Under the pieces are notes generated by a model. That model had not been told where the DNA came from and made no database searches. It was given only the letters and a program-made list of their open reading frames with translations. Below are positions 1 through 64,000 of a stretch of DNA of 64,000 nucleotides, in pieces (positions within the stretch are counted from its first letter, which is position 1; the number at the start of each line of letters is the position of its first letter). Made by a program: the position numbers and the translations under genes. Location of the stretch: IMG/VR virus record IMGVR_UViG_3300028364_000033, positions 1 to 64,000 of that record; one strand, written 5' to 3'. This stretch comes from a virus.

Positions 1-281
1 ATATGAGCGTATCACCTTTTTTAAAGTCTCGGTCATTTTTTCTAACCTCAAAGGTTTTGTGACCCATAAACACTTCTTCAAAGTATTCGTTCCAAGTTTT
101 AAGCTCGTGTATCATTTCCGTAATTTTTGATAAAACTTTTTAGGTGTAGCGTAATGGTCGCTTTCCCTTGTACCTTGTATTTCTTTATTAAATCTAATCA
201 TATATTTTAGTTTTGCTCTATTAATCCGTACTGCATACAACAATATGTAAAAAACATTAAAACGATTTTTTACACTCAACG

Positions 282-488
282 TTATGTGCAATGTGGCACA
301 AATCCTCTATCGCATTTACATTCAACTTGTACTTGTACAGGTTCAGGCACACCACAACATCCGTAATTTTTATAATTTCCGCAACAATTAGCCTCTATTT
401 CAATAGTATATCCATAACCTTGACAAACACTGCACATAACACCACCTATATGTAATGCCTTGTCTGTGTTTAATTCTGTTTTTTCCAT
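282..488 (-). CDS. hypothetical small Cys-rich protein
   Basis: ORF track; multiple CxxC-like Cys pairs; no recognisable family. Confidence 0.3.
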   Translation of the reverse strand: MEKTELNTDKALHIGGVMCSVCQGYGYTIEIEANCCGNYKNYGCCGVPEPVQVQVECKCDRGFVPHCT

Positions 489-775
489 TCTGTATTCAAC
501 ATATTGGCTCTTTTTTGATAGTTAGAAACCATTTTTTTATAAGTAGAAAAAGCGTATTTTTTAGCTTCTAACTTATTTGTAAATTCCACTATTTTATTTT
601 CATAGTTAAATCTATTATCAAAAATACTTACAACGTAATCTTTATAAATATCATTAGAATCAATAGTTACTAAAGCAGTTTCTAAACCACATTCAACAGT
701 ATAAATAGTTTCACTTTCCATTCTTCCAGTAACGTTAGTCTCTTTAGTTGTTTTAACAGTTACTTCATCATTCAT
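470..775 (-). CDS. hypothetical protein
   Basis: ORF track; same strand and tight packing with neighbours. Confidence 0.35.
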   Translation of the reverse strand: MNDEVTVKTTKETNVTGRMESETIYTVECGLETALVTIDSNDIYKDYVVSIFDNRFNYENKIVEFTNKLEAKKYAFSTYKKMVSNYQKRANMLNTEWKKQN

Positions 776-1071
776 TAAAGAATCTAATTTGTTTTCTAAT
801 TGTGTTTCTGTAATTTCAATTCCGTTTTCGTTATAAGTTGTCAGTTGTCATAATGTTTGTTTTAGTTTCGTTGATTACTTTCAACACTACAAATATAAGC
901 ATATACTTAACACTAACCTAATGTTTTTGCATTTATTTTCAGTTTATACTTAAACTTTAACATTTCGTTAGGTTTTGCTACGCAATTTACCATCGCTCGA
1001 AAAGAAAACTAAAAATAACGTACCTGTATAAAAAATCGTTTTAATGTTTTTTTATACAGGTACGTTATGTG

Positions 1072-1356
1072 TTATTCTAGCGGATAACCATTAGTAACTG
1101 TGTGTCCAGTATCTAATCGCTCAAAGTCCACTATTGTTTGTGGTGGTTCGTCCATACATCCGCAACCTTCTCGGTGCATATACTCGTGTTCGCCAAACTT
1201 TATTTTTTCCTTGCAAAAAGAACAACACATAACATCAGCTATACGTAATTGCTCTTTTAGTTTTTCTAATTCGTTTATAGACATACCTACATTTCCTCTA
1301 TCTGGGTAGTTTAACCATTTAATGATAAGGTTTATTTTTTCTTCTACTGTTTTCAT
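1072..1356 (-). CDS. hypothetical Cys-rich (zinc-binding-like) protein
   Basis: ORF track; CCSFC...HxxGCGC motifs. Confidence 0.35.
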   Translation of the reverse strand: MKTVEEKINLIIKWLNYPDRGNVGMSINELEKLKEQLRIADVMCCSFCKEKIKFGEHEYMHREGCGCMDEPPQTIVDFERLDTGHTVTNGYPLE

Positions 1357-1444
1357 TCTGTATTTATTTACTAAATTATTTTTCTACTCAACGCAACTAC
1401 GCATAGCCAAACACGTTAGCACAAATACTAAGGAAGTGCTTCGA

Positions 1445-1858
1445 TTAATCCCATATCCCAATTCTCCATTTATCTGAACTATAATTTATAGGTTTTGCTC
1501 TATGTTTATTTATTGAACCAAAACTACTATAAACAACTTGTACGGGAATTGTTTTTAAACCTAATTTAATTGCAATACATAATCGATGATTTCCTTCAAC
1601 AATTAAACCCTTACCACTATTAATTTGTAATTTTATTGGTATTTTAATTCCATTTTCTTTTATATCAATGGTTAATTTTTCAATATATTCATCACCATAT
1701 AAATTATCATCACCACATCTATCAAACTCACGATATTGCCACATAAAATCAACAGGTACATCATATATATCCATCATTTTTCTATATGTTGGGTCTAAAT
1801 ACTTGTTTTCGTTAAGATATTCTCTAATCGTGGTTGCTATAAATTTTCTTAGTTCCAT
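1445..1858 (-). CDS. ParB-like nuclease (ParBc/sulfiredoxin-fold) domain protein
   Basis: motif GLIVEGNHRLCIAIKLG resembles ParB N-terminal domain G-x-HR-x-A motif. Confidence 0.45.
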   Translation of the reverse strand: MELRKFIATTIREYLNENKYLDPTYRKMMDIYDVPVDFMWQYREFDRCGDDNLYGDEYIEKLTIDIKENGIKIPIKLQINSGKGLIVEGNHRLCIAIKLGLKTIPVQVVYSSFGSINKHRAKPINYSSDKWRIGIWD

Positions 1859-2015
1859 ATTCTTAAATAGTTTAATCTATATATAAATATCCCAAAATAA
1901 AAAATTAGACCAAATAAACCGTACTGTGTATAATAAAGTTTGCTATCAAGTTCGGTGGTAATTTGAAAGTTTATTAAAAGCAAACCTTCTCACACACCAA
2001 CCGTCAGTATTAACA

Positions 2016-2297
2016 CTACGTCCATAGTGCTAATCTAATTTTCATCAACCTATTAAGCATCTCATTATCTTCGTCATCATTATCAAATGAATCATCTTTT
2101 TTGCGTTTAACCCACCATTTGTAAAGTAATCTTACTTCATCTACAAAGTCCTTGTGTGCTTCATAGTTGCAATCGGTATCAACATTTTCTTTTTCAACGC
2201 AATCTTTTAATATCTGAAAACAAGCGTGCAACATTATGTGGTCTCTATCAACCCATTGCTTTGCATTTGGTAAACTATCAATTTTTAATATTCTCAT
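2016..2297 (-). CDS. hypothetical protein
   Basis: ORF track. Confidence 0.35.
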   Translation of the reverse strand: MRILKIDSLPNAKQWVDRDHIMLHACFQILKDCVEKENVDTDCNYEAHKDFVDEVRLLYKWWVKRKKDDSFDNDDEDNEMLNRLMKIRLALWT

Positions 2298-2308
2298 AAT
2301 TTTAAATT

Positions 2309-3517
2309 TTATGTGGTTTTTATGCCAAGTTCAAAATTTTCATTTATAAAATCTATAATTTCCTGTGAATCAGAACTAGATTTGAACATTAAATTATATC
2401 CGTGCTTATCTAAATACACAGCCTTTATATCCCCAAAATTTGCTAAATTATTTACTGTATTCATACCACATTCTAAACTACCGCATTGAAATTTCTTTTG
2501 TGATGCCACTGGTACCTCACTAGCCTCTTTTAGCGGTGTATGTGTGTGAATAATACAATCATAACCTGGATTATCCTCGAACATCATCCATTGGCTCCTA
2601 GCACCCACTGATGGCTTATGAGTTCCGTAAGCGGTGAATACATTATCGTTTACCGCAACGTTTGTCATACCGTTTATAAAAACATCATTATGGTTCACTT
2701 TTCTTTGCGAAGAAATAAAACTTTTATCCGATGTTTTATAGCAGAAATGACCTGGAGTAAACCCATTACCATTATTTACTATAAAACCATTGTTATCAAC
2801 CAAGTACTTTAAAACTTCTTTAAATGTTTGTGGTGCACTCTTATCAACTATAACGTTTTTAATATTAACCAATTCAGTTCTATTATAGGTTAAATCATGT
2901 CTATCAAGTATTATCCTACTTAATTCTTTTAGAGTTTTACCTCTTGATTTATATACATATTTAGATTCTTCTGGTGTTATGATTATGTTTTTCCTAGTCA
3001 CAGTATCGTTAGCTAGAACCAAATTACACTTACTGCGCTTCATCATCTTTAAACCAGTTAAAAACTGGTCCTCATCAGATGCATTTGTAGTCGTTTTAAA
3101 GCCAATTAAGAATATGTCTGGTCTAGTAAGTCTAATCTTGTCTATAATCTTCTTAGATGGTGTTAAAGTAAGTGTAATATCACCATCGGATGTTTTTAGA
3201 CGTTCACCATGGAATCCAGCTTCATCGTCAATTACATTGTAGTCACAGAATGCAACGTTTAAAACAATTGTTTTTACGTTTTCATCTAATATTAAATTAT
3301 CAATAAGTAATTCAACATCCTCATTGGTAACCAATTTTGATTTTTTAAAGGCCATCTTCGTATAATGTGTAATAACCTCATACTTATTTGAATCCGACAT
3401 ACTGGTTAAGTATTTCGACATAACCCTAGCCGTTGTACCAAAAGCTGGTGCGCATAGTGATAAATGATTTCTAACTGGTGAAAATGTTCCACCACCGATA
3501 ACTACTATTTTTTTCAT
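2309..3517 (-). CDS. two-domain hypothetical protein; N-terminal DFP/CoaB-like Rossmann motif, C-terminal class-II-aldolase-like HTHTP motif
   Basis: N-term IVVIGGGTFSPVRNHL...FGTTA resembles CoaB GGT-EPIDPVR-ISN-SSGK-G; C-term IIHTHTP resembles class II aldolase/epimerase metal-binding motif. Weak. Confidence 0.35.
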   Translation of the reverse strand: MKKIVVIGGGTFSPVRNHLSLCAPAFGTTARVMSKYLTSMSDSNKYEVITHYTKMAFKKSKLVTNEDVELLIDNLILDENVKTIVLNVAFCDYNVIDDEAGFHGERLKTSDGDITLTLTPSKKIIDKIRLTRPDIFLIGFKTTTNASDEDQFLTGLKMMKRSKCNLVLANDTVTRKNIIITPEESKYVYKSRGKTLKELSRIILDRHDLTYNRTELVNIKNVIVDKSAPQTFKEVLKYLVDNNGFIVNNGNGFTPGHFCYKTSDKSFISSQRKVNHNDVFINGMTNVAVNDNVFTAYGTHKPSVGARSQWMMFEDNPGYDCIIHTHTPLKEASEVPVASQKKFQCGSLECGMNTVNNLANFGDIKAVYLDKHGYNLMFKSSSDSQEIIDFINENFELGIKTT

Positions 3518-3858
3518 ATATTTTTTATTTTGATTTTTAAAAATTCTAGGATTTCGATACCTCTTTCCGTTATTTTATCAGCCATATCTGGGTTATATAA
3601 TGGGAATGTATCATAATTAAATTCACTCGTTTCAATATCAACAAAATACTCTTTATTTTCTGGTTCAATATTATAAACTTCAATAATTTCTAGATATAAA
3701 GCCATATAATGACACATTGGGTGAATTTTATCTGCTAATCCGTTATGTCCATTATTTCTAATACAAAATAACGAAATTTGTCTAATAGTTTCAGCATCTG
3801 TTACGCTAAAATTTTCTAATTTATACATTTCCTCAACTGTCATTATTTTATCACCCAT
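3514..3858 (-). CDS. hypothetical protein
   Basis: ORF track, overlaps upstream gene stop by 4 nt (operon-like). Confidence 0.35.
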   Translation of the reverse strand: MGDKIMTVEEMYKLENFSVTDAETIRQISLFCIRNNGHNGLADKIHPMCHYMALYLEIIEVYNIEPENKEYFVDIETSEFNYDTFPLYNPDMADKITERGIEILEFLKIKIKNI

Positions 3859-3863
3859 TTGTT

Positions 3864-4151
3864 CTATTTTTTACTTTCTTTTCTTATTCCAAAATATGTT
3901 CCTACTGTACCCCCGATTAAAAATGCTAATATCGGTATTAATTGCCCTTCCATAATTGAGTTGGCACCTATTGACATAGATACCAACCAACTAAGCCCAA
4001 TACCGTTTCCAGTTATAATTGAGGCGAGCATTCTTCGTTCCGATGTGTATATTACATTAAGAGTTCTTAAAAATATAAAAATTATTTGAGATATCAAAAC
4101 AACTAGTGCCGAATAATACTCATTCTGCAATATTTCGGACATACTTACCAT
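3864..4151 (-). CDS. small membrane protein (2-3 predicted TM helices)
   Basis: hydrophobic stretches ALVVLISQIIFIF and GIGLSWLVSMSIGA; ILAFLIGGTVGTYFGI. Confidence 0.4.
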   Translation of the reverse strand: MVSMSEILQNEYYSALVVLISQIIFIFLRTLNVIYTSERRMLASIITGNGIGLSWLVSMSIGANSIMEGQLIPILAFLIGGTVGTYFGIRKESKK

Positions 4152-4405
4152 TTTATTTCATAATAAATCTTTTCTCTTGGGTCAGATGGTAATTTTTTTT
4201 TAACCCCAAAACCCCTACTTGCCAACTCCTTAATAGTTAAGTTATCTAAATTGATATAGATATTTACGCTATTTTTATTTTGGTGATTACTTTTAAGTTT
4301 AGAAACTATTAACATTTCACATTCCTTTATCTGATTTAGGACGTGTTTGTCTAATATTTCACTGGCGGTTTTCCTGGCCCATTCTGCTGTAATACTTTTA
4401 TCCAT
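4145..4405 (-). CDS. hypothetical protein
   Basis: ORF track. Confidence 0.35.
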   Translation of the reverse strand: MDKSITAEWARKTASEILDKHVLNQIKECEMLIVSKLKSNHQNKNSVNIYINLDNLTIKELASRGFGVKKKLPSDPREKIYYEIKW

Positions 4406-4407
4406 GA

Positions 4408-5538
4408 TTATAATATTTTATAAAGTTTTTTATTGTCGTAATTAAACATAAATTCACTAACTGATTCAACCTTTTTATCCTTAAGGGAGAAAAATAATCC
4501 ACTAAACTCAGCAACACCCATTTTCTTTGAAATCTCGAAAACTTTCATTGCAAATTTCTTTTGTTCTTGTTTAGTTATATTCTTTGGTAAAGATGTTTTA
4601 ATTTCTTCCCAAGTCGAATTTAAGTCACTAATCAATTTATCATAATTAGCCTTTAGCTTTTTAATTTCTTCAAGTCTTTCTGGAAATGTTGCCCCGAACT
4701 CATCTATCTCATTGGTTTTAACAACCCCAAGTATGTTGTGCTCACCAGTTTTTGATTTTAAATGGTGAACTGCCAGGTAAGCTGGGTTTTTAATTTTAAT
4801 CCTATTATGGTAGCCATCAACTACAACATAACCCTCATCGGTCCATGGCATACCCTCTAGGGTCCTAATTAAGGCACCACTATCAGTAACGTTTAAATCA
4901 TATGATTTAACCACTGGTAATCCAATCAAATGACCCAATTGAATCAACTCATCATATGATATTTCTTGTAAGGTTTTAACATTTCTGACAGTTAATAGAG
5001 TAATTGAAGATATAGCGTGTGGTTTCACAACTATATTATAAGGTGTTGTTAATTCGAAAACAAAGTTATAATCTTTATTTAATGTATTTAAATCAAAGTT
5101 ATACTTAGTTTCCATAATATCCATGAACAGTGAGTGAAAAGTCGAACCTAACTTGTTATTAACTTCACCTTCTCCTTGTATCATACCACTTGTGGCAGCA
5201 AACCATTTATTATTATATGAATATAATGTTATTAAGGAGCCGTCCAACTTCTCCAATATATGCGCAGTAGACCAATCTATTTTGGCAGCATAACCCTCAG
5301 CACTGTTGAAGAATTTAAAAAAGGGTAAACATAAAACCCTTAATGTTTTTTTCTCTAATATAAGACCCCTACATTCTTGTACTTCTGGAATCCCCATATT
5401 AGATTCGATTTGGTTATATTTTAATAATATTCGCTCACCATCGTCTTTACATATTAATTTAAAATCAGATATTGCTTTATCTAACCCATATTTTCTAATA
5501 TATTTTACTATTTTTAACATAATTTTTTTATTTAACAC
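4408..5538 (-). CDS. rnlA: RNA ligase 1 (T4 RnlA-like, Rnl1 family)
   Basis: Lysine nucleotidyltransferase motif I ILEKLDGSL (T4 Rnl1 ILTKEDGSL), ECRGLILE (T4 ECRGIMFE), KFFN, EGYVVV and RIKIKNPAY (T4 EGYVAV, HFKIKSDWY); similar length (376 vs 374 aa). Confidence 0.85.
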   Translation of the reverse strand: MLNKKIMLKIVKYIRKYGLDKAISDFKLICKDDGERILLKYNQIESNMGIPEVQECRGLILEKKTLRVLCLPFFKFFNSAEGYAAKIDWSTAHILEKLDGSLITLYSYNNKWFAATSGMIQGEGEVNNKLGSTFHSLFMDIMETKYNFDLNTLNKDYNFVFELTTPYNIVVKPHAISSITLLTVRNVKTLQEISYDELIQLGHLIGLPVVKSYDLNVTDSGALIRTLEGMPWTDEGYVVVDGYHNRIKIKNPAYLAVHHLKSKTGEHNILGVVKTNEIDEFGATFPERLEEIKKLKANYDKLISDLNSTWEEIKTSLPKNITKQEQKKFAMKVFEISKKMGVAEFSGLFFSLKDKKVESVSEFMFNYDNKKLYKIL

Positions 5539-5593
5539 AAAGATAATGAAAAAAATGGAAACTACCTAAATAATTTCCATTTTTTATTAATAA

Positions 5594-5833
5594 TTAATTT
5601 GGTAGAATTAGTGGTGTCCAATGGGTTATTTTATTACCCATAACCCTTTCACCATCATAATCGAAATACCACTCTGGTTCTTCACCATCTTCATAGTAAA
5701 GTTTTAGTGTTACGGATTCACACCAGTATTCGGAACCATTTCTAAAAAATGCTATAACTTTTTGACTACTTTTAAAATCACCATCTTCAATATCCATTGC
5801 TGGTAATTTATCTAACACACTTACCCAATTCAT
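5594..5833 (-). CDS. hypothetical protein
   Basis: ORF track. Confidence 0.35.
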   Translation of the reverse strand: MNWVSVLDKLPAMDIEDGDFKSSQKVIAFFRNGSEYWCESVTLKLYYEDGEEPEWYFDYDGERVMGNKITHWTPLILPN

Positions 5834-5838
5834 AATTG

Positions 5839-6222
5839 TTATTTTAATTTATCACCCAAATTAGTACCTAAATCATCATTATTTTCATCATCATCATCAT
5901 CATCATCATTATCTTCTTCCGACATTTTTTCATCAATCTTATTTTTAAGTTGATTTAATAGTTCGCTTAATTCACCCTCATCCTTTGGAGCTAGGTGACT
6001 AAATGACATCTGGGCATCTAATATTTTTTTAGCGGAGAACATACCACATATTTCACCAAATAACATTACATCGTCTTTGTCGTGAATTAAACCACTAATT
6101 AGTATCATGAAATCACCAATACTATTTATAATGTAATCACCACTAACTTGACCCTCTTCATGTAGACCAAAACCCATTTTGAATATCTTATCACTTAACT
6201 CTTCGTGTCTTTTATTTTCCAT
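5839..6222 (-). CDS. hypothetical acidic protein with poly-Asp tract
   Basis: C-terminal EEDNDDDDDDDENNDD low-complexity acidic tail. Confidence 0.4.
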   Translation of the reverse strand: MENKRHEELSDKIFKMGFGLHEEGQVSGDYIINSIGDFMILISGLIHDKDDVMLFGEICGMFSAKKILDAQMSFSHLAPKDEGELSELLNQLKNKIDEKMSEEDNDDDDDDDENNDDLGTNLGDKLK

Positions 6223-7023
6223 CTATTTAAATATTTGCTCTGTTATTATTCCACTTAAAACTATGTAATTTTCAAGTACTTTGTACTCTGTAATATCATT
6301 TGACATTACTGGCTTACCACCAGCATTTACATTTACCGCAATGGTTATATGTGCAATTTTGTTATCCGTATGATAACCCTGAACGTGAACAGCTAAAGCC
6401 ATATCACTTGAACCAACGGCAACGGCCTTGATGTTCTTGGTGGAACCTAAGTCACCACGCAAGTTATCAGGCAAACCCTTACCAAAGTTAATGGTCATGT
6501 GGTGTGCGAAAACTTTCCAACCCTCTGGTATCAAGTGCCCAACGGCACCCAACAACTTTGATTTAGACTTATCATCCAATACCAATGAGGCAAACTTTGT
6601 TTTTCTATTTCTATCCTTACTTTCCATAACTTTTTTTATTGTTAATTCACCAACACCACCGTGTGATGCTATCATACCGTTAATTGTTTCTAAACCCACG
6701 TTGTGAGTATTTCTAGCAGCTAGACCTTCAGCTAACAACCCACCAGTACCAACATCCTCAAATCTAATGTTTTTATCGGCAAACCCCATTTCTAGAGCAG
6801 CTTTAACATATTTCTTTGGTTCGTTAGCCTTAATGTTCGTATTATCGATTACGCATGGGGTTATACCTTCTAACATAGATTTCTTAGCATTAAGGAAGTT
6901 CTTGTGGTGCATTTTACCATGCTCGGACCAATCTCCAGATTCAACCATTCTTTTGAAATAGGCATTGTAGTCACCAGTAACCTCAATAAGGTCATCAGTG
7001 GAGTGTATAATACCCTCGCCCAC
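6223..7023 (-). CDS. polynucleotide-kinase-like domain fused to 2H phosphoesterase (LigT/CPDase-like); P-loop lies upstream of an in-frame TAA (see findings)
   Basis: two HxTx motifs (HHMTINFG, AHITIAVN) typical of 2H phosphoesterases; VIDNTN kinase-family motif; GVPGSGKST-type P-loop is encoded immediately upstream (7042-7077) but interrupted by TAA; track ORF begins at a GTG. Confidence 0.6.
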   Translation of the reverse strand: MGEGIIHSTDDLIEVTGDYNAYFKRMVESGDWSEHGKMHHKNFLNAKKSMLEGITPCVIDNTNIKANEPKKYVKAALEMGFADKNIRFEDVGTGGLLAEGLAARNTHNVGLETINGMIASHGGVGELTIKKVMESKDRNRKTKFASLVLDDKSKSKLLGAVGHLIPEGWKVFAHHMTINFGKGLPDNLRGDLGSTKNIKAVAVGSSDMALAVHVQGYHTDNKIAHITIAVNVNAGGKPVMSNDITEYKVLENYIVLSGIITEQIFK

Positions 7024-7184
7024 TAATTCTTTAGCTCTAGTTGATTTCCCACTACCTGGTTACGGTACCCCTCTCATGATAATCAATATCTGAGAGGGGC
7101 GAGTGATTTTAATATTTAAACTATTATGTGAGATATCCTCACGTAAAATTTTTCTTATATTATTTTTCATATTTTTTTATAAAT

Positions 7185-7964
7185 TTATTTTTTTAATCGT
7201 TTCCATAATGGGGTTTTCTCACCATTATGTTGTCTATGGATTTCTCTCATTCTTCTAACACACATAAGCACATAAGTTTTAGAATTAAATCCATAAGAAC
7301 CAATGGCCCACATGTCATTAACCTCAACCAAACAAGTCTTACCTTCCTTAGTTATGCCCACATCCAATGTGTAAGCACAATTTGCTGATTCATAATCCTT
7401 TATCATATTCTCGATAACACTAACATCTGGAAATAATTTAAAATCCCCTGTGTAGTGTTGAATACCTTTCAATTCACCCTCATGAACGAAACATCTATGT
7501 TCTGAAACAAATTCTAGTATTTCACTACAATATAATGGTGTATCATCCTCAACATTATAATAATCCCTCAAGAAATCAAAACCTAAGTTGTTTTCAATTA
7601 CACAACCAGTAAATAATTTAACACCTTCACTAGGTTTAATGAATATTGGGAACTTACCCTTTGATACCACATGCTCAAATGTTGTTTCTATAATCTCCCT
7701 ACCTAAGTATTCACTTAATTCCATTGGATACCCTAGATACTTTGGTGTTTTTACACCACAAGCTTTAAAAAACTCGGTACTGGCCTGTACAGAACCTATT
7801 ACGATATCATCACTTAAGTTTAATACTCTATTGGTTAATGTATTCTCCATATCATCACCATCGAATGGTATAATTGTAAATCCCATCTGTTTTAATGGTT
7901 CAACTGACATATAAACAAAGTCATCCAACCACTCTCCACCTATTTTTTCTAAATATGCTTTCAT
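7185..7964 (-). CDS. ATP-grasp fold protein
   Basis: FPIFIKPSEG (ATP-grasp K-loop like PVVVKP), CLVEVND (Mg/ATP-binding E-x-N), overall RimK/Ddl-like layout. Confidence 0.5.
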   Translation of the reverse strand: MKAYLEKIGGEWLDDFVYMSVEPLKQMGFTIIPFDGDDMENTLTNRVLNLSDDIVIGSVQASTEFFKACGVKTPKYLGYPMELSEYLGREIIETTFEHVVSKGKFPIFIKPSEGVKLFTGCVIENNLGFDFLRDYYNVEDDTPLYCSEILEFVSEHRCFVHEGELKGIQHYTGDFKLFPDVSVIENMIKDYESANCAYTLDVGITKEGKTCLVEVNDMWAIGSYGFNSKTYVLMCVRRMREIHRQHNGEKTPLWKRLKK

Positions 7965-7967
7965 ATC

Positions 7968-8324
7968 TTACATTAATTTAGCACCATAAATATAAGCGTT
8001 TGGATTTACTTGTAAACCAAATTCTTCATGTTCACCAACCATAATCATAACTTCACTGGTGACACCTTTTATAACACTTGGCTCAAGGTTAACTATGAAT
8101 GGACATTGAATACCTATAAGAGATTCTGGTTCACTTGTTTTACCTAAATTAGTGAAAGCTGTTTTTGTTACCTCTTCACCATCTAAATCACCAAATTGAA
8201 CTGTTAATTTAATCCCATAACTTTTAGGTATACACTCAGCACCTATAATTAATCCAACTCTAATATCTAATTGTTTTGAAATTTCTAAAAATTTATCAAA
8301 ACTTATTTTTTCTTTAATTTCCAT
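7968..8324 (-). CDS. tRNA-binding domain protein (Trbp111/CsaA/EMAP-II-like OB fold)
   Basis: LDIRVGLIIGAECIPKSYGIKLTVQFGDLDGEE matches the tRNA-binding domain signature L-D-hRVG-I-E-E-HP-ADKL-V-VD-G. Confidence 0.6.
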   Translation of the reverse strand: MEIKEKISFDKFLEISKQLDIRVGLIIGAECIPKSYGIKLTVQFGDLDGEEVTKTAFTNLGKTSEPESLIGIQCPFIVNLEPSVIKGVTSEVMIMVGEHEEFGLQVNPNAYIYGAKLM

Positions 8325-8326
8325 AA

Positions 8327-8728
8327 TTATTCGTTTCCAAAAAGGTTAATATTTACTCCCATACTCTCCAATGATTCAAAAACCATTAAATTCCATTTAC
8401 CAAAGGAACCTAAATATAGGTCCTGATAAATACACCACTTAACAACATGAGGCTCATCGGTTGATATTTCACCACTCCAATCCTTTATGAGGTAAGTGTA
8501 CCCCATATAACCATCTCGATGCATACTGAAAACTTGTATGGCTGTTGACATGTCTACGTCTAACCCAGTTTCCTCTTTAACTTCCCTTATAATGGCGGAT
8601 TCCAATGATTCATCATCATCATCCACTTTTCCACCTGGAAGTCCCATATCATTATGGTCTTTTTTTCTGGAAACACCTAATACGTGACCAGTTTTATTTA
8701 ATAGTACAGCTTGAACAGTATATTTCAT
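8327..8728 (-). CDS. Nudix hydrolase
   Basis: Nudix box GLPGGKVDDDDESLESAIIREVKEETGL (Gx5Ex7REUxEExGU). Confidence 0.75.
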   Translation of the reverse strand: MKYTVQAVLLNKTGHVLGVSRKKDHNDMGLPGGKVDDDDESLESAIIREVKEETGLDVDMSTAIQVFSMHRDGYMGYTYLIKDWSGEISTDEPHVVKWCIYQDLYLGSFGKWNLMVFESLESMGVNINLFGNE

Positions 8729-9123
8729 TAGTATAATCTTAAACGTTTAGTTAATTTATCTATTTCGACCGATTTATTAGGTCCTATTGCAGCACACGTT
8801 ATCGTTGGGGTACCATTGAATTCCGTTCTACCCTTATCTATTATTACGTGAGCCTCAAGTCCAGCTTCTTTCGCTTTTTTAACTAAATTTAATAACTTAT
8901 CTTCACTATCTATTTTCAGACAAACTTTAGTATGACCTGTTTTTAACCAGTTAAGGGCATCATCGGACATATTCACATTATTTTTGTGTTTTCCCTGTGC
9001 CATGATTTGTTTTAATATAAATGACATGGAAACATGACTGACCTGGGCCGCAAGTTTACCGATACTCATGTCCAAATCTTTTCTAATTATTATAACTTGT
9101 TTAACTTCTGACATAATTTTCAT
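8728..9123 (-). CDS. peptidyl-tRNA hydrolase, PTH2 family
   Basis: KQVIIIRKDLDMSIGKLAAQVSHVS matches PTH2 core ([24 protein letters not shown]). Confidence 0.7.
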   Translation of the reverse strand: MKIMSEVKQVIIIRKDLDMSIGKLAAQVSHVSMSFILKQIMAQGKHKNNVNMSDDALNWLKTGHTKVCLKIDSEDKLLNLVKKAKEAGLEAHVIIDKGRTEFNGTPTITCAAIGPNKSVEIDKLTKRLRLY

Positions 9124-9134
9124 TTATAGGTCAA

Positions 9135-9163
9135 ATATAGTGAATAAAAACTTATGAAACAAA
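9135..9163 (-). promoter_or_regulatory. sigma70-type promoter TTGTTT-N17-TATATT upstream of PTH2-Nudix-tRNA-binding-ATP-grasp operon
   Basis: family motif caaatatagtg...aaacaa; immediately after terminator at 9167-9187. Confidence 0.4.
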
Positions 9164-9166
9164 AAA

Positions 9167-9187
9167 AACCACTAAAAAGTGGTTTTT
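9167..9187. terminator. bidirectional terminator AACCAC-TAAAAA-GTGGTT
   Basis: 6-bp stem, A-run/T-run flanks. Confidence 0.45.
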
Positions 9188-16739: not shown

Positions 16740-17852
16740 TTAATTCAAATACTTTAAAAAATTCTGTAATTCTAATTTTTTAATCATTCTACCCATTTCT
16801 GGACCAGCTTCAATACCTAACTTTTGAACCTCGGCACCACCAATTGATAATTCGAATTTTATAAATGACTCAAATAATTCAGTGTTTAAACCAACTAAGT
16901 TTGAGAATTTTCTAATCTGTTCGTCATTAACACCAGAATTATTCTGCATCTTCTTAAGTTCATATACATTGTTAACATTTAACATTGTTAGATTTACTAA
17001 GAAAACAATTCCCCTAATCTCATTGATGGAGTACGTCAATTTATTCAACTTACCGTTCAATTGTTTGGGGTCATTATTTCTTAACATGTATGCCAATAGA
17101 ACAGTTGGGTCCCTTTCCTCTTGAAAGTCAGTATCAACATTCTGTATATCCTTAAATATCCAATCTAATAGATTGTATTGATTTAGTAGCCCTAGGAAGT
17201 ATTTAATCGATTTAGCGGTCTTAATACCCTTTAAAAACTCGTCTCTAATCCTCTCAGATGATATTCCCTCTAAGCTGGCATCATTTGCGAGTGATTTTTC
17301 AGCATCAGCATCCAAATCTGAATTAAATCTACCAGCGAACCTAATTGCTCTAAGTATTCTAAGTCTATCTTCACCGAATCTATCATTGGCTGAACCAACG
17401 GTCCTAACAACTCGGTTCTTCAAGTCATCAATACCGCCAACAAGGTCAACAACCTCACCAGTTTCGATATCATAAAATAATGCATTGATTGTTAAATCCC
17501 TACGCATAACATCGGTATCAATATTCGTGAATTCAACAGAATTTGGTCTGCGGCCATCCGAACCTAAATCAGACCTAAATGTAGCGATTTCATATTCATC
17601 TGAATCGGTGAATACATTTATGACCCCAAAGCTTTTTCCAGTCCCTAATGTTCTAAGACCAGCGGTCTTCATCATATTCTCGACTATATCTGGTTTAGCA
17701 TCGGTAGCTAAATCCCAATCTTTTATTGACTTTTTAAGTAATGAGTCACGAACGGCACCACCGACAACAAATAGTTTATAACCATTGCTTACAAATATAT
17801 CCTTGATTTTTATAATGTCTTTTGGAACCTGTAAGTTAAATTTAACTCTCAT
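16740..17852 (-). CDS. cca: tRNA nucleotidyltransferase (CCA-adding enzyme / poly(A) polymerase head-domain family)
   Basis: FVVGGAVRDSLL...DWDLAT...GTGKSFGVINV...EIATFRSD and RRDLTINALFYD motifs diagnostic of class II CCA-adding enzymes. Confidence 0.85.
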   Translation of the reverse strand: MRVKFNLQVPKDIIKIKDIFVSNGYKLFVVGGAVRDSLLKKSIKDWDLATDAKPDIVENMMKTAGLRTLGTGKSFGVINVFTDSDEYEIATFRSDLGSDGRRPNSVEFTNIDTDVMRRDLTINALFYDIETGEVVDLVGGIDDLKNRVVRTVGSANDRFGEDRLRILRAIRFAGRFNSDLDADAEKSLANDASLEGISSERIRDEFLKGIKTAKSIKYFLGLLNQYNLLDWIFKDIQNVDTDFQEERDPTVLLAYMLRNNDPKQLNGKLNKLTYSINEIRGIVFLVNLTMLNVNNVYELKKMQNNSGVNDEQIRKFSNLVGLNTELFESFIKFELSIGGAEVQKLGIEAGPEMGRMIKKLELQNFLKYLN

Positions 17853-17871
17853 AATATTTTATATTTATACA

Positions 17872-17900
17872 AATATACATATAAATAATATAATAAACAA
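17872..17900 (-). promoter_or_regulatory. sigma70-type promoter (TTGTTT-N17-TATATT) upstream of cca gene
   Basis: same motif and spacing as other family members. Confidence 0.4.
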
Positions 17901-17909
17901 ATATTATTT

Positions 17910-18878
17910 TTAAGCTTTATAGGTTTTGTTTATTATATCACCTAAATCAACTTTTTTATCATTAACCTCTAATGCCAATATCTTTAATGGAGTATTTTTG
18001 AAAAGGGTAATTTCTTTTTCTTCTTCACCTAGGTTAGGGTCTATATTCGACTCTATGGTTTGTTCCCAGTTTATATATTTTTCACCAATGGCCGACTCAA
18101 TTCTAACAACATTGGATTCTTTACCGCCCCAATGTGCCTCGGCAGCATCTTTTTCAAATGACCAGAACACACCTAGTCTGTTACCAGTGTGAGGTAATCT
18201 ATCTAACCAATCATCATCTACCGTCATTACTCGCCAAAGTCTAATGTAACCATCTGGTGTAATTTTATGTTTTATATCATAGATTGCATCATCAATTTTA
18301 CTTTCGACCTCATATAACAACCATTTTTTAAATCGTTCCGTTTCTATTATATCATCCTCATCCATTAGTTCTTCTTTTTCTTCTGGTGATAGATAATAGT
18401 CGTCTTGCATTTTATACTTAAAATTTCCAACAACAGTACTTGGTGTGCTATTTAACCAATTTTCAGCTATACCTTCAATATTAAAGTCAGATGATGAAAT
18501 TGCCTTTATTGATTTTTCGGTAATCAGTGTTTCATTAACGCTAGTCAAATCACCCTGAATATCCTTGTGTTTAAATTTGGCACCTAAATCAGTTTTCATT
18601 GATGGTTTATATTGATATTCTGGGTTATCATTTTTTATATATTGCATCATTCTAGAAGCGTAACCCTTTCTTCTAAATTCTGGTCTAATAAATATATTAC
18701 TTACGGTTAATTCACCCTCAAAAAGGGTATATTGTGTTATACCTAGTATCTCTTCACCTAAATAAAATCCAAGTTCATAGTTGTGTTGTTCCCCATATGA
18801 ACTTAAATGTTCAACCTCATATCTAAATTTGGGTTTATCAACATTTTCCCTTAATAATTTTTTAATTAAGTATTTCAT
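17910..18878 (-). CDS. GNAT-family N-acetyltransferase domain protein with C-terminal extension
   Basis: NIFIRPEFRRKGYASRMMQYI resembles GNAT motif A (acetyl-CoA binding R/Q-x-x-G-x-G/A). Confidence 0.45.
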   Translation of the reverse strand: MKYLIKKLLRENVDKPKFRYEVEHLSSYGEQHNYELGFYLGEEILGITQYTLFEGELTVSNIFIRPEFRRKGYASRMMQYIKNDNPEYQYKPSMKTDLGAKFKHKDIQGDLTSVNETLITEKSIKAISSSDFNIEGIAENWLNSTPSTVVGNFKYKMQDDYYLSPEEKEELMDEDDIIETERFKKWLLYEVESKIDDAIYDIKHKITPDGYIRLWRVMTVDDDWLDRLPHTGNRLGVFWSFEKDAAEAHWGGKESNVVRIESAIGEKYINWEQTIESNIDPNLGEEEKEITLFKNTPLKILALEVNDKKVDLGDIINKTYKA

Positions 18879-20370
18879 CTTTATTTCTTAATTTTTTTCT
18901 AACCAACTTACCTATTAACCCCTCATAAACTTTGGTGTTTATAGTTTCAATTATTTCAGACTGTAATTTATCCAAATCATTAACTAAAACCCAAACTTTA
19001 CTATCGTTTTTTGTGTTAACCCTAACTGAGTCTTCTCGATGCCCATATTTATATTCATCGTAGAATTTTTCGTGTAGGGTCACCGCATCATCCTTTATTA
19101 TTATCTTACCGTCATAGGTTTCTATGGTGTCGTCATGAAATGCATGTGGTACTTCATAAAGTTCATTATCTATATCAACATAATCATCTTCCATAGTTAT
19201 ATATTGACCTTCACCGTAATGATTATATTCTAACTCTATGGTATCTTCAAATTTAGCATAATCACCCTCATAAACTCCTGCGGTTAATTCAACTATCATT
19301 TCATCATCATTATATTTAAACACCGTTTCATTATTGTATGTCTTTACACAATCGTCATCTAAGTAGAGTTCACCATCTATATGTATTATATTATCAGCGT
19401 GGGCATAACCCTCTATATAACCATTTGGTGTCTTATAAGATAGATAGTAAGCTTCATCTTCATTTACAATTTCACCCTGACGGTCTCCAAGTTCAATCAT
19501 TACACCAGGTTCTGAAACACCCCCATCAGTATCGGTTAACGCTACGGTTTCATAATTATCGTCACTATCGGTCATTAATTTACCATTATCTTTGTTTAGA
19601 TACTCAAATGTATCCATAAACGGATATTTTTCAAACTCCCAATAATCTAAATCCACCTCACCATTGGTGTTGGTTGTGAAACCATTTTCTTCCGCATATT
19701 GTAAGAATAAGTTTTTATATTCATTATTTGTTAAATAAACCCTATCCATAAATGTAACATCTTCCGATGTGTGCCATAATAATGCTCTACCACGAACCTT
19801 ATTGTTATTTGGATTAATTAATACCAGACACTTAACATGTTCTGGGTTTTCAGTATATATCTTAAGGTAGGCTTGTGCTGCCTCATATCGCATACATGAA
19901 CCCATTGTTTCACCTTCATCATAATTTTCACAGTGATAGGCCCATAATATTTTATCACCCTCAACAACCTTAAAGTCTTCGGTTGTACCCTTCTTTAAGT
20001 GGGCGATTAATTCCTCTAATTCATAACCCTTGAATTCTTGTGTACCAATACCTAAATAGTTCAATAATTTACCGACCTTGAATTTTCTAACCTTAGCATT
20101 ACCATCTCTATCTTTATAGTAACCCGTTAAAGTTTTATCATCGTCATCGGTGAAGTCTATAGAGTCTATAGTTACCTTATCTGATATACTATTTGAGTTT
20201 AAGAATTGTAATAACTTATCAGCAAATGGTTTATTAATATTATCTAATTTTTTTTTAAGTTTAGTACCTACCGAAATTTCCTTTTCAATTAATAAAGAAA
20301 GTTCTTCTAAAAGAATTCTTTTACTATATCCCTCGTTAAGTAACTTAACTATATACTTTTTATTGTTCAT
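18862..20370 (-). CDS. hypothetical protein, paralogous N-terminus to 20472..21617
   Basis: shares N-terminal MNNKKYIVKLLNEG with the neighbour (MDNKKYIVKLLREG) and a duplicated ~100-bp upstream cassette. Confidence 0.4.
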   Translation of the reverse strand: MNNKKYIVKLLNEGYSKRILLEELSLLIEKEISVGTKLKKKLDNINKPFADKLLQFLNSNSISDKVTIDSIDFTDDDDKTLTGYYKDRDGNAKVRKFKVGKLLNYLGIGTQEFKGYELEELIAHLKKGTTEDFKVVEGDKILWAYHCENYDEGETMGSCMRYEAAQAYLKIYTENPEHVKCLVLINPNNNKVRGRALLWHTSEDVTFMDRVYLTNNEYKNLFLQYAEENGFTTNTNGEVDLDYWEFEKYPFMDTFEYLNKDNGKLMTDSDDNYETVALTDTDGGVSEPGVMIELGDRQGEIVNEDEAYYLSYKTPNGYIEGYAHADNIIHIDGELYLDDDCVKTYNNETVFKYNDDEMIVELTAGVYEGDYAKFEDTIELEYNHYGEGQYITMEDDYVDIDNELYEVPHAFHDDTIETYDGKIIIKDDAVTLHEKFYDEYKYGHREDSVRVNTKNDSKVWVLVNDLDKLQSEIIETINTKVYEGLIGKLVRKKLRNKDEILN

Positions 20371-20407
20371 AAATGTAACTATATACGATAAATATACTCA
20401 AAACACG

Positions 20408-20436
20408 AAAAAACCCAATCATTTGATTGGGTTTCT
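20408..20436 (-). terminator. rho-independent terminator (AACCCAATCA..TGATTGGGTT plus T-run), copy 1 of a duplicated cassette
   Basis: perfect stem with T-run on minus strand. Confidence 0.55.
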
Positions 20437-20471
20437 AACTTTATATTATTTTTTTCGGAACTAATTTCATA

Positions 20472-21617
20472 TTAATGTATTGCTAGAAATGTTTTATGTA
20501 CATCCTGTCTTTGTGCACTGATATCAGTATCACCCGTTGGTAACACGATAACATCATATTGAAACTTTTCACCCTCGGTAGATGGTAGTTCTTTATGGTA
20601 TTTTAAGCGATTTATGTCTATATCATATTCTTTAGCAACTCTACGTCTAAGTTCTTCTTTACCACCATCAACGAAAATGGGTAACCCATCTTCATCTTTC
20701 TTATATGAGTTCGCTTTTGGGTAAAATAAACCCTTAAATAATTTTTTAGGTATGACATCGGAATACTTGGTTGTTTCCAAATCAACTTGTCTTAACTCTT
20801 TTGGTGCTGAACCCTTTGAGAAGTTCATAATAAAATCATCACTGGCCAGGTTTACGAATTTTGCCTGTTTAGTATATGCGTATGATTTTACATCGAATCC
20901 AGCATCGAACAAATCTTTAGTAACCTTTACTGCTATATCAAAATACTTTTGACTAAAGAAATCCCCAGCATCGTTCCATCTCATAACTAATTTTGGTACC
21001 GAACCGCTACGCCTACCTTGTCTTTTGAGTTTGAATGCCAATGGTTCCAATTCATCCATTATCATATTATAATATTCGGTGGGGTCGTTCATTAAAAGAT
21101 TAAGTCTTCTAATTAATTTTAATACCTTACCATCGTTCATACCATAAAACCCTTTTCTGGCATAACATATCAATTGACATGAGCCAGCACCTGGACATGT
21201 GTTTATATGGTAGAATTTTCCATTATCATTATCATATATAATTCCATTAATTGCTGGTAACCCAGTATTTACTGTCATTTGTTCACCACCATCATCCGAT
21301 TTCTCCATCTTTGGGTTTTGGTCAAATATAGTCTTTGGTGGGGTGGTGATTAACTTTTTAAATTTTGCAACATCTAACTCACCATCGGCAGTTAGATTTT
21401 TTTCCATTTGGTTCCTAGTATAAATAACATCCTTGGTTCCACGCTTATCCCTATCCTTGGATGCTAGGTTTAGTCTACCCAATTCCTTATTCATATCATC
21501 AGCTAACGATTGTGGTGTAACACACTTAGCTTGTGTATCCGAAAAATCACCCTCCCAATCAACTTCATTGATTGGACCTTCTCTAAGTAATTTAACTATG
21601 TATTTTTTATTATCCAT
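20472..21617 (-). CDS. hypothetical protein (paralog family with 18862..20370)
   Basis: ORF track; CPGAGSCQLICYARKG motif; no confident family. Confidence 0.4.
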   Translation of the reverse strand: MDNKKYIVKLLREGPINEVDWEGDFSDTQAKCVTPQSLADDMNKELGRLNLASKDRDKRGTKDVIYTRNQMEKNLTADGELDVAKFKKLITTPPKTIFDQNPKMEKSDDGGEQMTVNTGLPAINGIIYDNDNGKFYHINTCPGAGSCQLICYARKGFYGMNDGKVLKLIRRLNLLMNDPTEYYNMIMDELEPLAFKLKRQGRRSGSVPKLVMRWNDAGDFFSQKYFDIAVKVTKDLFDAGFDVKSYAYTKQAKFVNLASDDFIMNFSKGSAPKELRQVDLETTKYSDVIPKKLFKGLFYPKANSYKKDEDGLPIFVDGGKEELRRRVAKEYDIDINRLKYHKELPSTEGEKFQYDVIVLPTGDTDISAQRQDVHKTFLAIH

Positions 21618-21653
21618 AAATGTAACTATATACGATAAATATATTCAAAACAC

Positions 21654-21682
21654 AAAAAACCCAATCATTTGATTGGGTTTCT
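21654..21682 (-). terminator. rho-independent terminator, copy 2 of the duplicated cassette
   Basis: near-identical to 20408-20436. Confidence 0.55.
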
Positions 21683-21702
21683 AAATTTATATTATAATTA
21701 TC

Positions 21703-22614
21703 TTATTTTTTTTCGGAACCTATTTCACCACTTAATAGTTTTGCACCTATAATTGATTCAAATATACCTAACTCTCCACCACCTTTAGTTTGTGTACCAC
21801 CGTTGAACATAGTAGTCGGTAGGGTTAATCCGTTTGGTCCTGATAGTGCTTTAACTCTAGCAACACTCGCATCCAATTCCATTTGTAAGCGTGTTTCTGG
21901 AGTAATACCAGCACTAACTTTTCTTTGGATTTCATACGCTTCTGCATCGGCTGTTACTCTAATCCTTTCGGCAGACTTTAATGATGCGGCAAGTAGATTG
22001 GTTTCCTCTTGTTCTTTATAGGAGGCTTCTTTAGCTCTAGTATCTGCCGCAATGGTAACTTCAAGTTGTTTCTTTTCTAATATAACCCTAGTTTCAGCTT
22101 TTTCACGTTCACCCTTTGCAATTGCTTTTTGGGTTGCGTAGTATTCTTTTTCAGCTTCTTGTTTCTCTAATTGGGTTTGCGCAACTTGCTCTTTTTGGTC
22201 ATTAAGTCTTTCGTCAAAACTATCTTCCCAATCGATATTGGTAACTGCCGCTTGCTGTACGGTTATACCGTATTTTTTAAGTGAGTTTGATGTGTCCCTT
22301 ACAGGTTCACCAGCTGAGTTGGTCCTAATTCTATATTTCTTTTCACGTTTTTCATTATTTATTCTTCCAATTGCTACTGTTCTAGTGGAATCCGAAGTAA
22401 CGATAGGTGTTTCGATTATATCTTCATAAACTTCTTCTGTTAAGTACATTCCATTCTCCATTTGGTCTTTTAAGTAGTAATCGAATTGTGAGGAAGCACC
22501 TGAAATATAATCTTGGGCATCCATTAACTTACATGTGTTTTTTAAAGCTTGGTCATATACTGGGTATACACGGGCATAAACTAACTTAGCTTCGGACCTG
22601 TTTTTATCGGCCAT
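21703..22614 (-). CDS. SPFH/band-7 (prohibitin/HflC-like) domain protein
   Basis: long charged coiled-coil EKQEAEKEYYATQKAIAKGEREKAETRVILEKKQLEV typical of SPFH C-terminal region; adjacent membrane partner. Confidence 0.45.
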   Translation of the reverse strand: MADKNRSEAKLVYARVYPVYDQALKNTCKLMDAQDYISGASSQFDYYLKDQMENGMYLTEEVYEDIIETPIVTSDSTRTVAIGRINNEKREKKYRIRTNSAGEPVRDTSNSLKKYGITVQQAAVTNIDWEDSFDERLNDQKEQVAQTQLEKQEAEKEYYATQKAIAKGEREKAETRVILEKKQLEVTIAADTRAKEASYKEQEETNLLAASLKSAERIRVTADAEAYEIQRKVSAGITPETRLQMELDASVARVKALSGPNGLTLPTTMFNGGTQTKGGGELGIFESIIGAKLLSGEIGSEKK

Positions 22615-22728
22615 AATTAAAAAGCCCTCTGTATCTGCGTAATCTATTGATACGATTAATGATGCTGCAATATCAGCTTTAATCGCATCGGCAAATTCTC
22701 TCCTTTGTGCCGTTCTGTAATAAATACC

Positions 22729-23133
22729 TTATTCCCTTACGGTTTCGATAATATTCCCTTCCCTATCTCTTTGTGGAATTAAATCCTGTAGGGCTATTTC
22801 AAATGAAATGGGTATAGTTTTACCCCAATACTTTAATTTAAGTCCCTGTGTCGAGATTGCATTATCACCACCCCAAAGATATTGTACGGCAGTTGCAGTA
22901 CCAGATTTATTGATGAAGAATAGACCACTAATAGTCATAATCAATATTCCACCAACAATTGAAAGTACTGTTTTTTTAAGGGTCCATGAAGTTAAGAATT
23001 TTGGATGTGCTTTTTCGATGGTACTACCATAAGTAGTTTTTCGTTCAACGTCCTCTGTTCTTAGGTTCATAAACCTAGTTGTTACATACATCGCAACTGC
23101 AAAAATAATAGTTAAAATACCTAATGTTGTCAT
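22729..23133 (-). CDS. membrane protein (2 TM), putative partner of SPFH protein
   Basis: N-terminal and central hydrophobic helices. Confidence 0.4.
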   Translation of the reverse strand: MTTLGILTIIFAVAMYVTTRFMNLRTEDVERKTTYGSTIEKAHPKFLTSWTLKKTVLSIVGGILIMTISGLFFINKSGTATAVQYLWGGDNAISTQGLKLKYWGKTIPISFEIALQDLIPQRDREGNIIETVRE

Positions 23134-23201
23134 AATTTTTCTTTTTTATTATTAATAATTTTATTAATCTGGTGCAAATATAAACTTCTTTTATTTAATA
23201 A

Positions 23202-24221
23202 TCAAGTATTTTTACCTAAATCCAATAACATATCATAAACTTTTTTAACTAAATCTAATAACGTACCATCATTTTCAATGACATAATCCCATTTTTTATA
23301 CTTATCCAACTCTATTTCGGATTTATGTGGTTTACTGTTAAAATCACCTAATTGTTGAATGCATGTGCTGGAAAATACTCTATTATTAAATTCACTTAGT
23401 GTTATTAATTCTTCACCCCAAGAGTATGTAAAGTTTTTTCTATCCCAACCGTCTGGGTCCATTATAATAATTTTAGGGAATTGTTTTTGCCATTCCTCAG
23501 AAGTTCTTTTGCTTCTATTTACCCTAATTCTAACACCCTTAAATTTTTCTATGGTGTCAACTTCGTTATTAAACCTAACATCGGTTATAATCCACCTAGG
23601 GTATTCAAAGCCACCTATTGCGTGGTCGGTATGTATTGGTGTAAAATCACTGAATAAACTATTTACCCAAATATTTGGGTGAATGATTTCCCTACCACAT
23701 TCAGTACCCAATAACTGTAATAATAACCTTGGGGTCATTTTTACCCTATATACGTGTGTAGTGTTATTTAATTTATGTTTTTTAATAAATTTGTTGGCTT
23801 CTTTTTCACTAACAAATATCCCACTATCGACCAAAGAGGTGCCGTCATTTATTTCATTGGTGTGGCCAATTTTAAAAACATCCCAAATATCAGCCAATTC
23901 CTTCTCCTTAAATTCTCTATCCTCTAACCTTTTTCTAGTACACCCTAATATAAGGCAAGCAATGTCTTTAAGTTTATCTGCGAATTTTTTATTTAAGTAT
24001 GTCTCTTCACCATACCACTCCGACCCATTGACTACTCTTTTTATTAATTCAAGGTCATTTAACATTTCATATCCTAAACTACCATGTATTTCATTCGTGT
24101 TTGGATACCTACCCCTGGTCATGAATGCTTGTATAATTCTTTCTACGGTATCCTTTCCAGAACCCACCTTACCACTAAGACCTATTAAGTTAGGTACTTT
24201 ATTGAAATTAATTTTTTCCAT
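23202..24221 (-). CDS. 1: deoxynucleoside monophosphate kinase (T4 gp1-like) with C-terminal extension
   Basis: LIGLSGKVGSGKDT (T4 gp1 LIFLSGVKRSGKDT), RLLLQLLGTE (T4 RRLMQALGTD), WVNSLF (WVKLF), IITDVRF (IVPDTRQ), IENDGTL (ITNDGSL). Confidence 0.75.
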   Translation of the reverse strand: MEKINFNKVPNLIGLSGKVGSGKDTVERIIQAFMTRGRYPNTNEIHGSLGYEMLNDLELIKRVVNGSEWYGEETYLNKKFADKLKDIACLILGCTRKRLEDREFKEKELADIWDVFKIGHTNEINDGTSLVDSGIFVSEKEANKFIKKHKLNNTTHVYRVKMTPRLLLQLLGTECGREIIHPNIWVNSLFSDFTPIHTDHAIGGFEYPRWIITDVRFNNEVDTIEKFKGVRIRVNRSKRTSEEWQKQFPKIIIMDPDGWDRKNFTYSWGEELITLSEFNNRVFSSTCIQQLGDFNSKPHKSEIELDKYKKWDYVIENDGTLLDLVKKVYDMLLDLGKNT

Positions 24222-24239
24222 ATTTATTTATTTAAAACA

Positions 24240-24268
24240 AATATAGTATTTTTTTTCCATAAGTTCAA
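24240..24268 (-). promoter_or_regulatory. sigma70-type promoter TTGAAC-N17-TATATT upstream of dNMP kinase gene
   Basis: conserved family motif and spacing. Confidence 0.45.
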
Positions 24269-24337
24269 GCAAAAAAAAGACCCACCATGAATATGATGAG
24301 TCTTTGGAGGCAAGATAAAAATACGTTAAACCTAAAA

Positions 24338-24389
24338 CGTCACAGATAATATCTTATTAATTATAATTAATAAGATATTATCTGTGACG
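24338..24389. repeat. 52-bp perfect palindrome (25-nt arms, 2-nt centre)
   Basis: cgtcacagataatatcttattaatt-at-aattaataagatattatctgtgacg read directly. Confidence 0.9.
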
Positions 24390-24464
24390 CATGCGTTAAT
24401 CTTTTAGTCACCTAATTTAGGTGTGCAACAACCACTACGTGCAAGTAGATTAACTTCGGTTGTT

Positions 24465-24502
24465 TAGCGGGGGGAGGATTCGAACCTCCGACCTCTGGGT
24501 TA
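24465..24502 (-). tRNA. initiator-type tRNA-Met(CAU), 3' exon (positions 36-73)
   Basis: TAA-CCCAG-AGGTC-GGAGG-TTCGAAT-CCTCC-CCCCGCT-A; pairs with 5' part at 25242-25276. Confidence 0.6.
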
Positions 24503-25241
24503 TATTAATTATTTATTATCATACTCCCAATGATGGTTAGGGCATAATCCCATTAGGTTTGATAATAAATTTATTTCTCCTATTGTTGTAAATCCATCAA
24601 ATTCTGAAACGGCTTTTATGTGAGCCACTTCAACATGATTTAAATAACCACAATTTGCACAACTTGGTGAAGGGTTAGATTCAAAAAACACACTCCTAGC
24701 GTGTTTTTGGATGGCACTCCTTGCGGATTGCCAATTTTTACGTTTGTTAAAGAGTTCATCTTTTGTTAAAGAAGATATACCTATTGATTTGATTAATTTT
24801 AGCTCCACACCTAACATTGAGCATCGTCTTTCAATAGAATCCTTCACATCTGAAGAAACTTTACTTTTGTATCCTAATTTTTCACCAATTTCCTTCCACC
24901 CTTTAGAATTATTTATAATAAAAATAAAATTAATGTCAGATATTTTATTAATTAAACTATCTTTTCTATAGCCAACGTGACTAAAATTTTCATTTTTATT
25001 AACTTTTCTTCGTGTTGGTAAGGAAATTTCCAATTTCTTTGCCGCTTTTTTAATAGCGTTTCCAGAAACGTTATACAATTTACCAATAGCAGTATAACTT
25101 TTATTCTGCTCTAAAATTAATCTTTCTAAATCTTTCTTATTATATTTATCCACACTAATAAATAGTATGAAAAGATATAAACGAACCTAATCCCTAAAAA
25201 TTAATTTTAGTTCGAATATTTTTCAGTCTTTTAAAACTGTG
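24503..25241 (-). mobile_element. 739-bp insertion in the anticodon loop of tRNA-fMet carrying an HNH endonuclease gene (intron-like, non-canonical)
   Basis: lies between anticodon-loop position 35 and 36; ORF fills ~88% of the insertion; no G at the 3' boundary. Confidence 0.55.
24509..25153 (-). CDS. HNH homing endonuclease
   Basis: C-terminal CANCGYLNHVEVAHIKAV...LCPNHHWEYD HNH/Zn motif; N-terminal HTH-like region. Confidence 0.7.
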   Translation of the reverse strand: MDKYNKKDLERLILEQNKSYTAIGKLYNVSGNAIKKAAKKLEISLPTRRKVNKNENFSHVGYRKDSLINKISDINFIFIINNSKGWKEIGEKLGYKSKVSSDVKDSIERRCSMLGVELKLIKSIGISSLTKDELFNKRKNWQSARSAIQKHARSVFFESNPSPSCANCGYLNHVEVAHIKAVSEFDGFTTIGEINLLSNLMGLCPNHHWEYDNK

Positions 25242-25276
25242 TGAGCCCAGCGAGCTGGCCACTGCTCCACCCCGCA
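25242..25276 (-). tRNA. initiator-type tRNA-Met(CAU), 5' exon (positions 1-35)
   Basis: TGCGGGG-T-G-GAGC-AGTGGCCA-GCTC-G-CTGGG-CTCA; matches E. coli tRNA-fMet position by position, including GGG/CCC in the anticodon stem and a 1:72 mismatch. Confidence 0.6.
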
Positions 25277-25350
25277 ATGTGTCTTTTAATTAGGTTTTTC
25301 ACCTATTAACTATGGTGGGTTTAAAAGTTTTGTTTATTATATATAGTACA

Positions 25351-25379
25351 AATATAGTAAATGTTATTCTTTATGTCAA
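25351..25379 (-). promoter_or_regulatory. sigma70-type promoter TTGACA-N17-TATATT upstream of split tRNA-fMet
   Basis: minus-strand CTTGACAtaaagaataacatttacTATATTtg. Confidence 0.5.
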
Positions 25380-25688
25380 GTTTTTTTTACTTTTTTTTTC
25401 AATTAATGCATAATCATCAGCATATTCTTCAATTATGACATAAATAGTGTGGTTTTTATCAATATTATGTACAACATTCACAACCCTATAGTATTTTAGT
25501 TCATCCACTAAATACACTATTTCATGTATTCTTGGTATTGCTTTAACTGAAACATCAGTTTTTACTATCTTCCAAGATTCGTTAAGAAATGTAACCTTAT
25601 GCTTTTTAAACATCATATATTGTTTATATAAAAATACTAATATTAAAAAAAAAATAAATAGAAACACTTTATTTTTATAAATAAACAT
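25371..25688 (-). CDS. hypothetical membrane protein (N-terminal TM)
   Basis: ORF track; FLFIFFLILVFLY hydrophobic segment; overlaps predicted promoter, so uncertain. Confidence 0.3.
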   Translation of the reverse strand: MFIYKNKVFLFIFFLILVFLYKQYMMFKKHKVTFLNESWKIVKTDVSVKAIPRIHEIVYLVDELKYYRVVNVVHNIDKNHTIYVIIEEYADDYALIEKKSKKNLT

Positions 25689-25828
25689 ATTTATTAGTAT
25701 ATAACAATTAATTAAAATATAAAGATAATGGGCTGTGGATGCAAGAAGAATAAACCGAAACCTACTAATACTACCGTTAAGACGAGTTCACCAGTTAGAA
25801 CCGTTAATAAACCGACTAGTAAGTAAAA

Positions 25829-25858
25829 AAATAAAGCCAGAATTATCTGGCTTTATTA
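25829..25858. terminator. bidirectional terminator hairpin AAAGCCAGA-ATTA-TCTGGCTTT
   Basis: 9-bp stem; T8 on minus strand. Confidence 0.55.
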
Positions 25859-25862
25859 ATTA

Positions 25863-26123
25863 TTATTGATTATCTTTATTGGATTCATCAGTAATACTTT
25901 GTTTTGTTTTTGAGAAACCTCTTACTACCGAAACACCTAACATAGTCGCTGAAAAAATTAATAAAGATTCAAACATGTCTATGTTTACACTAATAAATGT
26001 AAACATATCCAATAAAAAAGCAATACAACATAAAACACCGCTGGCTAGCCCCATTGTTTTTTTAGACGAGTATTTATTGTCGTCCTTATCTTCTGTGAAG
26101 ATATCTTTAATAAATTCCTTCAT
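25863..26123 (-). CDS. small membrane protein
   Basis: ORF track; GLASGVLCCIAFLLDMFTFISV hydrophobic. Confidence 0.4.
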   Translation of the reverse strand: MKEFIKDIFTEDKDDNKYSSKKTMGLASGVLCCIAFLLDMFTFISVNIDMFESLLIFSATMLGVSVVRGFSKTKQSITDESNKDNQ

Positions 26124-26204
26124 AATAATTTGTTTAATTATAAATACTTTATAATATTAAAAAAGCCCCCAAAAGGAGGCTTAAAAAAACAAATTCAAAA
26201 GAAT

Positions 26205-26663
26205 TTACTCAACACTAACTAATTCCAAATCAAAAACCAAATCTTTTCCAGATAGTGGATGGTTAGCATCCAATAATGCTGAATTTTCTTTAACTTCAAC
26301 TACAACAACGGTCATTTGTTGACCCTGAGCATTTTGAGTGTGTAATACTTGACCAGCGGCAACTGTTTCTGGTAGGTATTGTTTTTCTACTTCTTGTATA
26401 AGTTCTTCTCTTGGTTGTCCGTAAGCCTCGTCACAAGTTATTGAAACTGTTTTAACCTCACCTTCGGACATTCCTTGAAGAGCTTTTTCAAACCCTGGGA
26501 TTAATTTTCCCTCACCAAGAACAACTTCAAGTGGTTCTTTAGTTTCAAAGTTATATCCTTCAACGGCTTTTGAAGAATAAAATACTTGCCCATCAACAAA
26601 TTTACCTGTATAATGAACTTTAATTTTACTGTTTTCTACTACTAATTTACTATTTTCTGACAT
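26205..26663 (-). CDS. FKBP-type peptidyl-prolyl cis-trans isomerase (SlyD-like with IF insert domain)
   Basis: KVHYTGKFVDGQVFYSS...PLEVVLGEGKLIPGFEKALQGMSEGE matches FKBP core. Confidence 0.75.
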   Translation of the reverse strand: MSENSKLVVENSKIKVHYTGKFVDGQVFYSSKAVEGYNFETKEPLEVVLGEGKLIPGFEKALQGMSEGEVKTVSITCDEAYGQPREELIQEVEKQYLPETVAAGQVLHTQNAQGQQMTVVVVEVKENSALLDANHPLSGKDLVFDLELVSVE

Positions 26664-26693
26664 AATTTTAATTTTTTTAAATCTTATACTTCA

Positions 26694-26722
26694 AATATAG
26701 TATTTTAAAATCATAATGTCAA
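26694..26722 (-). promoter_or_regulatory. sigma70-type promoter TTGACA-N17-TATATT upstream of FKBP gene
   Basis: minus-strand CTTGACAttatgattttaaaatacTATATTtg. Confidence 0.5.
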
Positions 26723-26759
26723 GTTTAAAACAAAAAAAACATTAGATGTAAATAATATT

Positions 26760-27146
26760 TTAACTTAACACATATTGAAAATTTTTAGGTAATTCAGATA
26801 TTTTTATTAATTTCGATTTGACATATGGTAAATTATGTTTTATTGATTTTTGTACCCTATGATTTCCATCTAATATGTATTTAAATTGATTGTTATCATT
26901 AACGATAATTAAAACAGGGTATTGTAAATCAGATTTTTCTATTTTTTCAATTTCATCTGTATTTCCATCCCAATTTAATACTATTTTCGATAGTTTTTGC
27001 GTTGGAATATTTTTGATTGGAGTATCTTTTGTTAAATAAAGTAATTGTTTTAGTGTTACAGTAACAGCACCATTTACCCACTTATCTCCCAACCCTTCGT
27101 TTATATATTTTTTAAGCGAACCTTTAATGATTTTTTTTAAATTCAT
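26760..27146 (-). CDS. hypothetical protein
   Basis: ORF track. Confidence 0.35.
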   Translation of the reverse strand: MNLKKIIKGSLKKYINEGLGDKWVNGAVTVTLKQLLYLTKDTPIKNIPTQKLSKIVLNWDGNTDEIEKIEKSDLQYPVLIIVNDNNQFKYILDGNHRVQKSIKHNLPYVKSKLIKISELPKNFQYVLS

Positions 27147-27203
27147 AATTTATTTTTAAATAAATATTTGTAAATTAATTTTATAATTCTACTTTAATAA
27201 AAA

Positions 27204-27225
27204 AACCCACTAAAAGTGGGTTTTT
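27204..27225. terminator. bidirectional terminator AACCCAC-TAAAA-GTGGGTT
   Basis: 7-bp stem with A-run/T-run flanks. Confidence 0.5.
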
Positions 27226-27235
27226 AAAAGTGGAC

Positions 27236-27330
27236 GTTATGGGAGTCGAACCCATGTCTTACAAACTCTTCAAAAGATTTCTAGAAGTTTAGGTCATAAT
27301 TTATCAAACTATCCGAAATTCTTCCTTACT
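27236..27330 (-). tRNA. tRNA-like element with canonical T-arm (ATGGG-TTCGACT-CCCAT); acceptor not resolved, possibly interrupted or degenerate
   Basis: T-loop signature and a family promoter 285 nt upstream; cloverleaf not completed by eye. Confidence 0.3.
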
Positions 27331-27614
27331 TTTATAGTGGTTTTGGTCCCACTCATAGATTACCATGATTAATAGATTACTATTATTTGGTGATTTATCA
27401 CCATCAACATTAAATTAGGCTAATGCTACCTCTCCCATACCAACACCCAAGGTGGCGGTATCTAGGAAATTTTTGTCAATGTCAAACTCGTTGCCATTTA
27501 AAAAGTGTTTGATAGTGATTTTAGGAGCTTCCAATCTAACTCCACTTCCTTACTAATTACGAATATCCATAATCAATTCCGTAAAACGCCCAATTGTTTT
27601 AATAAATATATACA

Positions 27615-27643
27615 AATATAGTGAAAAACATTTAATAATTCAA
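27615..27643 (-). promoter_or_regulatory. sigma70-type promoter TTGAAT-N17-TATATT
   Basis: family motif; drives tRNA-like element downstream. Confidence 0.4.
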
Positions 27644-27649
27644 GGTTTA

Positions 27650-27985
27650 TTAAAAATATATTATATAAATATCTTTTCCTTGTAATTTAGCCTTATTAAT
27701 TGAATCAGCCGTGCCATTCGATTTTAAATCCCAACAAGCCACTATCACTTCACCTTCATCAATAATTAATTGATTTCTTATGAATCCAGCCGATTTATTA
27801 TATTTTGCCCAATCTGGTAAATGAATACTTTTTTCTATACCATTATCATCCGCATACTTTTCACCCAATGAATCAGCACCAAGTGCGCCACCCGATATAA
27901 TTTTAGTAGGCTTAAGTGCATCCAATATCATCTTAAGCCTATCAAAATCTTTAAAGGTTCTACTACCTATTACGGAAACAACCAT
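27650..27985 (-). CDS. SLOG/DUF2493-like (DprA/LOG-related Rossmann) protein
   Basis: IGSRTF...IISGGALGADSLGEKYA pattern of SLOG family. Confidence 0.4.
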   Translation of the reverse strand: MVVSVIGSRTFKDFDRLKMILDALKPTKIISGGALGADSLGEKYADDNGIEKSIHLPDWAKYNKSAGFIRNQLIIDEGEVIVACWDLKSNGTADSINKAKLQGKDIYIIYF

Positions 27986-28698
27986 TAGGCAGCTTTATTT
28001 ATAATAATACCATCGATGATACCATAATTTAAAGCTTCTTCTGATGTCAACCATTTATCTCTATTACAATCGATAAGAACTTCTTCTTTTGTTTTGTCGC
28101 AGAAACTAGCTAACATTTCAAATAATATTTCATTATACTTATCAGCTTGCTCTAGGGATATTCTCATATCCGCAACATGGCCTTCCGCACCACCAGAAAC
28201 TTGGTGTAACATCACTTTACTATGTTTAAGGCTAAATCTCTTACCCTTGGTCCCATTACCCAATAGGATTGAACCCATTGATGCTGCCATACCAGTATTG
28301 ATTGTTGCTATATCGGATGAAACATAATTCATAACATCTACCATGGTTAAACCAGCCTTTACGCTTCCACCTGGAGAATCGACATGCATCGTTATATCGT
28401 TTGTTTCTAGGTTATCCAAGAACATTAATTGTGCGGCTACAACATTACTCATATTATCGTTAACAACACCAGCGACCCATAAAATTCTATCCATCATCAT
28501 TCTGGAGAAAATATCAAGCTGTGTAACACGTAGTTCCCTCTCTTCTAATATATATGGTGTCATACTACCCATTGGTACCCCAATGGTTTGTACGTTACTA
28601 TATAATGTCTTTTGTAAATTTTCCCACGATTGGAGTTGCATTCCACTTATACCCATATGCCCTATAGCATATTTTTTAAATTCTCCGTAATAATCCAT
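27985..28698 (-). CDS. ClpP-family (S14) serine protease
   Basis: MHVDSPGGSVKAG (ClpP IDSPGGSV), GMAASMGS (active-site Ser), MLHQVSGG (His). Confidence 0.7.
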   Translation of the reverse strand: MDYYGEFKKYAIGHMGISGMQLQSWENLQKTLYSNVQTIGVPMGSMTPYILEERELRVTQLDIFSRMMMDRILWVAGVVNDNMSNVVAAQLMFLDNLETNDITMHVDSPGGSVKAGLTMVDVMNYVSSDIATINTGMAASMGSILLGNGTKGKRFSLKHSKVMLHQVSGGAEGHVADMRISLEQADKYNEILFEMLASFCDKTKEEVLIDCNRDKWLTSEEALNYGIIDGIIINKAA

Positions 28699-28702
28699 AT
28701 TT

Positions 28703-29386
28703 TTATTTTTTAATTTTAAACCATTTTTTAAATTTATGGTTATTTAATCTATATTTTACAGTACTTCTATTTATGTTAAGTTTTTTAGTAGCTTCTTTTA
28801 TGGTATCATATTCAACACCATTTATAGAAACTTTCTGAGCTTTTGGATTGTTCTCAACCATAAATTTAGAATGTTCTGGCGACTTACGACCACTCATAGA
28901 TTTAGCTATTTTTTCTTTAGTCTCATTACTATGTGGAAACCCACCTCTATTTTTAGTACCTTTACCTATATTTTCCCTATGCTCCTTAGTAAAAAACTTA
29001 GCCTTGGCAGAGTCGCTCATTTTTTTCTTTGTTTCTTTACTAAAGACCCTACCTTTTAATTTTTTAGACTGTTTTAATCTAATTTCTTTTAATTCTTCAT
29101 CTGTTTTATCATAAACCCAATGATTACCGCCCTCGCCACCTTTAGTCGAATTATAACCATCATTAAACGAGTTTTCTAATTTAATATAATAAATTTCCTT
29201 ATCATTTAAATTATTATCATTTATATCATCTTCAAGTATAACCCTATCAAATATAATTGCACCATGAACTTTAGCTATTCTATTAGGGACTAATCCAGAT
29301 GACCAATAATCTTTTTTTTTATCATTATGTTTTCCAACATATTTTTTACCATTTCTCTTATCTATTAACATATATATGTAACCCAC
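28703..29386 (-). CDS. GIY-YIG homing endonuclease (Seg-like) with NUMOD-like repeats and C-terminal HTH
   Basis: MGYIYMLIDKRNGKKYVGKH GIY-YIG; repeated SKETKKKMS/SNETKEKIAKSMSG; INGVEYDTIKEATKKLNINRSTVKYR. Confidence 0.7.
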   Translation of the reverse strand: MGYIYMLIDKRNGKKYVGKHNDKKKDYWSSGLVPNRIAKVHGAIIFDRVILEDDINDNNLNDKEIYYIKLENSFNDGYNSTKGGEGGNHWVYDKTDEELKEIRLKQSKKLKGRVFSKETKKKMSDSAKAKFFTKEHRENIGKGTKNRGGFPHSNETKEKIAKSMSGRKSPEHSKFMVENNPKAQKVSINGVEYDTIKEATKKLNINRSTVKYRLNNHKFKKWFKIKK

Positions 29387-29548
29387 ATTAAAGTATTTAT
29401 ATAATAAATATATCCAACATTAGTTAAGAGAACAAGTTATAGCGAATTTTTCCCAATAATGTAATTGCATGCTGCTAATCCCCATGTGGTTATTAGCATA
29501 TTTTTTAAATTCATTATAAAAATCTAACATATAAATTTATTTTTTAAA

Positions 29549-29773
29549 TTAATATTCATCGGTATATATGAATACTGGGGAATACTCACCTAACCAAGCT
29601 CCTGAAACATTAAAATTATAATATTCTAAAGCTTCATCTTGTGTCATACCACCTTCTGTAAGTATTTTTATTATTTTACTGGCATCATAGGCAACAACTG
29701 GTCCGAAATTAATTCTTTCGGCCATACCAATTATTGCCTCTGAATTATAATAAGCAACTTCATCAATACCCAT
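29549..29773 (-). CDS. hypothetical protein
   Basis: ORF track. Confidence 0.3.
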   Translation of the reverse strand: MGIDEVAYYNSEAIIGMAERINFGPVVAYDASKIIKILTEGGMTQDEALEYYNFNVSGAWLGEYSPVFIYTDEY

Positions 29774-30192
29774 TATACCTCAGCTCCGTTCTTTTCAACA
29801 CTGAAAAGAGTTCTAATACTTTCTTGAAGAACTTCGTAGTTATCATACCCATACTTTGATAGAACCCCAGAAAATGTTTTAATATCCTCTTGTGTGATAA
29901 TTAACTTATCTTTATCCATATCATAATGGATTCCAGCAATAACTTCATCGGCAGCCATAACTTGTTGCTCTTCCGTTAATTGTTCAAATATATTTTCATT
30001 TACGAAGATATATACATCATTTTTAGTCTCATACTTAACTAAATCATTTGCTCTAACCGCTTTAGCCACTACTTTTTTAAGGCTGTTATCAGTTAAGACT
30101 TTAATAGTTACGTGAGCATTAAGTTCTGCTTTTTTAATAACTCCTTCAAAAATTTCCAATGTATCCTCAAAAGGATTTTCGTACTTAGCCAT
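29773..30192 (-). CDS. hypothetical protein
   Basis: ORF track. Confidence 0.35.
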   Translation of the reverse strand: MAKYENPFEDTLEIFEGVIKKAELNAHVTIKVLTDNSLKKVVAKAVRANDLVKYETKNDVYIFVNENIFEQLTEEQQVMAADEVIAGIHYDMDKDKLIITQEDIKTFSGVLSKYGYDNYEVLQESIRTLFSVEKNGAEV

Positions 30193-30220
30193 AATTTACT
30201 TTTTTTAATTAATTAATAAT

Positions 30221-30451
30221 TTATTTTTTAATGAATTTAAATATTTCAATACCGACATCTTTTAAAAAATTTATAATAATGACTGATGTGAATAGTAGTA
30301 CATAAATTGTTACTGGTAACCATAACGGTAAAAAAACCGAATACCAAGACCAATGTTCTACTGAACCAATACCAACCAATTTCATAAATAGAAAAATTAT
30401 AAATAATAAGATTCCTAATCCAATACTACCAGTTTTAAAATATTCCTTCAT
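30221..30451 (-). CDS. small membrane protein (2 TM)
   Basis: ORF track; hydrophobic. Confidence 0.35.
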   Translation of the reverse strand: MKEYFKTGSIGLGILLFIIFLFMKLVGIGSVEHWSWYSVFLPLWLPVTIYVLLFTSVIIINFLKDVGIEIFKFIKK

Positions 30452-30558
30452 TAATTTCGTTTGTACAAATATACTATTAATTAATTATAGATGCAAGGTA
30501 TTTCAAAAATCATTTAACCACATATTTACATATAACATTAAAAACGTATATTATACCT

Positions 30559-31218
30559 ATGTATAGAGTCATTTTAACGATAAATAATAGATATAAAAAA
30601 ACACTTCACCGAAGTAAAACTAAAGAAGCATCTTTTGATAACTTTAGGAGGTTAATCGATGAGAACAATAATGTTATATTCCCAAAACAATATACAAATA
30701 GTCATGGTATAAATAAGATTAAATATAAGATATTGGTGGTTAAGGATAAGGAAGATTTTGATGAAAATCGAACACTCAGAGATGGTTTGGGTAAGCTTTA
30801 TATTGAAAAACCGATATTTGATTTATGGACGGTACTTAGTGACAGTGATTATGAAATAGAGGAAACTTTTTGGATGTATGGTCGGGACCCAGTATTTGAT
30901 AGGGTTACGATTCATGAAATACTTAAACCAATGATGTTACACGCCTATAAGAAAACAACGGTAAAACAGTTGATAGTAGTTAACAATAAACTTGTTCTAT
31001 ATAATGAAGACCAATTTGAGATGGTTATATGTAAGTGCAAGAAAGATGCTCAAAGACTACACCACGCTTTAGCTAAGGCGTGTAGTAAGAATAAAATTAA
31101 GAGTATAATATTTATGGGTACAGCTTCCAAGGCAACAATACCACAAATGTATAGTATCATTCTTGAAAACACGGATTGGAGCATTGAAAAGATAAGGAGA
31201 ACGAGTACCAGACCCTAA
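30559..31218 (+). CDS. hypothetical protein (plus strand)
   Basis: ORF track; convergent with 31220..31492. Confidence 0.4.
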   Translation: MYRVILTINNRYKKTLHRSKTKEASFDNFRRLIDENNNVIFPKQYTNSHGINKIKYKILVVKDKEDFDENRTLRDGLGKLYIEKPIFDLWTVLSDSDYEIEETFWMYGRDPVFDRVTIHEILKPMMLHAYKKTTVKQLIVVNNKLVLYNEDQFEMVICKCKKDAQRLHHALAKACSKNKIKSIIFMGTASKATIPQMYSIILENTDWSIEKIRRTSTRP

Positions 31219-31219
31219 A

Positions 31220-31492
31220 TTAAGAAAGGATGAGTTTTAATTTCTCATCCCTTGTTAATTGTTTAATCTTATATTCCATTTTACTCGCTTCGGACCTGTT
31301 TTCTACGCTCCAGTGTTTTTTTAATATTACGGGGGTCTTATTTCTAGTGTATTTTGCTCCTTTACCCTTATTGTGTGTATCTATTCGTTTATCAATATTA
31401 TTTGTTATCCCCGTATATAAGGTGCCATTGGAAACCTCAATTATATAAACACACCAATTATTAATATTCATCATTCTTTCCCTCATCACCAC
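31220..31492 (-). CDS. stand-alone GIY-YIG domain protein (UPF0213/YhbQ-like)
   Basis: WCVYIIEVSNGTLYTGITNNIDKRIDTHNKGKGAKYT matches the small GIY-YIG nuclease family. Confidence 0.6.
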   Translation of the reverse strand: MVMRERMMNINNWCVYIIEVSNGTLYTGITNNIDKRIDTHNKGKGAKYTRNKTPVILKKHWSVENRSEASKMEYKIKQLTRDEKLKLILS

Positions 31493-31751
31493 CTTGACCT
31501 ATATCAAAGTTTTTAATAAGGTCCTGAACTATTGTGTTTATTTTTGACATATCAACATCACTCACTTGTAATGGATTTATACATACTACCCTTTCCTCAA
31601 CATCGGTCGGTAGAAAGAAGGCTATTGCGTTAGATTCCCTAGAGGCTAATGTTTCATTTACCTGATTAGCTATCAGAGGCATAATATCATGATTGGTTAT
31701 TGTATCCCTATCGAGATAAAATACTATTATTAGTGGATACCCTTTTTCCAT
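31461..31751 (-). CDS. hypothetical protein
   Basis: ORF track. Confidence 0.3.
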   Translation of the reverse strand: MEKGYPLIIVFYLDRDTITNHDIMPLIANQVNETLASRESNAIAFFLPTDVEERVVCINPLQVSDVDMSKINTIVQDLIKNFDIGQGGDEGKNDEY

Positions 31752-31752
31752 A

Positions 31753-31971
31753 TTAATTATTTTTATACTTTAGTGTTGAAATTCTATCTATGTAGTTAAG
31801 GTTATTCAATTTACAAAAAGGTTTTATTTTTTCGTTAATTAATTTATTTACAATTTTAGTTGATTCCATTTTATTATTTACAGTCGCACTAATCGCTTGA
31901 TTAGTTTCCGACATCAGATATGTTATATTATTAACACCATCTTCATCCATTTCCTTTATCAATATTCTCAT
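31753..31971 (-). CDS. hypothetical protein
   Basis: ORF track. Confidence 0.3.
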   Translation of the reverse strand: MRILIKEMDEDGVNNITYLMSETNQAISATVNNKMESTKIVNKLINEKIKPFCKLNNLNYIDRISTLKYKNN

Positions 31972-32240
31972 ATTAAGTGTTTATATCATTATTATAAGTA
32001 CAATTTAATTATTATTTTTGATATAGTCAAGTAATAGAAAAAGGTTTATACAAATTAATGTATAAACCTTTTAATTTTAAAACCAGAATGTGGGGGCATT
32101 TAATTCAAACCCAATAAGAATATTGATTATAAGTGTTATCAACACCACCTTAGGCTACTTATTTTTTAGGGGCAAGCCAGAGGACCCCAGTTATCAGTAT
32201 CAATTTATATGTTTTAGATTGCTGAATACATTCTTTAGTT

Positions 32241-33695
32241 TTATATTGTAATACTATCGTACCTATCAGAGTTAACAATATCCATCATCATAGATAATGG
32301 TGTCATATCCTTACCACCCAAAAGGTTCTTTAACAATGAAACACTAAATCCGCTAACAAGTGCCGTACCTTGTTTATCAAAAGAAACGGGGCTGTTATCA
32401 TTTCTTGAATTTAAGTTCCAGTAAACAAGTTTTGGCATTTTATAACCAGAATCGGCATACATTTTTTCAACCATTTGTTGAGCACTTGGGTTCCAGACTG
32501 GATGAGAAACCCCCCAACCATTATTACCAGTTGCAAAGTCAAACTGCATATCACTTAAAATTAATAACATGGTAGGCATATCGGATTGTAGCACATCGCT
32601 AGACTTGGCTTTAGTTAAAATTGTTTCAAATGCGGCTTGTATATTAGTGCTCCCACCCCAGTCAGCTCTACTCAATTGAGTGAACCTATCATTTAAACTA
32701 CCTTTAAGGACCTCTAATTTAGGTTGACTCGTGAATGTTAGAAACGCATCTTTAAATGCACCAACATTACGCTCTGAAATATATAACCCAAGAGATATTG
32801 CAACGTCCATACAAGTAACCGATTTACTACCACCAGCTGGACAGGTCATTGAACCAGATACATCTACAAGTGGGAGTAAACGTTCGCCATTACCTTCTAA
32901 ATAGTTAGGTAGTGCACCCCATTGTGCGTTAGCACCATCTGAGTTACCTTGTTTTAAACTTTTTATTATATCATATGGATAAACCGCACCAGCATTAATC
33001 GTAGCTTCACCCTTTTCGACTGATTGCAAATAAGAACCAAATCTTTGGGTATCATTTCTCGAAAATGATTTCATATAATCGGACATAGCCTTAGATGGTA
33101 CGTGAGAATATGTGATTGCATCAAATTTCTTAGCGCACATTAATTGCTCAACAGTGTTTGATAATCCAACTAATAAGGTTCTATATTCTTTTGGTGAAAG
33201 ACCTAAGTAGTTTCTTATAGCTTTAGCCCATAATTTTCTTTCCCTGTTTTTTGTATTGCCCCTTGGAAGCCATTTGGAACATAAACCATCACCCCTATCA
33301 AGGGCTGATTTTATAATAACCAAAACTTCATTTTCTAATTTAGTACCTATTAGAACAAGTAAATCGTCCCACCTACCAAACTCGGAAAATAAGTTTAAAT
33401 TCTTACCTAACACATCTGGGTGGTTATTTGATAAATAAACAACAATTTCCCTAAAGGTTTCTCTTTCACCAGCACCACCTCTAATATCCCTAGCCCAAAA
33501 TAATATTTTCATGGCCAATAGTGGGTTTTCACCGAACGCCTTTGAAAATGCATTTATCTTATCTCTTTTGCCCTTACCCCTTAAGGCTCCGATTTTAAAG
33601 AATAAATCAACACATAAATTCAAGGATGTTGAATTTGTTGTCATACCATTTTCTGTGAACGCATCATTAGTTCTCATTGCATCTATTAGTTTCAT
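32241..33695 (-). CDS. TROVE/DUF2828-like protein with C-terminal vWA (MIDAS) domain; possible Ro60-like RNA-binding protein
   Basis: MIDAS residues DVSGSM ... GGST ... LSDMQFD in vWA order; Ro60 has the corresponding FLLAVDVSASM / PAGGTD / VFTDNE; N-terminal helical region. Confidence 0.5.
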   Translation of the reverse strand: MKLIDAMRTNDAFTENGMTTNSTSLNLCVDLFFKIGALRGKGKRDKINAFSKAFGENPLLAMKILFWARDIRGGAGERETFREIVVYLSNNHPDVLGKNLNLFSEFGRWDDLLVLIGTKLENEVLVIIKSALDRGDGLCSKWLPRGNTKNRERKLWAKAIRNYLGLSPKEYRTLLVGLSNTVEQLMCAKKFDAITYSHVPSKAMSDYMKSFSRNDTQRFGSYLQSVEKGEATINAGAVYPYDIIKSLKQGNSDGANAQWGALPNYLEGNGERLLPLVDVSGSMTCPAGGSKSVTCMDVAISLGLYISERNVGAFKDAFLTFTSQPKLEVLKGSLNDRFTQLSRADWGGSTNIQAAFETILTKAKSSDVLQSDMPTMLLILSDMQFDFATGNNGWGVSHPVWNPSAQQMVEKMYADSGYKMPKLVYWNLNSRNDNSPVSFDKQGTALVSGFSVSLLKNLLGGKDMTPLSMMMDIVNSDRYDSITI

Positions 33696-33729
33696 AACTT
33701 TAAAATTTTGATTATTATTGTTGAGTGCA

Positions 33730-33758
33730 AATATAGTAACTTATTTTGGATAAAACAA
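33730..33758 (-). promoter_or_regulatory. sigma70-type promoter TTGTTT-N17-TATATT upstream of TROVE/vWA gene
   Basis: family motif. Confidence 0.4.
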
Positions 33759-34106
33759 GTAAAATTTAATTTTTTTTTATATAACAATAAAAGTTGGTTA
33801 CTGACGAGCTTAATGGGTATTGGTTTTTAACCTCAGGGTTTCAGGATTCCAACTGTTACTACAAACCCTTTTTCACTTGTTATATTTAGTTTCTAAAATT
33901 AACCCACAACCATAAAATTACAAGTACCCTCAATATTACCAAAAAAACAAATATTGAAGTAATTATAAAACCAATTGTTTCTAAAAAATTATAATTCCAA
34001 GTAATTTCCATATTGTATATATTATATATAATATTATATATAATTTATTATATATTATATATTATAGTACAATAATACTAATAATATTTTAATGATGCAA
34101 GTATTA

Positions 34107-34331
34107 TTATATTTTTTTTATAAATTTAACATTTATATCACCTATGACCACCTCTACCATATCCCTATGGGTAAATTTAGTATTACTTGGGTTGGCCTTA
34201 TAGAAAAGATGTTCATCCATCTTTTCATGTATTTTTTCATCGAGTTCATATACCAATGTTAGACCTTTCTTGTATATTTTGTCATTATCGAATATCTCCG
34301 ATATGCTTTCTATCAATTGTTCGTATTTCAT
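34107..34331 (-). CDS. hypothetical protein
   Basis: ORF track. Confidence 0.3.
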   Translation of the reverse strand: MKYEQLIESISEIFDNDKIYKKGLTLVYELDEKIHEKMDEHLFYKANPSNTKFTHRDMVEVVIGDINVKFIKKI

Positions 34332-34332
34332 A

Positions 34333-34650
34333 TTAAAACCTTGTAAAAATATTTTTTATTTGTAATGAAAATTTTTGATACCACGTTTTTTCAATCTTGG
34401 TTATCTTATTGGGGTTCTTTTTAACTTCCTCACCCAGGCCAGATTTAAGTTCGTTTATAAAACTACTCTTTTTTAAATCTGTGCTATATTTTATACTTTT
34501 AATATCATTACTGATGTTTTGTTGTATAGAATTTATAGAACCCAAATTTTCCACATCTTCCTCACGGTTGATTTCACTTATGAATTCATCATTATGTGTT
34601 TTGAATTTAGTCAAAACTTCCTCAAGCGATATTATACGATTTTTATCCAT
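34333..34650 (-). CDS. hypothetical protein
   Basis: ORF track. Confidence 0.3.
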   Translation of the reverse strand: MDKNRIISLEEVLTKFKTHNDEFISEINREEDVENLGSINSIQQNISNDIKSIKYSTDLKKSSFINELKSGLGEEVKKNPNKITKIEKTWYQKFSLQIKNIFTRF

Positions 34651-35080
34651 GGTTATTTATTTTTTCTTTAGTTCCCTTGAATAGTGGTGACGGTAAATCA
34701 TCAACCCCGAACCACCCATATTCGTGATGTTCAAAATTTATTTTAGCCTCGAACTCTTCATCTACCAATCCCTCATAGTAGTGTAGAACCTTATTATTAT
34801 CAATATCGAAGGTATCTATGAACTTATATTTAATTATGTCTGGGTCAACGCCTATTTCCTCACTCACCTCTCTTTTAAGACCATCTAAGACACTTTCTCC
34901 AGAATCTATACCACCAGTCACAAAAGACCATTTTTCTTCCTTATTACCATCGTTTCTCAATAGTAACAATAGTTTATTTGTCTTACTACACTTAATCAGT
35001 ACCCCACCGACTAAATTATTTTTTTGTTTACCATTTTCGGTTAAATAGGTCCTAACTTTGTTTTTAATAATATCTTTCAT
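34643..35080 (-). CDS. hypothetical protein
   Basis: ORF track. Confidence 0.35.
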   Translation of the reverse strand: MKDIIKNKVRTYLTENGKQKNNLVGGVLIKCSKTNKLLLLLRNDGNKEEKWSFVTGGIDSGESVLDGLKREVSEEIGVDPDIIKYKFIDTFDIDNNKVLHYYEGLVDEEFEAKINFEHHEYGWFGVDDLPSPLFKGTKEKINNHG

Positions 35081-35138
35081 ATTAATAAATATTGATTTAT
35101 TCGGTTAATATATGTATATTTGAGTAAAATTAAAGATT

Positions 35139-35480
35139 ATGGTTGAATTATTTATTTTTATTCTAACAGCTTACGGTGCAACGAACATTATGATTTATGG
35201 TTCGATATTTAGTGGTTTTAGAAAAATTATGGGAGTTAATAGAGAAAAGGAACATTTTATTGGTAAATTATTTGGTTGTTTTATGTGTTTATCGTTTTGG
35301 TGGGGTGTAATCCTATCATACGTTTTATATTCACCAACAATGGAAAGTGAAATGACCCAGAACTTACTCTTATTTGATTTCGTTATCGATGGTGAGTATC
35401 TGGCCCTATTTTTTGATGCGTGTTTAGCTTCGGGTAGTGTTTGGTTAGTACATACGATACAGGAAAGAATAGAAGTATAA
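35139..35480 (+). CDS. membrane protein (plus strand), followed by terminator
   Basis: 3 hydrophobic helices; terminator GCCCCTAAACGGGGC plus T8 at 35487-35510. Confidence 0.45.
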   Translation: MVELFIFILTAYGATNIMIYGSIFSGFRKIMGVNREKEHFIGKLFGCFMCLSFWWGVILSYVLYSPTMESEMTQNLLLFDFVIDGEYLALFFDACLASGSVWLVHTIQERIEV

Positions 35481-35486
35481 AAAGCC

Positions 35487-35510
35487 CCTAAACGGGGCTT
35501 TTTTTTATCC
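35487..35510. terminator. bidirectional rho-independent terminator
   Basis: AAAAGCCCCTAAACGGGGCTTTTTTTT. Confidence 0.7.
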
Positions 35511-36149
35511 TAAACATATTGAGCATGCCTCGTGTTCAGCACATTCACAATTCCTATCTTTTTTAGCTATAGGTAAATCGTCATATTCTTCATATTGTTC
35601 ATCGACCACTTCGGCTTTTGGTGGTAATTCGATACTTTGACCACTTGATGTAACTATTGTTGTAGAGTTATTGGTTTGTACTACATTATCGACTTGTTCC
35701 CTTACGCTTACCGATTTTGGTTCTGGTTTAATATCGACCGCATTATTGAAATCGTCATCAAAATCTATTTCCATTAATGATGGTGAGATATCTTCATCGG
35801 AAAAAGAAAATACCAATCTATTTAACTTGGTTAAAGATGTTGTTTTAAACATCGCTTGTAATTCCTTAACCTTTTCTTTTAATAATTCGTGTTTTTTCTC
35901 CCTTTCAATATTAATCTTGATTATATTTTCAACGTAATCAAGTAAGTCATCGAACGTCATACCTTCTTTATCACTAAAGAACATATAATAATTCTGTTCC
36001 TTATCAACTAATTCCTTTCCAATAATCTCAGAATTAGGTACGGTCCAATTTTCCTTGAATACCGCATCTACTATTTGCATACCTTGTATATACCTAACAC
36101 CGTTTACATAGGGTTGTAGTGAATCTAATTTTTCTTGTATTTTTGACAT
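35505..36149 (-). CDS. hypothetical protein with C-terminal Cys cluster
   Basis: ORF track; DRNCECAEHEACSICLG. Confidence 0.35.
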   Translation of the reverse strand: MSKIQEKLDSLQPYVNGVRYIQGMQIVDAVFKENWTVPNSEIIGKELVDKEQNYYMFFSDKEGMTFDDLLDYVENIIKINIEREKKHELLKEKVKELQAMFKTTSLTKLNRLVFSFSDEDISPSLMEIDFDDDFNNAVDIKPEPKSVSVREQVDNVVQTNNSTTIVTSSGQSIELPPKAEVVDEQYEEYDDLPIAKKDRNCECAEHEACSICLG

Positions 36150-36158
36150 AAAACTTTT

Positions 36159-36374
36159 TTAATTTAAAAATAGACCATTAAATATCGAACTCAATAAATA
36201 AGCTATCGATAATGATAGAATCCATAGTGATTTATTCGTTAATCTATATTTTTGTGAGTTTTCAGTATTTGATTTAAACCAAGCTTGTATAAAGTAATAG
36301 GCGTGTCTAAATACGTTCAACATACACATAAATAATATGATAAGTAATATTTTATTAATTATATCGACTAACAT
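36159..36374 (-). CDS. small membrane protein
   Basis: ORF track. Confidence 0.3.
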   Translation of the reverse strand: MLVDIINKILLIILFMCMLNVFRHAYYFIQAWFKSNTENSQKYRLTNKSLWILSLSIAYLLSSIFNGLFLN

Positions 36375-36377
36375 ACC

Positions 36378-36602
36378 TTATCCTTTTTTCTTTTCTGAAA
36401 TCTCTACCCTAATTTCTTGGGCCAATTTCTTTATGGCTTGCATTGCAACCCTTACTCTAGTACCAGCCGTACTATTCCCTTTTTCATCGAATTTAATTAT
36501 ATCATCACCGATAGATTCGACTAAAACTTTTAATTTATTATAATTTTCCATATTTTTAATTATTATTTTTTGGGTCCATATTAGGACCAATATTATTATC
36601 AC
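36378..36602 (-). CDS. hypothetical protein
   Basis: ORF track. Confidence 0.3.
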   Translation of the reverse strand: MIIILVLIWTQKIIIKNMENYNKLKVLVESIGDDIIKFDEKGNSTAGTRVRVAMQAIKKLAQEIRVEISEKKKG

Positions 36603-36798
36603 TCTCAGGTGTAGTACTATAACTTCGCCATGTAGTAATCATTTCGTTCAATATAGATATTTCACGTAATGTTATTTTAATTTTATTAACAGTTTCGGTA
36701 AAATTACTATCAGTGCTGTTGATTAATCTTTCTAAAGATTCTTCTTCTTTTAATTTTGAATTAATCAAATCGTTTAAAACTATTCCTATTGTTCTCAT
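36556..36798 (-). CDS. hypothetical protein
   Basis: ORF track. Confidence 0.3.
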   Translation of the reverse strand: MRTIGIVLNDLINSKLKEEESLERLINSTDSNFTETVNKIKITLREISILNEMITTWRSYSTTPESDNNIGPNMDPKNNN

Positions 36799-36805
36799 TT
36801 TTTAA

Positions 36806-37000
36806 TTATATTGATGTAAATGTTTCAGGGTAATCCCTACGTAATACCCTACTACTTAATATACGTTGTAAATTATGAAAATTAATTAACCACTCAGATA
36901 TTTCTGAGGTATGTGTTTTATCTAATAGCGTGAATTCATTATGCGCCTCAACAAGTAGGTCCATTATTTTTCTTTCTTTATCAGTAAAAGGGTTTCTCAT
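36806..37000 (-). CDS. hypothetical protein
   Basis: ORF track. Confidence 0.3.
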   Translation of the reverse strand: MRNPFTDKERKIMDLLVEAHNEFTLLDKTHTSEISEWLINFHNLQRILSSRVLRRDYPETFTSI

Positions 37001-37061
37001 TATTATTATTATTAAACAAATATAATAATATAAACCACAAAGTCAACCATAAATGTATTTA

Positions 37062-37517
37062 TTAAACACTTTTTAAGGATTCTTCCATTAGTTTGTAGAT
37101 TTTAAGGAAGTTGTCAACTTCTAAGTTGGTTTTTACTTTATCGTAAGAAAAAATAGATGTCCATATAAGCCTAATTGCCATTATAATTTCCTCTAAATCA
37201 TTTTCCTTATCGATTAAATAGAAAAAGTTAATTAAAAATTCTAAAAAATAATCATGCAGTGTGGTATTTTCACTGAATACAATACCTTCCTTTTTAAAAT
37301 TTTCAATATTTTGTAACCAACACCAGTTGAAGTGATTCAGTTTATCCTCACTTGATGTTATGTCATCCCCAAGGTAAGTTTCAAATACTAACATAAGTAA
37401 CGATTGTGAAAAATCATTAAATAGTGATACTAAGTCGTAATCAATATCGTTAGCACTATATACAATGGCCAAACTATTTTCATTCACTGGTAAATTATTG
37501 AAATTAGTGTCTAACAT
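37062..37517 (-). CDS. hypothetical protein
   Basis: ORF track. Confidence 0.35.
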   Translation of the reverse strand: MLDTNFNNLPVNENSLAIVYSANDIDYDLVSLFNDFSQSLLMLVFETYLGDDITSSEDKLNHFNWCWLQNIENFKKEGIVFSENTTLHDYFLEFLINFFYLIDKENDLEEIIMAIRLIWTSIFSYDKVKTNLEVDNFLKIYKLMEESLKSV

Positions 37518-37531
37518 AATATTTTATTTTT

Positions 37532-38410
37532 TTATAAACTCAGTAGCATGTCGATTAATCTAGGGCAAGGATACATATCCGTTTTATCTTTACGGGTGTT
37601 TGTGTGGCTCCATAGTCCCTTCACCCTACCGAAAAAAGCGTTTTCATTATATTCAAAACCCTTTACACCGTTTTTCTTTATTTCGGAAATTAAACCACAT
37701 CTAATATCGATATTATCTCTATCACCAACATACTTTATTAATTTACCTAAGGATTTTATTTGGTTATCAGAATATTTATGCCAATCCTTATGACCCCTAA
37801 ATGCTTGCTTCAATGTTGTGATTTGATTATCTGCAACATCTGTGCCCACATATGTTTTTTTATCGATTAAAAACCCAAAATTACAAACTTCTAACCCAAC
37901 TGAATGTGTGTGCATATATTGGGACCCATTTCTACCCAAATGCCAACCATAACCACCCTCTGGAAAAGCCTGTAATATTGTACCATCATGTTTATTGGTA
38001 GCATCGGATTTAACTGATTGCCCACCAATTACAAATTCAGTGGCTATTGTTCCCCTTCTATCTGAACCCCATTGATTTACTTGATTATATGGGTTCTCCC
38101 AACCAGCGGTGTGATGTATGAATAAATATTCCTTTTTAGTGGGTCCTTTTACATATTCACCAACGGGTAGATAATATTTTTCTATTTGTACATTTGAAAC
38201 ATTAATTGATTCACGGGCATCGGTTGTCGCAATCGCCATCATATTCCAAGTCTTTGGACCAACAATACCATCGGCCTTTAAATTCATACTCCTTTGCCAT
38301 TTTTTAACAGCCCTATCAGTATTTGGCCCAAAATCACCATCTTGTTTAAGACCTAGAAAATCCTGTACAAGTATTACATTTGGTCCTTTACTACCTATTC
38401 TTAATAACAT
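37532..38410 (-). CDS. endolysin: peptidoglycan-binding domain plus N-acetylmuramoyl-L-alanine amidase (Amidase_2/PGRP-like)
   Basis: N-term GSKGPNVILVQDFLGLKQDGDFGPNTDRAVKKWQ (PG_binding_1); FIHHTAGW amidase_2 zinc-site motif. Confidence 0.7.
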   Translation of the reverse strand: MLLRIGSKGPNVILVQDFLGLKQDGDFGPNTDRAVKKWQRSMNLKADGIVGPKTWNMMAIATTDARESINVSNVQIEKYYLPVGEYVKGPTKKEYLFIHHTAGWENPYNQVNQWGSDRRGTIATEFVIGGQSVKSDATNKHDGTILQAFPEGGYGWHLGRNGSQYMHTHSVGLEVCNFGFLIDKKTYVGTDVADNQITTLKQAFRGHKDWHKYSDNQIKSLGKLIKYVGDRDNIDIRCGLISEIKKNGVKGFEYNENAFFGRVKGLWSHTNTRKDKTDMYPCPRLIDMLLSL

Positions 38411-38469
38411 AACCTTTTTATTATAAATATCTATATAACAAAAAAAAATCCCCAGTTAGGGAATTTTCT

Positions 38470-40071
38470 TTATTTTTTATTGTAAACGTCTTTTGGTTTA
38501 CTATTTGGGTCATTTTTATCAAAATGAATTTCATCTGGAGGTGATGGCAATTGGTTGTCATTTTCGTCAACACCACCCTTTCTTAGATTTTTTAAATCTT
38601 CACCGTCAATGTCACCATCTTTATCGGTATCCATTTTTTTACTTTGTTCGTCTGATAATCCTTCATTTACATCATCTTCATCATCAAGACCTTCAAATAT
38701 CTCGTCAAACCTATCTTTTTCTTCTGTATCACAGTCTTCATCTTCTTCTGCCATTACCATTGGCCCTTCTGCGTTAGCGTGACCGCTTTCAGTACCTGGT
38801 TTAACTTCACTTGGATTAGGTTTGTCAGCAACAAATCCCATTCCAGCAACACCAGTAGCATTTTCATTAATAACATCCTTAGATGCCATATTTTCTATAA
38901 GAGCTTTAGTTTTATTAAATACGTCAGCAAATTTTGCATTTTCATCTAACCTAGCAGAACCTTTTACAGTCCCAAGGGTATCTTGTGATTTATAACCCAT
39001 TAGGTGTTTCATGTGTGCCATGTTCTCACTAATCATCGTTTTATCACCAGCTTTAAGAATTACAGCCCTACCTTCGTTAACTGTTCCCTCCCACCTTATT
39101 TCGTAATTTTCATTACCATCGGTCATTTGAAATTCTTTCTTATCCACTTTGTAACCTTCTGGTATTAACTGTAATGCATTACCAACTCCGTTGAACGCTT
39201 TTTTAAATTTAAGTCTTTTCATTTTATCTGTTTTATTTTCATTAATTTTATTTTCAAACATACCACCACCAGCAGCTTTTTCGACTTTGTTAGCGGTTGT
39301 TTTTGCTGATTTATATGCGGCATCATATTTACCACTTGTTAAATATTTTGAAACTAGGTTAACACCGTTACCGTAAGCCATTGAATCTGGTAGGTGTGAA
39401 ACCATACCAGTATTACTAACTTTATCTATTAATTTAACCGCAGCTTCATCTGCCCCTAATTGTTCAACCCACTTAGCTAATACTAATTGACCTTTCTCAG
39501 AAAGACCTTCCTTAATAGTTTTCTTTTGTGCGTTTTCAGAAACGGCAACTGGTTTGTTATTTTTATTTTTACCTCTTGGGATTGCGACATCACCCATACC
39601 ATCATATTGCATAGCATCGGATTCTTTATCGACCCTTGATTTAACCCTTTTTATTAGGTCCTTACCAAAAGTATCGCTAGATGCCCCCCATGTAGCTTCA
39701 GCGTTTGCACCTGGGCCATTACCCATACTGGAATGACCCTCAATAGATTTTATAGCCCTTTCCTTGAATACTTCACCAGGGTCATTATCATATTTAATCA
39801 TTTCTTGACCATTTAGAATTTCATAGTCATCATGATATTCCTCTTGTTCCGAATCGTTTTCGTATTTCTTTACGGATTCTGAGTTTTTCTTCTCATCGCT
39901 TTTGCTGGCTTTATCATAAGCCGTCATTTTCTTACCGACCTCAGATTGATACTCTTTGTTGAACTTTTTACTATCCGCTTGTACTTTTTCAGTGCTAGTT
40001 AAACCAATATGTTTTTTTTCCTCAGCTAAAAAAGTAGTTTTAAGATATTTTTTAATCATGTTCTTATCCAT
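38470..40071 (-). CDS. large hypothetical protein (possible virion/internal protein), acidic C-terminus
   Basis: ORF track; low-complexity acidic tail. Confidence 0.35.
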   Translation of the reverse strand: MDKNMIKKYLKTTFLAEEKKHIGLTSTEKVQADSKKFNKEYQSEVGKKMTAYDKASKSDEKKNSESVKKYENDSEQEEYHDDYEILNGQEMIKYDNDPGEVFKERAIKSIEGHSSMGNGPGANAEATWGASSDTFGKDLIKRVKSRVDKESDAMQYDGMGDVAIPRGKNKNNKPVAVSENAQKKTIKEGLSEKGQLVLAKWVEQLGADEAAVKLIDKVSNTGMVSHLPDSMAYGNGVNLVSKYLTSGKYDAAYKSAKTTANKVEKAAGGGMFENKINENKTDKMKRLKFKKAFNGVGNALQLIPEGYKVDKKEFQMTDGNENYEIRWEGTVNEGRAVILKAGDKTMISENMAHMKHLMGYKSQDTLGTVKGSARLDENAKFADVFNKTKALIENMASKDVINENATGVAGMGFVADKPNPSEVKPGTESGHANAEGPMVMAEEDEDCDTEEKDRFDEIFEGLDDEDDVNEGLSDEQSKKMDTDKDGDIDGEDLKNLRKGGVDENDNQLPSPPDEIHFDKNDPNSKPKDVYNKK

Positions 40072-40114
40072 TATTATTAATGTTTTTATATAAATATTAT
40101 ATTTTTACTAAAAG

Positions 40115-41665
40115 TTACTTACTTTTACTTATTATAGTTTTAACCTCATCAACTGTCTTACCAGTTCTTTTGGCAATAGCTTCGTAAACATTTTCTTTAG
40201 CCACCACGGAATTAGAACTACCCTTAACTTTAACAACGCCTGAATCACCTTGATTGCAACCACCGTTCTGAGCAACTTTATTATTATTTAATTTAACGCA
40301 GTCATCAAAGTCTACAAAACCACCACCTGGGTATTGTGTATCTTTCTGTGCATCTTCACTAAGGTCTAAAGATATCCCTAATTTTTTAGCAGCAGCCATT
40401 AATTTTGGTTTTAGAACTAACTTATTATTTGGATTGGCCTTCTTATACATATCCATAAGAATTGTGTACTTATTTCTATCTTCGGATTGACCTACCATAT
40501 TCTCATTCATTTTCTTATTCAGTTTATTACCCTTAGTCCAAAAATCACTGTTATTACCAGCTGGCGCATCATAAGCGAACGTACCACTATCACCACCAAC
40601 TGAAGTTGTAGTGGTTACCTCATCTAATTCTTCTGGAACATTTGACCTAAATTTACTACCCATAGTCAAAGGAGCTTCAAAACTACCAGAAGATGCGGCA
40701 GTAGTTACTTCATCTACACCGTTTAAAATAGATACCAATTTTTTATCGTCACCATAGTATTTTAATATCTCATCTTTATTTTCTGGTCTAACTATTGCTA
40801 ATATGTCCTTGAATGGGTTTAATCCGATTTGTAGGTCACCTTGTGTTGCTACGTAATTAATATAATTGTTAATACATTCGGCATCTATACCATTAACATC
40901 CGAACAGAAATCATTTAGTATTTCACCATCATGCTCCATGGCAATATGAACGAATAAGTTACCATCTTTTTTAAATAAAGCAAATCCATCATTTTCTTCA
41001 TTATAATGAAGCATTTCAAATGGGTATTCCGAAGGTTTTAAATATTCTTCGTCAGTTTCTGGTTCCATGTCTGGTTGGTTCCATGGTGCGCTTGAATCAT
41101 TCTCAGCACCAGCTGGATAACCCCCATATTCGTTTAATTTGTTTTCGATTGTTTCCATAACCTTATAATGTGAACCACCGTTCATCATTTCATTAAGTCC
41201 ATGACTAATAACTTCTTTTACTCTGGTCTTATCGTTATTGAACTTCTCTTTTTTAATTTTATTGTTTTCAATTAGGCCAGCAACTTCCATTAATTTAATT
41301 AATGATTCATATGTATTACTAGCACCACCCTCATTTACCCCATAAAGCTCATTAATGAACTCTTCGTATAGTTTACCTATATCTTTTTTAACGCCTTTAT
41401 CCAAACCACTTTCAAAAGCATTATTTACGGCCTTACTTGGAACTTTGTTTGCTGGCATTTTAACACCAGCTATCGTATCCTCGGTTTTTAAATCCATAGA
41501 TTCCATTTCTAGAATCTTATTGTATTGTGCCTCGGTAATTTTAAGTGATTTATTCTTAGGGACATCTTCACCCATATTTTTAAGAATATTGGCTTGTCTC
41601 TCACTAATTCTAATTTTTTTCATATTATGTGCTTTTGTTTGATAATGTGGAAGACCAGAAGCCAC
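40115..41665 (-). CDS. large hypothetical protein
   Basis: ORF track. Confidence 0.35.
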   Translation of the reverse strand: MASGLPHYQTKAHNMKKIRISERQANILKNMGEDVPKNKSLKITEAQYNKILEMESMDLKTEDTIAGVKMPANKVPSKAVNNAFESGLDKGVKKDIGKLYEEFINELYGVNEGGASNTYESLIKLMEVAGLIENNKIKKEKFNNDKTRVKEVISHGLNEMMNGGSHYKVMETIENKLNEYGGYPAGAENDSSAPWNQPDMEPETDEEYLKPSEYPFEMLHYNEENDGFALFKKDGNLFVHIAMEHDGEILNDFCSDVNGIDAECINNYINYVATQGDLQIGLNPFKDILAIVRPENKDEILKYYGDDKKLVSILNGVDEVTTAASSGSFEAPLTMGSKFRSNVPEELDEVTTTTSVGGDSGTFAYDAPAGNNSDFWTKGNKLNKKMNENMVGQSEDRNKYTILMDMYKKANPNNKLVLKPKLMAAAKKLGISLDLSEDAQKDTQYPGGGFVDFDDCVKLNNNKVAQNGGCNQGDSGVVKVKGSSNSVVAKENVYEAIAKRTGKTVDEVKTIISKSK

Positions 41666-41879
41666 GCTTAGTCCACAATGTCTTATATAATTGCGTTAGA
41701 ACATTCTTTGTAATCTCGACAATTTTATCCTCTAACATCTTCTCAGACTTAATTCTATCCTTAACTATCAATTCAATTTTACTTTTGAAATCATTTGAAT
41801 CGACATACTTCTCAATCTGGGTTTTAACCTCTGATTTAGTGACGTTCTCATTTAATCTATGTCTAATCAAATCTTTCAT
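41625..41879 (-). CDS. hypothetical protein
   Basis: ORF track. Confidence 0.3.
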   Translation of the reverse strand: MKDLIRHRLNENVTKSEVKTQIEKYVDSNDFKSKIELIVKDRIKSEKMLEDKIVEITKNVLTQLYKTLWTKRGFWSSTLSNKST

Positions 41880-41948
41880 AATTAAGTTTATTAATAAATA
41901 TTAGATAAAACAAAAAAGGCCCGTTAAGGGTCTTTATAATATCTTTAT

Positions 41949-42350
41949 TTACTCTATTTTGATTCTCTTAGGTCTAAAGGTGGCTGTTATTTCAGTTGCA
42001 TCATCATTAAAATAATTTACTGAGCCAAAATCTATCTGAGTAATCACACTTTTCTCTATAACCCATTTTTCTAATGGTTCACCATAACCGTCTAACATTA
42101 TGATATCAAAATCGATTTTGGTATTATACTTAAATAAGTCTAATAGTATTTTTGATAATTTAATATCAACGGATTCTCTAAATACTAAATCTATATCATA
42201 TGTTTTATAACCTAAGAAATTAATAAAGTAACTTTTAAACTTTGGTCTTTCAGCTGAAATTAAATACCACTCTTTTATTTCTTTGTTATTTTTAAATTCA
42301 ATAACCCACCTATTTTGTTGCTTTAATTCTATATTTTTTGGTAACCTCAT
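41949..42350 (-). CDS. hypothetical protein
   Basis: ORF track. Confidence 0.35.
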   Translation of the reverse strand: MRLPKNIELKQQNRWVIEFKNNKEIKEWYLISAERPKFKSYFINFLGYKTYDIDLVFRESVDIKLSKILLDLFKYNTKIDFDIIMLDGYGEPLEKWVIEKSVITQIDFGSVNYFNDDATEITATFRPKRIKIE

Positions 42351-42574
42351 ATATTTTTATTTAATAACCTTAATACTTCTTCCCAAGTATTTTTATCTTC
42401 ATATTCAACTATAATTGAATTATTCGGAAATTTTATTTCTATATAAAATAATTTAGTGTCCGTTTTTAACCAACTATGAAGTATTACATCTTTATTTCTT
42501 GGGATTCTTAACTGTAATATACCGTTAAAATATATTCTTAACCCCTCCGAATCACCCTTGTAAGATATTTTCAT
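42347..42574 (-). CDS. hypothetical protein
   Basis: ORF track. Confidence 0.3.
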   Translation of the reverse strand: MKISYKGDSEGLRIYFNGILQLRIPRNKDVILHSWLKTDTKLFYIEIKFPNNSIIVEYEDKNTWEEVLRLLNKNI

Positions 42575-43045
42575 TTAGTTAGATATTAGTACACCAGTAA
42601 CAATCAGTACACCAGAACCTATAAATCCGAAAACTTTTTGTCTCTTTTGACGTTTTATTTCTTTCCTTTGCGCCTCGATTGTAGTTTTTAAAATAATAAA
42701 CTCTTCTTCCTTATTGGTAACCAATAGATTTAGATTGGTATTTACCTTATCTAGATTGTTGTTTTTGGTTTTAAGTAGGTTTATTTTACTTTTTTGATTG
42801 GAGATAATATCTTTATTAATAAGACTACTTTTTTTATACTCCACAATCATACTATCGGCAAACTTGTATTTTAAAACATCCTCCAATAAAATTTTACTAT
42901 CACTAAAATACATGCTGGTGATGGTGTCACCTTCTGAATTTATAAATATACTAATCCTGTCTTGTTTCGAGATATTCTGTGAGTGCCCTATCGACACCGT
43001 TAATATCAAGACCACCAACAAAAGAACCCACTTTATTTTTTCCAT
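42575..43045 (-). CDS. secreted/membrane coiled-coil protein (signal peptide plus C-terminal TM); spanin-like
   Basis: MEKIKWVLLLVVLILTVSIG signal-like N-term, coiled-coil middle, C-term VFGFIGSGVLIVTGVLISN. Confidence 0.35.
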   Translation of the reverse strand: MEKIKWVLLLVVLILTVSIGHSQNISKQDRISIFINSEGDTITSMYFSDSKILLEDVLKYKFADSMIVEYKKSSLINKDIISNQKSKINLLKTKNNNLDKVNTNLNLLVTNKEEEFIILKTTIEAQRKEIKRQKRQKVFGFIGSGVLIVTGVLISN

Positions 43046-43316
43046 TTTCTAAGATTTTTATTTTATTTGTTACGAGTGTTAATGAATCTTCCTTAACCTT
43101 TATAACTTTATTAATCGATTGTATCTCCTTATCTAAGTTGATGTTGATGGAAATAATACTATCGTTTTTTTTAACTAATAAACCATTTTTTAAATTAAGC
43201 TCTTTTAATTCACTTGTCTTTAACTTTATAGTTCTACCACCAAATACAATAAACCCCACTAAAAATAAAATTAGTACGAGTATTAATATATTTTTATTTT
43301 TATCCTTATCTATCAT
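42951..43316 (-). CDS. N-terminal TM plus coiled-coil protein (i-spanin-like), overlaps previous ORF
   Basis: ILILVLILFLVGFIVFGG TM then heptad-like region; overlapping gene pair. Confidence 0.35.
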   Translation of the reverse strand: MIDKDKNKNILILVLILFLVGFIVFGGRTIKLKTSELKELNLKNGLLVKKNDSIISININLDKEIQSINKVIKVKEDSLTLVTNKIKILENGKNKVGSFVGGLDINGVDRALTEYLETRQD

Positions 43317-43710
43317 TTGATTTATATTCGGTATTTAATTTTTTACCCCATTCGATATCCCAATTTTCGAAATAAGCTTTTAATTTTTTAGTTAACTCAA
43401 CAATTTCATCGGTCAATTCAATGTTTGGAAGGTTAATATAAACCCCATCAACTTTTGAAAATTGCCACTCGATACCATTATCCATTTCTCCACTGAAAAC
43501 AACATTACTACTGTTCGGGTATATTTTATATGGTCCGAATTTAACCCCAGAATATACTATCTCCATGAACTTCTTTTCTTCACCCTTTAATTCTTCACCA
43601 GTTAAATCGATTATATCATTATCATTTTCGTTAATGGATGTTCTACGCTTGGCTTCATTATCTCTTATGATATTTAGCATTGTTTTGGTTACTTCATGTT
43701 CTTTACTCAT
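43306..43710 (-). CDS. hypothetical protein
   Basis: ORF track. Confidence 0.35.
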   Translation of the reverse strand: MSKEHEVTKTMLNIIRDNEAKRRTSINENDNDIIDLTGEELKGEEKKFMEIVYSGVKFGPYKIYPNSSNVVFSGEMDNGIEWQFSKVDGVYINLPNIELTDEIVELTKKLKAYFENWDIEWGKKLNTEYKSNDR

Positions 43711-43759
43711 TGTATTTGAATTTATTAATAAATATTACGTAAAGTAAAAACATAATATT

Positions 43760-44416
43760 TTATTTATCATTTTCGACTTTATCTTTAAATTTTATAAAAT
43801 CCCAAGCTGGACTTACATCTGAGTAATATTTTTTAAAATTACTCTTATATAACACCCCACTAAACCTATCGGGCTCATCGAAACTTATATTATGTGGTAT
43901 TACATTTATTGGTATATTAAAGTCCGTACATAATTTTCTAACCAATAGTGTTGCTGAATCAAGTTGTGGTATACTGTACGGTGCCCAAAATCTTTTATTC
44001 CTCCATTTTTTATCTACCACATTATCGTCCCTACCATAAACTTCACCAATATAGTTAACATATTGCCCACTATTCAGTGGGTTATCCACTAACCAACCCT
44101 CATTTTCTAAAACTATCGATATACTTTTTTTATTTAATTCTAAATTATTTAGAAACTGTGAATAATATTTAGGTGGGAAGTGTTCTATAATTTCCCCACT
44201 TAACGTAACGGTATAATTCGCACATTTATTGTAACTACCAAACCACCTAGTCGTCCAACCTATGAAATGATTCATTTTGGTCGAGAATGAATTACCTATA
44301 ATTATTCTATTTTTTTTAGTTTCTTTTTTTACAAAATTTAATTCACTTAATCTATAATCTGACTTATTTATTATCATTTGGATTACCACCAGTTCTTTTG
44401 TAATAGATAATATCAC
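43760..44416 (-). CDS. hypothetical protein
   Basis: ORF track. Confidence 0.35.
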   Translation of the reverse strand: MILSITKELVVIQMIINKSDYRLSELNFVKKETKKNRIIIGNSFSTKMNHFIGWTTRWFGSYNKCANYTVTLSGEIIEHFPPKYYSQFLNNLELNKKSISIVLENEGWLVDNPLNSGQYVNYIGEVYGRDDNVVDKKWRNKRFWAPYSIPQLDSATLLVRKLCTDFNIPINVIPHNISFDEPDRFSGVLYKSNFKKYYSDVSPAWDFIKFKDKVENDK

Positions 44417-45605
44417 CGTTACCGTCTCTTATTTCTTTATTGGCACCGATTCTATCTATCTTATTGTTATTTCTATCTGGAATATCTACGGAAAACCCTC
44501 TTTCCCTTATTTCTTTTATGTCATTCCTGGTTATTCTATTGTTATTAGCTAACTCTGTTGGGGTTGCTGTAGTTTCTTCCGTAAAATCATCTTCTATTTC
44601 AACTTCGGAATCATCTTCGGATATTATATCATTTACCGCATCATTTACCGCATCATTTACCGCATCATTTACAGCCTCAGTTGCTCCCTCAGTTACTCCC
44701 TCAGTTACTCCCTCAGTTACTCCCTCAGTTACTCCCTCACTTACCGTAATGGGGTTATATTCGACCCCAACAGGCTTCTCTACTTGAGGGTCAACTTGTT
44801 CACCCTCATCTTTTTTATTAACTATTTTATTAAAAACTATAATCAATAATACGGCCATAGGGTCACCTATTATTATTAATAACAATATAAACCATTTCAT
44901 AACCTCATCCATTGATTTACCAGTTACACTCGATAGGTATTTTAATGAATTAAGTTCTGCGGCTCCCTTATTATCTTGATTTAATTCGATTACCGACAAT
45001 GATTTAGAATTTAAACTATCATTAATTACGTTTAAATTATTAATTAATTCATTTATATCATCTTCAATAGTTTTTATATCTTCGTTAGCCTCCGATATTA
45101 TTTTTTCAGTACCTCTTGCTGTGGTAACCCAATTTTTATCATATAACGCAACCAATCTATCTTCTTGTTGCGCTCTAACCTCCAATATTTTTGTTATCCT
45201 ACCTCTTTTAAGTTCAATATCTTTATTGATATTTTCCTTAGATTCAATAAGGAGGGTTTTACTACCCTCTATTAACTCAATTTGGTTGTCTATACCAATC
45301 ATTGATGCATATGATTCTTGGTATGAGGTGCTTAAGAACCCATAAATACCAACGGAGGTTATTATCATGGATATTACGACACCAATAGATAATAACAAGG
45401 AATACAACAAACCTATTTTTTTATAATAGGTATGTATCGCAGAAGTGGCTACTATCTTCGCAATCTCAATCGCAATGAAGAATAGTAGCCCCAACATACC
45501 AGCACCAGTAAAAACTTTTAATAATCCACTAACGGAAACAACCGCAACTATGGATGCCATACTAACAGCCATAAATAAAACTAAATATAATAATACTTTT
45601 TTCAT
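44364..45605 (-). CDS. multi-TM membrane protein with coiled-coil and in-frame tandem repeats (VTEG x4, NDAV x4)
   Basis: N-terminal 4 TM helices; DNA tandem repeats gtaactccctca x4 and accgcatcattt x3 at ~44630-44730. Confidence 0.45.
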   Translation of the reverse strand: MKKVLLYLVLFMAVSMASIVAVVSVSGLLKVFTGAGMLGLLFFIAIEIAKIVATSAIHTYYKKIGLLYSLLLSIGVVISMIITSVGIYGFLSTSYQESYASMIGIDNQIELIEGSKTLLIESKENINKDIELKRGRITKILEVRAQQEDRLVALYDKNWVTTARGTEKIISEANEDIKTIEDDINELINNLNVINDSLNSKSLSVIELNQDNKGAAELNSLKYLSSVTGKSMDEVMKWFILLLIIIGDPMAVLLIIVFNKIVNKKDEGEQVDPQVEKPVGVEYNPITVSEGVTEGVTEGVTEGVTEGATEAVNDAVNDAVNDAVNDIISEDDSEVEIEDDFTEETTATPTELANNNRITRNDIKEIRERGFSVDIPDRNNNKIDRIGANKEIRDGNGDIIYYKRTGGNPNDNK

Positions 45606-45627
45606 GTTCTAAATTTAGTAATAAATA

Positions 45628-46458
45628 TTACTTATTTATTATATCGAATAAATTATCGGCATTATGTCTAAGTTTTCTTAGAGCCTTCTCCTTTATCTGG
45701 CGTATTCTTTCCTTGGTTAGATTATATTTTTCACCTATAACTTCTAATGTCATACTATCATAATCCTTATCGATACCAAAATAACAATTAATTATTTCCC
45801 TCTCTCTGTCGGAAAGTTCACTTAACATATTAACTAGTTCGTTTTTTATGATACCATCACCCTCATTGAATATATCGTCATAATCATAATCATTGTCAAT
45901 CAACAATTCAGATATCTCACTACCAGAATCGTTGATTATCTCATTAAATGATGAGCATTTGGCCAGGGATTTAAAATCAACCAATGAGTCATCATAAAAA
46001 TCGGTGAAATCGGCCTGTCTGCAATTGTCAATCTCAAATTTCTCAAATTTTTTCTTTGTTAATGATATTTTGTTTATAACATTAGATGGATATCTAATGG
46101 TTCTGGAGTTATCGTTTAAACTTTGCATTATGGATTGTCTAATCCACCAAACAGCATAAGATATAAAACGAAACCCTCTAGTATGGTCATAGCGTTTTGC
46201 CGCTTTCACCATACCAAGATTACCTTCACTAATTAAATCACTTAATTGTAACCCTTGTCCTTGGTATTCTTTTGCAACGGATACAACAAATTTTAAGTTA
46301 GCACTCACCAACTTGTCAATTGCCACTTGACTACCATTTTTTATTTGTATCGCTAACTCAACTTCTTCTTCTGGAGTTAGTAATTTTGTTTTCTTTACGT
46401 CTTTAAAGTATTTTGAAATACTTTCATCGTCATTAAAATTAATATATTTTTTACTCAT
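45628..46458 (-). CDS. sigma-70 family RNA polymerase sigma factor
   Basis: region 2 DLISEGNLGMVKAAKRYDHTRGFRFISYAVWWIRQSI; region 4.2 HTH TLEVIGEKYNLTKERIRQIKEKALRKLR. Confidence 0.75.
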   Translation of the reverse strand: MSKKYINFNDDESISKYFKDVKKTKLLTPEEEVELAIQIKNGSQVAIDKLVSANLKFVVSVAKEYQGQGLQLSDLISEGNLGMVKAAKRYDHTRGFRFISYAVWWIRQSIMQSLNDNSRTIRYPSNVINKISLTKKKFEKFEIDNCRQADFTDFYDDSLVDFKSLAKCSSFNEIINDSGSEISELLIDNDYDYDDIFNEGDGIIKNELVNMLSELSDREREIINCYFGIDKDYDSMTLEVIGEKYNLTKERIRQIKEKALRKLRHNADNLFDIINK

Positions 46459-46614
46459 AAATAACCAATAAAGCCCCTAAATAATTTATTTCTTATGGGA
46501 TATATAACATACGTAATATATCCCAAAAGTAAACTAAATTTAGGGGTTATTTTTAAAAAAAACCGTTTAAAAGGTGTTTTTTAACGTTTAATTTATGTTT
46601 TAACCTATTTTAGG

Positions 46615-47181
46615 TTATTTTGTCTGTGCAGAAAGCTCTGATAACTTTGCTAATGTTTCTCTATCATATTTGGTTAAATTATCAGTACCCTTATCGAGTA
46701 TTTGATTAATAATTTCAGTGATTTCCGATTTTGTCATATCCTCGGATATTATATAACGTGTCTTAGGTTTAACAATTCTACTCTCTAGATTTATCTTAGT
46801 TTTTTTGGGTTTATTAATCCTATTGGTAGCATTGGCCCTACTTTGTCGATTAATATCATCGATTAAGTCATTGGTCTTATTTTTAAACTCAATACTTCCA
46901 TTATCTTCATTATCCAAGTGTCCGAACAATAATTCCTGTATCTGCTTATTAGTTAAATTAAATCCAGAAGAATTTTTATTTAAATCGAACACCATGAAAT
47001 TTCTATTAAACGTTTTAAAGTATTCGGTTATTTCACCAGGCTCCGCAACGCTTAAAAATGTGGCAATAGTCACACCCTTAGCTTCTAAAAATCTTGGTGT
47101 ATCCTCGGCAATCTTTACAATCTCGATTTTACACCCCTTGGTTTCACCCATGATTATTACGCAATAGTTTTTAAAATTCAT
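46615..47181 (-). CDS. hypothetical protein
   Basis: ORF track. Confidence 0.35.
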   Translation of the reverse strand: MNFKNYCVIIMGETKGCKIEIVKIAEDTPRFLEAKGVTIATFLSVAEPGEITEYFKTFNRNFMVFDLNKNSSGFNLTNKQIQELLFGHLDNEDNGSIEFKNKTNDLIDDINRQSRANATNRINKPKKTKINLESRIVKPKTRYIISEDMTKSEITEIINQILDKGTDNLTKYDRETLAKLSELSAQTK

Positions 47182-47249
47182 ATATTTTTATTTTTCTAAT
47201 TATTATACTACAAAGATAGGAATATTCTAATGTTTAAACTAATATTTTA

Positions 47250-49490
47250 TTATAAAGTTTTTATTTTAGAGATATTATTATCCTTTATTACCGTCACAAT
47301 TTGATTCGCCCAATCCTTAACTAAATCATTCTGAGTTATAAAGAAGACTATATCGAACATATCGGTTATTCTTTCGAATAATGGTCTCATGGCTGAAATA
47401 TTCTCTGGTGCAACCCTACCTAGGACCTCATCAAATGCAATGAAGTTAGGTTTTGGTAGATTTGACATTTTACCCAGTACACATCTTAACGCAATACTTG
47501 CGGCAGTCAATTCAAAGCCACTACCAGATTTTAATGGTTTCTCAACCCCATCCTTTATTAATAAATATCTAACTTCATTCTTATCGTCAACAAAAACTTC
47601 AACATCAAAATCGGTGATATCGTCAAGTAGTCTTTGTATCTCACTATTTATTATAGGTAGTACCGACCTAAGTACTAATTTACTAATACCCTTTTTACCG
47701 ACCATATCAATATACACCCTAAAGACTTTATCAACCTCCAACTCTTTATTTATGGTTTTTATTAAATCCGTTTTTAAGGTAATATCCTTATTGTTACTTT
47801 CCTTTAGGATACCATTTGACTGTATTTTATTATTGATGCTTTCTTTTTCACGTTCACAAACAATAAGTTTAGTGTCTACTATACTTATTTCACTATCAAG
47901 TTTAGCATTTTTATCAATACCACTTACATTTTCATTGTACTTATTCAAGTCGTCATTTTTAGTCTTAAGTGAATTTCTTAATGACCCAATTTCAACTTCT
48001 ACCCTATCCTTTCTTAATTCTAATTTATTTTTTTCATTAATTTTAACCTTTGCAACACTTAATTTCTCAATTTCAATATTGATAGATGATAATTTAACCC
48101 TTAACGACATTAAGGCTTCACCTAATGCACCTATTTGTAATTTATGAGTGTTTATGTGTTCGGTGTTATCAACGTCCTCTAAGGCTCTGTTACAAGCCTG
48201 ACATATACCACCAGCTATTAAATCATCGATTACTTTGTCTAATCTAATTATTTCAGCTTCTTTAACAGCTATATCACTACTTACGGATGTTTTTTCTTTG
48301 CTTAGTTCAAAATCTCTATCCTCATCAAAATTTATATCACCGATTTTTTTTATTTTGACCTTTAACTCAGCTATCTCATTTTTATACCCAACACCCGTTT
48401 GAGTTATGGTGCTAATCTCTTGATTCAATTTAGATGGGTTTAGTGTTAATATTTTTGCATCTATTTTTTCCTTTGAACTTATAAGGGTAATTTTTTCTTC
48501 GTTTAATTTAACTTGAATTTCCTTTTGGTCAGTTAGCTCAATATCTAAAATTTTTCTTTGACTATTTAACTCGTCTATTTTACCTTGATGCTCACTAATT
48601 TCTTCGTCTAAAGTTTCAACATCATAAATGTTTGACTTCATAGTTTTTGAAAATGTTGAATACATCTTACGGGCAGCGGTTTCTTTCAACGATATCACCT
48701 CTAGACCTATAAATCTAGTTAATAGTTTACCACTTTCTCCAGATGTAGAATCAACAAGGGTGTCAAGATTTCTAGATGTGGCTAGGACCACTAAATCAAA
48801 ATCACTTTCGGTACCAACGGTTTCTTTTATTAAATTTGTCGTTTTAGTGGCATCTTCATCGTTCATTAACTCTTCTTCACCATCTGGTAAGATTATGTAG
48901 TAGTTTAATTTATTCTCTATGGTCCAACCACCCTTACGTTTAGCCTTCCTCTTTAAAAAACGCTCTATAATTATCTCGTCATCACCTTCAATTTGAATCA
49001 TGGCCCTAAGAATAAGGTCATTGTTTTCACTAAATTGATTGAATACCTGTTCATTCTTATCGGTTTTGGTTGTTGTACCAAAAAATAAGAATTTAATTGC
49101 ATCAATTGTTAAGGTCGTGTTATGTGATACTATATCATTTGAATAATACTGATGAACTTTATCTACTTGAATATCATATAAAGTGTCTCGCTCATTTAAT
49201 AATTTAATTGACTTAACATTTGAAATACCATTCCTAACTTGAATAGGTGTTCCGATTTCAATATTCTTTAAAACTTCAAATTCCCCATCTTCTTTTTTTA
49301 ATCTATGATAATCAGCACCTTCAACATACAAACCATTTTCTAGTTCACATCTATATACCTCGGCATTTTCTTCGGTTATACCACACCATGTAATATCATG
49401 AAAGCCATATGGTGTGTCCACCTCAAAACCTAAATCACCATATTTTTTGTAAATTTCATTTAATTTACCTATCTCAATTTCTTTAACCAT
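47250..49490 (-). CDS. 46: SbcC/T4 gp46-like recombination ATPase, C-terminal fragment preceded by a ~124-aa C-intein-like segment
   Basis: N-terminus ends LYDIQVDKVHQYYSNDIVSHN|T (intein block G, HN plus Thr+1); continues TLTIDAIKFLFFG (T4 gp46 TMLEAITFGLFG); long coiled coil; C-terminal signature/D-loop SGSGFELTAASIALRCVL...FIAFDEV. Confidence 0.7.
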   Translation of the reverse strand: MVKEIEIGKLNEIYKKYGDLGFEVDTPYGFHDITWCGITEENAEVYRCELENGLYVEGADYHRLKKEDGEFEVLKNIEIGTPIQVRNGISNVKSIKLLNERDTLYDIQVDKVHQYYSNDIVSHNTTLTIDAIKFLFFGTTTKTDKNEQVFNQFSENNDLILRAMIQIEGDDEIIIERFLKRKAKRKGGWTIENKLNYYIILPDGEEELMNDEDATKTTNLIKETVGTESDFDLVVLATSRNLDTLVDSTSGESGKLLTRFIGLEVISLKETAARKMYSTFSKTMKSNIYDVETLDEEISEHQGKIDELNSQRKILDIELTDQKEIQVKLNEEKITLISSKEKIDAKILTLNPSKLNQEISTITQTGVGYKNEIAELKVKIKKIGDINFDEDRDFELSKEKTSVSSDIAVKEAEIIRLDKVIDDLIAGGICQACNRALEDVDNTEHINTHKLQIGALGEALMSLRVKLSSINIEIEKLSVAKVKINEKNKLELRKDRVEVEIGSLRNSLKTKNDDLNKYNENVSGIDKNAKLDSEISIVDTKLIVCEREKESINNKIQSNGILKESNNKDITLKTDLIKTINKELEVDKVFRVYIDMVGKKGISKLVLRSVLPIINSEIQRLLDDITDFDVEVFVDDKNEVRYLLIKDGVEKPLKSGSGFELTAASIALRCVLGKMSNLPKPNFIAFDEVLGRVAPENISAMRPLFERITDMFDIVFFITQNDLVKDWANQIVTVIKDNNISKIKTL
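49119..49490 (-). other. C-intein-like segment (IntC) of an apparent split intein in gp46
   Basis: terminal VSHN followed by Thr; hydrophobic beta-strand-rich Hint-like sequence. Confidence 0.55.
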
Positions 49491-50505
49491 ATTTTAAAAA
49501 TTTTTTACATTTATCTATTACTTTTTCTTTATTCCCCCAACGATATTCTGAATCCCAAATAACTAACACATCAAAACCTTCTTTATTGGCAATATCTAAC
49601 TTACGTTTATCTTTATCCCACATTTCTTGTGCGGTGATTGTTTTTCTAAAAGGGTGTGGATAATCTTCTGCTAAATATTTTTTAGGGTTTCCATGATATT
49701 GGTCACCATTATATTCGATTATCTTTTTATTTTTGATATCAGTAAAATCATACATCCAAATCCCACCTTCTGATTCAGATTTATTTAATTTAAACTCTTT
49801 ATTATGTGTGGCAAAATTAATTTTATCCCTATCTTCTATTTTATATTGTTTTAATAATTTATAAAACAAATCTTGTGATATCTTAGAATACCCTATTTTA
49901 AGATTTCCATTATTGGTTAAAGATTTAGACCACTTATTCTGTCTTTCGGTGAAAATTTTTAAACCTTCAACCTCACCATATTTTTTAACACAAATTTCTT
50001 TTGAGAATGTAGATTGTCTTTCACTACGCTTTATTTTAGCTTCATCCTCAGAATAACCTTTATTTAACCAATATTGTAAATTAGCACTACCCTTTTTACT
50101 ATTTTCACTCCTTTTTATTTCCCTTCCACTCCAAATACGCTTCCCCTCAATTTCTCCATACCTAGCTATACAGCCCCTTTCTGAAACCAATTTTTGACCT
50201 TCTATTTGTAAAATAGCCTCACTTTCTGAATAACCTAACTTAAACCAGTATTCGGGATTAACGGGTCTAAGTGTTTTTATATGAGGGTCAATTAAATCTT
50301 CATCCATTCCCCTTTCTAACCAATATTTTTTGGAATATGCAGAGCGCTTAGGAATTTTAATTTTATTATCCCTTAATCTTTTTATTATAACACCAGTATC
50401 AACATTATATTTTTTAGCGATATTATTTGTTGATTGAAATTCATTAACATACATTTTAACAATATCATTTAACTCCACTTTTGAAAATTTATATACTTTT
50501 CCCAT
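49483..50505 (-). CDS. Vsr-fold (PD-(D/E)xK) homing-endonuclease-like protein with N-terminal DNA-binding repeats, sited between the two halves of fractured gp46
   Basis: C-terminal EYNGDQYHGNP ... GFDVLVIWDSEY resembles Vsr FVDGCFWHGH ... IRIWEHE; repeated YW-x-GYSE-EA and KKYGE motifs. Confidence 0.55.
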   Translation of the reverse strand: MGKVYKFSKVELNDIVKMYVNEFQSTNNIAKKYNVDTGVIIKRLRDNKIKIPKRSAYSKKYWLERGMDEDLIDPHIKTLRPVNPEYWFKLGYSESEAILQIEGQKLVSERGCIARYGEIEGKRIWSGREIKRSENSKKGSANLQYWLNKGYSEDEAKIKRSERQSTFSKEICVKKYGEVEGLKIFTERQNKWSKSLTNNGNLKIGYSKISQDLFYKLLKQYKIEDRDKINFATHNKEFKLNKSESEGGIWMYDFTDIKNKKIIEYNGDQYHGNPKKYLAEDYPHPFRKTITAQEMWDKDKRKLDIANKEGFDVLVIWDSEYRWGNKEKVIDKCKKFLKYG

Positions 50506-50566
50506 AATTAAATTATTTATATATAAATATAACCGTTTAATCAGGGAAGTAAAGAGGTTTAAATAA

Positions 50567-51148
50567 TTATTTTAATTCTTCGGGTATAAAACCCAGTTTT
50601 TTCTCTATTTCATCGAGATTATACTTAATTTTAATTTTAGTGTTGTACCTAATACATTTTCCGCCTTGGTTTGCTGGGTCTGAGTTAACAACGGTTAAAC
50701 CCTGGTACCTGTCAACGGGAAAGAAATTATTTTCACCAAAGGATAGGAAGTTGTTTAACATCATCCATTTGATTTTATATTTTCTGTGTAATTTATCCTC
50801 TAATTCAATATTTAATTCAGCATTAACTTTATTATCTAAATCAATTAATCTATTAAAATCAACATCTTTATTTTCTCTACTTAACCATTCTTTAAATAAT
50901 TCCCTTTGATATTTAATGGTCATTATATTGTCTATACTACCACCTTCTATTTGTATAGTCTCACCATCCCTATTAACTTTAACGGGTTGATATATCACAT
51001 TTACATTTTGCGATGGAATACCATATTTCGTTGAGAAGAATTTCCTAACCTTATTTCTAGCTTCTCTAGAATAATGTTCAGGTTTATCATTCCAATATAC
51101 CTTTATCTTACCATTTGCTGGTACGACTATACTATTATTATTCACCAT
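50567..51148 (-). CDS. 46: SbcC/T4 gp46-like ATPase N-terminal fragment ending in a 29-aa N-intein-like segment
   Basis: YKIKWMMLNNFLSFGENN ... TVVNSDPANQGGK|C aligns with T4 gp46 YKNIMSVGQNG ... LITGRNGGGKS|T; ORF stops 29 aa after the Cys. Confidence 0.65.
   Translation of the reverse strand: MVNNNSIVVPANGKIKVYWNDKPEHYSREARNKVRKFFSTKYGIPSQNVNVIYQPVKVNRDGETIQIEGGSIDNIMTIKYQRELFKEWLSRENKDVDFNRLIDLDNKVNAELNIELEDKLHRKYKIKWMMLNNFLSFGENNFFPVDRYQGLTVVNSDPANQGGKCIRYNTKIKIKYNLDEIEKKLGFIPEELK
50570..50656 (-). other. short N-intein-like segment (IntN, 29 aa, CIRYNTKIKIKYNLDEIEKKLGFIPEELK)
   Basis: starts with Cys exactly at the Walker-A GK|(S/T) position. Confidence 0.5.
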
Positions 51149-51551
51149 AAATATCTTTATTTTTATCCTTTAATAACTTTAATTCTTTTTCAAGTGCTTC
51201 AACGTTAGTTTTTAACACATTTCGCTCTTTAGTGATTTCGACTAAATCAATGGTTTGATTGTCAAACTTTAACTGTAATTCAACTATTTGACTATTTAAT
51301 TTGGTGTTGGCTTCATCATCGGTAACATAAACTTCTTTTTCAACATAAACTTCTTTTTCGACAATAACTTCTTTTTCAACAATAACCTCTTTAGTTTTAA
51401 ATGGTGTGCTACCGTATTTTTCAGCAGTAAACCCCTGTTTAATTATTTTAAGATTAAATTCACTAATATTCGGAATATCGTTTACTTTACAATATTCCCA
51501 AATTTCATCTTTTAAGTCCTTAGGTATCTCCATCTTTATTAATTTTTTCAT
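51138..51551 (-). CDS. hypothetical protein with VEKE repeats
   Basis: ORF track; EVIVEKEVIVEKEVYVEKEVYV repeat. Confidence 0.3.
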   Translation of the reverse strand: MKKLIKMEIPKDLKDEIWEYCKVNDIPNISEFNLKIIKQGFTAEKYGSTPFKTKEVIVEKEVIVEKEVYVEKEVYVTDDEANTKLNSQIVELQLKFDNQTIDLVEITKERNVLKTNVEALEKELKLLKDKNKDIYGE

Positions 51552-51961
51552 TGGTTTTATCTAAAAACACTATTTCTTTTGTATTTTCATCAATTTCAAT
51601 ACTTAATATAGGTTTATCAACCCTATAGAAATAATCTTCATCGATTTTACCAAACTCACCATTTACTATTTTATATTTTTTAAATTCATCTGGCAAAGAT
51701 AATAAAAATGTTATTAATTCGTGTAATTCCATCTTATATATTTGTTAAAACTTCAACATTATTATCTAAATCATCCAGCGAGTTTATCTTAAATTGGTAG
51801 AACCCAAAATCGGTCTCTATGTCACACTCGGTATATGTCCTAGATTCAACATCCCAGAATAAAAACCCATGTTTATTAACAGTCTCACCAAAGTTTTGTT
51901 GTATTAGGCTACTGCTAAAACACATTGGGACTATTTTTTTAATTTTAATCTTTTTTTCCAT
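51520..51961 (-). CDS. 47: possible C-terminal fragment(s) of the gp47/Mre11-like protein (two overlapping ORFs 51734..51961 and 51520..51732, perhaps joined by a frameshift)
   Basis: KHGFLFWDVESRTYTECDI weakly resembles T4 gp47 RGFWMFDTETERTEFI. Confidence 0.3.
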
Positions 51962-52862
51962 ATTTTTTAATTTCGTTAAATAATTTGAATTTAAAATTTT
52001 TCTTTCTAATATCGGTTTCGCAAAATCTAATCAAATTATAGTCATTTTTATAAGCTAATTTATTTTTAAATTCATCATTTTTTTTATTTATTTTCTGAAC
52101 CTCTGTTAATATTTTATCATCATATTTATTTGGGTTGCTATGCCAATAATCGCCATCGGCTTCAATTAATAAATTAAATTCATTTAAGTAGAAATCATAA
52201 GACCTAAAATTTATTTTATTATAACTAATTTCAAATTGTGTCTCAAATTTAATGTTTTGTTCCATTAATAACTTACCAATTTTAATTTCAATGCTAGTCC
52301 CTTTATTGTTTTTATTAGCCATTAATAATAACTCAAACGCAGTTTTACCATATTTTTTTATACAAGTATTATCAGCTTTAGTTCTATACATATCTATTTC
52401 TGATATATTTTTAACACCATATTTTCGTAATAAAGTATTTTCTCGTTTCTCTAACGATTTTTCATCAGAACCACACCAAAATCCATTTTCTTCAAAAAAT
52501 CGCTCTTGACCTAATTTAACATTATCTCTATGATTTTCATTAATCCATAACCCCTTCATTCTATTCGAATTCCATACCTTCCATTCATCAGTATGTTTAT
52601 TATTATAAACTGGATTACCTTCTTTTAAGTAAACTTCTTTTTGATGTTCATCCTTACATTTTCTTGAACAATATTTAGATTTACCAGTTTTAAGTTTATT
52701 CGGTAATGTGTTAAATTCAACCTTACAAAATAAACATACGGTTTTAACTCTCTCTATTTTATCTTTTTTATAACTATTATATTGGCATTTTCTGGTACAA
52801 TATTTTTGTGCCTTTCGTTTAGCGTTATATTCGTTACCACATTTTTCACATTTTTTATACAT
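51945..52862 (-). CDS. Vsr-fold (PD-(D/E)xK) homing-endonuclease-like protein with N-terminal zinc fingers, paralog of 49483..50505
   Basis: CEKCGN..C..C and CLFCK..C..C zinc ribbons; RKYGV/KKYGK repeats; C-terminal IEADGDYWHSNPNKY Vsr/DUF559-like motif. Confidence 0.55.
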   Translation of the reverse strand: MYKKCEKCGNEYNAKRKAQKYCTRKCQYNSYKKDKIERVKTVCLFCKVEFNTLPNKLKTGKSKYCSRKCKDEHQKEVYLKEGNPVYNNKHTDEWKVWNSNRMKGLWINENHRDNVKLGQERFFEENGFWCGSDEKSLEKRENTLLRKYGVKNISEIDMYRTKADNTCIKKYGKTAFELLLMANKNNKGTSIEIKIGKLLMEQNIKFETQFEISYNKINFRSYDFYLNEFNLLIEADGDYWHSNPNKYDDKILTEVQKINKKNDEFKNKLAYKNDYNLIRFCETDIRKKNFKFKLFNEIKKYGKKD

Positions 52863-52922
52863 ATCTAAAATTTTGTTGTATTATTATTTAATAATAAATA
52901 TAACAACAAACGTGAAAAGATG

Positions 52923-53603
52923 TTATTCATCCATAACCCAACCCATTTTTTCATACCTTTCTAATTCTGATTCATAAATTTCTTTTTTTTCAATATTATA
53001 AAAACAACTTCTTTTATGAATATCCCCTAATAAAACCATATCACAACCATCAAAATGTTCCAATGATTGCGCTTCATCGAATTTATAACCTATATCCGTA
53101 GTTGCGCCAGCTAATGGTGCATGATATAATCCGATATATGTTTTATCATCACCGAATTCAAGTCTAGCGGATTCAATATCTGGTCTACTATTTTCCTCAA
53201 AAATAGAATAAACACACCAAACTATGTTTCCGTCTTCAAAACACCCAGTATCTCTATAATATTGTATTTTACAATCAGGTAACAACTTAACCATAGGTGT
53301 GATACTATCTAACCTATCCTTGTTATTTTCTAACAAATCATGATTGCCAGCAATTATAACAACTGGTGCTATTTTATCTAACTTTCTAAGGAACCAGGTC
53401 CCTAGCATTAATAATTCATTAGATATGGTTATTTTTTGGTGAACATAATCACCAGCGATAACTATTCTAATTTCATCTCTTTCATAACCTTCGACTAATT
53501 TCCTAATCTCCTTTAATGTTGTCTTAAAGGCTTCACCATATTCAGAATGCATTTTGTATGTTCTGATGTGAATGTCGGCCATATGTATTATTTTTTTTAC
53601 CAT
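52923..53603 (-). CDS. 47: SbcD/Mre11-like (T4 gp47-like) calcineurin-fold nuclease, N-terminal fragment with C-terminal Cys-initiated 27-aa tail
   Basis: phosphoesterase motifs MADIHI, AGDYVH, GNHD, GLYH, GDIHK; shorter than T4 gp47 (226 vs 339 aa); tail CFYNIEKKEIYESELERYEKMGWVMDE resembles gp46 IntN-like tail. Confidence 0.6.
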   Translation of the reverse strand: MVKKIIHMADIHIRTYKMHSEYGEAFKTTLKEIRKLVEGYERDEIRIVIAGDYVHQKITISNELLMLGTWFLRKLDKIAPVVIIAGNHDLLENNKDRLDSITPMVKLLPDCKIQYYRDTGCFEDGNIVWCVYSIFEENSRPDIESARLEFGDDKTYIGLYHAPLAGATTDIGYKFDEAQSLEHFDGCDMVLLGDIHKRSCFYNIEKKEIYESELERYEKMGWVMDE

Positions 53604-54556
53604 TATAATCTACTTTTTAGTAATTTAACCCTATCTTCTTCGGCTATTAAATCAGTTTTTTTCTTTTTCATCACCTCTTTAATTCTAGGTAATGGTGGCA
53701 TTGTTAACACTATATTTATAAAATCCCTAGATACTCTAAATTCTTTATAAACTCCCTCAGCCGATAAATGAACAATAATACAACCAAATAATTTAATATC
53801 CTCATATTTTGTACCTTTTAACATATCCAATATTAATCTAGCATATAATGGTAATTGTATTTTATAGTGCCCTAAGGACGTATCCATTTCATCTTCAAAC
53901 GGAGGTAACATAGCTTCCGTATATGAATGTACCTCGAAATTTTTAGGCTTATTCGATTTCCAGTCGGTGACTATGAAACCCAAATTACCCTCACCATCGA
54001 ACATTATCCATACCTTATCTGGTTGCCCAGTATACTTTAATTCGTTACTACCCAACACCATTTCCGTATCCAATAAAACCGCACCTCGCCTATGCATCAA
54101 TCTTATAAAATTATGGCCAGCATCAATCATGGCATTGCCATCGTTAATCTGGTCTTCATTACAATCGAATATGGGCTTTCTAACGTCCTTATAAGAACCA
54201 TATTGGGCCAGTAGGTCCATTTCTAATAAATAATGTACCCTAGACCCCTTAGAATTAGCATAATCCGCTGTACCCCTCCATTCGGTTAACAGTTTGTCTT
54301 GTTCAAATATATCACCATTACACATATCGAATGATTTTTCAAGTGCTGGAAACTCATTGTAGAATTGTTTAATAACAGTTGATACCGATGGAAATTTAGT
54401 TGTCATGTCACCCTCTTTTGTTCTAATATGATAAGTGTGGGTATCTTCAACAAACGTTAATTCAAGTTCTTTTTGTTTTTCGGTAATTATATTTCTTATT
54501 TCCTCACCTATCTTTAATAACTCGGCTTTATAGTTGGTATTTGGTTCGTTTTTCAT
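53603..54556 (-). CDS. PD-(D/E)xK (RecB/Cas4-like) nuclease-fold protein
   Basis: VEDTHTYHI ... GQPDKVWIM ... FIVTDWKS consistent with D / D-x-K nuclease motifs. Confidence 0.4.
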   Translation of the reverse strand: MKNEPNTNYKAELLKIGEEIRNIITEKQKELELTFVEDTHTYHIRTKEGDMTTKFPSVSTVIKQFYNEFPALEKSFDMCNGDIFEQDKLLTEWRGTADYANSKGSRVHYLLEMDLLAQYGSYKDVRKPIFDCNEDQINDGNAMIDAGHNFIRLMHRRGAVLLDTEMVLGSNELKYTGQPDKVWIMFDGEGNLGFIVTDWKSNKPKNFEVHSYTEAMLPPFEDEMDTSLGHYKIQLPLYARLILDMLKGTKYEDIKLFGCIIVHLSAEGVYKEFRVSRDFINIVLTMPPLPRIKEVMKKKKTDLIAEEDRVKLLKSRL

Positions 54557-55085
54557 TCTTACTAATTAATTGTAATATTCTATTAATCTTATGTTGTGGG
54601 ATTGATTTATTAAAATTCATTTCTTTTTTAATTGTCAACGAATTATCCACCTCATTTGTACTACGTGAGGGCCAAATATACCTTCCACTATATCTTTCTT
54701 TATAACTTTGACCTATATCAACAGGTGAGCTAGTATTACAATTTGGTTTACGTTTGGTAGTAGTATAAGACAAATAATTTGGGCGATTATCTACCTCTTT
54801 TTCATCATTAAATTCATCGAACACTGTAATAATCTTATCATATAACTTATATCTGAATATTATATTCAATGGCACTTTAATACCATTATCAATTAACTTA
54901 AACGTTGTTAAGTCTAAAATATAGTTTGCGGTATCCTGTATAAAGGATGTGTGGTGTGTGTTGGTGATTTCATAAAAATATAACTCTTTATCCTGATTAT
55001 CCAGTCTAATCAACCTATTTTCGATAACGGACCATTTTCCATTATCGGCATTACCTAGCAAATCTAATAAATAAAAATCCAACAT
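54528..55085 (-). CDS. hypothetical protein
   Basis: ORF track; family promoter (TTGATA-N17-TATATT) at 55104-55132. Confidence 0.35.
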   Translation of the reverse strand: MLDFYLLDLLGNADNGKWSVIENRLIRLDNQDKELYFYEITNTHHTSFIQDTANYILDLTTFKLIDNGIKVPLNIIFRYKLYDKIITVFDEFNDEKEVDNRPNYLSYTTTKRKPNCNTSSPVDIGQSYKERYSGRYIWPSRSTNEVDNSLTIKKEMNFNKSIPQHKINRILQLISKNEKRTKYQL

Positions 55086-55156
55086 AATTATACGTATTTA
55101 GGCAAATATACTAATTTTTATCTATTATATCAAGTATTTATATTAAAATATAATAC

Positions 55157-55732
55157 ATGAAAAATTATATAAAACAAAGGTTAAGGGAAGATTTAGAATA
55201 TCATCACGTTTCAGATGCTACAAAGGATGAATATACTCTAAATGAAGATGCTATCACAAATGATTTAAGAAATGAATATATAAAATTGGGTCTTAAGACT
55301 TCATTTAGTAACCCAAACTTAGCAAAAAGGGCATTGGAAAATATTTTATATATACTTAATAAATTACCTCAAACTATTACTTTATATAGAGTAGTATTTG
55401 TTAGTAGTATAGAAAGTATTGATACAAAACATATAGGTTCACACTATGTTTTAAGTGATAAAGATTTATCATCTAGTCACAGTCAGAAAAGTCATGTTGG
55501 TGGTGGTGAACCTGTTCTACTTATAGTTAAATCACCCAAGAACTTAATAGATGTAGATGCCACAATAAGAAATAGAATGGAATTTCCGAATGAAAAAGAA
55601 ATAACTTTAAAAAATAGAGGTTTAGGGGCTAAAATTATAAGTAAAACACCTTTCTTAAGTAGTGATAGTGAAGAAGATTTAATCGGCTTACCTGATGATG
55701 ATTTTGATTTTGGTTACGATGACGATTTTTAA
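55157..55732 (+). CDS. hypothetical protein (lone plus-strand gene), acidic C-terminus
   Basis: ORF track; ends 4 nt inside primase gene stop region. Confidence 0.4.
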   Translation: MKNYIKQRLREDLEYHHVSDATKDEYTLNEDAITNDLRNEYIKLGLKTSFSNPNLAKRALENILYILNKLPQTITLYRVVFVSSIESIDTKHIGSHYVLSDKDLSSSHSQKSHVGGGEPVLLIVKSPKNLIDVDATIRNRMEFPNEKEITLKNRGLGAKIISKTPFLSSDSEEDLIGLPDDDFDFGYDDDF

Positions 55733-56691
55733 TATAACTCAATTTCTGGAACCCTTTTAGAAGTTTTTAATAATTTTATAATACCAGACCTACCTTCATT
55801 TTTAAAAATAGAAGCTGGGTCTTCTTTATACGGTGGAGTACATAACTTAATCTTATTATATAAATCACCAACATTAAGTTCTTTATAAATTCTAATAGCA
55901 TCATCGTAGGCATCCTCATCTAATAATATTACAATATCCGCTCTGGACTTGGTTAATATCATTTGTTTAACTCTAACACTTAAATTTTTACCCAGTATAG
56001 GTATTGAGTTTGGAATTACTATATGGTCAAAGGCTCCTTCTACCAAATATATTGTAGAATCCCAATTAATCTTATCCTCATTAAAGATAATCGCTTGTTT
56101 TTCAGCATCTGGGTTATTATATTTTGGTTTATTGAAATCGTCCCAAGCCCTACCAACGAAATAATTTAAATCACCTACCTCATCGTATGATGGGATTATG
56201 ACCCTGTTCCTAAATTTACCATAAGTAGTAAAACCTATATTAAATTCTTTAATTATTTCATCAGTAAATCCTCTATCTATTAGATAATAATATGCGTGTG
56301 AATATTTATACTCACTACCAGTGCACTCACTAAGTTTTTTAAAGCCATCGGGTAAATGTACAACCGTTGCTTGTATATCATTTAGGTTCGGTTGATAATC
56401 ATTCTCTGGTTTAAGTAATAAATAATCCTTTAGTATTTTTTTATTACCGTATCGTTTGATTAATTTAGGTATTTTACCGTACATGTTGTTTTGGTAGTTA
56501 CAAACCCAACACTTAAATATACCACGTTTATAATTAATCGCTAATTTATGTCTACCATCACCTTGACCCATAGGAAGTCCCTTATCCTCAGCACAAGCTG
56601 GACAATCCCAACTTGTTTGACCACTTTCTTCATTGTGTTCATGTGGCTCCCCTAAAAAACTTCTAAATATGTTAAGTATGATATTATCCAT
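55729..56691 (-). CDS. 61: DNA primase (T4 gp61-like): zinc ribbon plus TOPRIM
   Basis: WDCPACAEDKG...HKLAINYKRGIFKCWVCNY zinc-binding domain; YLVEGAFDHIVIP TOPRIM (T4 YVLEGPIDSLFI). Confidence 0.7.
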   Translation of the reverse strand: MDNIILNIFRSFLGEPHEHNEESGQTSWDCPACAEDKGLPMGQGDGRHKLAINYKRGIFKCWVCNYQNNMYGKIPKLIKRYGNKKILKDYLLLKPENDYQPNLNDIQATVVHLPDGFKKLSECTGSEYKYSHAYYYLIDRGFTDEIIKEFNIGFTTYGKFRNRVIIPSYDEVGDLNYFVGRAWDDFNKPKYNNPDAEKQAIIFNEDKINWDSTIYLVEGAFDHIVIPNSIPILGKNLSVRVKQMILTKSRADIVILLDEDAYDDAIRIYKELNVGDLYNKIKLCTPPYKEDPASIFKNEGRSGIIKLLKTSKRVPEIELY

Positions 56692-56778
56692 GTTTACAAA
56701 TATATAACTTTTTTTTTAAAAATGCTATAAAAAAGCTATTTTTATTATTTTTATAGATATTTATTAATAAAGATATAA

Positions 56779-56931
56779 TATGGGAAGACCAAAATTAAAT
56801 GAAAGTGATAAGAAAATAAAAGTTAGTATAACTTTGGATAAAGACTTAAATGACCAGTTAAATAAAATCACAAATAATAAATCTAAATTAATTGGGGAGT
56901 TGTTAGAAACACATATAAAAGAAAATGAATA
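56779..56931 (+). CDS. small ribbon-helix-helix-like protein (50 aa), translationally coupled to downstream GIY-YIG gene
   Basis: MGRPKLNESDKKIKVSITLDKDLNDQLNK... beta-strand/helix pattern of Arc/CopG RHH; stop overlaps downstream ATG (AATGAATAA). Confidence 0.4.
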
Positions 56932-57773
56932 AAATAGGTATATATAGGATAATAAATATAAAAAACGGTAAATTTTATATTGGTAGTTCAATTAATATAA
57001 CTAAAAGATGGTATGACCATAAACGTACACTTAGAAAGGGTATTCATGATAATGATTATTTGCAAAAATCTTGGAACAAATATGGTGAAAATAATTTTGA
57101 GTTTAATATAATCGAAATTATTGAAAATGTTACCGACCTATTAATACGTGAACAATATCATTTAGATGTTATGAAACCATTTGATAAAGATAAAACATAT
57201 AATATATGTGGCTTTGCTAATAACATGTTAGGTTTTAAGCATTCAGACGAAACAAAAATGAAATTATCTAAAATTCATAAGGGTAATAAATATAACTTAG
57301 GTAATAAACATTCTGATGAAACTAAAAAAATGATGTCCATTTCACATACTGGTGAAAAACATTATAGTGAAACTATAATTAAACTTATAAAAACTAAAAC
57401 TGGGGTTGGTCATTCAAGTGAAACTAAAAATAAATTATCCAACATAAAAAAAGGTAAACCAGCGTTAAATAAAAGAAAAGTTTACCAGTTAGATACTGAT
57501 GGTAATACAATTAAACTATGGGATAGTTTAACTGATGCAGCTAATAATTATAATATCGACCCATCTAGAATTAGTTCAGTTTGTAATGGTAGAACTAAAA
57601 TATGTATTGGGTTTAAGTGGGTGTATTTTTCTTCAAATGAAAAAACTAAATTAACTGATACAATTAAAAAAGAAATTATAAATCTATATAAAACTGGTTA
57701 TTATTCAACCAGAAAATTAGCTGATTTATTTAATATTAGTAAATCAACAATTTGGAATGTGGTTAATAAATGA
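56925..57773 (+). CDS. GIY-YIG homing endonuclease (I-TevI/Seg-like) with NUMOD3-like repeats and C-terminal HTH
   Basis: GIYRIINIKNGKFYIGSSINITKRWYDH; repeats GFKHSDETKMKLS / GNKHSDETKKMMS / GVGHSSETKNKLS; C-term RKLADLFNISKSTIWNVV. Confidence 0.75.
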   Translation: MNKIGIYRIINIKNGKFYIGSSINITKRWYDHKRTLRKGIHDNDYLQKSWNKYGENNFEFNIIEIIENVTDLLIREQYHLDVMKPFDKDKTYNICGFANNMLGFKHSDETKMKLSKIHKGNKYNLGNKHSDETKKMMSISHTGEKHYSETIIKLIKTKTGVGHSSETKNKLSNIKKGKPALNKRKVYQLDTDGNTIKLWDSLTDAANNYNIDPSRISSVCNGRTKICIGFKWVYFSSNEKTKLTDTIKKEIINLYKTGYYSTRKLADLFNISKSTIWNVVNK

Positions 57774-57951
57774 ATATTGACCACTGTCATCATTGTGACT
57801 GTGGCATTCACCTAAAAATCCCCTAAATAAATTAATTAAAATATTGTCCATATTGCAAATATATGAAAATTAATCCATATTTGCAATAGGAACTTAGTTT
57901 ATAGGCCAATAACCATTTTTTTGTATATAACCAATAACACATAAGTAACTA

Positions 57952-58737
57952 TCACTCATGGTAGGACCATTTAAAACCGCCAGCCGTTTTTTGTTTTTTA
58001 GTACAAACTTTACTAATATATGTATAATGTATGTTGGTGAAATTAGAAGCTGCGGTTAGTGAATCAAAAACTCTAATAACTTTACCATCTAACGTTTTCT
58101 GTTCTATTGTTTTAGATGCACCTTTTTTAATTTTTAAATTTATAATATCATATTTGGATACCAAATCCCATTTAAACCTCCAGATAAACCCTTTAGAACT
58201 TTTGTTTTTTCTTAAACAACATGCTGAAATATTTTCAGCCTTAAACCCTAATACTCTTTCTATTTGTGCAGCGGATTTCCACACTTTAATTAAATTACCT
58301 TCTAAATCGTATTGAACTGTAGCTTTACCACAATGATTATTATCAATTTTTATTTTACTAATCATTTCACCATAACCTTCAGGTCTTTCAATTGGTATAT
58401 TCACTTTTGCGCTTTTATTTATATTATAACCATTTTCTCTTAGAAAAGGTTTCTCCTTAGATAACCATTTTTCTTCAATTAAGGTTAGTTCATCAATCAT
58501 TTTATCTCTATTACCAATTGGTATAGACTCTAGAATTGTAAACTCAAAATTATTAATACCGTGTTTATTTATAGCATTTCTTAATATAATACTACCTTTA
58601 CCATAACGATGTTGATTCCATCGCCTCTCTATATCAATTGATTGGCCAATATATTTTTTATTATTAATTGTGTTTTCTATCTGATACACACCACATAATG
58701 GTGTTTTAGATAACTTTCTAACTATTTTATCCCCCAT
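57952..58737 (-). CDS. GIY-YIG homing endonuclease
   Basis: CGVYQIENTINNKKYIGQSIDIERRWNQH...NAINKHG GIY-YIG core. Confidence 0.7.
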   Translation of the reverse strand: MGDKIVRKLSKTPLCGVYQIENTINNKKYIGQSIDIERRWNQHRYGKGSIILRNAINKHGINNFEFTILESIPIGNRDKMIDELTLIEEKWLSKEKPFLRENGYNINKSAKVNIPIERPEGYGEMISKIKIDNNHCGKATVQYDLEGNLIKVWKSAAQIERVLGFKAENISACCLRKNKSSKGFIWRFKWDLVSKYDIINLKIKKGASKTIEQKTLDGKVIRVFDSLTAASNFTNIHYTYISKVCTKKQKTAGGFKWSYHE

Positions 58738-58811
58738 AACTTTATTTATAAATATATAGAAAGTGGGTAAAATACCGATTTAGGTGAGAAAAGATTTATA
58801 TATGTGTGTTA

Positions 58812-59462
58812 TTATTTAACCCACACACCAATTTTATTCATATAGCCTATAACTGTGATATAAGCATCACTCATGTCAAAATTTTCCTTTTTTAAGGTTT
58901 TTGTTCTTGTATGTAACCAAGTGATTTGTGGTTCTAAATCCGCAACTTTTTCCCAAACGACCATTTTTTTATCGACTTCCCAATCATAACCGCCAAATAA
59001 TACTGGTTCTTTCTTGGAGATTTCTTTTTCACTATATGGTTCACCCTTTTTATTAAATTTTCTAATGCCCATTAATTCGGGTATACCGAATTTTCTAGCA
59101 TCGTAAGATGAAATAAATTCTGGAACAATATCAAGTGTATCATATATTGCCCTGGCAATCATACCATTGAATCTAAGTAAGGTTGCTACGGTGTTTACGT
59201 TATTTGAACGTAAAAGAGGCTCTTCGATTATAACTTTAGTTATACCTACATTACTATATTTATTTAAAAATTCTTCATCGAATATTCTAGCCTTTTCAAA
59301 TAACATTTGAATATTACTCTCTGGTTTTGGTTTTACGTTAGGTGTAACATGGTGAAGTAATTTTAATTTACCACTCTTACCTAAATCCTCGAACAAAGCA
59401 ATTCCAATCGTTTTTGTTGAAACATCCAGGCCTAATATTAGGTTATTTTTATTATCTTCCAT
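58812..59462 (-). CDS. RuvC/YqgF-like Holliday junction resolvase
   Basis: ILGLDVSTKTIGIALFED resembles RuvC/RuvX N-terminal catalytic Asp motif. Confidence 0.45.
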   Translation of the reverse strand: MEDNKNNLILGLDVSTKTIGIALFEDLGKSGKLKLLHHVTPNVKPKPESNIQMLFEKARIFDEEFLNKYSNVGITKVIIEEPLLRSNNVNTVATLLRFNGMIARAIYDTLDIVPEFISSYDARKFGIPELMGIRKFNKKGEPYSEKEISKKEPVLFGGYDWEVDKKMVVWEKVADLEPQITWLHTRTKTLKKENFDMSDAYITVIGYMNKIGVWVK

Positions 59463-59516
59463 AGCTTATTTATAATTTAATATAATAATAAAACAATTTT
59501 TATAAATAGTAAAGGA

Positions 59517-60719
59517 TTAATAATCAATAGTTATATTAAAAGCAACAAAATCATCCACAGGCTTATCATATGTTCGATTTAATTTACCAATGGCAATTAA
59601 AGTATTGTTGGAATCGTAAAGACCTATCTCGGTAATTCTAGGTACATCCGAAGTAGCCCAGGTAGGGTTTGTCGATACACCGAATTCACCCCTATTGGCA
59701 ATACAGGTAATTGATTGTGATACTCTGTTTCTAATAGTATTGAAACTAATTGTAGTTGCACTAGAGGTTGACCCAGTTAATACGAAGTTATCTACAATGT
59801 CTGGGTGGGTAATAACAATAAAGCCCTTATCCAAATATGCGATACCTATTGCCTCATCTGGGGTTGTGCTCGTGTTGACGTTACCCCTATAATTAAATAA
59901 TTGTTTACCGTTAACACTAAATGGTTTATTTTGTGCATATCCAGTGGCCCAACTTAATAATGGGTTACCGTTAGGTCTTTTTACATCATCACTGAATAAT
60001 AAAACCCTGTTAGGTCCAAAATTGGCAACATTGGTCGATGAATCGGTTACAGCTGAATCTTCGTTGGTTAATGAGATACCTTTTCTTTCGTAAGTTGAAT
60101 AAACTTCATATGGTTGAATACTGGTCTCCAACGATAACTTAATACTTTTACCATCGATTAATTCACTATACTCACTACCATCGATACCTATTACCAATAT
60201 CTTATCGGTAGCTAGTCCACCTAATGCGGTATTTGAAAATCCACCATTTTGGAATGTAGTACCAGTAAATCTCATAAAATCAGAATCACTTATCGGTAAG
60301 TTAAATGAATAGAATAAATTAACTAATGAATCACTATTTAGGTCTTTTAAATCCACAATTTGTTGTGAAAAAGTTCCAGCGGAAAAATATAAATCGTTAT
60401 ACCCAAGTGATTGAGGGAATGAAGAAACATTTATTGATTGCGTTTCAATTGGTTTTCTAAGTGTAGTCGAATTAAACTTTAGTACACTTTTTAATACGTA
60501 ATCGATTCCACCATTATTGGTGTCGGCACCATAATAGTTACCAGATATCTGTGGAACTTGTCCACCAGTTAGGCCAGAAAAAACAGAATAATAACTATCC
60601 GAATCCCCCAAACTAAATGAGGTGATAAGATTATTATCATTTGTTATTAAACCTATTCTACCTTTTGGGGTAAGTTTGGCTTTTAATTCTATCGAAGGTG
60701 TGTTATTTAAAAATCCCAT
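59517..60719 (-). CDS. structural protein (tail fiber/baseplate-like), paralog of 60772..62937
   Basis: N- and C-terminal similarity to the next ORF (C-termini PRITEIGLYDSNNTLIAIGKL vs IRVTEVGIYDNTGDLVMIGKL); Gly/Asn/Thr-rich. Confidence 0.4.
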   Translation of the reverse strand: MGFLNNTPSIELKAKLTPKGRIGLITNDNNLITSFSLGDSDSYYSVFSGLTGGQVPQISGNYYGADTNNGGIDYVLKSVLKFNSTTLRKPIETQSINVSSFPQSLGYNDLYFSAGTFSQQIVDLKDLNSDSLVNLFYSFNLPISDSDFMRFTGTTFQNGGFSNTALGGLATDKILVIGIDGSEYSELIDGKSIKLSLETSIQPYEVYSTYERKGISLTNEDSAVTDSSTNVANFGPNRVLLFSDDVKRPNGNPLLSWATGYAQNKPFSVNGKQLFNYRGNVNTSTTPDEAIGIAYLDKGFIVITHPDIVDNFVLTGSTSSATTISFNTIRNRVSQSITCIANRGEFGVSTNPTWATSDVPRITEIGLYDSNNTLIAIGKLNRTYDKPVDDFVAFNITIDY

Positions 60720-60771
60720 ATTAAAAGTATATTCTTAGTTCAATCATTATTTATATTATTCTTATATACTA

Positions 60772-62937
60772 TTAAAAGTCGATACTTAACTCAACCATGA
60801 TAGTATTTCCAGATGTTAATTTTACTGGTTTACTTAATTTACCAATCATAACTAAATCACCAGTATTATCATATATACCTACTTCGGTAACTCTAATATC
60901 TGGTGGATTAACCGCAGCATTGGACCTACTTGGGTTACCAGTGGTTTTAAAGTCATCGGCAGAAATATCTATATTGAATATAGATTTATAAATCGTTGCA
61001 CCAATATATGTTTCCAAATTACCGTAGAAAAATCGTTCATCACCAAATTGTAAAACTTCTGGTGTTGTATTCGCTGGCATGTTTAAAGATGTCATAATGC
61101 TGAATATAGTGGCTGAAGTATCAACCACACTATCAATTAAGAATCCGTTTACCGTTGGGTTTTGATTTTCTAATTTAATTGGGTCTATAGTTTCACCGAC
61201 CGCATCGGTTATATTTGTATTGGTGTAATCGTAAACTTTCCAAGCATCTGATTTTGGTCTATCCGTTACATCATCAACTATTTGATATAATACCTTGAAC
61301 TCCCTTGCTGAGAAACCAAGACCATCATACCCAACTTTTTCTTCTTTTCTCATGTAAGGTAGCAAATCGATATCGTTCAATTTAAATTGAACATCTTTAC
61401 TACTAGACGTTGAGTTGTATATTTTAGCGTATGATTGACATGGTAGTGTCGTACCTAAACCGTTGGTTGTGGAGTTCTCGAAACTATATGTAATATACAT
61501 TGTTTTTTTAGCAGCTAAAACACCTGAACCAGACCCCAAATTTGAGGTTATTAGGTTGGCACTTAATGATGGTAATGTCCAATTTCTATTTGATTTATAG
61601 GACATTGCCGCAATAATTTCATCATCATCGAAAATAACGGTCTTTAATTGTGGGAATACTTTACCTACAACTCTAGGGGTTCCACTAACCAAAGTTCCAT
61701 ATTCAACTAATTCAATATATTTGATATCTGAATTATCTATAAATTTAGTATCCCCACTAGCTATAAAATCCATTCCCATTAATGTACCATTTTCACTTGT
61801 AAAATCTCTTCTATGATACATAATATCTGGAAGACGTAATATTAAATTTTTATTTTTATCACCGTCAATGAATAGATACTCACCATAAAAGTTGGATATA
61901 GTGTTATTTGTGTAATGTAATATTGATATTGATTTTTTAGTCCTATCTTTTACCGACTGTCCAAGTGAATTACATTCATCTAATACACCACTATTAGCCC
62001 CACTATTTTCATTACATGAATATCCTAAATATGGATACTTTTGACCTAAAAAACCATTAGAACCAAATTTACTAAAATTCTCATTAGGTGTTGATACCGA
62101 ATTATTAACACTAGTACCTGTCATACCTACTAAGTTTTCGCACCACACATTATTCATATTCCAAACTGCAACATCACCAGATGATATTTCACTTGACCCA
62201 GCAAATGATAATGTATTACTGTTCCAGTATGGTGTGGTTTCCTCAAAACCGAAATTACCATAAACTTCACCACCAGTATAAACTATAAATTGTGAGTCGG
62301 AAATACTAGAATTAGTGTTTGGTAGATTCCTATCTAAAATTGCCGTATCATTAACATCGTTTGTGGTCGTTAATGATTGTATTTTATACCATAGGTTTGG
62401 TACTGGTGTTGTATTTTGATTTAAAGGTAGTGTACCAACGGTGTCATTGGATACCTTAACCAATATTACATCACCAACCGTGTAACCAGTGCCAATAACC
62501 AAGATATTTGAACCGTCCATATTGGGTCCAGGTATAATACCGCCCCCCTTTATGTAAGTGTCACCACTATACGTTACATAATCAGACCCCACTTTTTCAA
62601 AGAAACCTCTATCTTCGGCTTTATTGTTAACAATAGCTTTTATTGTATTGATTTGTGAAGTATTTAAAACATTTAATCCACCTTCACTAGTATTTTGTGA
62701 AGTTATGAAGTATTTAAGATTAGGTTGATTATCAAACGGGCGTAAAACCTTACTTGAACCCGATAAACTTACGTCCATTGGGAAATTATCATGGTTTACC
62801 TCTCTGTCATAATTTATTTCAGAATCACCTATAGCCCAAGAATTAAAGGTCAATTGACCTTGTGCTATTTTTTGTCTACCAATTTCAGTTAATTTTATAT
62901 TAACAAAAGCACTTGTATTATTTATTATATAACTCAT
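60772..62937 (-). CDS. structural protein (tail fiber/baseplate-like)
   Basis: ORF track; paralogous termini with 59517..60719. Confidence 0.4.
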   Translation of the reverse strand: MSYIINNTSAFVNIKLTEIGRQKIAQGQLTFNSWAIGDSEINYDREVNHDNFPMDVSLSGSSKVLRPFDNQPNLKYFITSQNTSEGGLNVLNTSQINTIKAIVNNKAEDRGFFEKVGSDYVTYSGDTYIKGGGIIPGPNMDGSNILVIGTGYTVGDVILVKVSNDTVGTLPLNQNTTPVPNLWYKIQSLTTTNDVNDTAILDRNLPNTNSSISDSQFIVYTGGEVYGNFGFEETTPYWNSNTLSFAGSSEISSGDVAVWNMNNVWCENLVGMTGTSVNNSVSTPNENFSKFGSNGFLGQKYPYLGYSCNENSGANSGVLDECNSLGQSVKDRTKKSISILHYTNNTISNFYGEYLFIDGDKNKNLILRLPDIMYHRRDFTSENGTLMGMDFIASGDTKFIDNSDIKYIELVEYGTLVSGTPRVVGKVFPQLKTVIFDDDEIIAAMSYKSNRNWTLPSLSANLITSNLGSGSGVLAAKKTMYITYSFENSTTNGLGTTLPCQSYAKIYNSTSSSKDVQFKLNDIDLLPYMRKEEKVGYDGLGFSAREFKVLYQIVDDVTDRPKSDAWKVYDYTNTNITDAVGETIDPIKLENQNPTVNGFLIDSVVDTSATIFSIMTSLNMPANTTPEVLQFGDERFFYGNLETYIGATIYKSIFNIDISADDFKTTGNPSRSNAAVNPPDIRVTEVGIYDNTGDLVMIGKLSKPVKLTSGNTIMVELSIDF

Positions 62938-62990
62938 ATATTATAACTTAGTTTAATCTTATTTACTAATAAATACTCAAAAGTAAATTA

Positions 62991-63986
62991 TTAGTATGAA
63001 TTTATTGAATTTGTTTGTATTGTTATATCCACTATTTCACTAAATGAAGTACTAATAATGGGACCACCGCAAATATCTATGAATTTTTTTTCATTCTTGA
63101 CCCTGTAATAAACTTTATCGCCAGCACTACCGACTAAACCTAGTATCGTTGAATATGTTATGATATTTTGAATATAAGGTACCTCTATTGAGTTTATTAT
63201 ATTTGTAAAATCCAAATCACTACTTAATTCAAGTGTAAATTTACCCCTATCGTTTAACTTTGGTGGATTTATTATTGACCAATCGATTATAACGGTATCC
63301 GAAAATATATTACCTTGTGCTTTAATATTGGTATTATACCAAATATTAATAATATCCCCAATTATTATATCCCCTTCAAGAATAATTCTTTTAGGATTTG
63401 ATGATGAAAGATAATAATCAATATTATTGGCCAATGCCATACCATTTATAGTAACTACAACGTCATTATTAGATACTGGAGTCATTTCCATGTATAATTC
63501 GTATTTATTTTTTGTTGTGTTGAAGAATACTTTATTATCACCCTGATTGTTGGTTGACCCATTTGTAATAGTGGTAACTACATCAATAACATCTTGTTTA
63601 ATATTATTTTTAGATTCATCCGAGCTTGTATAGATATAGGTGAGTACATCACCGTCATATGTGTCACCACTTAATTTTAAAACTGTTCGACCACCTTCAC
63701 TAATCGGTTCTATTGAATAGTCTAGTCCTTTACCTAGAGTAAGTCCGTTTAGATTAACAATTAAATCACCAGATTGTACTGGGTATGAAAACTGGTCGGT
63801 TCCACCTGGTAATATTTGACTTATAACCTTTAATACGCCAAATACGTTTTCCTCGTTATTATCCCCACTTTCTACTAATGGAACATCTGCATTATTGAAC
63901 ACTACGAAATAAAAATCTTTATTAGCGTTATATAACCTATATTCATCACCCAATTTATTAATCTCCGTTGTGTATTTTTGACCCAA
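62991..63986 (-). CDS. structural protein (partial at window edge?)
   Basis: ORF track; beta-rich Asn/Thr-rich sequence. Confidence 0.35.
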   Translation of the reverse strand: MGQKYTTEINKLGDEYRLYNANKDFYFVVFNNADVPLVESGDNNEENVFGVLKVISQILPGGTDQFSYPVQSGDLIVNLNGLTLGKGLDYSIEPISEGGRTVLKLSGDTYDGDVLTYIYTSSDESKNNIKQDVIDVVTTITNGSTNNQGDNKVFFNTTKNKYELYMEMTPVSNNDVVVTINGMALANNIDYYLSSSNPKRIILEGDIIIGDIINIWYNTNIKAQGNIFSDTVIIDWSIINPPKLNDRGKFTLELSSDLDFTNIINSIEVPYIQNIITYSTILGLVGSAGDKVYYRVKNEKKFIDICGGPIISTSFSEIVDITIQTNSINSY

Positions 63987-64000
63987 TAAATTAGCAAATT

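What the first reader, a model, noticed from the sequence alone, without database searches (positions are those of the whole stretch)
6223..7100. Kinase/2H-phosphoesterase (Trl1-like healing enzyme) gene whose P-loop carries an in-frame TAA from an apparent 6-nt insertion; the start codon is buried in a hairpin
Upstream of the track ORF, in frame, the minus strand reads ATG AGA GGG GTA CCG TAA CCA GGT AGT GGG AAA TCA ACT ..., i.e. M R G V P * P G S G K S T R A K E L V G E G... Deleting the 6 nt TAACCA gives GVPGSGKST, a textbook polynucleotide-kinase P-loop (T4 Pnk GCPGSGKST). Downstream are a kinase-family VIDNTN motif and two HxTx motifs (HHMTINFG, AHITIAVN) of the 2H phosphoesterase/LigT/CPDase superfamily. 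This kinase plus CPDase pairing resembles the healing domains of fungal/plant tRNA ligase Trl1, not T4 Pnk (kinase plus HAD phosphatase). The ATG sits in the 3' arm of a 9-bp hairpin (CCCCTCTCA...TGAGAGGGG, 7066-7099). Either the kinase is freshly inactivated, or expression needs stop-codon readthrough or reinitiation at the downstream GTG, which would give a CPDase-only protein.
Basis: seen in the sequence. Interest (0 to 1): 0.8.

Follow-up and report, generated by a model that had tools for sequence, protein, structure and literature searches.

The report
Conserved stop-codon hop in phage RNA-repair kinases
A phage RNA-repair kinase gene carries a stop codon inside its ATP-binding loop, kept across dozens of diverged phages with a matching RNA hairpin, so ribosomes most likely hop six bases over it; that would be the first natural "stop-hop".

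Summary
The in-frame TAA (7062..7060, minus strand) inside the Walker A motif is real. Identical DNA occurs in at least six independent assemblies. It starts at ATG 7170, and 36 sense codons, including the beta1 strand ILIIMRGVP, precede the stop. Intact orthologues read RG[IV]P-GSGK, so the window has exactly six extra bases.

The same arrangement recurs in 54 distinct sequences from uncultured phages, in two main polynucleotide-kinase families plus a few other kinases. It consists of a Pro codon, any of the three stops, a YYN codon, then GGN. A 10-19 bp hairpin always ends within three bases of the Pro codon. The hairpin covaries, is far stronger than synonymous recoding allows, and is absent from 43 uninterrupted relatives. 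No relative has a sense codon at the stop position, and all downstream ORFs are intact.

Best explanation (about 0.65): a programmed +6 translational hop. Peptidyl-tRNA-Pro leaves CCG while TAA sits in the A site, re-pairs on CCA, and the product has the canonical GVPGSGKST loop. The hairpin, refolding behind the ribosome, drives the forward movement.

Readthrough, an off allele and RNA-level excision are less likely rivals. No natural stop-hop was found in the searchable literature. The kinase plus 2H-CPDase assignment is supported.

The parts
6223..7170 (-). Complete kinase-CPDase (RNA 'healing' enzyme) gene. ORF1 is 36 codons, followed by TAA and then 278 codons, all in one frame. The terminal stop is TAG at 6225..6223.
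   Evidence: Translation. Orthologues start at the equivalent ATG and are uninterrupted.
7168..7170 (-). True start codon ATG.
   Evidence: It is in frame, 12 bases after the stop of the upstream R2K gene, and aligns with the orthologues' MKxxIRxILRE start.
7075..7077 (-). It is an internal Met32 of the beta1 strand and part of the 3' arm of the hairpin.
7067..7100 (-). 5' stimulatory hairpin GCCCCUCUCAGAUA-UUGAU-UAUC(A)UGAGAGGGGU. Its 3' arm is formed by codons Met-Arg-Gly-(Val) and ends 1 base before the take-off codon.
   Evidence: MFE -23.9 kcal/mol, z = -4.8. Synonymous resampling gives z = -5.0. It is conserved with covariation in 54 sites and absent from intact orthologues.
7063..7065 (-). 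Take-off codon CCG (Pro36), the rarest Pro codon in the window.
   Evidence: The take-off codon is CCN in every hit of scans that left this codon free.
7060..7062 (-). In-frame stop TAA, in the A site at take-off and followed by C.
   Evidence: The position is always a stop (TAA 32, TGA 16, TAG 6) and never a sense codon.
7057..7059 (-). Landing codon CCA, proposed to be re-paired by the peptidyl-tRNA-Pro and not translated.
   Evidence: Landing codons are CCN 34, CUN 18, UCA 1 and ACA 1 of 54.
7039..7056 (-). Resume codon GGT and the rest of Walker A (G-S-G-K-S-T).
   Evidence: The sequence matches GSGKST of intact orthologues.
6664..7086 (-). Polynucleotide 5'-kinase domain (AAA_33 / T4 Pnk-like), interrupted by the 6-base gap.
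   Evidence: Pfam, PDB profile search, fold search.
6226..6603 (-). 2H phosphoesterase (CPDase) domain with HxT motifs at 6504..6490 and 6351..6337.
   Evidence: Weak Pfam tRNA_lig_CPD hit. Fold matches to Trl1 kinase-CPD 6u05 and CNPase. Motif coordinates.
4408..5538 (-). Rnl1-type RNA ligase, the sealing partner of the healing enzyme.
   Evidence: Pfam RNA_lig_T4_1 at 9e-13 and PHROG 562 at 7e-46.

Best explanation
The gene is a functional RNA-repair enzyme (5'-kinase plus 2',3'-cyclic phosphodiesterase) whose mRNA is decoded by a programmed, in-frame +6 translational hop, a natural 'stop-hop'.

Proposed steps:
1. Ribosomes start at AUG 7170 and translate 36 codons.
2. They arrive with peptidyl-tRNA-Pro on CCG in the P site and UAA in the A site.
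3. Release is slow, because Pro is the last residue and C follows the stop.
4. A stable hairpin that ends at the E-site codon has been melted by the ribosome. As it re-zips on the exiting mRNA it pulls the mRNA forward. In most members its G-rich 3' arm could also pair with the anti-Shine-Dalgarno sequence, as in prfB.
5. The Pro anticodon lets go of CCG, the mRNA slides six bases, and the anticodon re-pairs on CCA. In relatives the landing codon is CCN, CUN or UCA, all able to pair with the GG of the anticodon by Watson-Crick or G.U pairs.
6. Decoding resumes at GGU.

Nine bases thus specify one proline, and the product carries the canonical Walker A GVPGSGKST. Ribosomes that terminate instead make only a 36-residue peptide, so the hop sets, and may regulate, the amount of kinase made.

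Shown here: the sequence architecture, its conservation, the hairpin covariation, and the gene identity.
Inferred: the hop itself, the role of the hairpin, and any regulatory purpose.
For: 1. The site is real and old.
- Identical DNA occurs in at least six independent assemblies.
- The same interruption occurs in relatives of 55-88% identity, with ORFs of 277-289 codons intact after it and an in-frame ATG 20-37 codons before it.

2. The site is recurrent.
- There are 54 unique sites: 13 in the kinase-CPDase family and 41 in shorter kinases, mostly one ~140-aa AAA_33 family with a few others.
- They come from IMG/VR, JGI metagenomes and Logan assemblies.
- None was found in one genome for each of 185,579 bacterial and archaeal species.

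3. A stop is required, but any stop will do.
- Counts are TAA 32, TGA 16, TAG 6.
- With NNN allowed at that position, the scan returned the same 28 stop-containing loci plus one unrelated GC-rich hit.
- In 28 of 51 genes the internal stop is the same codon that ends that gene, so the genetic code is not reassigned.

4. The take-off codon is always CCN, even when left free in the scans. This matches the near-invariant Pro of GxPGSGK in uninterrupted relatives.

5. The landing codon is YYN in 53 of 54 sites (CCN, CUN, UCA). That is a nucleotide rule: these codons can pair with the GG of the Pro anticodon. The corresponding amino acids (Pro, Leu, Ser, Thr) form no sensible set, and none of about 43 intact relatives examined has Leu at that position.

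6. The hairpin is tightly linked to the interruption.
- Its 3' end lies within -3..+2 of take-off base 1 in 54 of 54 sites. Mean size is 14.6 bp and mean MFE is -22.5 kcal/mol.
- Resampling synonymous codons on the same peptide gives a mean of -8.3 (z = -2.8 to -5.8; 0-1 of 200 resamples reach the observed value).
- The same region in uninterrupted orthologues averages -5.7 (n=10) and -3.9 (n=33).
- Wobble positions in the 3' arm covary with their partners. Val/Ile third base: C:G 11, A:U 11, U:A 3, G:C 2. Arg third base: C:G 16, U:A 15.
- Entirely different arm sequences occur: GAUGCC/GGCAUC and GGAUCCCGCGAA/UUCGCGGGAUCC.
- Interrupted short kinases carry an extra ~10-codon N-terminal extension that supplies the 5' arm.
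- Synonymous sites are more conserved in the 60-base cassette (75-100% identical codons) than in the next 240 bases (about 50%).

7. The termination context is unlike real gene ends in the window. None of 61 genes ends in Pro, and only 4 of 61 stops are followed by C.

8. There are experimental precedents.
- Synthetic stop-hops have matched codons flanking a stop (PMC5009743).
- Gene 60 has a 5' stem-loop that drives forward movement as mRNA exits the ribosome (10.1101/2024.12.09.627546).
- An upstream hairpin juxtaposed to the E site stimulates forward shifting at CUU-UGA in 70S ribosomes and mimics the prfB Shine-Dalgarno duplex (PMC6321510).
Against: - No protein, ribosome-profiling or reporter data exist. 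The junction peptide has not been seen.
- The hosts are unknown and no cultured phage with the site was found.
[quoted passage not shown] High efficiency here would depend on untested stimulators.
- A third of the landing codons are only near-cognate (CUN), so strict re-pairing is not universal.
[quoted passage not shown] A 6-base slide allows only partial refolding, so the force argument is qualitative.
- One relative (L108) has a 7-base gap that changes frame.
- Many of the 54 sequences are phylogenetically related, and the scans fixed parts of the motif. Only the positions left free (stop type, landing codon, hairpin) count as independent evidence.
- A readthrough product with the loop P-X-[P/L]-GSGKS cannot be excluded from sequence alone.
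Confidence: 0.65

Rival explanations
1. Programmed stop-codon readthrough. A near-cognate or suppressor tRNA decodes the stop, giving a protein two residues longer with a non-canonical loop RGVP-X-[P/L/S/T]-GSGKST. The hairpin and the stop-C context weaken termination.
For: - The stop is always followed by C or, rarely, T/A in a weak context, and is preceded by Pro.
- The PGSGKST part of the loop stays intact in 34 of 54 sites.
- The first Walker A position tolerates non-Gly residues in some NTPases (own knowledge).
Against: - UAA, the stop least prone to readthrough, is the commonest (32 of 54), and all three stops occur.
- No suppressor tRNA is seen in the window.
- No relative has a sense codon at that position, although under this model it would be neutral or better.
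- The residue after the stop would be Leu in a third of cases, and none of about 43 intact relatives examined has Leu there.
- The upstream part ends exactly with the canonical G-[VI]-P in every case, which this model does not explain.
- Known readthrough stimulators lie 3' of the stop, not 5' (own knowledge).
Confidence: 0.15
2. The stop really terminates translation. The interrupted allele is a conserved 'off' or low-expression form, or the product is only a truncated protein reinitiated downstream (for example at GTG 7023) that acts as a CPDase alone. The hairpin would serve some other RNA-level role.
For: - Gene callers predict the 266-aa ORF.
- Interrupted and intact alleles are interleaved in the tree, which could reflect repeated switching.
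Against: - The 20-37 codons before the stop stay open, in frame and homologous to the beta1 strand in all 54 sites.
- The P-loop codons after the stop and before any possible restart codon are also conserved.
- The ~140-aa kinases have no second domain to salvage.
- A dead kinase would not keep a 117-146 codon ORF open in AT-rich DNA across this divergence.
Confidence: 0.08
3. The six bases are removed from the mRNA itself. For example, a nuclease that recognises the hairpin or loop cuts the RNA, and the phage's own healing and sealing enzymes rejoin it, as in HAC1/XBP1-type splicing.
For: - The genes sit in RNA-repair modules with an RNA ligase nearby.
- The hairpin is conserved.
Against: - No such 6-base excision is known.
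- The enzyme would be needed to make itself.
- Two precise cuts three to six bases from a helix end have no recognisable second structural element. The small 3' helix does not covary.
- The need for a stop codon and for a Pro codon are translational features that splicing does not explain.
Confidence: 0.04
4. Sequencing or assembly error, or a recent inactivating mutation in this one genome.
For: None beyond the prior expectation for an in-frame stop in a metagenomic sequence.
Against: - Identical sequence occurs in at least six independent assemblies.
- The feature is conserved in 54 diverged sequences in two main families plus a few other kinases.
Confidence: 0.01

Closest known systems
Synthetic 'stop-hops' in E. 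coli (Weiss et al. 1987, cited as B54 in PMC5009743)
   Same: Matched or synonymous codons flank an in-frame stop. Peptidyl-tRNA re-pairs six bases downstream, so nine bases encode one amino acid and the frame is unchanged.
   Different: Those were artificial constructs, worked at low level and had no stimulators. The 2016 review states that no natural occurrence is known. Here the site is natural, conserved, and comes with a covarying 5' hairpin.
Phage T4 gene 60 translational bypass
   Same: Shared features are a take-off codon followed by a stop, retention of peptidyl-tRNA, landing on a matching codon, and a 5' stem-loop that refolds on exiting mRNA and promotes forward movement. Both occur in phage genes and both may be spread as cassettes (10.1101/2022.08.31.505936; 10.1101/2024.12.09.627546).
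   Different: Gene 60 skips 50 bases rather than 6, uses Gly GGA rather than Pro CCN, and depends on a long nascent-peptide signal and an A-site stem-loop. Its 5' stem-loop is 9 bases from take-off rather than 0-3. No homing-endonuclease gene adjoins the window gene.
prfB (RF2) programmed +1 frameshift
   Same: A stop followed by C sits in the A site. A duplex-forming G-rich element lies three bases 5' of the P-site codon: AGG GGG UAU CUU UGA C in prfB, AGG GGG GUG CCU UGA C in many short kinases. P-site re-pairing tolerates G.U pairs.
   Different: The shift here is +6 and in frame, not +1, because CCN cannot re-pair in the +1 frame. All three stops are used. The G-run is absent from some members (L190, L194), which keep only the hairpin. 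No link to release-factor autoregulation is evident.
Upstream refolding hairpins as stimulators of forward frameshifting (PMC3639245, PMC6321510)
   Same: A stable hairpin juxtaposed to the E site promotes 3'-ward slippage when the A site holds an unread stop. This was shown in 70S ribosomes.
   Different: Those were engineered or SARS-CoV-derived hairpins tested on +1 and -1 sites, not natural bacterial or phage stimulators of a hop.
Streptomyces phage Hau3 terminase 10-base inserts (PMC10732093)
   Same: A short natural bypass candidate in a phage gene, with a slow-to-decode codon in the A site. Bypassing was confirmed by mass spectrometry in E. coli after UUA was changed to UAA.
   Different: The gap is 10 bases and changes frame. 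It depends on a rare UUA rather than a stop, occurs in few genomes, and has no conserved juxtaposed 5' hairpin.
Healing enzymes of RNA repair: fungal/plant Trl1 kinase-CPD, T4 Pnkp
   Same: A P-loop polynucleotide 5'-kinase is joined to a 2H cyclic phosphodiesterase, the Trl1 arrangement, and a separate Rnl1-type ligase lies nearby, as in T4.
   Different: There is no fused ligase domain, unlike Trl1. The end-healing domain is a 2H CPDase rather than the HAD phosphatase of T4 Pnkp. Activities are untested.

Membership tests
Programmed translational bypassing / stop-hop | The take-off codon is immediately followed by a stop or slow-to-decode codon. | tested here: met
   The window has CCG TAA. 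All 54 sites have CCN followed by a stop.
Programmed translational bypassing / stop-hop | A landing codon cognate to the same peptidyl-tRNA, with coding resuming at the next codon and restoring the protein. | tested here: met
   In the window CCG goes to CCA and decoding resumes at GGT, giving GVPGSGKST, identical to intact orthologues. Across the set the landing codon is CCN in 34, near-cognate CUN/UCA in 19, and ACA in 1.
Programmed translational bypassing / stop-hop | Conserved stimulatory signals (mRNA structure and/or nascent peptide). | tested here: met
   A 5' hairpin is present in 54 of 54 sites, covaries, and is absent from intact relatives. A nascent-peptide signal was not evaluated.
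Programmed translational bypassing / stop-hop | A single polypeptide lacking the residues encoded by the gap is actually made. | not testable with these tools
   This needs mass spectrometry of the junction peptide or a reporter assay.
prfB-type +1 frameshift site | The P-site tRNA can re-pair in the +1 frame and the ORF continues in +1. | tested here: not met
   CCG-U gives CGU in the +1 frame, and the downstream ORF is in the zero frame.
Stop-codon readthrough site | The extended product, with an amino acid at the stop, is the conserved functional form. | tested here: inconclusive
   No sense-codon variants exist and the following residue would be P, L, S or T. Both argue against readthrough, but no product data exist.
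Alternative genetic code / stop reassignment | The stop codon type is used as sense throughout and not as a terminator. | tested here: not met
   There is only one such site in 64 kb. TAA ends 55 of 61 window genes. The internal stop type equals the gene's terminal stop type in 28 of 51 genes.
Polynucleotide 5'-kinase (T4 Pnk / AAA_33 P-loop kinase) | Walker A GxxGxGK[ST] after beta1, plus the kinase fold. | tested here: met
   This holds only after the 6-base skip. Support: Pfam AAA_33 at 2.5e-10; T4 Pnk 1ly1 at 3.4e-5; Foldseek hits to T4, mammalian and Clostridium thermocellum kinases. The model was built on a 75%-identical orthologue, not the window protein itself.
2H phosphoesterase (CPDase / LigT / Trl1-CPD) | Two HxT/S motifs in a 2H fold. 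| tested here: met
   HHMT and HIT motifs are present. The Pfam tRNA_lig_CPD hit is weak, 0.0034, below the family cut-off. Fold matches: 6u05 kinase-CPD and mouse CNPase.
Trl1-type tRNA ligase | Ligase, kinase and CPD domains fused in one polypeptide. | tested here: not met
   The ligase is a separate Rnl1-type gene at 4408..5538.

The most novel reading that the evidence does not exclude
The stop-hop is a sensor as well as a way round an insertion. Its efficiency depends on competition between release factors and hairpin refolding, and refolding needs the 5' arm to be free of a trailing ribosome. Full-length RNA-repair kinase would then rise when translation is damaged, for example when host anticodon nucleases deplete tRNAs and ribosome loading or termination slows. 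That would couple synthesis of the repair enzyme to the damage it repairs. The cassette would also be a portable recoding module that has moved between at least two kinase families.
Probability: 0.2. Interest if true: 0.95.

Novelty: new variant of a known kind. Interest (0 to 1): 0.88.

Why it matters
- Translational bypassing has rested for decades on one well-studied natural case (T4 gene 60 and its homologues), on yeast mitochondrial inserts, and on a few candidates.
- Short in-frame 'stop-hops' were made in the laboratory in 1987. The field's main review (2016) states that no natural occurrence is known.
- This finding offers a compact natural system of about 45 bases with dozens of sequence variants. 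These include compensatory hairpin changes, all three stops, and cognate versus near-cognate landing codons.
- With it, open questions become directly testable: how peptidyl-tRNA leaves and re-pairs, and how mRNA refolding at the ribosome exit drives movement.
- In-frame stops in otherwise conserved phage genes should not be annotated automatically as pseudogenes or split genes. Every gene caller truncated this one.
- The finding also adds a Trl1-like kinase-CPDase healing enzyme to the phage RNA-repair repertoire.

Tried and rejected
- **Start at ATG 7077 or GTG 7023.** Rejected: the frame is open to ATG 7170, and orthologues align from there.
- **Sequencing error.** Rejected by independent assemblies.
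- **Recent pseudogene.** Rejected by conservation and intact ORFs.
- **Stop reassignment or suppressor tRNA.** Rejected. All three stops occur and the same codons terminate the same genes. No suppressor was found among the window's tRNAs. Four tRNAs with 6-base anticodon loops remain unexplained.
- **Shine-Dalgarno-like G-run as the universal stimulator.** Downgraded. L190 and L194 keep a hairpin without a G-run, and the window's genes show no SD use.
- **RNAalifold on a plain MAFFT alignment.** It gave only a 4-bp consensus, because the 5' arm sits in different registers in different families. I replaced it with per-sequence folds, a position-by-position pair table and synonymous-codon controls.
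- **Searches that found nothing.** blastn of the region and of a short-kinase cassette against cultured phages; Rfam on the hairpin region; the exact window cassette in IMG/VR; other split ORFs with matched flanking codons in the window, which are only ordinary gene junctions.
- **Literature searches.** Searches for a described natural stop-hop, or for an interrupted phage polynucleotide kinase, found none.
Full report
**1. The observation**

On the minus strand the sequence reads ATG AGA GGG GTA CCG TAA CCA GGT AGT GGG AAA TCA ACT. The TAA is at 7062..7060, in frame with the 266-aa ORF 6223..7023.

It is open back to ATG 7170..7168, just after the stop of the preceding gene. It reads MKNNIRKILREDISHNSLNIKITRPSQILIIMRGVP*PGSGKST....

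Eleven IMG/VR relatives (53-64% identity, on phage contigs up to 362 kb) and 313-aa database homologues start at the equivalent Met. They read ...QELIVMRG[IA]P-GSGKST with no interruption. So three points follow:
- ATG 7077 is an internal Met of the beta1 strand.
- The window carries exactly two extra codons.

**2. Not an error and not a recent lesion**

The truncated 266-aa product (P0001) is encoded on at least ten contigs. The five shown come from five samples. An 88%-identical relative from a sixth sample has the same site base for base.

A 69%-identical relative (L022) has a diverged N-terminus but keeps CGC CCC TCT CAG ... ATG AGA GGG GTT CCA TAA CCA GGT.

**3. A recurrent, conserved architecture**

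I scanned public collections with degenerate patterns for a P-loop containing an extra 'stop + codon'.
- IMG/VR gave 28 loci and JGI metagenomes 28. All real kinase hits carried a stop; the three that did not were unrelated chance matches.
- One genome for each of 185,579 bacterial and archaeal species gave only one chance TGG match.
- Leaving the stop position free (NNN) added only one unrelated GC-rich hit.
- Leaving the take-off codon free added one chance hit.
- Leaving the landing codon free nearly doubled the set to 54 loci.
- Leaving both free returned only loci already seen.

Pooled, there are 54 distinct 120-base sites:

| Feature | Counts |
|---|---|
| Stop | TAA 32, TGA 16, TAG 6 |
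| Take-off codon | CCT 25, CCG 24, CCA 5 (never CCC) |
| Landing codon | CCN 34, CUN 18, UCA 1, ACA 1 |

Thirteen sites are in the kinase-CPDase family. Forty-one are in shorter kinases, mostly one ~140-aa AAA_33 family, plus a few other P-loop kinases (L178, L190, L194).

Every complete gene has an ATG 20-37 codons upstream in frame and an intact ORF downstream (117-146 or 274-289 codons). In 28 of 51 genes the internal stop is the same codon that ends that gene. The window has no second site of this kind.

**4. The hairpin**
- All 54 sites fold into a 10-19 bp hairpin whose 3' end lies within -3..+2 of the first base of the take-off codon. Mean MFE is -22.5 kcal/mol.
- Resampling synonymous codons while keeping the peptide gives a mean of -8.3. 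For the 33 sites tested, z ranged from -2.8 to -5.8, and 0-1 of 200 resamples reached the observed value.
- The homologous 51 bases of uninterrupted orthologues average -5.7 (n=10) and -3.9 (n=33).
- Wobble positions of the 3' arm covary with their partners. Arg third base: C:G 16, U:A 15. Val/Ile first base: C:G 28, U:A 3. Val/Ile third base: C:G 11, A:U 11, U:A 3, G:C 2.
- Unrelated arm sequences occur: CCCCUCUCA/UGAGAGGGG, GCACUCCCC/GGGGAGUGC, GGAUCCCGCGAA/UUCGCGGGAUCC and GAUGCC/GGCAUC.
- In the short-kinase family, uninterrupted genes start MEK[IVM]LY.VRG.PGSGK. Interrupted genes have about 10 extra N-terminal codons that provide the 5' arm.
- Synonymous codons are 75-100% identical in the cassette, against about 50% in the next 240 bases.
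- In a tree of the region after the P-loop, interrupted and intact alleles are interleaved. This implies repeated gain and loss, or transfer of the cassette.
- Rfam has no matching family.

**5. Mechanism**

The architecture is that of a 'stop-hop': a P-site codon, a stop in the A site, and a codon six bases on that the same tRNA can pair with. The product is then GVPGSGKST, identical to all intact relatives.

Several features favour this over readthrough:
- Any stop serves, and UAA is the commonest.
- There is never a sense codon at the stop position.
- The take-off codon is always Pro, matching the conserved Pro of GxPGSGK.
- The landing codon obeys a nucleotide rule (YYN, able to pair with the GG of the Pro anticodon by Watson-Crick or G.U pairs, as in the CUU-to-UUU re-pairing of prfB). 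It obeys no amino-acid rule: Pro, Leu, Ser and Thr all occur, and none of about 43 intact relatives examined has Leu there.
- CTA-G additionally creates TAG in the +1 frame.

The termination context is unlike real gene ends in this genome. None of 61 genes ends in Pro and only 4 of 61 stops are followed by C. Pro before a stop is known to slow release (own knowledge: Hayes, Bose and Sauer 2002).

The hairpin abuts the E-site codon. Experiments with 70S ribosomes show that such an upstream refolding hairpin stimulates forward slippage at CUU-UGA and mimics the prfB SD:anti-SD duplex (PMC6321510, PMC3639245). In gene 60, a 5' stem-loop forming on exiting mRNA drives forward movement (10.1101/2024.12.09.627546).

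Many members also have AGG GGG three bases before the P-site codon, as in prfB. Two members lack the G-run, and the window's genes show no Shine-Dalgarno use. The hairpin is therefore the common denominator.

The hop, its efficiency and any regulatory role are inferred, not shown.

**6. Gene identity**
- The repaired protein matches Pfam AAA_33 at 2.5e-10 and, weakly, the fungal tRNA-ligase CPD domain.
- A family profile finds T4 Pnk (1ly1, 3.4e-5).
- An AF2 model of a 75%-identical intact orthologue (pLDDT 89.6) matches Candida Trl1 kinase-CPD (6u05) across both domains. It also matches T4, mammalian and Clostridium thermocellum polynucleotide kinases, and mouse CNPase.
- An Rnl1-type ligase lies at 4408..5538. 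The neighbours are PTH2, NUDIX, a tRNA-binding domain protein and an R2K ATP-grasp protein.
- Homologues of the short kinase sit next to rnlA in hundreds of cultured phages, but none of those checked carries the cassette.

**7. Comparison with the literature**

The 2016 review of recoding states that stop-hops are known from synthetic constructs and that 'no occurences are known' in nature (PMC5009743). Full-text searches for later reports found none.

The nearest natural cases are gene 60 and its homologues (50 bases; 10.1101/2022.08.31.505936) and the 10-base UUA inserts of Streptomyces phage Hau3 (PMC10732093).

I classify this as a new variant of a known kind, namely programmed translational bypassing.

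**8. Caveats**
- The evidence is entirely comparative.
- The sequences are not phylogenetically independent, and the scans fixed part of the motif.
- Hosts are unknown.
- One relative (L108) has a 7-base gap.
- The geometry allows only partial hairpin refolding after a 6-base slide.
- Readthrough cannot be excluded without a junction peptide.

Noticed in passing
window 27228-27591 (-): A genuine tmRNA gene in a phage-like window (Rfam RF00023, 58 bits, E = 4e-20; ARAGORN tag peptide GNEFDIDKNFLDTATLGVGMGEVALA). It may be relevant because Pro-stop stalls are classic tmRNA substrates.
   Followed up: partly
window 9946-14689 (-): A cluster of 12-13 tRNA genes. ARAGORN gives four of them 6-base anticodon loops with two-base 'anticodons' (10430-10503, 10572-10663, 13001-13080, 14535-14605), yet all pass the Rfam tRNA threshold. 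No tRNA-Pro and no suppressor tRNA was seen.
   Followed up: partly
window 4408-9123 (-): A run of translation and RNA-repair genes: Rnl1 ligase, DUF551, kinase-CPDase, R2K ATP-grasp, tRNA-binding domain protein, NUDIX, and PTH2 peptidyl-tRNA hydrolase.
   Followed up: partly
window, whole: Almost no Shine-Dalgarno motifs lie upstream of 61 long ORFs. TAA ends 55 of 61 genes. GC content is about 30%, and nearly all genes are on the minus strand. This suggests a host that does not rely on SD, for example Bacteroidota.
   Followed up: partly
L108 (IMGVR_UViG_3300023179_000402), about 1960-1990: A short-kinase relative with the hairpin and CCT TGA, but followed by GTTA GGA TCA GGA AAA. This is a 7-base gap that changes frame. 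It could be a decayed copy, an error, or a frame-changing bypass.
   Followed up: no
L091 3423-4646: The interrupted short kinase is followed by a metallophosphoesterase-like ORF (GDxxxG...GNHDHH motifs) and, on the opposite strand, a GIY-YIG-like ORF. Both assignments are by eye only.
   Followed up: no
L028-L055, about 25 bases upstream of the start codons: Interrupted short-kinase genes share a nearly invariant upstream sequence, AATACCTCTAATAATAAATATATG. This suggests a conserved promoter or leader that travels with the cassette.
   Followed up: no
L194 (IMGVR_UViG_3300031760_000153), 10880-10962: In this distinct kinase the start codon lies inside the 5' arm of the hairpin (AAG AUG CCA ... 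GGC AUC CCU UAA CUG), only 11 codons before the stop.
   Followed up: no
family tree of kinase-CPDase genes (L001-L079): Interrupted and intact alleles are interleaved. The 60-base cassette is far more similar between lineages than the rest of the gene, which hints at horizontal movement of the cassette.
   Followed up: partly

Follow-up and report, generated by a model that had tools for sequence, protein, structure and literature searches.

Phages N15, PY54 and phiKO2 each possess, normally beside the protelomerase gene, a telomere-resolution site (telRL) that consists of one perfect palindrome, ~42-56 bp long, between unrelated flanks. At the RNA level, perfect duplexes of more than 22 bp are expected substrates of RNase III, and cleavage at an RNase III-type hairpin would detach the trailer of a tRNA; the RNase III sites known from phages are conserved and have internal loops or bulges that direct single cuts. 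The 3' end of tRNA genes is, in addition, a classic target of integration. The locus described here, from a 64,000-nt stretch of viral DNA (hereafter the window), carries a perfect palindrome in the trailer of a split initiator tRNA gene. This palindrome is real and statistically striking and, biologically, modest, being a lineage-specific long hairpin of a general kind that is already known.

The palindrome and its transcription unit

On the plus strand, positions 24338-24389 read CGTCACAGATAATATCTTATTAATTATAATTAATAAGATATTATCTGTGACG, a 52-bp sequence identical to its own reverse complement. The original prediction had described 25-nt perfectly complementary arms around a central 'at'; the perfection was confirmed, but the central 'at' is itself self-complementary, so that the arms measure 26 nt and the spacer is 0. 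In an inverted-repeat scan of the 64-kb window the second-longest perfect arm was 14 nt, while the maximum arms in 40 first-order Markov simulations of the window were 10-12 nt, and a chance origin is excluded by this rarity. The half-site, with up to three mismatches, occurs in the window at this locus only (0 expected). The flanks (...CTAAAA / CATGCG...) contain no direct repeat abutting the arms, that is, no target-site duplication at this place. Two motifs flanking the palindrome, GTTAAAC and GTTAATC, were considered as integron attC-like boxes and rejected, being direct and not inverted repeats as judged by eye.

Twenty public contigs encode the dNMP kinase whose gene adjoins the palindrome. 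Nine places, fetched from JGI, ENA and Logan samples, all belong to one phage population with 0-1 differences (SNP) per 7 kb, a clonality because of which variation gives no reading of selection. The palindrome was identical in all seven contigs spanning the site, which derive from different samples and assemblers, and an assembly artefact is ruled out. MEGAHIT and JGI contigs read through it uninterrupted. Four Logan contigs from four sequencing runs (L022, L023, L033 and L034) terminate within it, two starting at 24367 and two ending at 24360, i.e. 3-4 nt beyond the centre from either side. The possibility that these are physical DNA ends was rejected, since the first 31-mer lying wholly inside the palindrome mirrors another 31-mer there and a k=31 de Bruijn graph must therefore branch at exactly 24360 and 24367. 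The breaks are thus assembler artefacts, and they constitute an independent, read-level confirmation that the palindrome is perfect over at least 32 bp. For assembly in general the lesson is practical, in that a perfect palindrome exceeding k will interrupt a k-mer assembly, and will do so at positions that can be foreseen.

All genes of the locus, and nearly all ORFs of the window, lie on the minus strand. In the direction of that strand the order is a promoter (25379-25348), the tRNA-fMet 5' exon, a 739-nt insert, the 3' exon, two small hairpins, the palindrome, a terminator, a second promoter (24268-24237) and the dNMP kinase gene (Table 1). The 'family promoter' invoked by the original prediction proved real: the pattern TTGnnn-N16-18-TATATTTGT is present in 10 copies, 10/10 on the minus strand, among them those at 25379 and 24268. 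The distances given there were likewise accurate, with tRNA position 73 (24465) lying 76 nt from 24389 and the -35 element of the next promoter (24268) lying 70 nt from 24338. The terminator at 24305-24276 is orthologous to one that directly follows the tRNA in relatives. A promoter reading of GTCACA-17-TATAAT, which occurs in both directions, was discarded; it does not match the TATATTTGT -10 element of the family, and its minus-strand copy would run into the terminator.

Table 1. Coordinates of the features of the palindrome locus and of tRNA-like loci in the window.
Feature	Position	Strand	Basis and remarks
Family promoter TTGACA-N17-TATATTTGT	25348..25379	-	11/12 match; predicted to drive the tRNA/HNH unit through the palindrome
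tRNA-fMet 5' exon, positions 1-35	25242..25276	-	Cloverleaf fold of joined exons
Intervening sequence, 739 nt, in the anticodon (between positions 35 and 36)	24503..25241	-	HNH ORF 24509-25153; HNH_2, 1.4e-5; absent in L026
tRNA-fMet 3' exon, positions 36-73	24465..24502	-	Cloverleaf when spliced; matches phage tRNA 3' halves; intact ortholog in L026
Lineage-specific segment, 154 nt	24312..24465	-	Boundaries +/-3 nt, GCT/GCC microhomology; two small hairpins and the palindrome
Insert hairpin 1	24427..24464	-	AACAACCG...GGTTGTT, inner CTAC/GTAG; minimum-free-energy and centroid structure
Insert hairpin 2	24409..24423	-	CACCTAAATTAGGTG; fold prediction
Palindrome	24338..24389	-	52 bp; minus-strand RNA gives a 24-bp AU-rich hairpin with a 4-nt loop
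U-rich tail TTTTAGGTTT	24328..24337	-	Directly 3' of the hairpin on the transcribed strand
Canonical intrinsic terminator	24268..24305	-	13-bp stem 24305-24276, then T8; -14.5 kcal/mol; aligned with L025, L026, L027
Family promoter TTGAAC-N17-TATATTTGT	24237..24268	-	For dNMP kinase; kept in relatives
dNMP kinase gene, 339 aa	23202..24221	-	PF21448, 9.4e-11
tRNA-like loci (four ARAGORN, one Rfam only)	10429-10503, 10571-10663, 13000-13080, 14534-14605, 12369-12426		

The tRNA at 24465-25276 (minus strand) is of the initiator type, with a CAU anticodon, three G-C pairs in the anticodon stem and a 1x72 mismatch. The HNH-encoding insert interrupts it within the anticodon, and the joined exons give a clean cloverleaf. 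No Rfam group I match was obtained for the 739-nt insert even at E<=10, and its only possible junctions lack the usual exon-terminal U and intron-terminal G. A split counterpart occurs in L025 (5108-5918) and an intronless allele in L026 (829-902); the natural target of the HNH enzyme is the anticodon loop of the intronless tRNA, as found in L026, and not the palindrome. At pair 7-66 the window has G7-C66, L026 has A7-U66, and L025 has a hybrid G7-U66 in which a window-like G7 faces its own U66. L025 has therefore probably received the insert and its 5' flank from a window-like donor, and its hybrid tRNA suggests recent homing. With the conversion tract apparently ending at the 3' exon, the palindrome would not have been co-transferred. 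The splitting of an initiator tRNA anticodon by an HNH insert is more interesting biology than the palindrome nearby. T4 Rnl1-like RNA ligases are also encoded by the phage.

The window has ~30% G+C, and with contigs of up to 161 kb its source looks like a large phage. It contains 13 tRNA or tRNA-like genes and a tmRNA. Four of the tRNA-like genes are called by ARAGORN with no identity assigned and with 2-nt 'anticodons', yet score 41-48 bits with the Rfam tRNA model, and one 58-nt Rfam tRNA match was not called by ARAGORN; the anticodon loops of these odd genes may be unusual, or the genes may be tRNAs in decay. A set of genes for RNA and translation maintenance (27228-27591, 16740-17852, 4408-5538 and 7968-9123) comprises the tmRNA, a CCA-adding enzyme, an Rnl1-like RNA ligase, a PTH2 peptidyl-tRNA hydrolase, a NUDIX protein and tRNA-binding-domain proteins, while an intein-containing RNA ligase and a DNA ligase are located just beyond the window (L028, 15904-18870). 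A primase and both GIY-YIG and HNH homing endonucleases are also encoded. The stretches 45628-46458 and 47250-50505 encode an SbcC-like protein and a factor of the sigma-70 family with regions 1.2, 2 and 4; the sigma factor may read the TTGnnn-N17-TATATTTGT promoters, and a 340-aa ORF after the SbcC-like gene, with no Pfam match, is a possible SbcD partner. One variant segregates in the population (L028 12584-14459 versus L029 5162-7595), with two cytosine DNA-methylase genes in one contig and unrelated small ORFs in the other.

Folding of the palindrome and the long hairpins of this phage

Folded as RNA, the 52 nt give a stem of 24 pairs without interruption and a loop of 4 nt (-31.3 kcal/mol, z -12.8; -34 kcal/mol with flanks), the fold of the whole trailer having a z of -8.95; as single-stranded DNA they form a hairpin of -22 kcal/mol. 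A terminator scan flags the hairpin with CGTTTTAGGT as terminator-like, and the stem-loop stands where an intrinsic terminator is expected, on the minus strand beyond the 3' end of the tRNA, with promoter 25379 and the hairpin having no other terminator between them. The stem of intrinsic terminators is G+C-rich and ~5-14 bp long, whereas that of the palindrome extends over 24-26 bp, its G-C pairs being confined to the CGTCACAG base and its core nearly all A-U. The tail UUUUAGGUUU, with 4 contiguous U and 7 U in 10 nt, passes the loose rule of the scan, typical U-tracts having ~5-8. For RNase III, double-stranded RNA of at least ~20-22 bp in a transcribed region is needed, and the palindrome would offer 24 uninterrupted pairs in a region whose transcription is predicted from promoter and strand. 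Searches of Rfam at the gathering threshold and at E<=10 yielded sub-threshold generic hairpin matches only (mir-2329, 32.3 bits vs 90; trpB, 33.5 vs 59; Spot_42, 25.6 vs 80).

One of the original proposals was that the palindrome acts as RNA, forming a 25-bp duplex that would be an RNase III-type processing site or a strong terminator for the tRNA/HNH transcript. The anatomy agrees with these options, the palindrome lying on the transcribed strand, after a promoter and a tRNA, and being followed by UUUU.

The statement that the palindrome is far longer than the local terminators holds, as typical stems there are of 10-13 bp, with one exception at 1015-1068 (minus strand). This hairpin, an analogue within the same genome, has 26-nt arms with 2 mismatches, a 2-nt spacer and -25.8 kcal/mol. 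It begins 3 nt past the stop codon of ORF 1072-1356, has TTTTTAGTTTTCTTTTC (UUUUUAGUUUUCUUUUC) directly after it and is the sole terminator candidate of that gene. The TTTT(T)AG tail is common to both hairpins, and their shared build, long and AU-rich with a UUUU(U)AG tail, points to a use of such hairpins in the terminator position in this phage. At the orthologous sites of L039 and L040 only the first ATAAC(GT) is shared with the hairpin at 1015-1068, and a different hairpin or none is present, from which it follows that long hairpins turn over quickly.

Distribution among relatives and in sequence collections

The search for further copies covered the window and 20 kb fetched beyond both ends, ~84 kb of the ~160-kb genome. 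Other copies, a search for which the original prediction had suggested, were not encountered: neither the palindrome, nor its half-site with up to six mismatches, nor the 154-nt insert recurs in this portion. Partial AT-rich matches at 36345 and 30395 were dismissed as low-complexity chance. Scans for exact matches gave 0 throughout, whether for the palindrome arms in IMG/VR, for the 20-mer of the half-site in the JGI contig collection, the GTDB genome set and IMG/VR, or for the 20-mer of hairpin 2 in IMG/VR. A looser dyad, GTCACAGATAAT-N20-40-ATTATCTGTGAC, retrieved two matches (L037 and L038), whose likeness to the palindrome was judged to be chance, as they have only the imposed 12 nt in common with it and occur in unrelated, higher-GC or eukaryote-like contexts. 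The two hairpins (L037 10971-11022 and L038 7154-7205) mutually share GTCACAGATAATTG(A/G)CAG beyond the imposed 12 nt, and one of them comes from a contig series numbered near the JGI samples of this phage.

No close relative was present in the phage GenBank set or in IMG/VR. Among 50,697 phage records, megablast with 23500-25500 as the query retrieved nothing, and blastn of 24200-24520 against phage records matched the tRNA 3' half alone. Relatives were retrieved by protein search and contig look-up as a graded series, and five were compared (L024/L025, L036, L035, L027 and L026). The palindrome and the segment 24312-24465 are missing in 5/5 of them. L024/L025, with a dNMP kinase of 72% amino acid identity, is a mosaic of this phage and has the same HNH insert. 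Compared with positions 16552-31000 of the window, L024, from a co-occurring phage, shows successive blocks of 99.9, 88.9, 99.2 (26740-24466), 87.2 (24311-21576) and 95.3% identity, whose boundaries fall at the edges of genes or RNA genes, one coinciding precisely with the 3' end of the tRNA. In L025 the 154-nt segment is lacking, and TCCA, the terminator and the promoter come straight after the tRNA. The alignment blocks of L024/L025 stop at 24466 and resume at 24311, and the 154-nt gap opens immediately past tRNA position 72, shows GCT/GCC microhomology of 2-3 nt and falls where the 99% identity block gives way to the 87% one. The trailers of L036, L027 and L026 (dNMP kinase 61, 54 and 53%, respectively) are ~30-45 nt long and contain small unrelated hairpins, the tRNA-Met of L026 being intact and intronless; in L035 (60%) the tRNA is wholly absent at the corresponding position. 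At more distant dNMP kinase loci from IMG/VR (L001-L014) no long hairpin was found upstream of the kinase gene, and three short ones (13-14-nt arms) occur elsewhere in L004 and L009. Derivation of the insert from a duplicated tRNA leader was also tried and rejected, the local alignment score being 17 against a shuffle mean of 18.7.

Absence from close relatives had been named beforehand as refuting the original prediction, and it was found, with flanks of 87-99.9% identity, so that no reading built on a conserved function is supported. This applies also to the proposed conserved operator, recombination site or homing-endonuclease target, against which stand the relatives that do without the palindrome, the lack of further copies in the portion searched and the location of the HNH target elsewhere.

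Origin and role, and comparison with known systems

The reading that we favour, at roughly even odds (about 0.5), takes the palindrome for a young inverted duplication, single-copy and confined to one lineage, that serves in RNA as an auxiliary terminator and 3'-end stem and is a plausible substrate of RNase III. The perfection of the palindrome, including a centre whose symmetry is not called for in an RNA loop, together with its position at a recombination joint, argues for a recent origin at the DNA level, and perfection is best explained in this way rather than by long-term selection. The inverted duplication would have arisen during replication or the repair of a break, template switching and snap-back synthesis being the candidate mechanisms, within the 154-nt insertion in the 3' trailer of the tRNA-fMet/HNH unit, at the joint between the 99% and 87% blocks. 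Read-through from promoter 25379 would transcribe it, and the RNA is predicted to fold into a 24-25-bp AU-rich hairpin followed by UUUU, which might act as an extra, upstream intrinsic terminator and as a stem protecting the 3' end ahead of the ancestral terminator. A cut by RNase III in this perfect duplex of more than 22 bp could release the trailer of the tRNA. Against the auxiliary-terminator part count the tract of only 4 U and the few G-C pairs of the stem, and with a canonical terminator 30 nt downstream termination at the palindrome is redundant.

The main rival, which we regard as possible at best, is that the insertion is a young and neutral by-product, an inverted duplication or filler left at a recombination or repair joint beside a homing-endonuclease site, whose folding as RNA is inconsequential because the ancestral terminator still acts. 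Its absence from all five relatives, its place exactly at the 99%/87% boundary with 2-3 nt of microhomology, its single copy and a perfection consistent with youth all agree with this, and L025 functions with the terminator straight after the tRNA. Yet full inertness is unlikely for a hairpin of -31 kcal/mol that is followed by UUUU in a transcribed trailer, and at a terminator position elsewhere the same phage has a second hairpin of great length. Symmetry right through the centre would also suit recognition of the DNA by a dimeric protein, and a site acting at the DNA level (an operator for such a protein, part of an origin as a cruciform or DNA-unwinding element, or a target of recombination or of a nuclease) would be in keeping with the AT-rich core, the -22 kcal/mol DNA hairpin, the location at a mosaic joint, and the several homing endonucleases and the SbcC-like protein of the phage, next to which a candidate SbcD partner is encoded. 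We consider it unlikely. Neither a repeated half-site nor a second operator exists in the 84 kb, cumulative GC skew has no inflection at the palindrome, a close relative that lacks it argues against an essential cis site, and the HNH target is the intronless tRNA. Repressor operators are, furthermore, short dyads (~14-20 bp), usually repeated and overlapping a promoter, whereas the palindrome, at 52 bp, far exceeds known operators, is single-copy and is separated from promoter 24268 by a terminator. A more specific version, in which the palindrome is a programmed DNA hairpin or cruciform, extruded or arising on the lagging strand, cut by the SbcC-like nuclease with its candidate SbcD or by a structure-specific resolvase and thereby seeding recombination-dependent replication and exchange at the tRNA/HNH joint, has a slim chance of being correct; it would make the palindrome a self-made recombination hotspot acquired by one lineage.

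Since the 154-nt segment starts exactly at the 3' end of the tRNA, after position 72, and the palindrome could represent a pair of terminal inverted repeats lying end to end, a miniature mobile element or its remnant (a MITE, a REP, a PATE-like sequence or the scar of an integrative element targeting tRNA 3' ends) was also weighed. This is quite improbable: apart from the two chance matches, no related copy was found in the window and 20 kb, in IMG/VR, in the GTDB genome set or in JGI contigs, inspection of the distal boundary by eye revealed neither a target-site duplication nor a directly repeated tRNA 3' end, and no integrase or transposase was seen nearby. We attach the least credence to a telomere-resolution site of the telRL type, cut by a protelomerase to give linear DNA with hairpin ends. 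The palindrome has the anatomy of the sites of N15, PY54 and phiKO2, being perfect, unique in the sequence examined, within the ~40-60 bp range of such sites and bordered by unrelated flanks. However, no protelomerase was detected among the neighbouring and large window ORFs (Pfam, PHROGs) or in precomputed Pfam calls for the extra 20 kb, a partial coverage of the ~160-kb genome; the palindrome is not conserved, being missing from L024/L025 despite flanks of 87-99.9% identity; MEGAHIT and JGI contigs cross it, the Logan breaks being fully explained by k=31 branching; and the genes examined are mostly for tRNA and RNA repair, with a phage sigma factor and no lysogeny module seen.

If the favoured reading of a young inverted duplication with an auxiliary RNA role is true, its import is small, adding one more long intergenic hairpin to those of phages and showing mainly how fast perfect hairpins emerge at mosaic recombination joints. 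The import would be greater if the palindrome had a role at the DNA level (programmed breakage, or an origin) or in an RNase III-dependent maturation of a CCA-less phage initiator tRNA.

Among known systems, protelomerase sites differ from this locus in that no protelomerase gene is adjacent to the palindrome or present in the scanned parts of the 84 kb, and the phage is of a different type. REP, MITE and PATE sequences are likewise short, intergenic and able to form perfect hairpins, but those are multi-copy families, whereas the palindrome is single-copy in the examined portion of the genome and in the collections searched. With the RNase III hairpins of phages (those of the T7 R1.1 type, of the lambda sib/nutL region and of T4 species 1 RNA in its tRNA cluster) it has in common at least two helical turns of uninterrupted double-stranded RNA beside a tRNA in what is predicted to be a primary transcript of the phage; it differs by its uninterrupted stem and lack of conservation in relatives. 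Intrinsic terminators, including the tandem ones after stable-RNA genes, resemble it as hairpins of the transcribed strand followed by a U run, after an RNA gene and before the next promoter. It departs from them in its 24-26 bp AU-rich stem and 4 U, the other terminators of this phage having G+C-cored stems of 10-13 bp, in its symmetry through the loop, and in its redundancy with a conserved canonical terminator. Template switching is documented (e.g. PMC10710096, PMC7202029) as creating perfect hairpins de novo. A single arm or imperfect precursor, from which such template-switch (quasipalindrome-type) mutations would have started, is retained in no relative examined, which leaves this origin a candidate; the palindrome nevertheless resembles their products in being a spacerless, perfect inverted copy, recent, non-coding and placed at a repair or recombination joint.

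Follow-up and report, generated by a model that had tools for sequence, protein, structure and literature searches.

In the window analysed here, a stretch of 64,000 nt (positions 1-64,000 of virus record IMGVR_UViG_3300028364_000033), the anticodon of an initiator-type tRNA-Met gene is interrupted by a 739-nt cassette that consists of a structured leader and an HNH homing-endonuclease gene. Split initiator-type tRNA-Met copies with a homologous HNH gene were found at at least 18 distinct loci of uncultivated phages, and since these come from independent metagenomes and share the same arrangement, the split is not a product of chance. The cassette position is identical in all split copies and its orientation is always that of the tRNA. 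The cassettes are considered here to be a family of previously undescribed mobile, ribozyme-less tRNA intervening sequences, a reading to which a probability of about 0.5 is assigned when splicing of the tRNA is included. Its non-splicing part is highly probable: the cassettes share site and orientation, carry a structured leader, borrow a UAA stop codon, spread as a block, contain a selected ORF and are transcribed from the side of the tRNA promoter.

The phages concerned are large and A/T-rich, and the split tRNA-Met genes belong to their tRNA arrays. The junction comparison was based on 17 homologous copies, the counts of stem pairing and leader covariation on 15 copies, the duplex folding on 18 copies and the Rfam ribozyme search on 11 members, namely the window region and ten homologous loci. 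GenBank phages gave a DNA match of a 36-nt tRNA segment at most and no close protein homologue, so that a cultured model is lacking, and no HNH gene lodged in a tRNA anticodon in the absence of a ribozyme was described in the literature covered by full-text searches. When viral contigs were scanned for the leader DNA patterns GAACTAA...GTTCGTTT or GGCTCATACRG...AAAA, the matches listed were due to chance and added nothing. As all copies are of metagenomic origin, an assembly artefact in which unrelated tRNA fragments would have come to lie on both sides of an HNH gene was considered, but it is scarcely credible: among 20 contigs of the window phage (JGI, ENA and Logan; several samples), every contig that spans the site contains the insertion, and the same arrangement recurs in the divergent loci. 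The window phage is present in samples JGI 3300012031, 3300012037, 3300028373 and 3300028413, ENA ERZ27315552 and ERZ27315606, and SRR6185717. Roughly 20 contigs carry split tRNAs, among them IMGVR_UViG_3300028591_000094, IMGVR_UViG_3300028888_000044, IMGVR_UViG_3300013900_000002, Ga0315900_10000016 and JAEIGA010000004.1.

The minus-strand halves given by an earlier, sequence-only reading of this DNA, TGCGGGGTGGAGCAGTGGCCAGCTCGCTGGGCTCA at 25276-25242 and TAACCCAGAGGTCGGAGGTTCGAATCCTCCCCCCGCTA at 24502-24465, are present as described. Joined, they yield a perfect tRNA that is called tRNA-Met(CAT) by ARAGORN, which, given the genomic region and permitted to call introns, also reports tRNA-Met with an anticodon-loop intron of 739 nt. 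That reading correctly located the split within the anticodon, but its exact boundary has been shifted, from 25276-25242 and 24502-24465 to exons at 25276-25243 and 24503-24465. In the window the junction is ambiguous by one base (CTC/A...T/ATAA or CTCA/...A/TAA, with a slash marking the junction), and the exons were set in this way because C34/A35 is the sole junction that yields CAU in every one of the 17 copies. The 5' exon (25243..25276, minus strand; tRNA positions 1-34) contains the acceptor 5' strand, the D arm, the 5' strand of the anticodon stem and C32, U33 and C34, and the 3' exon (24465..24503, minus strand; positions 35-73) continues with A35, U36, A37 and A38, the 3' strand of the anticodon stem, the variable loop, the T arm, the acceptor 3' strand and the discriminator A. 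Across this junction, the joined window-phage exons read GCTCGCTGGGCTC/ATAACCCAGAGGTCGGAGG. The intervening sequence (24504..25242, minus strand) starts with ACACAG and ends with TTAAT.

Bacterial initiator tRNAs are identified by an unpaired 1:72 position, an A11:U24 pair, G-C pairs at 29-31:39-41 and the anticodon CAU. The window tRNA has U:U at 1:72, A11:U24, the three G-C pairs G29-31:C39-41 and, once joined, the anticodon CAU, which bears out the initiator signatures noted earlier. Among the 15 copies, A11:U24 and a G-C pair at 30:40 are both present in 15/15, and position 1:72 is unpaired in 12/15, with differing bases. Neither the window nor the flanking sequences of split loci show a second initiator-type tRNA. 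As already noted from the sequence, the split tRNA-Met does not encode CCA. The tRNA is preceded, at a distance of about 70 nt from its 5' end, by a putative sigma-70-like promoter (TTGACA-17-TATATT at 25351..25379, minus strand), which matches the consensus at 11/12 positions and is the best site of the region in a consensus scan. The transcription unit probably ends at a terminator-like long hairpin with a 20-pair stem and a T-rich tail (24340..24387, minus strand), which is also seen as a palindrome.

The intact HNH gene (24509..25153, minus strand) encodes 214 aa and is recognised by Pfam HNH_2 (1.4e-5; 25.3 bits against a 21-bit cut-off) and by PHROG HNH families (PHROG 8446). It covers 645 of the 739 nt of the insertion (87%, earlier given as about 88%), with 88 nt of the insertion 5' of the ORF (earlier about 85) and its stop codon 6 nt before the 3' half as originally delimited. 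In copies other than that of the window, the stop codon usually coincides with U36-A37-A38 of the exon. The protein has two N-terminal helix-turn-helix modules, with a match to LrpA, and a C-terminal HNH part that matches TagI, and the residues C..C..H..N..CPNHH are invariant in the alignment; nuclease motif and DNA-binding modules together identify it as an HNH homing endonuclease. With dN/dS between copies of 0.13-0.34 (about 0.2), the ORF is under purifying selection. The earlier suggestion of a recently inactivated tRNA gene is too simple, given an old and diversified family in which HNH identity falls to 50% and dS exceeds 1, at a constant site and with a conserved leader. The window phage is rich in other homing endonucleases.

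The leader RNA of the family is conserved and structured; it contains AUA, hairpin hp1, the hp2 helix and a start-codon hairpin, hp3. Hairpin hp1 (CAGUU-UUAAAA-GACUG at 25224..25239, minus strand) has a conserved hexaloop NYAAAA and begins at a fixed distance of 3 nt past the 5' junction; 97% of its cells are paired in the 15 copies and its second pair covaries (A-U in 9, G-C in 6). The invariant hp2 helix (CGAAC...GUUCG at 25182..25214, minus strand) encloses a variable A/U-rich loop, and its 5' strand UUCGAAC is complementary to the T-loop of the tRNA itself as well. Hairpin hp3 (CAUACUA-UUUAU-UAGUGUG at 25151..25169, minus strand) encloses the GTG start codon and carries the conserved loop motif ACUAUUUAU; its stem differs in sequence between copies with the structure kept in most, and it may act in translation control. 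The leader motif is restricted to in-tRNA copies, never occurring beside free-standing HNH homologues, and is conserved far above linked synonymous sites. Within the intron the 3' junction carries no mark, as the ORF extends right up to it. Duplex folding of 18 copies, used to look for base pairs that would join the 5' leader to the 3' junction, gave only A/U-rich, non-covarying candidates, among them AUAUUC:GARUAU and a self-pairing of UUUUAAAA, which were rejected for this reason, as was a 5-bp/7-nt hairpin in the HHWEYD codons that lacks covariation. No consistent junction pairing of the bulge-helix-bulge type was found in the 18 copies, weak pairings being uninformative in A/U-rich sequence.

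There is good support for the earlier claim that the insertion does not look like a group I intron. In 17/17 copies the last nucleotide of the 5' exon is C34 (A35 in the alternative register of the window), so that U-1 is lacking, and the last intron nucleotide is always U (or A) and never omega-G. No boundary compatible with a 7-nt anticodon loop supplies either nucleotide in the 17 copies, the last 8 intron nt lack a G in most copies, and no conserved P1 pairing or internal guide sequence was found. Covariance-model searches, a check that the sequence-only reading had itself called for, gave no Rfam group I, group II or ribozyme match in the window region at E<=10 and none in the ten homologous loci at E<=1; scans at the Rfam gathering thresholds were negative as well. 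As a positive control, the same search spans the ORF insertions of genuine group I introns of tRNA-Arg(CCU) that harbour distant homologues of the HNH protein, and these ORF-containing introns score 22.9-47.5 bits over the full RF00028 model. Group II introns are likewise not indicated, with a start of ACACAG/AUACRG instead of GUGYG, no Rfam group II hit and an HNH gene without reverse transcriptase, and manual inspection for bulge-helix-bulge and hammerhead (NUH/CUGAUGA) elements gave nothing consistent. A group I (or II) intron with its core inside the ORF and mis-assigned boundaries would fit with the tRNA-Arg introns occupied by distant homologues, and HNH genes are common in phage group I introns (PMC3984707). 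Nevertheless, this is very unlikely in view of the missing boundary nucleotides and P1 pairing, of a search that stays empty where controls reach 23-48 bits across their ORF insertions, and of the ordinary synonymous variation in the 3' end of the ORF.

Alternatively, the RNA could remove itself, the leader (AUA, hp1 and hp2) being or belonging to an undescribed ribozyme, with joining by that ribozyme or by an RNA ligase. The strong conservation of the leader relative to linked synonymous sites, its invariant helix and conserved hexaloop and its tie to the in-tRNA lifestyle speak for this, as does an ORF-less insertion in tRNA-Arg that begins in a similar way, with AUACGG and a closing helix. 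It is nonetheless improbable, as Rfam ribozymes are unmatched and the 3' junction offers no RNA element; moreover, copy L214 has an intact ORF and perfect exons although the hp2 3' strand and the entire hp3 are missing from it, and the L022 type has a leader of only 24 nt that is unstructured.

The tRNA halves themselves appear to be constrained. In the 15 copies, every cell of the D, anticodon and T stems is paired and two-sided changes occur at 11 stem pairs, 7/11 of which bridge both exons. Exon identity between different copies is 72-97% in spite of synonymous saturation (dS above 1) in the linked ORF. Two copies from one phage lineage, L221 and L223, are 96.4% identical including flanks, and the sole difference between their exons is a compensatory D-stem pair (G10-C25 to U-A), for which the chance of arising from two random hits is ~0.3%. 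Furthermore, A35 is invariant, even though it is a free third codon position of the non-conserved last ORF residue. By these patterns the halves bear the hallmarks of a working tRNA gene; repeated homing into intact alleles can also yield exon conservation and compensatory differences.

The main rival to splicing builds on this last point and holds that the cassette is an unspliced selfish insertion: the HNH protein cuts the anticodon region of an intact tRNA-Met gene and copies its gene into it, the tRNA is destroyed, and the HNH gene is expressed from the borrowed tRNA promoter with the UAA of the loop as its stop. The loss would be tolerated because the host supplies initiator tRNA, and the halves would look perfect because homing re-derives the exons from a functional allele and only target-like exons re-home. 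Mobility is well documented. The exon-cassette-exon block of L001 and L204 is 92% identical between flanks of only 70-77% and ends exactly at the tRNA ends; alignment of these loci shows that the cassette spreads between phages as such a block, and many free-standing homologues adjoin intact tRNA-Met genes in other phages, in keeping with homing. Both observations favour the unspliced insertion, as do the exons of L001 and L204, which are identical in their inner parts and differ in their outer parts as if recipient sequence had been retained. Decayed split copies exist (L238, with a dead ORF and a 9-nt loop, L227/L211, L231, L219 and L233), as do arrangements of the L234, L301 and L005 type in which an intact tRNA has been regained beside the HNH gene. 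The abundance of homing endonucleases in the window phage, the lack of a detected ribozyme or splicing enzyme and the established splitting of phage genes by free-standing endonucleases point the same way. Exon and HNH divergence hardly correlate (Spearman 0.02), which also agrees with this explanation, but the correlation is weak and uninformative for 73-nt sequences and was dropped as a test of co-inheritance.

Against an unspliced insertion stand the covariation and complete pairing of the anticodon-stem pairs around the cassette in the 15 copies, the L221/L223 pair, in which both exon changes arose in situ as one compensatory pair, and the invariance of A35. A covarying hairpin 3 nt from the junction and a leader absent from free-standing copies are equally hard to reconcile with it. 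In addition, all site-spanning contigs of the window phage are occupied and an empty allele was not seen, so that no target pool is visible; exact-protein look-ups returned only intron-containing contigs, syntenic relatives found through the dNMP kinase were too distant and had no tRNA there, and the joined-exon pattern matched only an unrelated G+C-rich contig with an ordinary tRNA-Met. Finally, the same phage arrays contain tRNA genes (tRNA-Arg, -Val and -Glu) that are perfect apart from an ORF-less insertion at 34/35 or 35/36; homing cannot refresh the exons of these genes, and one of the insertions starts with AUACGG, like the HNH-bearing family. On balance, the unspliced insertion is taken to be a serious possibility, albeit a minority one.

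Protein-mediated excision followed by sealing with the phage Rnl1-type ligase is favoured, at about even odds. The tRNA would still be made and its precursor would fold through the exon-exon stems, after which the insertion would be cut at the two Y/AUA junctions by a protein endonuclease, possibly one that resembles an anticodon nuclease or a host enzyme of the RNase E/G kind. This would leave the anticodon loop with a nick, the natural type of substrate of Rnl1, and the phage ligase would seal it, with end healing by a kinase/CPD enzyme if the ends are 2',3'-cyclic phosphate and 5'-OH, and CCA would then be added by the phage enzyme. The RNA ligase and CCA-adding enzyme invoked by the sequence-only reading are indeed encoded, both with Pfam matches. 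The T4 Rnl1-family RNA ligase (4408..5538, minus strand) matches Pfam RNA_lig_T4_1 (9e-13; 49 bits against a 28.3-bit cut-off), PHROG 562 (7e-46) and TIGR02308 (5.4e-22, below the equivalog cut-off), and is a candidate for the sealing of the split tRNA-Met. The CCA-adding enzyme (16740..17852, minus strand; Pfam PolyA_pol head domain 2.7e-37) would be needed, as the split tRNA-Met encodes no CCA. The kinase that had also been proposed is present as a polynucleotide-kinase-like/2H cyclic-phosphodiesterase gene (6223..7168, minus strand) with two HxT motifs and a weak, below-cut-off match to Pfam tRNA_lig_CPD, but its Walker A motif PGSGKST is cut off from the start by an in-frame TAA; it is a candidate end-healing enzyme and may take part in processing of the split tRNA-Met.

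Exon constraint, the junction-linked leader, the toolkit of Rnl1, 2H and CCA-adding enzymes and the ORF-less insertions count in favour of protein-mediated splicing; the failure to find a splicing endonuclease, the Walker A motif behind a TAA, the decayed copies and the unmarked 3' junction count against it. Among the 59 window ORFs scanned there is no EndA (tRNA_int_endo), RtcB, Tpt1 or anticodon-nuclease domain. A ligase scan found only close relatives on other contigs and none in the retrieved flanks of split loci. Phages rich in tRNA genes often encode RNA ligases for unrelated purposes, for instance to repair the damage done by anticodon nucleases. The wider proposal that bacteriophages own a ribozyme-independent tRNA splicing system, in which protein RNases cut insertions at 34/35 and an Rnl1-type ligase rejoins the ends, with ORF-less and HNH-bearing forms of the insertion, is put forward tentatively, its chances lying a little under even.

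Several known systems resemble parts of this arrangement. The group I-type initiator-tRNA intron at U33/C34 shares the anticodon-loop insertion, the internal endonuclease ORF and homing mobility, whereas the phage cassette lies at C34/A35, has no U-1, omega-G or detectable catalytic core, and is filled to the 3' junction by an ORF that ends in the exon. Among free-standing gene-splitting endonucleases, mobE splits nrdA of Aeromonas phage Aeh1, and the tRNA region of T5 carries endonuclease genes. These systems likewise place a gene of the HNH or GIY-YIG type, outside any intron or intein, in or beside its target and combine block transfer with an RNA element that may neutralise the insertion, as in the case of mobA, which accompanies the bypass element of T4 gene 60 (bioRxiv 10.1101/2022.08.31.505936). 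In contrast, the phage cassette splits a tRNA, inside the anticodon, and since such a tRNA cannot work as two pieces, its function would require RNA ligation. Archaeal and eukaryotic tRNA introns are spliced by proteins, the EndA/Sen endonuclease and the RtcB or Trl1 ligase (PMC4090602, PMC3400036). They too are ribozyme-free and located in the anticodon loop, and the phage Rnl1-type ligase and 2H phosphodiesterase belong to the same enzyme families as two domains of the Trl1 of fungi and plants, its ligase and CPD domains. The cassette differs in lying at 34/35 and not 37/38, in that no consistent bulge-helix-bulge was found in 18 copies and no EndA-like gene among the window ORFs scanned, and in its bacterial-virus setting (tmRNA, sigma-70-type promoter and bacterial initiator hallmarks). 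Lak megaphage tRNAs carry 'enigmatic' unclassified introns (Devoto et al. 2019, PMC6784885), which are also unclassifiable anticodon-loop insertions, some with tRNA-like structure, and the arrays with the HNH-cassette family contain similar insertions without an ORF. The Lak introns are short and without ORF, and no HNH form, mobility or mechanism was reported for them (PMC6784885). Breaks that PrrC makes in anticodon loops are repaired by T4 Pnkp and Rnl1 (PMC3400036). Sealing of an anticodon-loop nick, the step proposed to come last, is the known job of this ligase family; here it would finish the removal of a 739-nt insertion and not repair host-inflicted damage.

To our knowledge, all characterised tRNA introns of bacteria and bacterial viruses are group I ribozymes, and the splicing of tRNAs by proteins is regarded as a trait of archaea and eukaryotes. 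A ribozyme-less, maintained and widespread homing cassette occupies the anticodon of phage initiator tRNAs, and this family explains tRNA genes that are overlooked by standard annotation. If the cassettes are not spliced, they would represent the first clear case of a homing endonuclease persisting through serial destruction of tRNA genes, and would caution against taking perfect 'split tRNAs' in metagenomes to be functional as a matter of course. If they are spliced, phages would have a new splicing route, a bacterial-world counterpart of archaeal and eukaryal tRNA splicing, in which RNA ligase 1 gains a constitutive role beyond damage repair. This would suggest an ancestral function for Rnl1/Trl1-type ligases and provide a model for the origin of ORF-bearing tRNA introns.

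The two tRNA halves that the sequence-only reading placed on the minus strand (25276-25242 and 24502-24465) read exactly so, and ARAGORN calls their concatenation tRNA-Met(CAT). The split gene is missed by a standard ARAGORN run and by Rfam at gathering thresholds; once introns are permitted, ARAGORN applied to the genomic region reports a single tRNA-Met with a 739-nt anticodon-loop intron. Two junction registers are possible in the window, CUC|A...U|AUAA or CUCA|...A|UAA. As claimed, the insertion contains one long HNH endonuclease ORF (24509-25153, minus strand, 214 aa), which scores above the curated Pfam threshold for HNH_2, also matches PHROG HNH endonuclease families and carries helix-turn-helix modules at its N-terminus. 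A near-consensus sigma-70-type promoter (TTGACA-17-TATATT, 25379-25351, minus strand) lies ~70 nt upstream of the split tRNA, and 78 nt downstream comes a 20-bp hairpin trailed by T-rich sequence. The trailer that separates this terminator hairpin from the 3' end of the tRNA (78 nt; 24388-24464, minus strand) is conserved with the homologous locus L001, with compensatory changes between the two (CAACC/GGUUG versus CAAUC/GAUUG; CACC/GGUG versus CACCG/CGGUG), and may be a small structured RNA.

Other RNA genes in the window include a tmRNA (27230-27591, minus strand; ARAGORN tag peptide GNEFDIDKNFLDTATLGVGMGEVALA; Rfam RF00023, 58 bits), with a homologue at the syntenic place in locus L204 (822-1178). 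Four minus-strand array tRNAs with 6-nt anticodon loops are called 'tRNA-???' by ARAGORN (10429-10503, 10571-10663, 13000-13080 and 14534-14605); one of these loops is GACUAG, and that tRNA could, judged by its loop, be amber-suppressor-like. A tRNA(CUA) is present in the related loci L001, L204 and L205.

A protein-guided scan of viral and metagenome contigs, followed by intron-aware tRNA searches and flank inspection, recovered at least 18 distinct loci where an HNH homologue splits the anticodon loop of a tRNA-Met-like gene. These homologues are 50-99% identical to one another, and ORF and tRNA are co-oriented at all split loci. CAU is obtained in every copy only with junction C34|A35, the 5' junction being CUCUUAC in three copies. 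At all split loci (A/U)UAC(A/G)G follows the 5' junction and the insertion ends in (A/U)U, never in G. The ORF stop codon is tRNA U36-A37-A38 in all of them except the window, whose ORF ends at an earlier TAA in the same frame, two codons upstream of the loop UAA. The leader of ~90 nt is conserved across copies and starts with AUA (ACA in the window). Its first hairpin, hp1, has a hexaloop NYAAAA and a covarying stem (A-U in 9 copies, G-C in 6), hp2 contains the invariant helix CGAAC/GUUCG, and a third hairpin encloses the start codon. A second leader type (L003, L218, L222, L229) has an additional hairpin within hp1. When all HNH-related loci were swept with a regular expression, the hp2 leader turned up in in-tRNA copies only, with none at free-standing homologues. 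Mobile HNH cassettes at C34|A35 of phage initiator-type tRNA-Met are firmly established as a new family, without a known ribozyme and with a conserved structured leader. No description of an HNH gene inside a tRNA anticodon without a ribozyme was found in the literature searched, and no close homologue of the window HNH was found in cultured phages. In L022 (2941-3503) and L236 a shorter HNH gene (148 aa) without structured leader splits a Met-like tRNA; the joined loop would be AUU|AUAA, and the tRNA would be tRNA-Ile(UAU) or a decaying copy.

Catalogued bacterial tRNA introns are all group I, with U-1/omega-G in 98.5%, those in initiator tRNAs classically having the form CU/...g/CAUAA (Williams 2020). 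In contrast, the split-tRNA family lacks both U-1 and omega-G in any register with a 7-nt loop, in any copy. The covariance-model search suggested by the sequence-only reading, run with Rfam in E-value mode, yielded neither an intron nor a ribozyme family at E<=10 within 24300-25500, and likewise none at E<=1 inside 10 homologous loci. Distant HNH homologues lie antisense inside tRNA-Arg(CCU/UCU) introns of cyanobacteria, Bacteroidota and Anaerolineales (L308, L310, L316 and ~15 similar genome loci), and there the same search gave full-length Intron_gpI matches bridging the ORF (22.9-47.5 bits, below the Rfam gathering score). Because control introns are found across ORFs, a hidden ordinary group I core would have been detected. 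The absent U-1/omega-G, the Rfam negatives and the working control argue strongly against a group I/II intron or known ribozyme, in line with the original impression that the insertion does not look like a group I intron; a group I/II intron in disguise is very improbable, and a new ribozyme in the leader is unlikely. Elsewhere, a tRNA-Leu(UAA) in L209 (915-1242) has a 244-nt insertion ending in G with group I-like R/S elements (ACAGACUAC, GAUAGUCG), not reported by Rfam at E<=1.

Several features suggest that the interrupted tRNA would still function. When the joined exons of 15 copies are aligned, every D, anticodon and T stem cell is a standard pair, and two-sided changes occur in 11 pairs, seven of which bridge both exons over ~740 nt. 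A11:U24 together with an unpaired 1:72 are bacterial initiator hallmarks; the former is found in all 15 copies and the latter in 12 of 15 with differing bases (U:U, A:A, C:A), which bears out the initiator-type assignment. The exons are 72-97% identical, yet neighbouring synonymous sites are saturated. L221 and L223 come from one phage lineage (96.4% identical across 1.25 kb, flanks included), and their exons show only two differences, together forming one compensatory D-stem pair; the probability of such compensation from two random substitutions is ~0.003. A35 never varies, though as the third position of the codon for a non-conserved final residue it is free to change. Neither the 64-kb window nor the flanking sequence of split loci has another initiator-type tRNA; the remaining CAU tRNAs there are elongator-like.

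The same exons could be kept by a selfish insertion that is never spliced, a reading somewhat less probable than splicing, as selection on exons can be mimicked by homing into intact alleles. The exon-cassette-exon block is 92% identical between L001 and L204, with similarity ending exactly at the tRNA ends and flanks 70-77% identical or unalignable; exon differences between the two are confined to the outer parts, the pattern predicted when a recipient keeps its own ends on homing. The window and L204 are syntenic (237-aa ORF, tmRNA, then split tRNA), with a block identity of 74.5% and flanks at ~68%. Exon and HNH distances are poorly correlated. Decayed copies occur, namely L238, whose ORF is dead and whose loop has 9 nt, and L227/L211, L231, L219 and L233, with truncated or mismatched exons; L234 and L301 combine an exon relic, an HNH gene and an intact tRNA. 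The HNH ORF itself is under constraint (dN/dS 0.13-0.34, synonymous divergence >1 between most copies). Many homologues are free-standing and directly adjoin intact tRNA-Met(CAU) genes. In L038 (downstream of 3450) a free-standing HNH ORF continues into the intact downstream tRNA-Met, covers its 5' half and ends at the anticodon-loop UAA. In L005-type megaphage copies the ORF is extended and still contains ATAAG, a relic of the 3' exon. Both kinds of locus may be intermediates between free-standing and in-tRNA lifestyles. Homing endonucleases are numerous in the window phage, with at least four GIY-YIG genes, another HNH and an intein-like segment: the tRNA array itself contains a GIY-YIG/NUMOD gene and an HNH gene (10996-11667 and 13730-14215, minus strand), three more ORFs match GIY-YIG, and an intein-splicing-domain match lies at 47250-49490. 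Block transfer, a live ORF, free-standing relatives and other endonucleases are classical homing-endonuclease biology and show the cassette to be mobile and its gene active.

Protein-mediated splicing with sealing by an RNA ligase of the T4 Rnl1 family is given a probability of about 0.5. Both junctions are Y|AUA, lie in unpaired A/U-rich sequence and adjoin a helix (the anticodon stem and hp1). They may be open to cleavage by an RNase E/G-type or anticodon-nuclease-type enzyme, and the resulting tRNA would have an anticodon-loop nick that Rnl1 could seal; tRNA nicked in this way is the natural substrate of Rnl1. Regarding the phage ligase and kinase invoked earlier, the Rnl1-family ligase is encoded in the window, and the adjacent kinase/2H-phosphodiesterase gene (6223-7168, minus strand; two HxT motifs, kinase-like N-terminus) has its Walker A motif (PGSGKST) right after an in-frame TAA, within a GTACCGTAACC repeat; the gene may be split, read through or a pseudogene. 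The anticipated CCA-adding enzyme gene is present, as are genes for a peptidyl-tRNA hydrolase and a NUDIX protein; a scan of 59 window ORFs gave no EndA, RtcB or Tpt1 domain.

Phage arrays holding the split-tRNA family also contain ORF-less insertions of 39-127 nt, at 34/35 to 36/37 of otherwise perfect tRNAs: tRNA-Arg(UCU) in L003 (6164-6337; 101 nt, starting (C)AUACGG like the split tRNA-Met family), tRNA-Val(UAC) in L206 (865-1032; 80 nt), tRNA-Glu(UUC) in L022 (2499-2699; 127 nt, including a T-arm-like hairpin that lies 8 nt away from the exon) and tRNA-Lys in L231 (2312-2424). The site is 34/35 or 35/36 in the Arg, Val and Glu genes. In three of the four insertions the last structure is a T-arm-like hairpin or acceptor/T-arm minihelix, separated from the 3' exon by 1-10 nt; the tRNA-Arg insertion has a 12-bp acceptor/T-arm minihelix, then a single nucleotide and the exon. 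This arrangement is suggestive of RNase Z/P-type processing. Similar 'enigmatic' tRNA introns are described in Lak megaphages (PMC6784885). Homing has no means of preserving exons around insertions that lack an ORF, so these insertions point to a general, ribozyme-free clearing of anticodon-loop insertions.

Follow-up and report, generated by a model that had tools for sequence, protein, structure and literature searches.

Two Vsr-like endonuclease genes, probably of homing type, occupy a split-intein break in gp46 and an intein-less break in gp47 of an uncultured virus

The gp47-gp46 region of the virus record IMGVR_UViG_3300028364_000033 contains two free-standing endonuclease genes (ORF A and ORF B) that probably encode independently acquired Vsr-like (EDxHD) homing endonucleases, each lodged in the gene for one Mre11/Rad50-type subunit. 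The window analyzed is the whole stretch of 64,000 nucleotides (positions 1 to 64,000 of the record). The elements of this explanation that were shown are the anatomy of the region, the nuclease fold, the invariant catalytic-type residues, the exact junctions, the existence of empty and occupied alleles, and a cassette more strongly conserved than its host gene.

Organization of the split gp47-gp46 region

All features of the region lie on the minus strand (Table 1), including the two ORFs reported in a preliminary description of this DNA made from the sequence alone. Comparison with uninterrupted alleles bore out its claim that each of them sits at a break in a recombination gene. The preliminary description was silent on the breaks being different in kind, with a split intein in gp46 and none in gp47. 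ORF A overlaps the downstream IntC reading frame by 8 bp at its 3' end, and ORF B overlaps the gp47 C-terminal fragment by 17 bp; in the fractured genes described previously, an overlap of 6-69 bp joins the 3' end of the endonuclease gene to the downstream fragment (Dassa et al. 2009, PMC2677866).

Table 1. Features of the split gp47-gp46 region (coordinates in the window).
Feature	Coordinates	Strand	Evidence or remark
gp47 N-terminal fragment (SbcD/Mre11-like), 226 aa	52923..53603	-	Pfam Metallophos E=1.7e-11; phrog_100 SbcD-like
Spacer/leader 5' of ORF B, 60 nt	52863..52922	-	Predicted hairpin; element common to ORF A leader
ORF B, free-standing endonuclease, 305 aa	51945..52862	-	AF2 model, Foldseek, family profile, invariant residues
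gp47 C-terminal fragment, 75 aa	51734..51961	-	tblastn to intact gp47 C-termini; junction alignments
gp46 N-extein (SbcC/Rad50-like), residues 1-164	50657..51148	-	Colinear with intact alleles
IntN, 29 aa, N-terminal fragment of atypically split intein	50570..50656	-	Cys1 directly after GGK
Stop codon closing IntN	50567-50569	-	
ORF A leader, 61 nt	50506..50566	-	TATAAATA; predicted hairpin
ORF A, free-standing endonuclease, 340 aa	49483..50505	-	
IntC, 124 aa, C-terminal intein fragment	49119..49490	-	Pfam Intein_splicing; PDB intein matches
gp46 C-extein, 622 aa	47250..49118	-	phrog_77 SbcC-like E=8e-32 over residues 125-744; colinear with intact alleles

A nuclease domain common to ORF A and ORF B

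The C-terminal motif that the preliminary description attributed to both proteins is real, reading IIEYNGDQYHGNP...DKDKRKL...VLVIWDSE in ORF A and LIEADGDYWHSNP...NDEFKNKL...LIRFCETD in ORF B. Its common core is therefore corrected to (N/D)GD-x-(Y/W)H-x-NP, and the proposed 'IW-E/D' ending is RFCE in ORF B, as Cys281 occupies a position that is Trp in 30 of 31 relatives. The two proteins resemble each other more than expected by chance (BLASTP, E=4e-5, 28% identity over 112 aa), and their family profiles align with a probability of 96.8% (hhalign, E=2e-10). When the suggested Vsr-like fold was checked, the best confident structure matches of both ORF models were Vsr (1VSR/1CW0) and the catalytic domain of I-Bth0305I (3R3P), and the models predict a C-terminal catalytic domain with a Vsr-type fold in each protein. 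The AF2 model of ORF B (pLDDT 87.8) was matched by Foldseek to 1cw0 (E=2e-3) and 3r3p (E=7e-3) with probability 1.0, and the ORF B family profile matches 3R3P (E=1.6e-4) as well as 3HRL and 1CW0. Sequence similarity to the EDxHD family is thus direct for ORF B and reaches ORF A only through ORF B; the ORF A family has no direct sequence match among solved structures in the PDB.

The characterized EDxHD homing endonuclease, I-Bth0305I, whose gene lies in a recA group I intron, carries NUMOD2/HTH repeats (Taylor et al. 2011, PMC3239194; PDB 3R3P), and has the conserved catalytic residues E170, D196, N208, H213, and D222 (PMC3239194). Counterparts of D196, N208, H213, and D222 are invariant in both families. 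The nuclease domain of ORF A (residues ~205-340) contains D253, E264, N266, D268, H271, and D299, of which D253, N266 (N or H), H271, and D299 are invariant (n=30), and the KDKRKL motif around D299 is shared with I-Bth0305I. Which residue of ORF A corresponds to the first Glu of EDxHD is uncertain: Q211 is invariant, and residue 212 is D or E in 28 of 30 sequences. In ORF B, the domain (~186-300) contains E192, D223, E234, D236, D238, H241, and D263, and E192, D223, D236, H241, and D263 are invariant (n=31) and align to 3R3P by HMMER. This invariance of catalytic-type residues implies selection for nuclease activity.

Since a Cys replaces the near-invariant Trp, the ORF B copy in the window may be impaired. 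It is quite unlikely, however, that this copy is an inactivated remnant, with the endonuclease idle and the gp47 split merely tolerated: apart from the Trp281Cys change and the existence elsewhere of a split allele that lacks an endonuclease, the ORF is full length, its eight zinc ligands and catalytic-type residues are all intact, and a single core-strand substitution need not abolish activity. 

Vsr mismatch endonucleases proper, defined by a Pfam Vsr match above the gathering score in a single domain of about 150 aa, do not include these proteins of 305 and 340 aa with large DNA-binding regions, as ORF B reaches 18.4 bits for Pfam Vsr, below the cutoff of 27, and ORF A gives no match. That the two ORFs encode bona fide Vsr mismatch-repair nickases is extremely improbable; the fold is common to both groups and some database sources name relatives 'very-short-patch-repair endonuclease', but ORF A and ORF B, with products twice as large as Vsr and equipped with sequence-specific DNA-binding modules, lie within broken genes, are sporadically distributed, have no cytosine methyltransferase partner at the locus, and belong to a family found essentially only on viral contigs.

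Different DNA-binding regions

Outside the nuclease domain, the two proteins have little in common. ORF A begins with a helix-turn-helix (~9-46) followed by tandem helical repeats (~56-201) with a unit of ~58 aa (YW-x-x-GYSE-x-EA ... C-x-x-(K/R)YGE-x-EG; 44% identity, E=6e-12). ORF B carries two CxxC...CxxxC zinc ribbons (Cys5/8/22/26 and Cys43/46/65/69), in which all eight Cys are invariant, and DUF7487-like helical modules (~residues 134-172). The repeated N-terminal modules noted earlier are therefore a true tandem repeat in ORF A and zinc ribbons in ORF B, with only a short C(I/V)KKYG segment (E=0.005) common to both, and hhalign aligns nothing between the N-terminal regions of the two families. 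NUMOD gave no Pfam match in ORF A or ORF B, though both are bipartite in build. The term 'paralogous' accordingly fits only the nuclease domain; the genes come from two distinct families that differ in their DNA-binding regions and occur independently.

An atypically split intein at the gp46 break

The gp46 N-extein ends within Walker A (...SDPANQGGK), and the C-extein begins with the +1 Thr that completes the motif (TTLTIDAIKFLFFG...). With the junction marked by a slash, the occupied allele reads NQGGK/C... and ...IVSHN/T, compared with ANQGGK/TT in 11 distinct empty alleles. IntN (CIRYNTKIKIKYNLDEIEKKLGFIPEELK), which is kept in 18 gp46-type loci, contains block A only, while IntC contains blocks B, F, and G, with the block B His (EGADYH), block F LYDIQVDKVHQYYSN (LYDIQV..HQYYSN), and a terminal IVSHN. 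Cys1 after GGK, the block B His, the terminal HN, and the +1 Thr mark a split intein, and the distribution of the blocks marks an atypically split one. Pfam Intein_splicing matches IntC alone (E=3e-5) and more strongly IntN and IntC joined (E=3.5e-7); the joined sequence also matches the gp41-1 intein (E=1.5e-5) and VidaL (E=2e-4, VidaL residues 23-142) in the PDB. Because the gp46 break is a split intein, gp46 is probably repaired at the protein level, with trans-splicing as the expected means. The predicted spliced gp46 is 164+622 = 786 aa long, with a GGKTT identical to that of the empty alleles. By its sequence, this is a natural intein of the atypically split class in a new host protein (gp46/SbcC).

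Charged tails at the gp47 break

No intein was found in the junction alignments at the gp47 break. The gp47 N-terminal fragment instead ends in an acidic tail (last ~24 residues, NIEKKEIYESELERYEKMGWVMDE, about 52926-52997) and the C-terminal fragment starts with a basic head (first ~9 residues, MEKKIKIKK), both of which are absent from intact alleles (11 alleles, 259-276 aa). The net charge ranges from -2 to -9 for the tail and from +3 to +6 for the head (10 loci each), so that these extra terminal sequences, of the type known from Aeh1 nrdA/mobE, are conserved and charge-complementary in 10 loci. By analogy with that system, the gp47 pieces are probably held together by sticky protein tails. 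At least 10 loci with ORF B relatives (31-74% identity) have the break at the same gp47 site with the acidic and basic tails conserved, and at one locus (L005) the split and tails are retained and the endonuclease is gone.

Leaders of the endonuclease genes

In the ORF A leader, TATAAATA at 50514-50521 adjoins its own inverted copy, a predicted hairpin pairs the start-codon region, and the element CTTTACC...GGTTATATTTAT is conserved. Homologous ORF A leaders are more stable than shuffles in 16 of 17 cases (mean z=-2.5); no covariation support was found for this hairpin, and TATAAATA is not enriched within the window. The predicted ORF B hairpin (UUUGUUGU...ACAACAAA) is weak (z=-1.6), and an element GTTATATTTAT...TAAATAAT is common to the ORF B and ORF A leaders, with a similar element at loci L017 and L019. 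Fractured genes have a regulatory hairpin in the endonuclease 5' leader, often with TATAAATA (Dassa et al. 2009, PMC2677866), and endonuclease expression in the window may be under comparable hairpin/late-promoter control.

Distribution and mobility

Both insertions are missing from most related phages, at exactly conserved sites. The gp46 cassette is present in only 2 of 13 distinct related loci, and the site is empty in the closest host relatives (64%). Identity to the two cassette-bearing loci is 75-77% for IntC and 66-70% for ORF A, but only 45-50% for the extein; this higher identity of the cassette could partly reflect slower-evolving intein and nuclease cores relative to the coiled-coil-rich SbcC extein. 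ORF A occurs without ORF B at L001, L011, and L026, and ORF B relatives occur without ORF A at L017-L019. The homing-endonuclease reading of the preliminary description gains indirect support from the empty conserved sites, the greater conservation of the gp46 cassette than of the host gene, the 3' overlaps, and the TATAAATA hairpin of ORF A.

The endonucleases could alternatively be old, fixed passengers that no longer home and are retained, rather than through spread into empty alleles, either because their loss is hard or because they are useful in phage competition (cutting of rival genomes, marker exclusion). Several observations are consistent with such residency: ORF B relatives remain at the identical gp47 site with tails kept at identities as low as 31-43%, also in GC-rich phages and lineages with gp47C fused to gp46; gp46-type cassettes at one site span 49-70% endonuclease identity; and the split at L005 has outlived its endonuclease. 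Nevertheless, residency appears unlikely given that the sites are empty in most related phages, that the gp46 cassette is more alike between phages than the host genes, and that the catalytic-type residues are invariant; moreover, homing does not differ mechanistically from competitive cutting. For ORF B in particular, relatives at one site down to 31% identity with kept tails look more like long vertical residence than frequent homing.

Relatives of ORF A show a wider pattern. In 80 of 80 viral loci, the ORF A relative comes after a Walker-A break (...GK before the intein Cys) with a short IntN (28-62 aa) in a gene for gp46, ClpB-like, TerL, or DnaB-like proteins, and an IntC ending in ...SHN before Thr or Ser is next in sequence wherever downstream DNA was recovered (65 of 80 loci). 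The C-terminal half of ORF A shares 70-75% identity with ClpB-resident copies, on a par with most gp46-resident ones, while inteins across different host genes are only 27-39% identical. A tentative reading, plausible without being favored, is that ORF A belongs to a large, essentially viral lineage of composite elements in which a Vsr-like endonuclease lies after block A of an atypically split intein and which has specialized on the Walker A junction between Lys and Thr/Ser. This lineage would occupy five or more sites in ATPases of four unrelated types (gp46/SbcC, ClpB-like NBD1 and NBD2, terminase, and DnaB-like), with retargeting by swapping of the N-terminal DNA-binding region and exchange of the common nuclease half between endonucleases in different genes.

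Proposed mechanism

From these features we infer cleavage and its specificity, trans-splicing, and tail-mediated assembly. In the gp46 Walker A, the ORF A cassette (IntN, leader, ORF A, IntC) separates the Lys codon from the Thr codon, and the three polypeptides of the locus are made separately; IntN (29 aa) and IntC (124 aa) would then associate and trans-splice to yield the 786-aa gp46, whose GGKTT P-loop would be intact. Through the HTH and helical repeats at its N-terminus, ORF A would recognize the intein-less gp46 of co-infecting relatives, its C-terminal nuclease would cut close to the Walker-A codons, and repair from the occupied allele would copy the entire cassette. Directly after the GDIHKRQ motif of gp47 lies the ORF B cassette, composed of acidic-tail codons, stop, leader, ORF B, start, and basic-head codons with no intein; ORF B would cut intact gp47 alleles, and the gp47 pieces would reassemble non-covalently via their charge-complementary tails, as in Aeh1 NrdA split by mobE.

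Relation to known systems and implications

The combination of a split intein and a free-standing Vsr-like endonuclease in fractured genes was first reported in 2009 (Dassa et al. 2009, PMC2677866). The gp46 locus resembles these genes in its adjacent same-strand host ORFs, the endonuclease between intein halves, the 3' overlap, the upstream hairpin with TATAAATA, and the phage origin; it differs in that gp46/SbcC is outside the eight host types reported there (PMC2677866) and in that the intein is split after block A (29/124 aa) rather than at the usual endonuclease-domain site. Only a single 'Terminase' locus (122-aa IntC) in that study has the split-after-block-A geometry (PMC2677866). The short block-A IntN and long IntC are shared with GOS-TerL, AceL-TerL, VidaL, and PolB16 OarG, natural atypically split inteins with an IntN of 15-37 aa (block A only) and an IntC of >100 aa. 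Such inteins are regarded as rare in the literature, yet one is found at all 80 of the ORF A-type endonuclease loci. I-Bth0305I, in contrast to ORF A and ORF B, is intron-encoded rather than free-standing, and its NUMOD2/HTH repeats differ from the HTH and unclassified repeat of ORF A and the zinc ribbons of ORF B.

The gp47 arrangement is already published: a Lake Gatun SbcD-like locus is interrupted by a Vsr-like ORF and has no intein (Dassa et al. 2009, PMC2677866), with the same host protein type, gene order, and 3' overlap, the upstream piece being extended at its C-terminus by ~25 residues and the downstream piece at its N-terminus by ~9. The gp47/ORF B locus appears to be another allele of this arrangement, with nothing substantive differing; what is new are the conservation and charge complementarity of the tails across >10 loci and the allele that lost its endonuclease. 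In Aeh1, tail-mediated assembly of nrdA split by mobE was demonstrated experimentally (Crona et al. 2011, PMC3045599). As in gp47, a free-standing endonuclease splits an essential gene, no intein is present, and the fragments bear insertion-derived tails; the endonuclease (HNH), host gene, and tail sequences are different, and a like function of the gp47 tails is inferred.

One phage would thus use trans-splicing and tail-based non-covalent reassembly, the two ways known for a gene to survive insertion of a homing endonuclease, side by side in two partner genes of one complex. The T4 homolog, the gp46/47 nuclease, processes the breaks driving homing. For annotation, relatives of the endonucleases are now listed as 'hypothetical' or 'very-short-patch-repair endonuclease', and the pieces of gp46 and gp47 may easily be taken for separate genes or pseudogenes. 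Atypically split inteins are called rare, and useful for semisynthetic labelling, in the protein-engineering literature, and the census suggests that dozens more exist in viral metagenomes, all at P-loops. One endonuclease family strictly tied to Walker-A split inteins across ATPases offers a tractable system for studying homing-endonuclease retargeting.

Organization of the locus

All genes between 47.2 and 54.6 kb of the window lie on the minus strand (see table), and the two endonuclease ORFs of the preliminary description, ORF A in gp46 (SbcC/Rad50-like) and ORF B in gp47 (SbcD/Mre11-like), were both present as described. The G+C content is ~25-33% across the locus, and neither ORF marks a compositional break. 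No nucleotide match to the locus was found among 50,697 deposited phage records, and the gp46 parts outside the intein (exteins) are at most 25% identical to deposited phages, which places the source in a phage lineage without a cultured relative. In the source collection, one 102.6-kb JGI contig carries ORF A at 99% identity and the C-terminal 207 residues of ORF B at 100%.

Features of the gp46-gp47 locus and its surroundings (window positions)
Feature	Position	Strand	Match or remark
GIY-YIG ORF	56925-57773	+	three NUMOD3 and two NUMOD1 motifs, C-terminal HTH
Primase-like gene	55729-56691		
Exonuclease	53603-54556	-	phrog_298
Calcineurin-type phosphoesterase fragment, 226 aa	52923-53603	-	Pfam Metallophos E=1.7e-11; phrog_100 'SbcD-like'
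ORF B, 305 aa	51945-52862	-	
gp47 C-piece, 75-aa ORF	51734-51961	-	
70-aa ORF	51520-51732	-	between gp47 C-piece and 137-aa ORF
137-aa ORF	3' of 70-aa ORF, before 193-aa ORF	-	small, conserved
193-aa ORF	50567-51148	-	gp46 N-fragment and N-terminal intein fragment
gp46 extension, residues 1-~123	50780-51148	-	~120 residues ahead of Rad50/SbcC-type N-terminus; kept in all related loci; no family match
ORF A, 340 aa	49483-50505	-	
746-aa ORF	47250-49490	-	residues 125-744, SbcC-like phrog_77 E=8e-32; residues 9-124, Pfam Intein_splicing
Sigma-70-family gene, 276 aa	45628-46458	-	downstream of gp46
Predicted membrane protein	44364-45605	-	short tandem peptide repeats, (VTEG)n then (VNDA)n

The surroundings of the locus vary among related viral loci (numbered L001, L002, and so on). 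The 70-aa ORF was found in L004, L005, and L010 and is missing from other relatives. Wherever a related locus was retrieved far enough, a match to the sigma-70 gene follows gp46, with Sigma70 r2/r4 domains recorded in the homologs of L001, L017, and L019. The window exonuclease gene is uninterrupted, unlike its homologs in L004 (3211-5136), L005 (2691-4646), and L007 (3195-5114), each of which carries an in-frame insert of ~1 kb that lies between TDWK and Thr, ends in THN, and has the appearance of a complete intein, endonuclease domain included; the L005 insert starts with GLPLDT, giving Gly rather than the usual Cys or Ser at position 1. The GIY-YIG ORF, which adjoins the primase-like gene, encodes a third free-standing homing endonuclease with a canonical, I-TevI/Seg-like domain.

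An atypically split intein in gp46

The placement of ORF A at a break in a recombination gene is borne out by 11 distinct related loci in which gp46 is uninterrupted and reads ANQGGK followed by T(T/S)...D..KF (e.g., ...CCAGCAAATCAAGGTGGTAAA followed by ACTACACTTACTATTGATGC... at the L010-type empty site). In the window, the 193-aa ORF ends in ...SDPANQGGK followed by CIRYNTKIKIKYNLDEIEKKLGFIPEELK and a stop codon, and the first 124 residues of the 746-aa ORF finish with ...LYDIQVDKVHQYYSNDIVSHN, followed by TTLTIDAIKFLFFG. Since the 11 uninterrupted alleles read ANQGGK before T(T/S), the insertion lies exactly between the Walker A Lys and Thr/Ser, and splicing would regain GGKTT of this motif; the joined exteins match the empty alleles at the nucleotide level.

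Joined together, the N-terminal (IntN, 29 residues) and C-terminal (IntC, 124 residues) intein fragments give matches to the gp41-1 intein, whose structure is solved (E=1.5e-5), and to VidaL (E=2e-4), which is likewise atypically split. Block B (EGADYH) falls in the C-terminal fragment, which places the split after block A instead of at the endonuclease-domain position where inteins are usually divided. This geometry was seen once by Dassa et al. 2009, at a terminase locus with a 122-aa IntC (PMC2677866), and natural inteins of this type (AceL-TerL, GOS-TerL, PolB16) were called rare in later work. Neither gp46, SbcC, nor Rad50 appears in the published list of fractured hosts (PMC2677866) or in the accessible survey of P-loop inteins, and no split intein in these genes was found in the searchable literature, although one may have been described outside it. 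The locus of ORF A is of the same fractured-gene kind as those of Dassa et al. 2009, but with a previously unlisted host and the rarer split geometry (PMC2677866).

Probable mobility and independent occurrence

The gp46 cassette (IntN, a 61-nt leader, ORF A, and IntC) is present in two (L001 and L011) of 13 distinct related viral loci located via the gp46 extein, and ORF B is in none of the same 13. Compared with the window, these two occupied loci are 75-77% identical in IntC and 66-70% in ORF A, versus 45-50% in the gp46 extein, 59-61% in the N-terminal part of gp47, and 51-54% in the sigma factor. The corresponding host-gene values for three empty loci that lack IntC and ORF A (L002, L003, L009) are 63-64%, 71-80%, and 60-66%. 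A cassette identity exceeding that of the host genes is what horizontal spread would predict, although unequal evolutionary rates could contribute to the gap. Relatives of ORF A accompany intact gp47 in L001, L011, and L026, and relatives of ORF B accompany intact gp46 (780-788 aa) in L017-L019; the two endonuclease genes occur independently of each other.

Sequence, fold, and family of the two endonucleases

ORF A and ORF B are 28% identical over 112 residues (BLASTP E=4e-5), and their family profiles (30 and 31 homologs) align with an hhalign probability of 96.8% (E=2e-10) over ~97 C-terminal columns only. The common core consists of (N/D)GD-x-(Y/W)H-x-NP, a (K/N)D-x-x-K-x-K-L helix, and a hydrophobic strand ending W(D/E). 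The C-terminal motif of the preliminary description is present in both, except that the Trp of its 'IW-E/D' element is Cys in the window ORF B (residue 281, 52020-52022; RFCE for RFWE, with Trp in 30 of 31 relatives), a substitution that may be neutral or impairing. The N-terminal modules also described are a tandem repeat of ~58 residues in ORF A (copies 44% identical, E=6e-12) and two CxxC...CxxxC modules with eight invariant Cys in ORF B. Apart from the nuclease domain, ORF A and ORF B have just one short segment in common, C(I/V)KKYG (E=0.005), so the term 'paralogous' holds for that domain and not for the remainder of the proteins. Pfam returned only noise (GYF) for ORF A, whether the whole protein or its N-terminal half was searched, leaving its repeat unclassified. 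No extra copy of ORF A, ORF B, or the intein was found elsewhere within the window; an ORF at 7185-7964, considered as a further carrier of the ORF A repeat, gave a weak match only and turned out to be an ATP-grasp enzyme.

Direct searches of the PDB with either sequence gave nothing meaningful, and the ORF A family profile found nothing there, so the link to solved structures had to be made by comparing folds and by way of the ORF B profile. AlphaFold2 models built from the family alignments were confident (mean pLDDT 87.0 for ORF A and 87.8 for ORF B). At probability 1.0, Foldseek matched the ORF B model to 1CW0, 3R3P, and 1VSR. Sequence was enough for the ORF B profile to match 3R3P (E=1.6e-4), 3HRL, and 1CW0, and these results agree with the Vsr-like fold proposed earlier. 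Catalytic positions E170, D196, N208, H213, and D222 of I-Bth0305I (PDB 3R3P; PMC3239194) correspond to E192, D223, D236, H241, and D263 of ORF B, all invariant. Invariant equivalents in ORF A are D253, N266, H271, and D299, the last within a KDKRKL motif as in I-Bth0305I; the counterpart of E170 is uncertain. Pfam detected no NUMOD motifs in either ORF. With the exceptions of NUMOD and the first acidic residue of ORF A, both proteins show the testable features of Vsr-like/EDxHD homing endonucleases; neither shows those of Vsr repair enzymes proper.

The gp47 break

ORF B likewise lies at a break in a recombination gene, as described: gp47 is in two pieces, versus intact alleles of 259-276 aa that read GDIHKRQ-F---(G)IPI--PSSLIQQNFGE. 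The window N-piece reads GDIHKRS-CFY-NIEKKEIYESELERYEKMGWVMDE to its stop codon, and the C-piece begins MEKKIKIKK-IVPMCFSSSLIQQNFGE. These tails, which total ~33 residues without a terminal HN, are far below the size of a HINT domain, and a split intein at this break was rejected. The ~24 and ~9 extra residues agree with the '25 C-terminal and nine N-terminal residues' that Dassa et al. described where a Vsr-like ORF divides an SbcD-like locus (PMC2677866); the gp47 break with ORF B appears to be, in substance, a further allele of that case.

Such tails are present in at least 10 loci, including lineages with the C-terminal gp47 piece fused to gp46, and the endonucleases there are 31-74% identical to ORF B. 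Ten of 10 loci combine an acidic N-tail (net -2 to -9) with a basic C-head (+3 to +6). In locus L005 (5292-5704), gp47 is broken at this site too and retains the acidic tail as well as the basic head, and the gap of ~70-110 nt between the pieces holds no endonuclease gene; the endonuclease has been lost from this fractured gene, indicating that the split form is viable alone. In Aeh1 NrdA split by mobE, insertion-derived tails are essential for activity (PMC3045599), and by this analogy the tails are inferred to hold the two gp47 pieces together.

3' overlaps and the ORF A leader

ORF A and ORF B overlap their downstream fragments by 8 and 17 bp, respectively, compared with 6-69 bp in the fractured genes of Dassa et al. 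(PMC2677866). The leader immediately 5' of ORF A has a predicted hairpin that contains TATAAATA and pairs the start codon. The element CTTTACC...GGTTATATTTAT is kept in 17 gp46-type loci, and 16 of these 17 leaders are more stable than shuffled sequences (mean z=-2.5). RNAalifold gave no consensus structure for the 17 leaders, explicit pair counts found no covariation of the start-codon stem beyond shuffles, and TATAAATA is not enriched within the window (35 observed versus 26.5 expected); given the lack of covariation and enrichment, expression control is still drawn from the literature. The sigma-70 gene downstream of gp46 means that the phage promoters are possibly not T4-like, which bears on how TATAAATA is read.

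The wider ORF A family

The metagenomic protein collection holds 635 ORF A homologs. Deposited phages have distant relatives only (at most 37% identity), including a product annotated 'putative VSR endonuclease' in the records for Aeromonas Aes123/144/509, and 185,579 species genomes contained the family on two MAG contigs only, both viral-looking and one of them equal in length to a viral contig from the other searches. The ORF A family profile retrieved 80 viral loci, the downstream part being recovered in 65. Upstream of the endonuclease gene, all 80 have a host fragment ending ...GK, then Cys and 28-62 residues; downstream, all 65 have an IntC ending ...(I/M)(L/V)SHN before Thr or Ser. Host classes assigned by Walker A motif were the T4-type terminase large subunit (39 loci), ClpB-like NBD2 (21), gp46/SbcC (18), and DnaB-like helicase (2), and Pfam on representatives backs these labels (Terminase_6N; AAA_2 with ClpB_D2-small; DnaB_C).

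In L024 (1125-8011), and also in L025, both Walker A motifs of a ClpB-like gene (NBD1 and NBD2) are broken, and at each break a short IntN and a long IntC accompany a separate ORF A-family endonuclease; an intein-bearing thymidylate synthase is near this gene. L001 (7018-7536), L028, and L029 have an extra 172-aa ORF separating the ORF A homolog from IntC, and across the family the endonuclease-IntC gap holds up to ~1.5 kb of additional DNA.

The C-terminal half of ORF A (residues 140-340) is 54-77% identical to gp46-resident copies and 70-75% to several ClpB-resident ones. Its N-terminal 135 residues align over their full length with gp46-resident copies (39-70%) and give short local matches only in other host genes. 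IntC is 64-82% identical among gp46-resident copies (44% in the outlier L040) and 27-39% across host genes. These mosaic relationships fit a shared nuclease module joined to a gene-specific DNA-binding region, and module exchange between endonucleases is hypothesized.

Conclusions

The finding is real, and the reading of ORF A and ORF B as homing endonucleases at gene breaks is supported, with cleavage predicted. The proposed steps are cleavage by the two enzymes, trans-splicing of gp46, and tail-mediated assembly of gp47. The arrangement is of an already-known kind, the fractured genes of Dassa et al. 2009 (PMC2677866). What goes beyond the accessible literature is gp46 as a host, one endonuclease family tightly tied to atypically split inteins at Walker A motifs, the conserved charge-complementary tails of gp47, and a split gp47 allele that persists without its endonuclease (L005).
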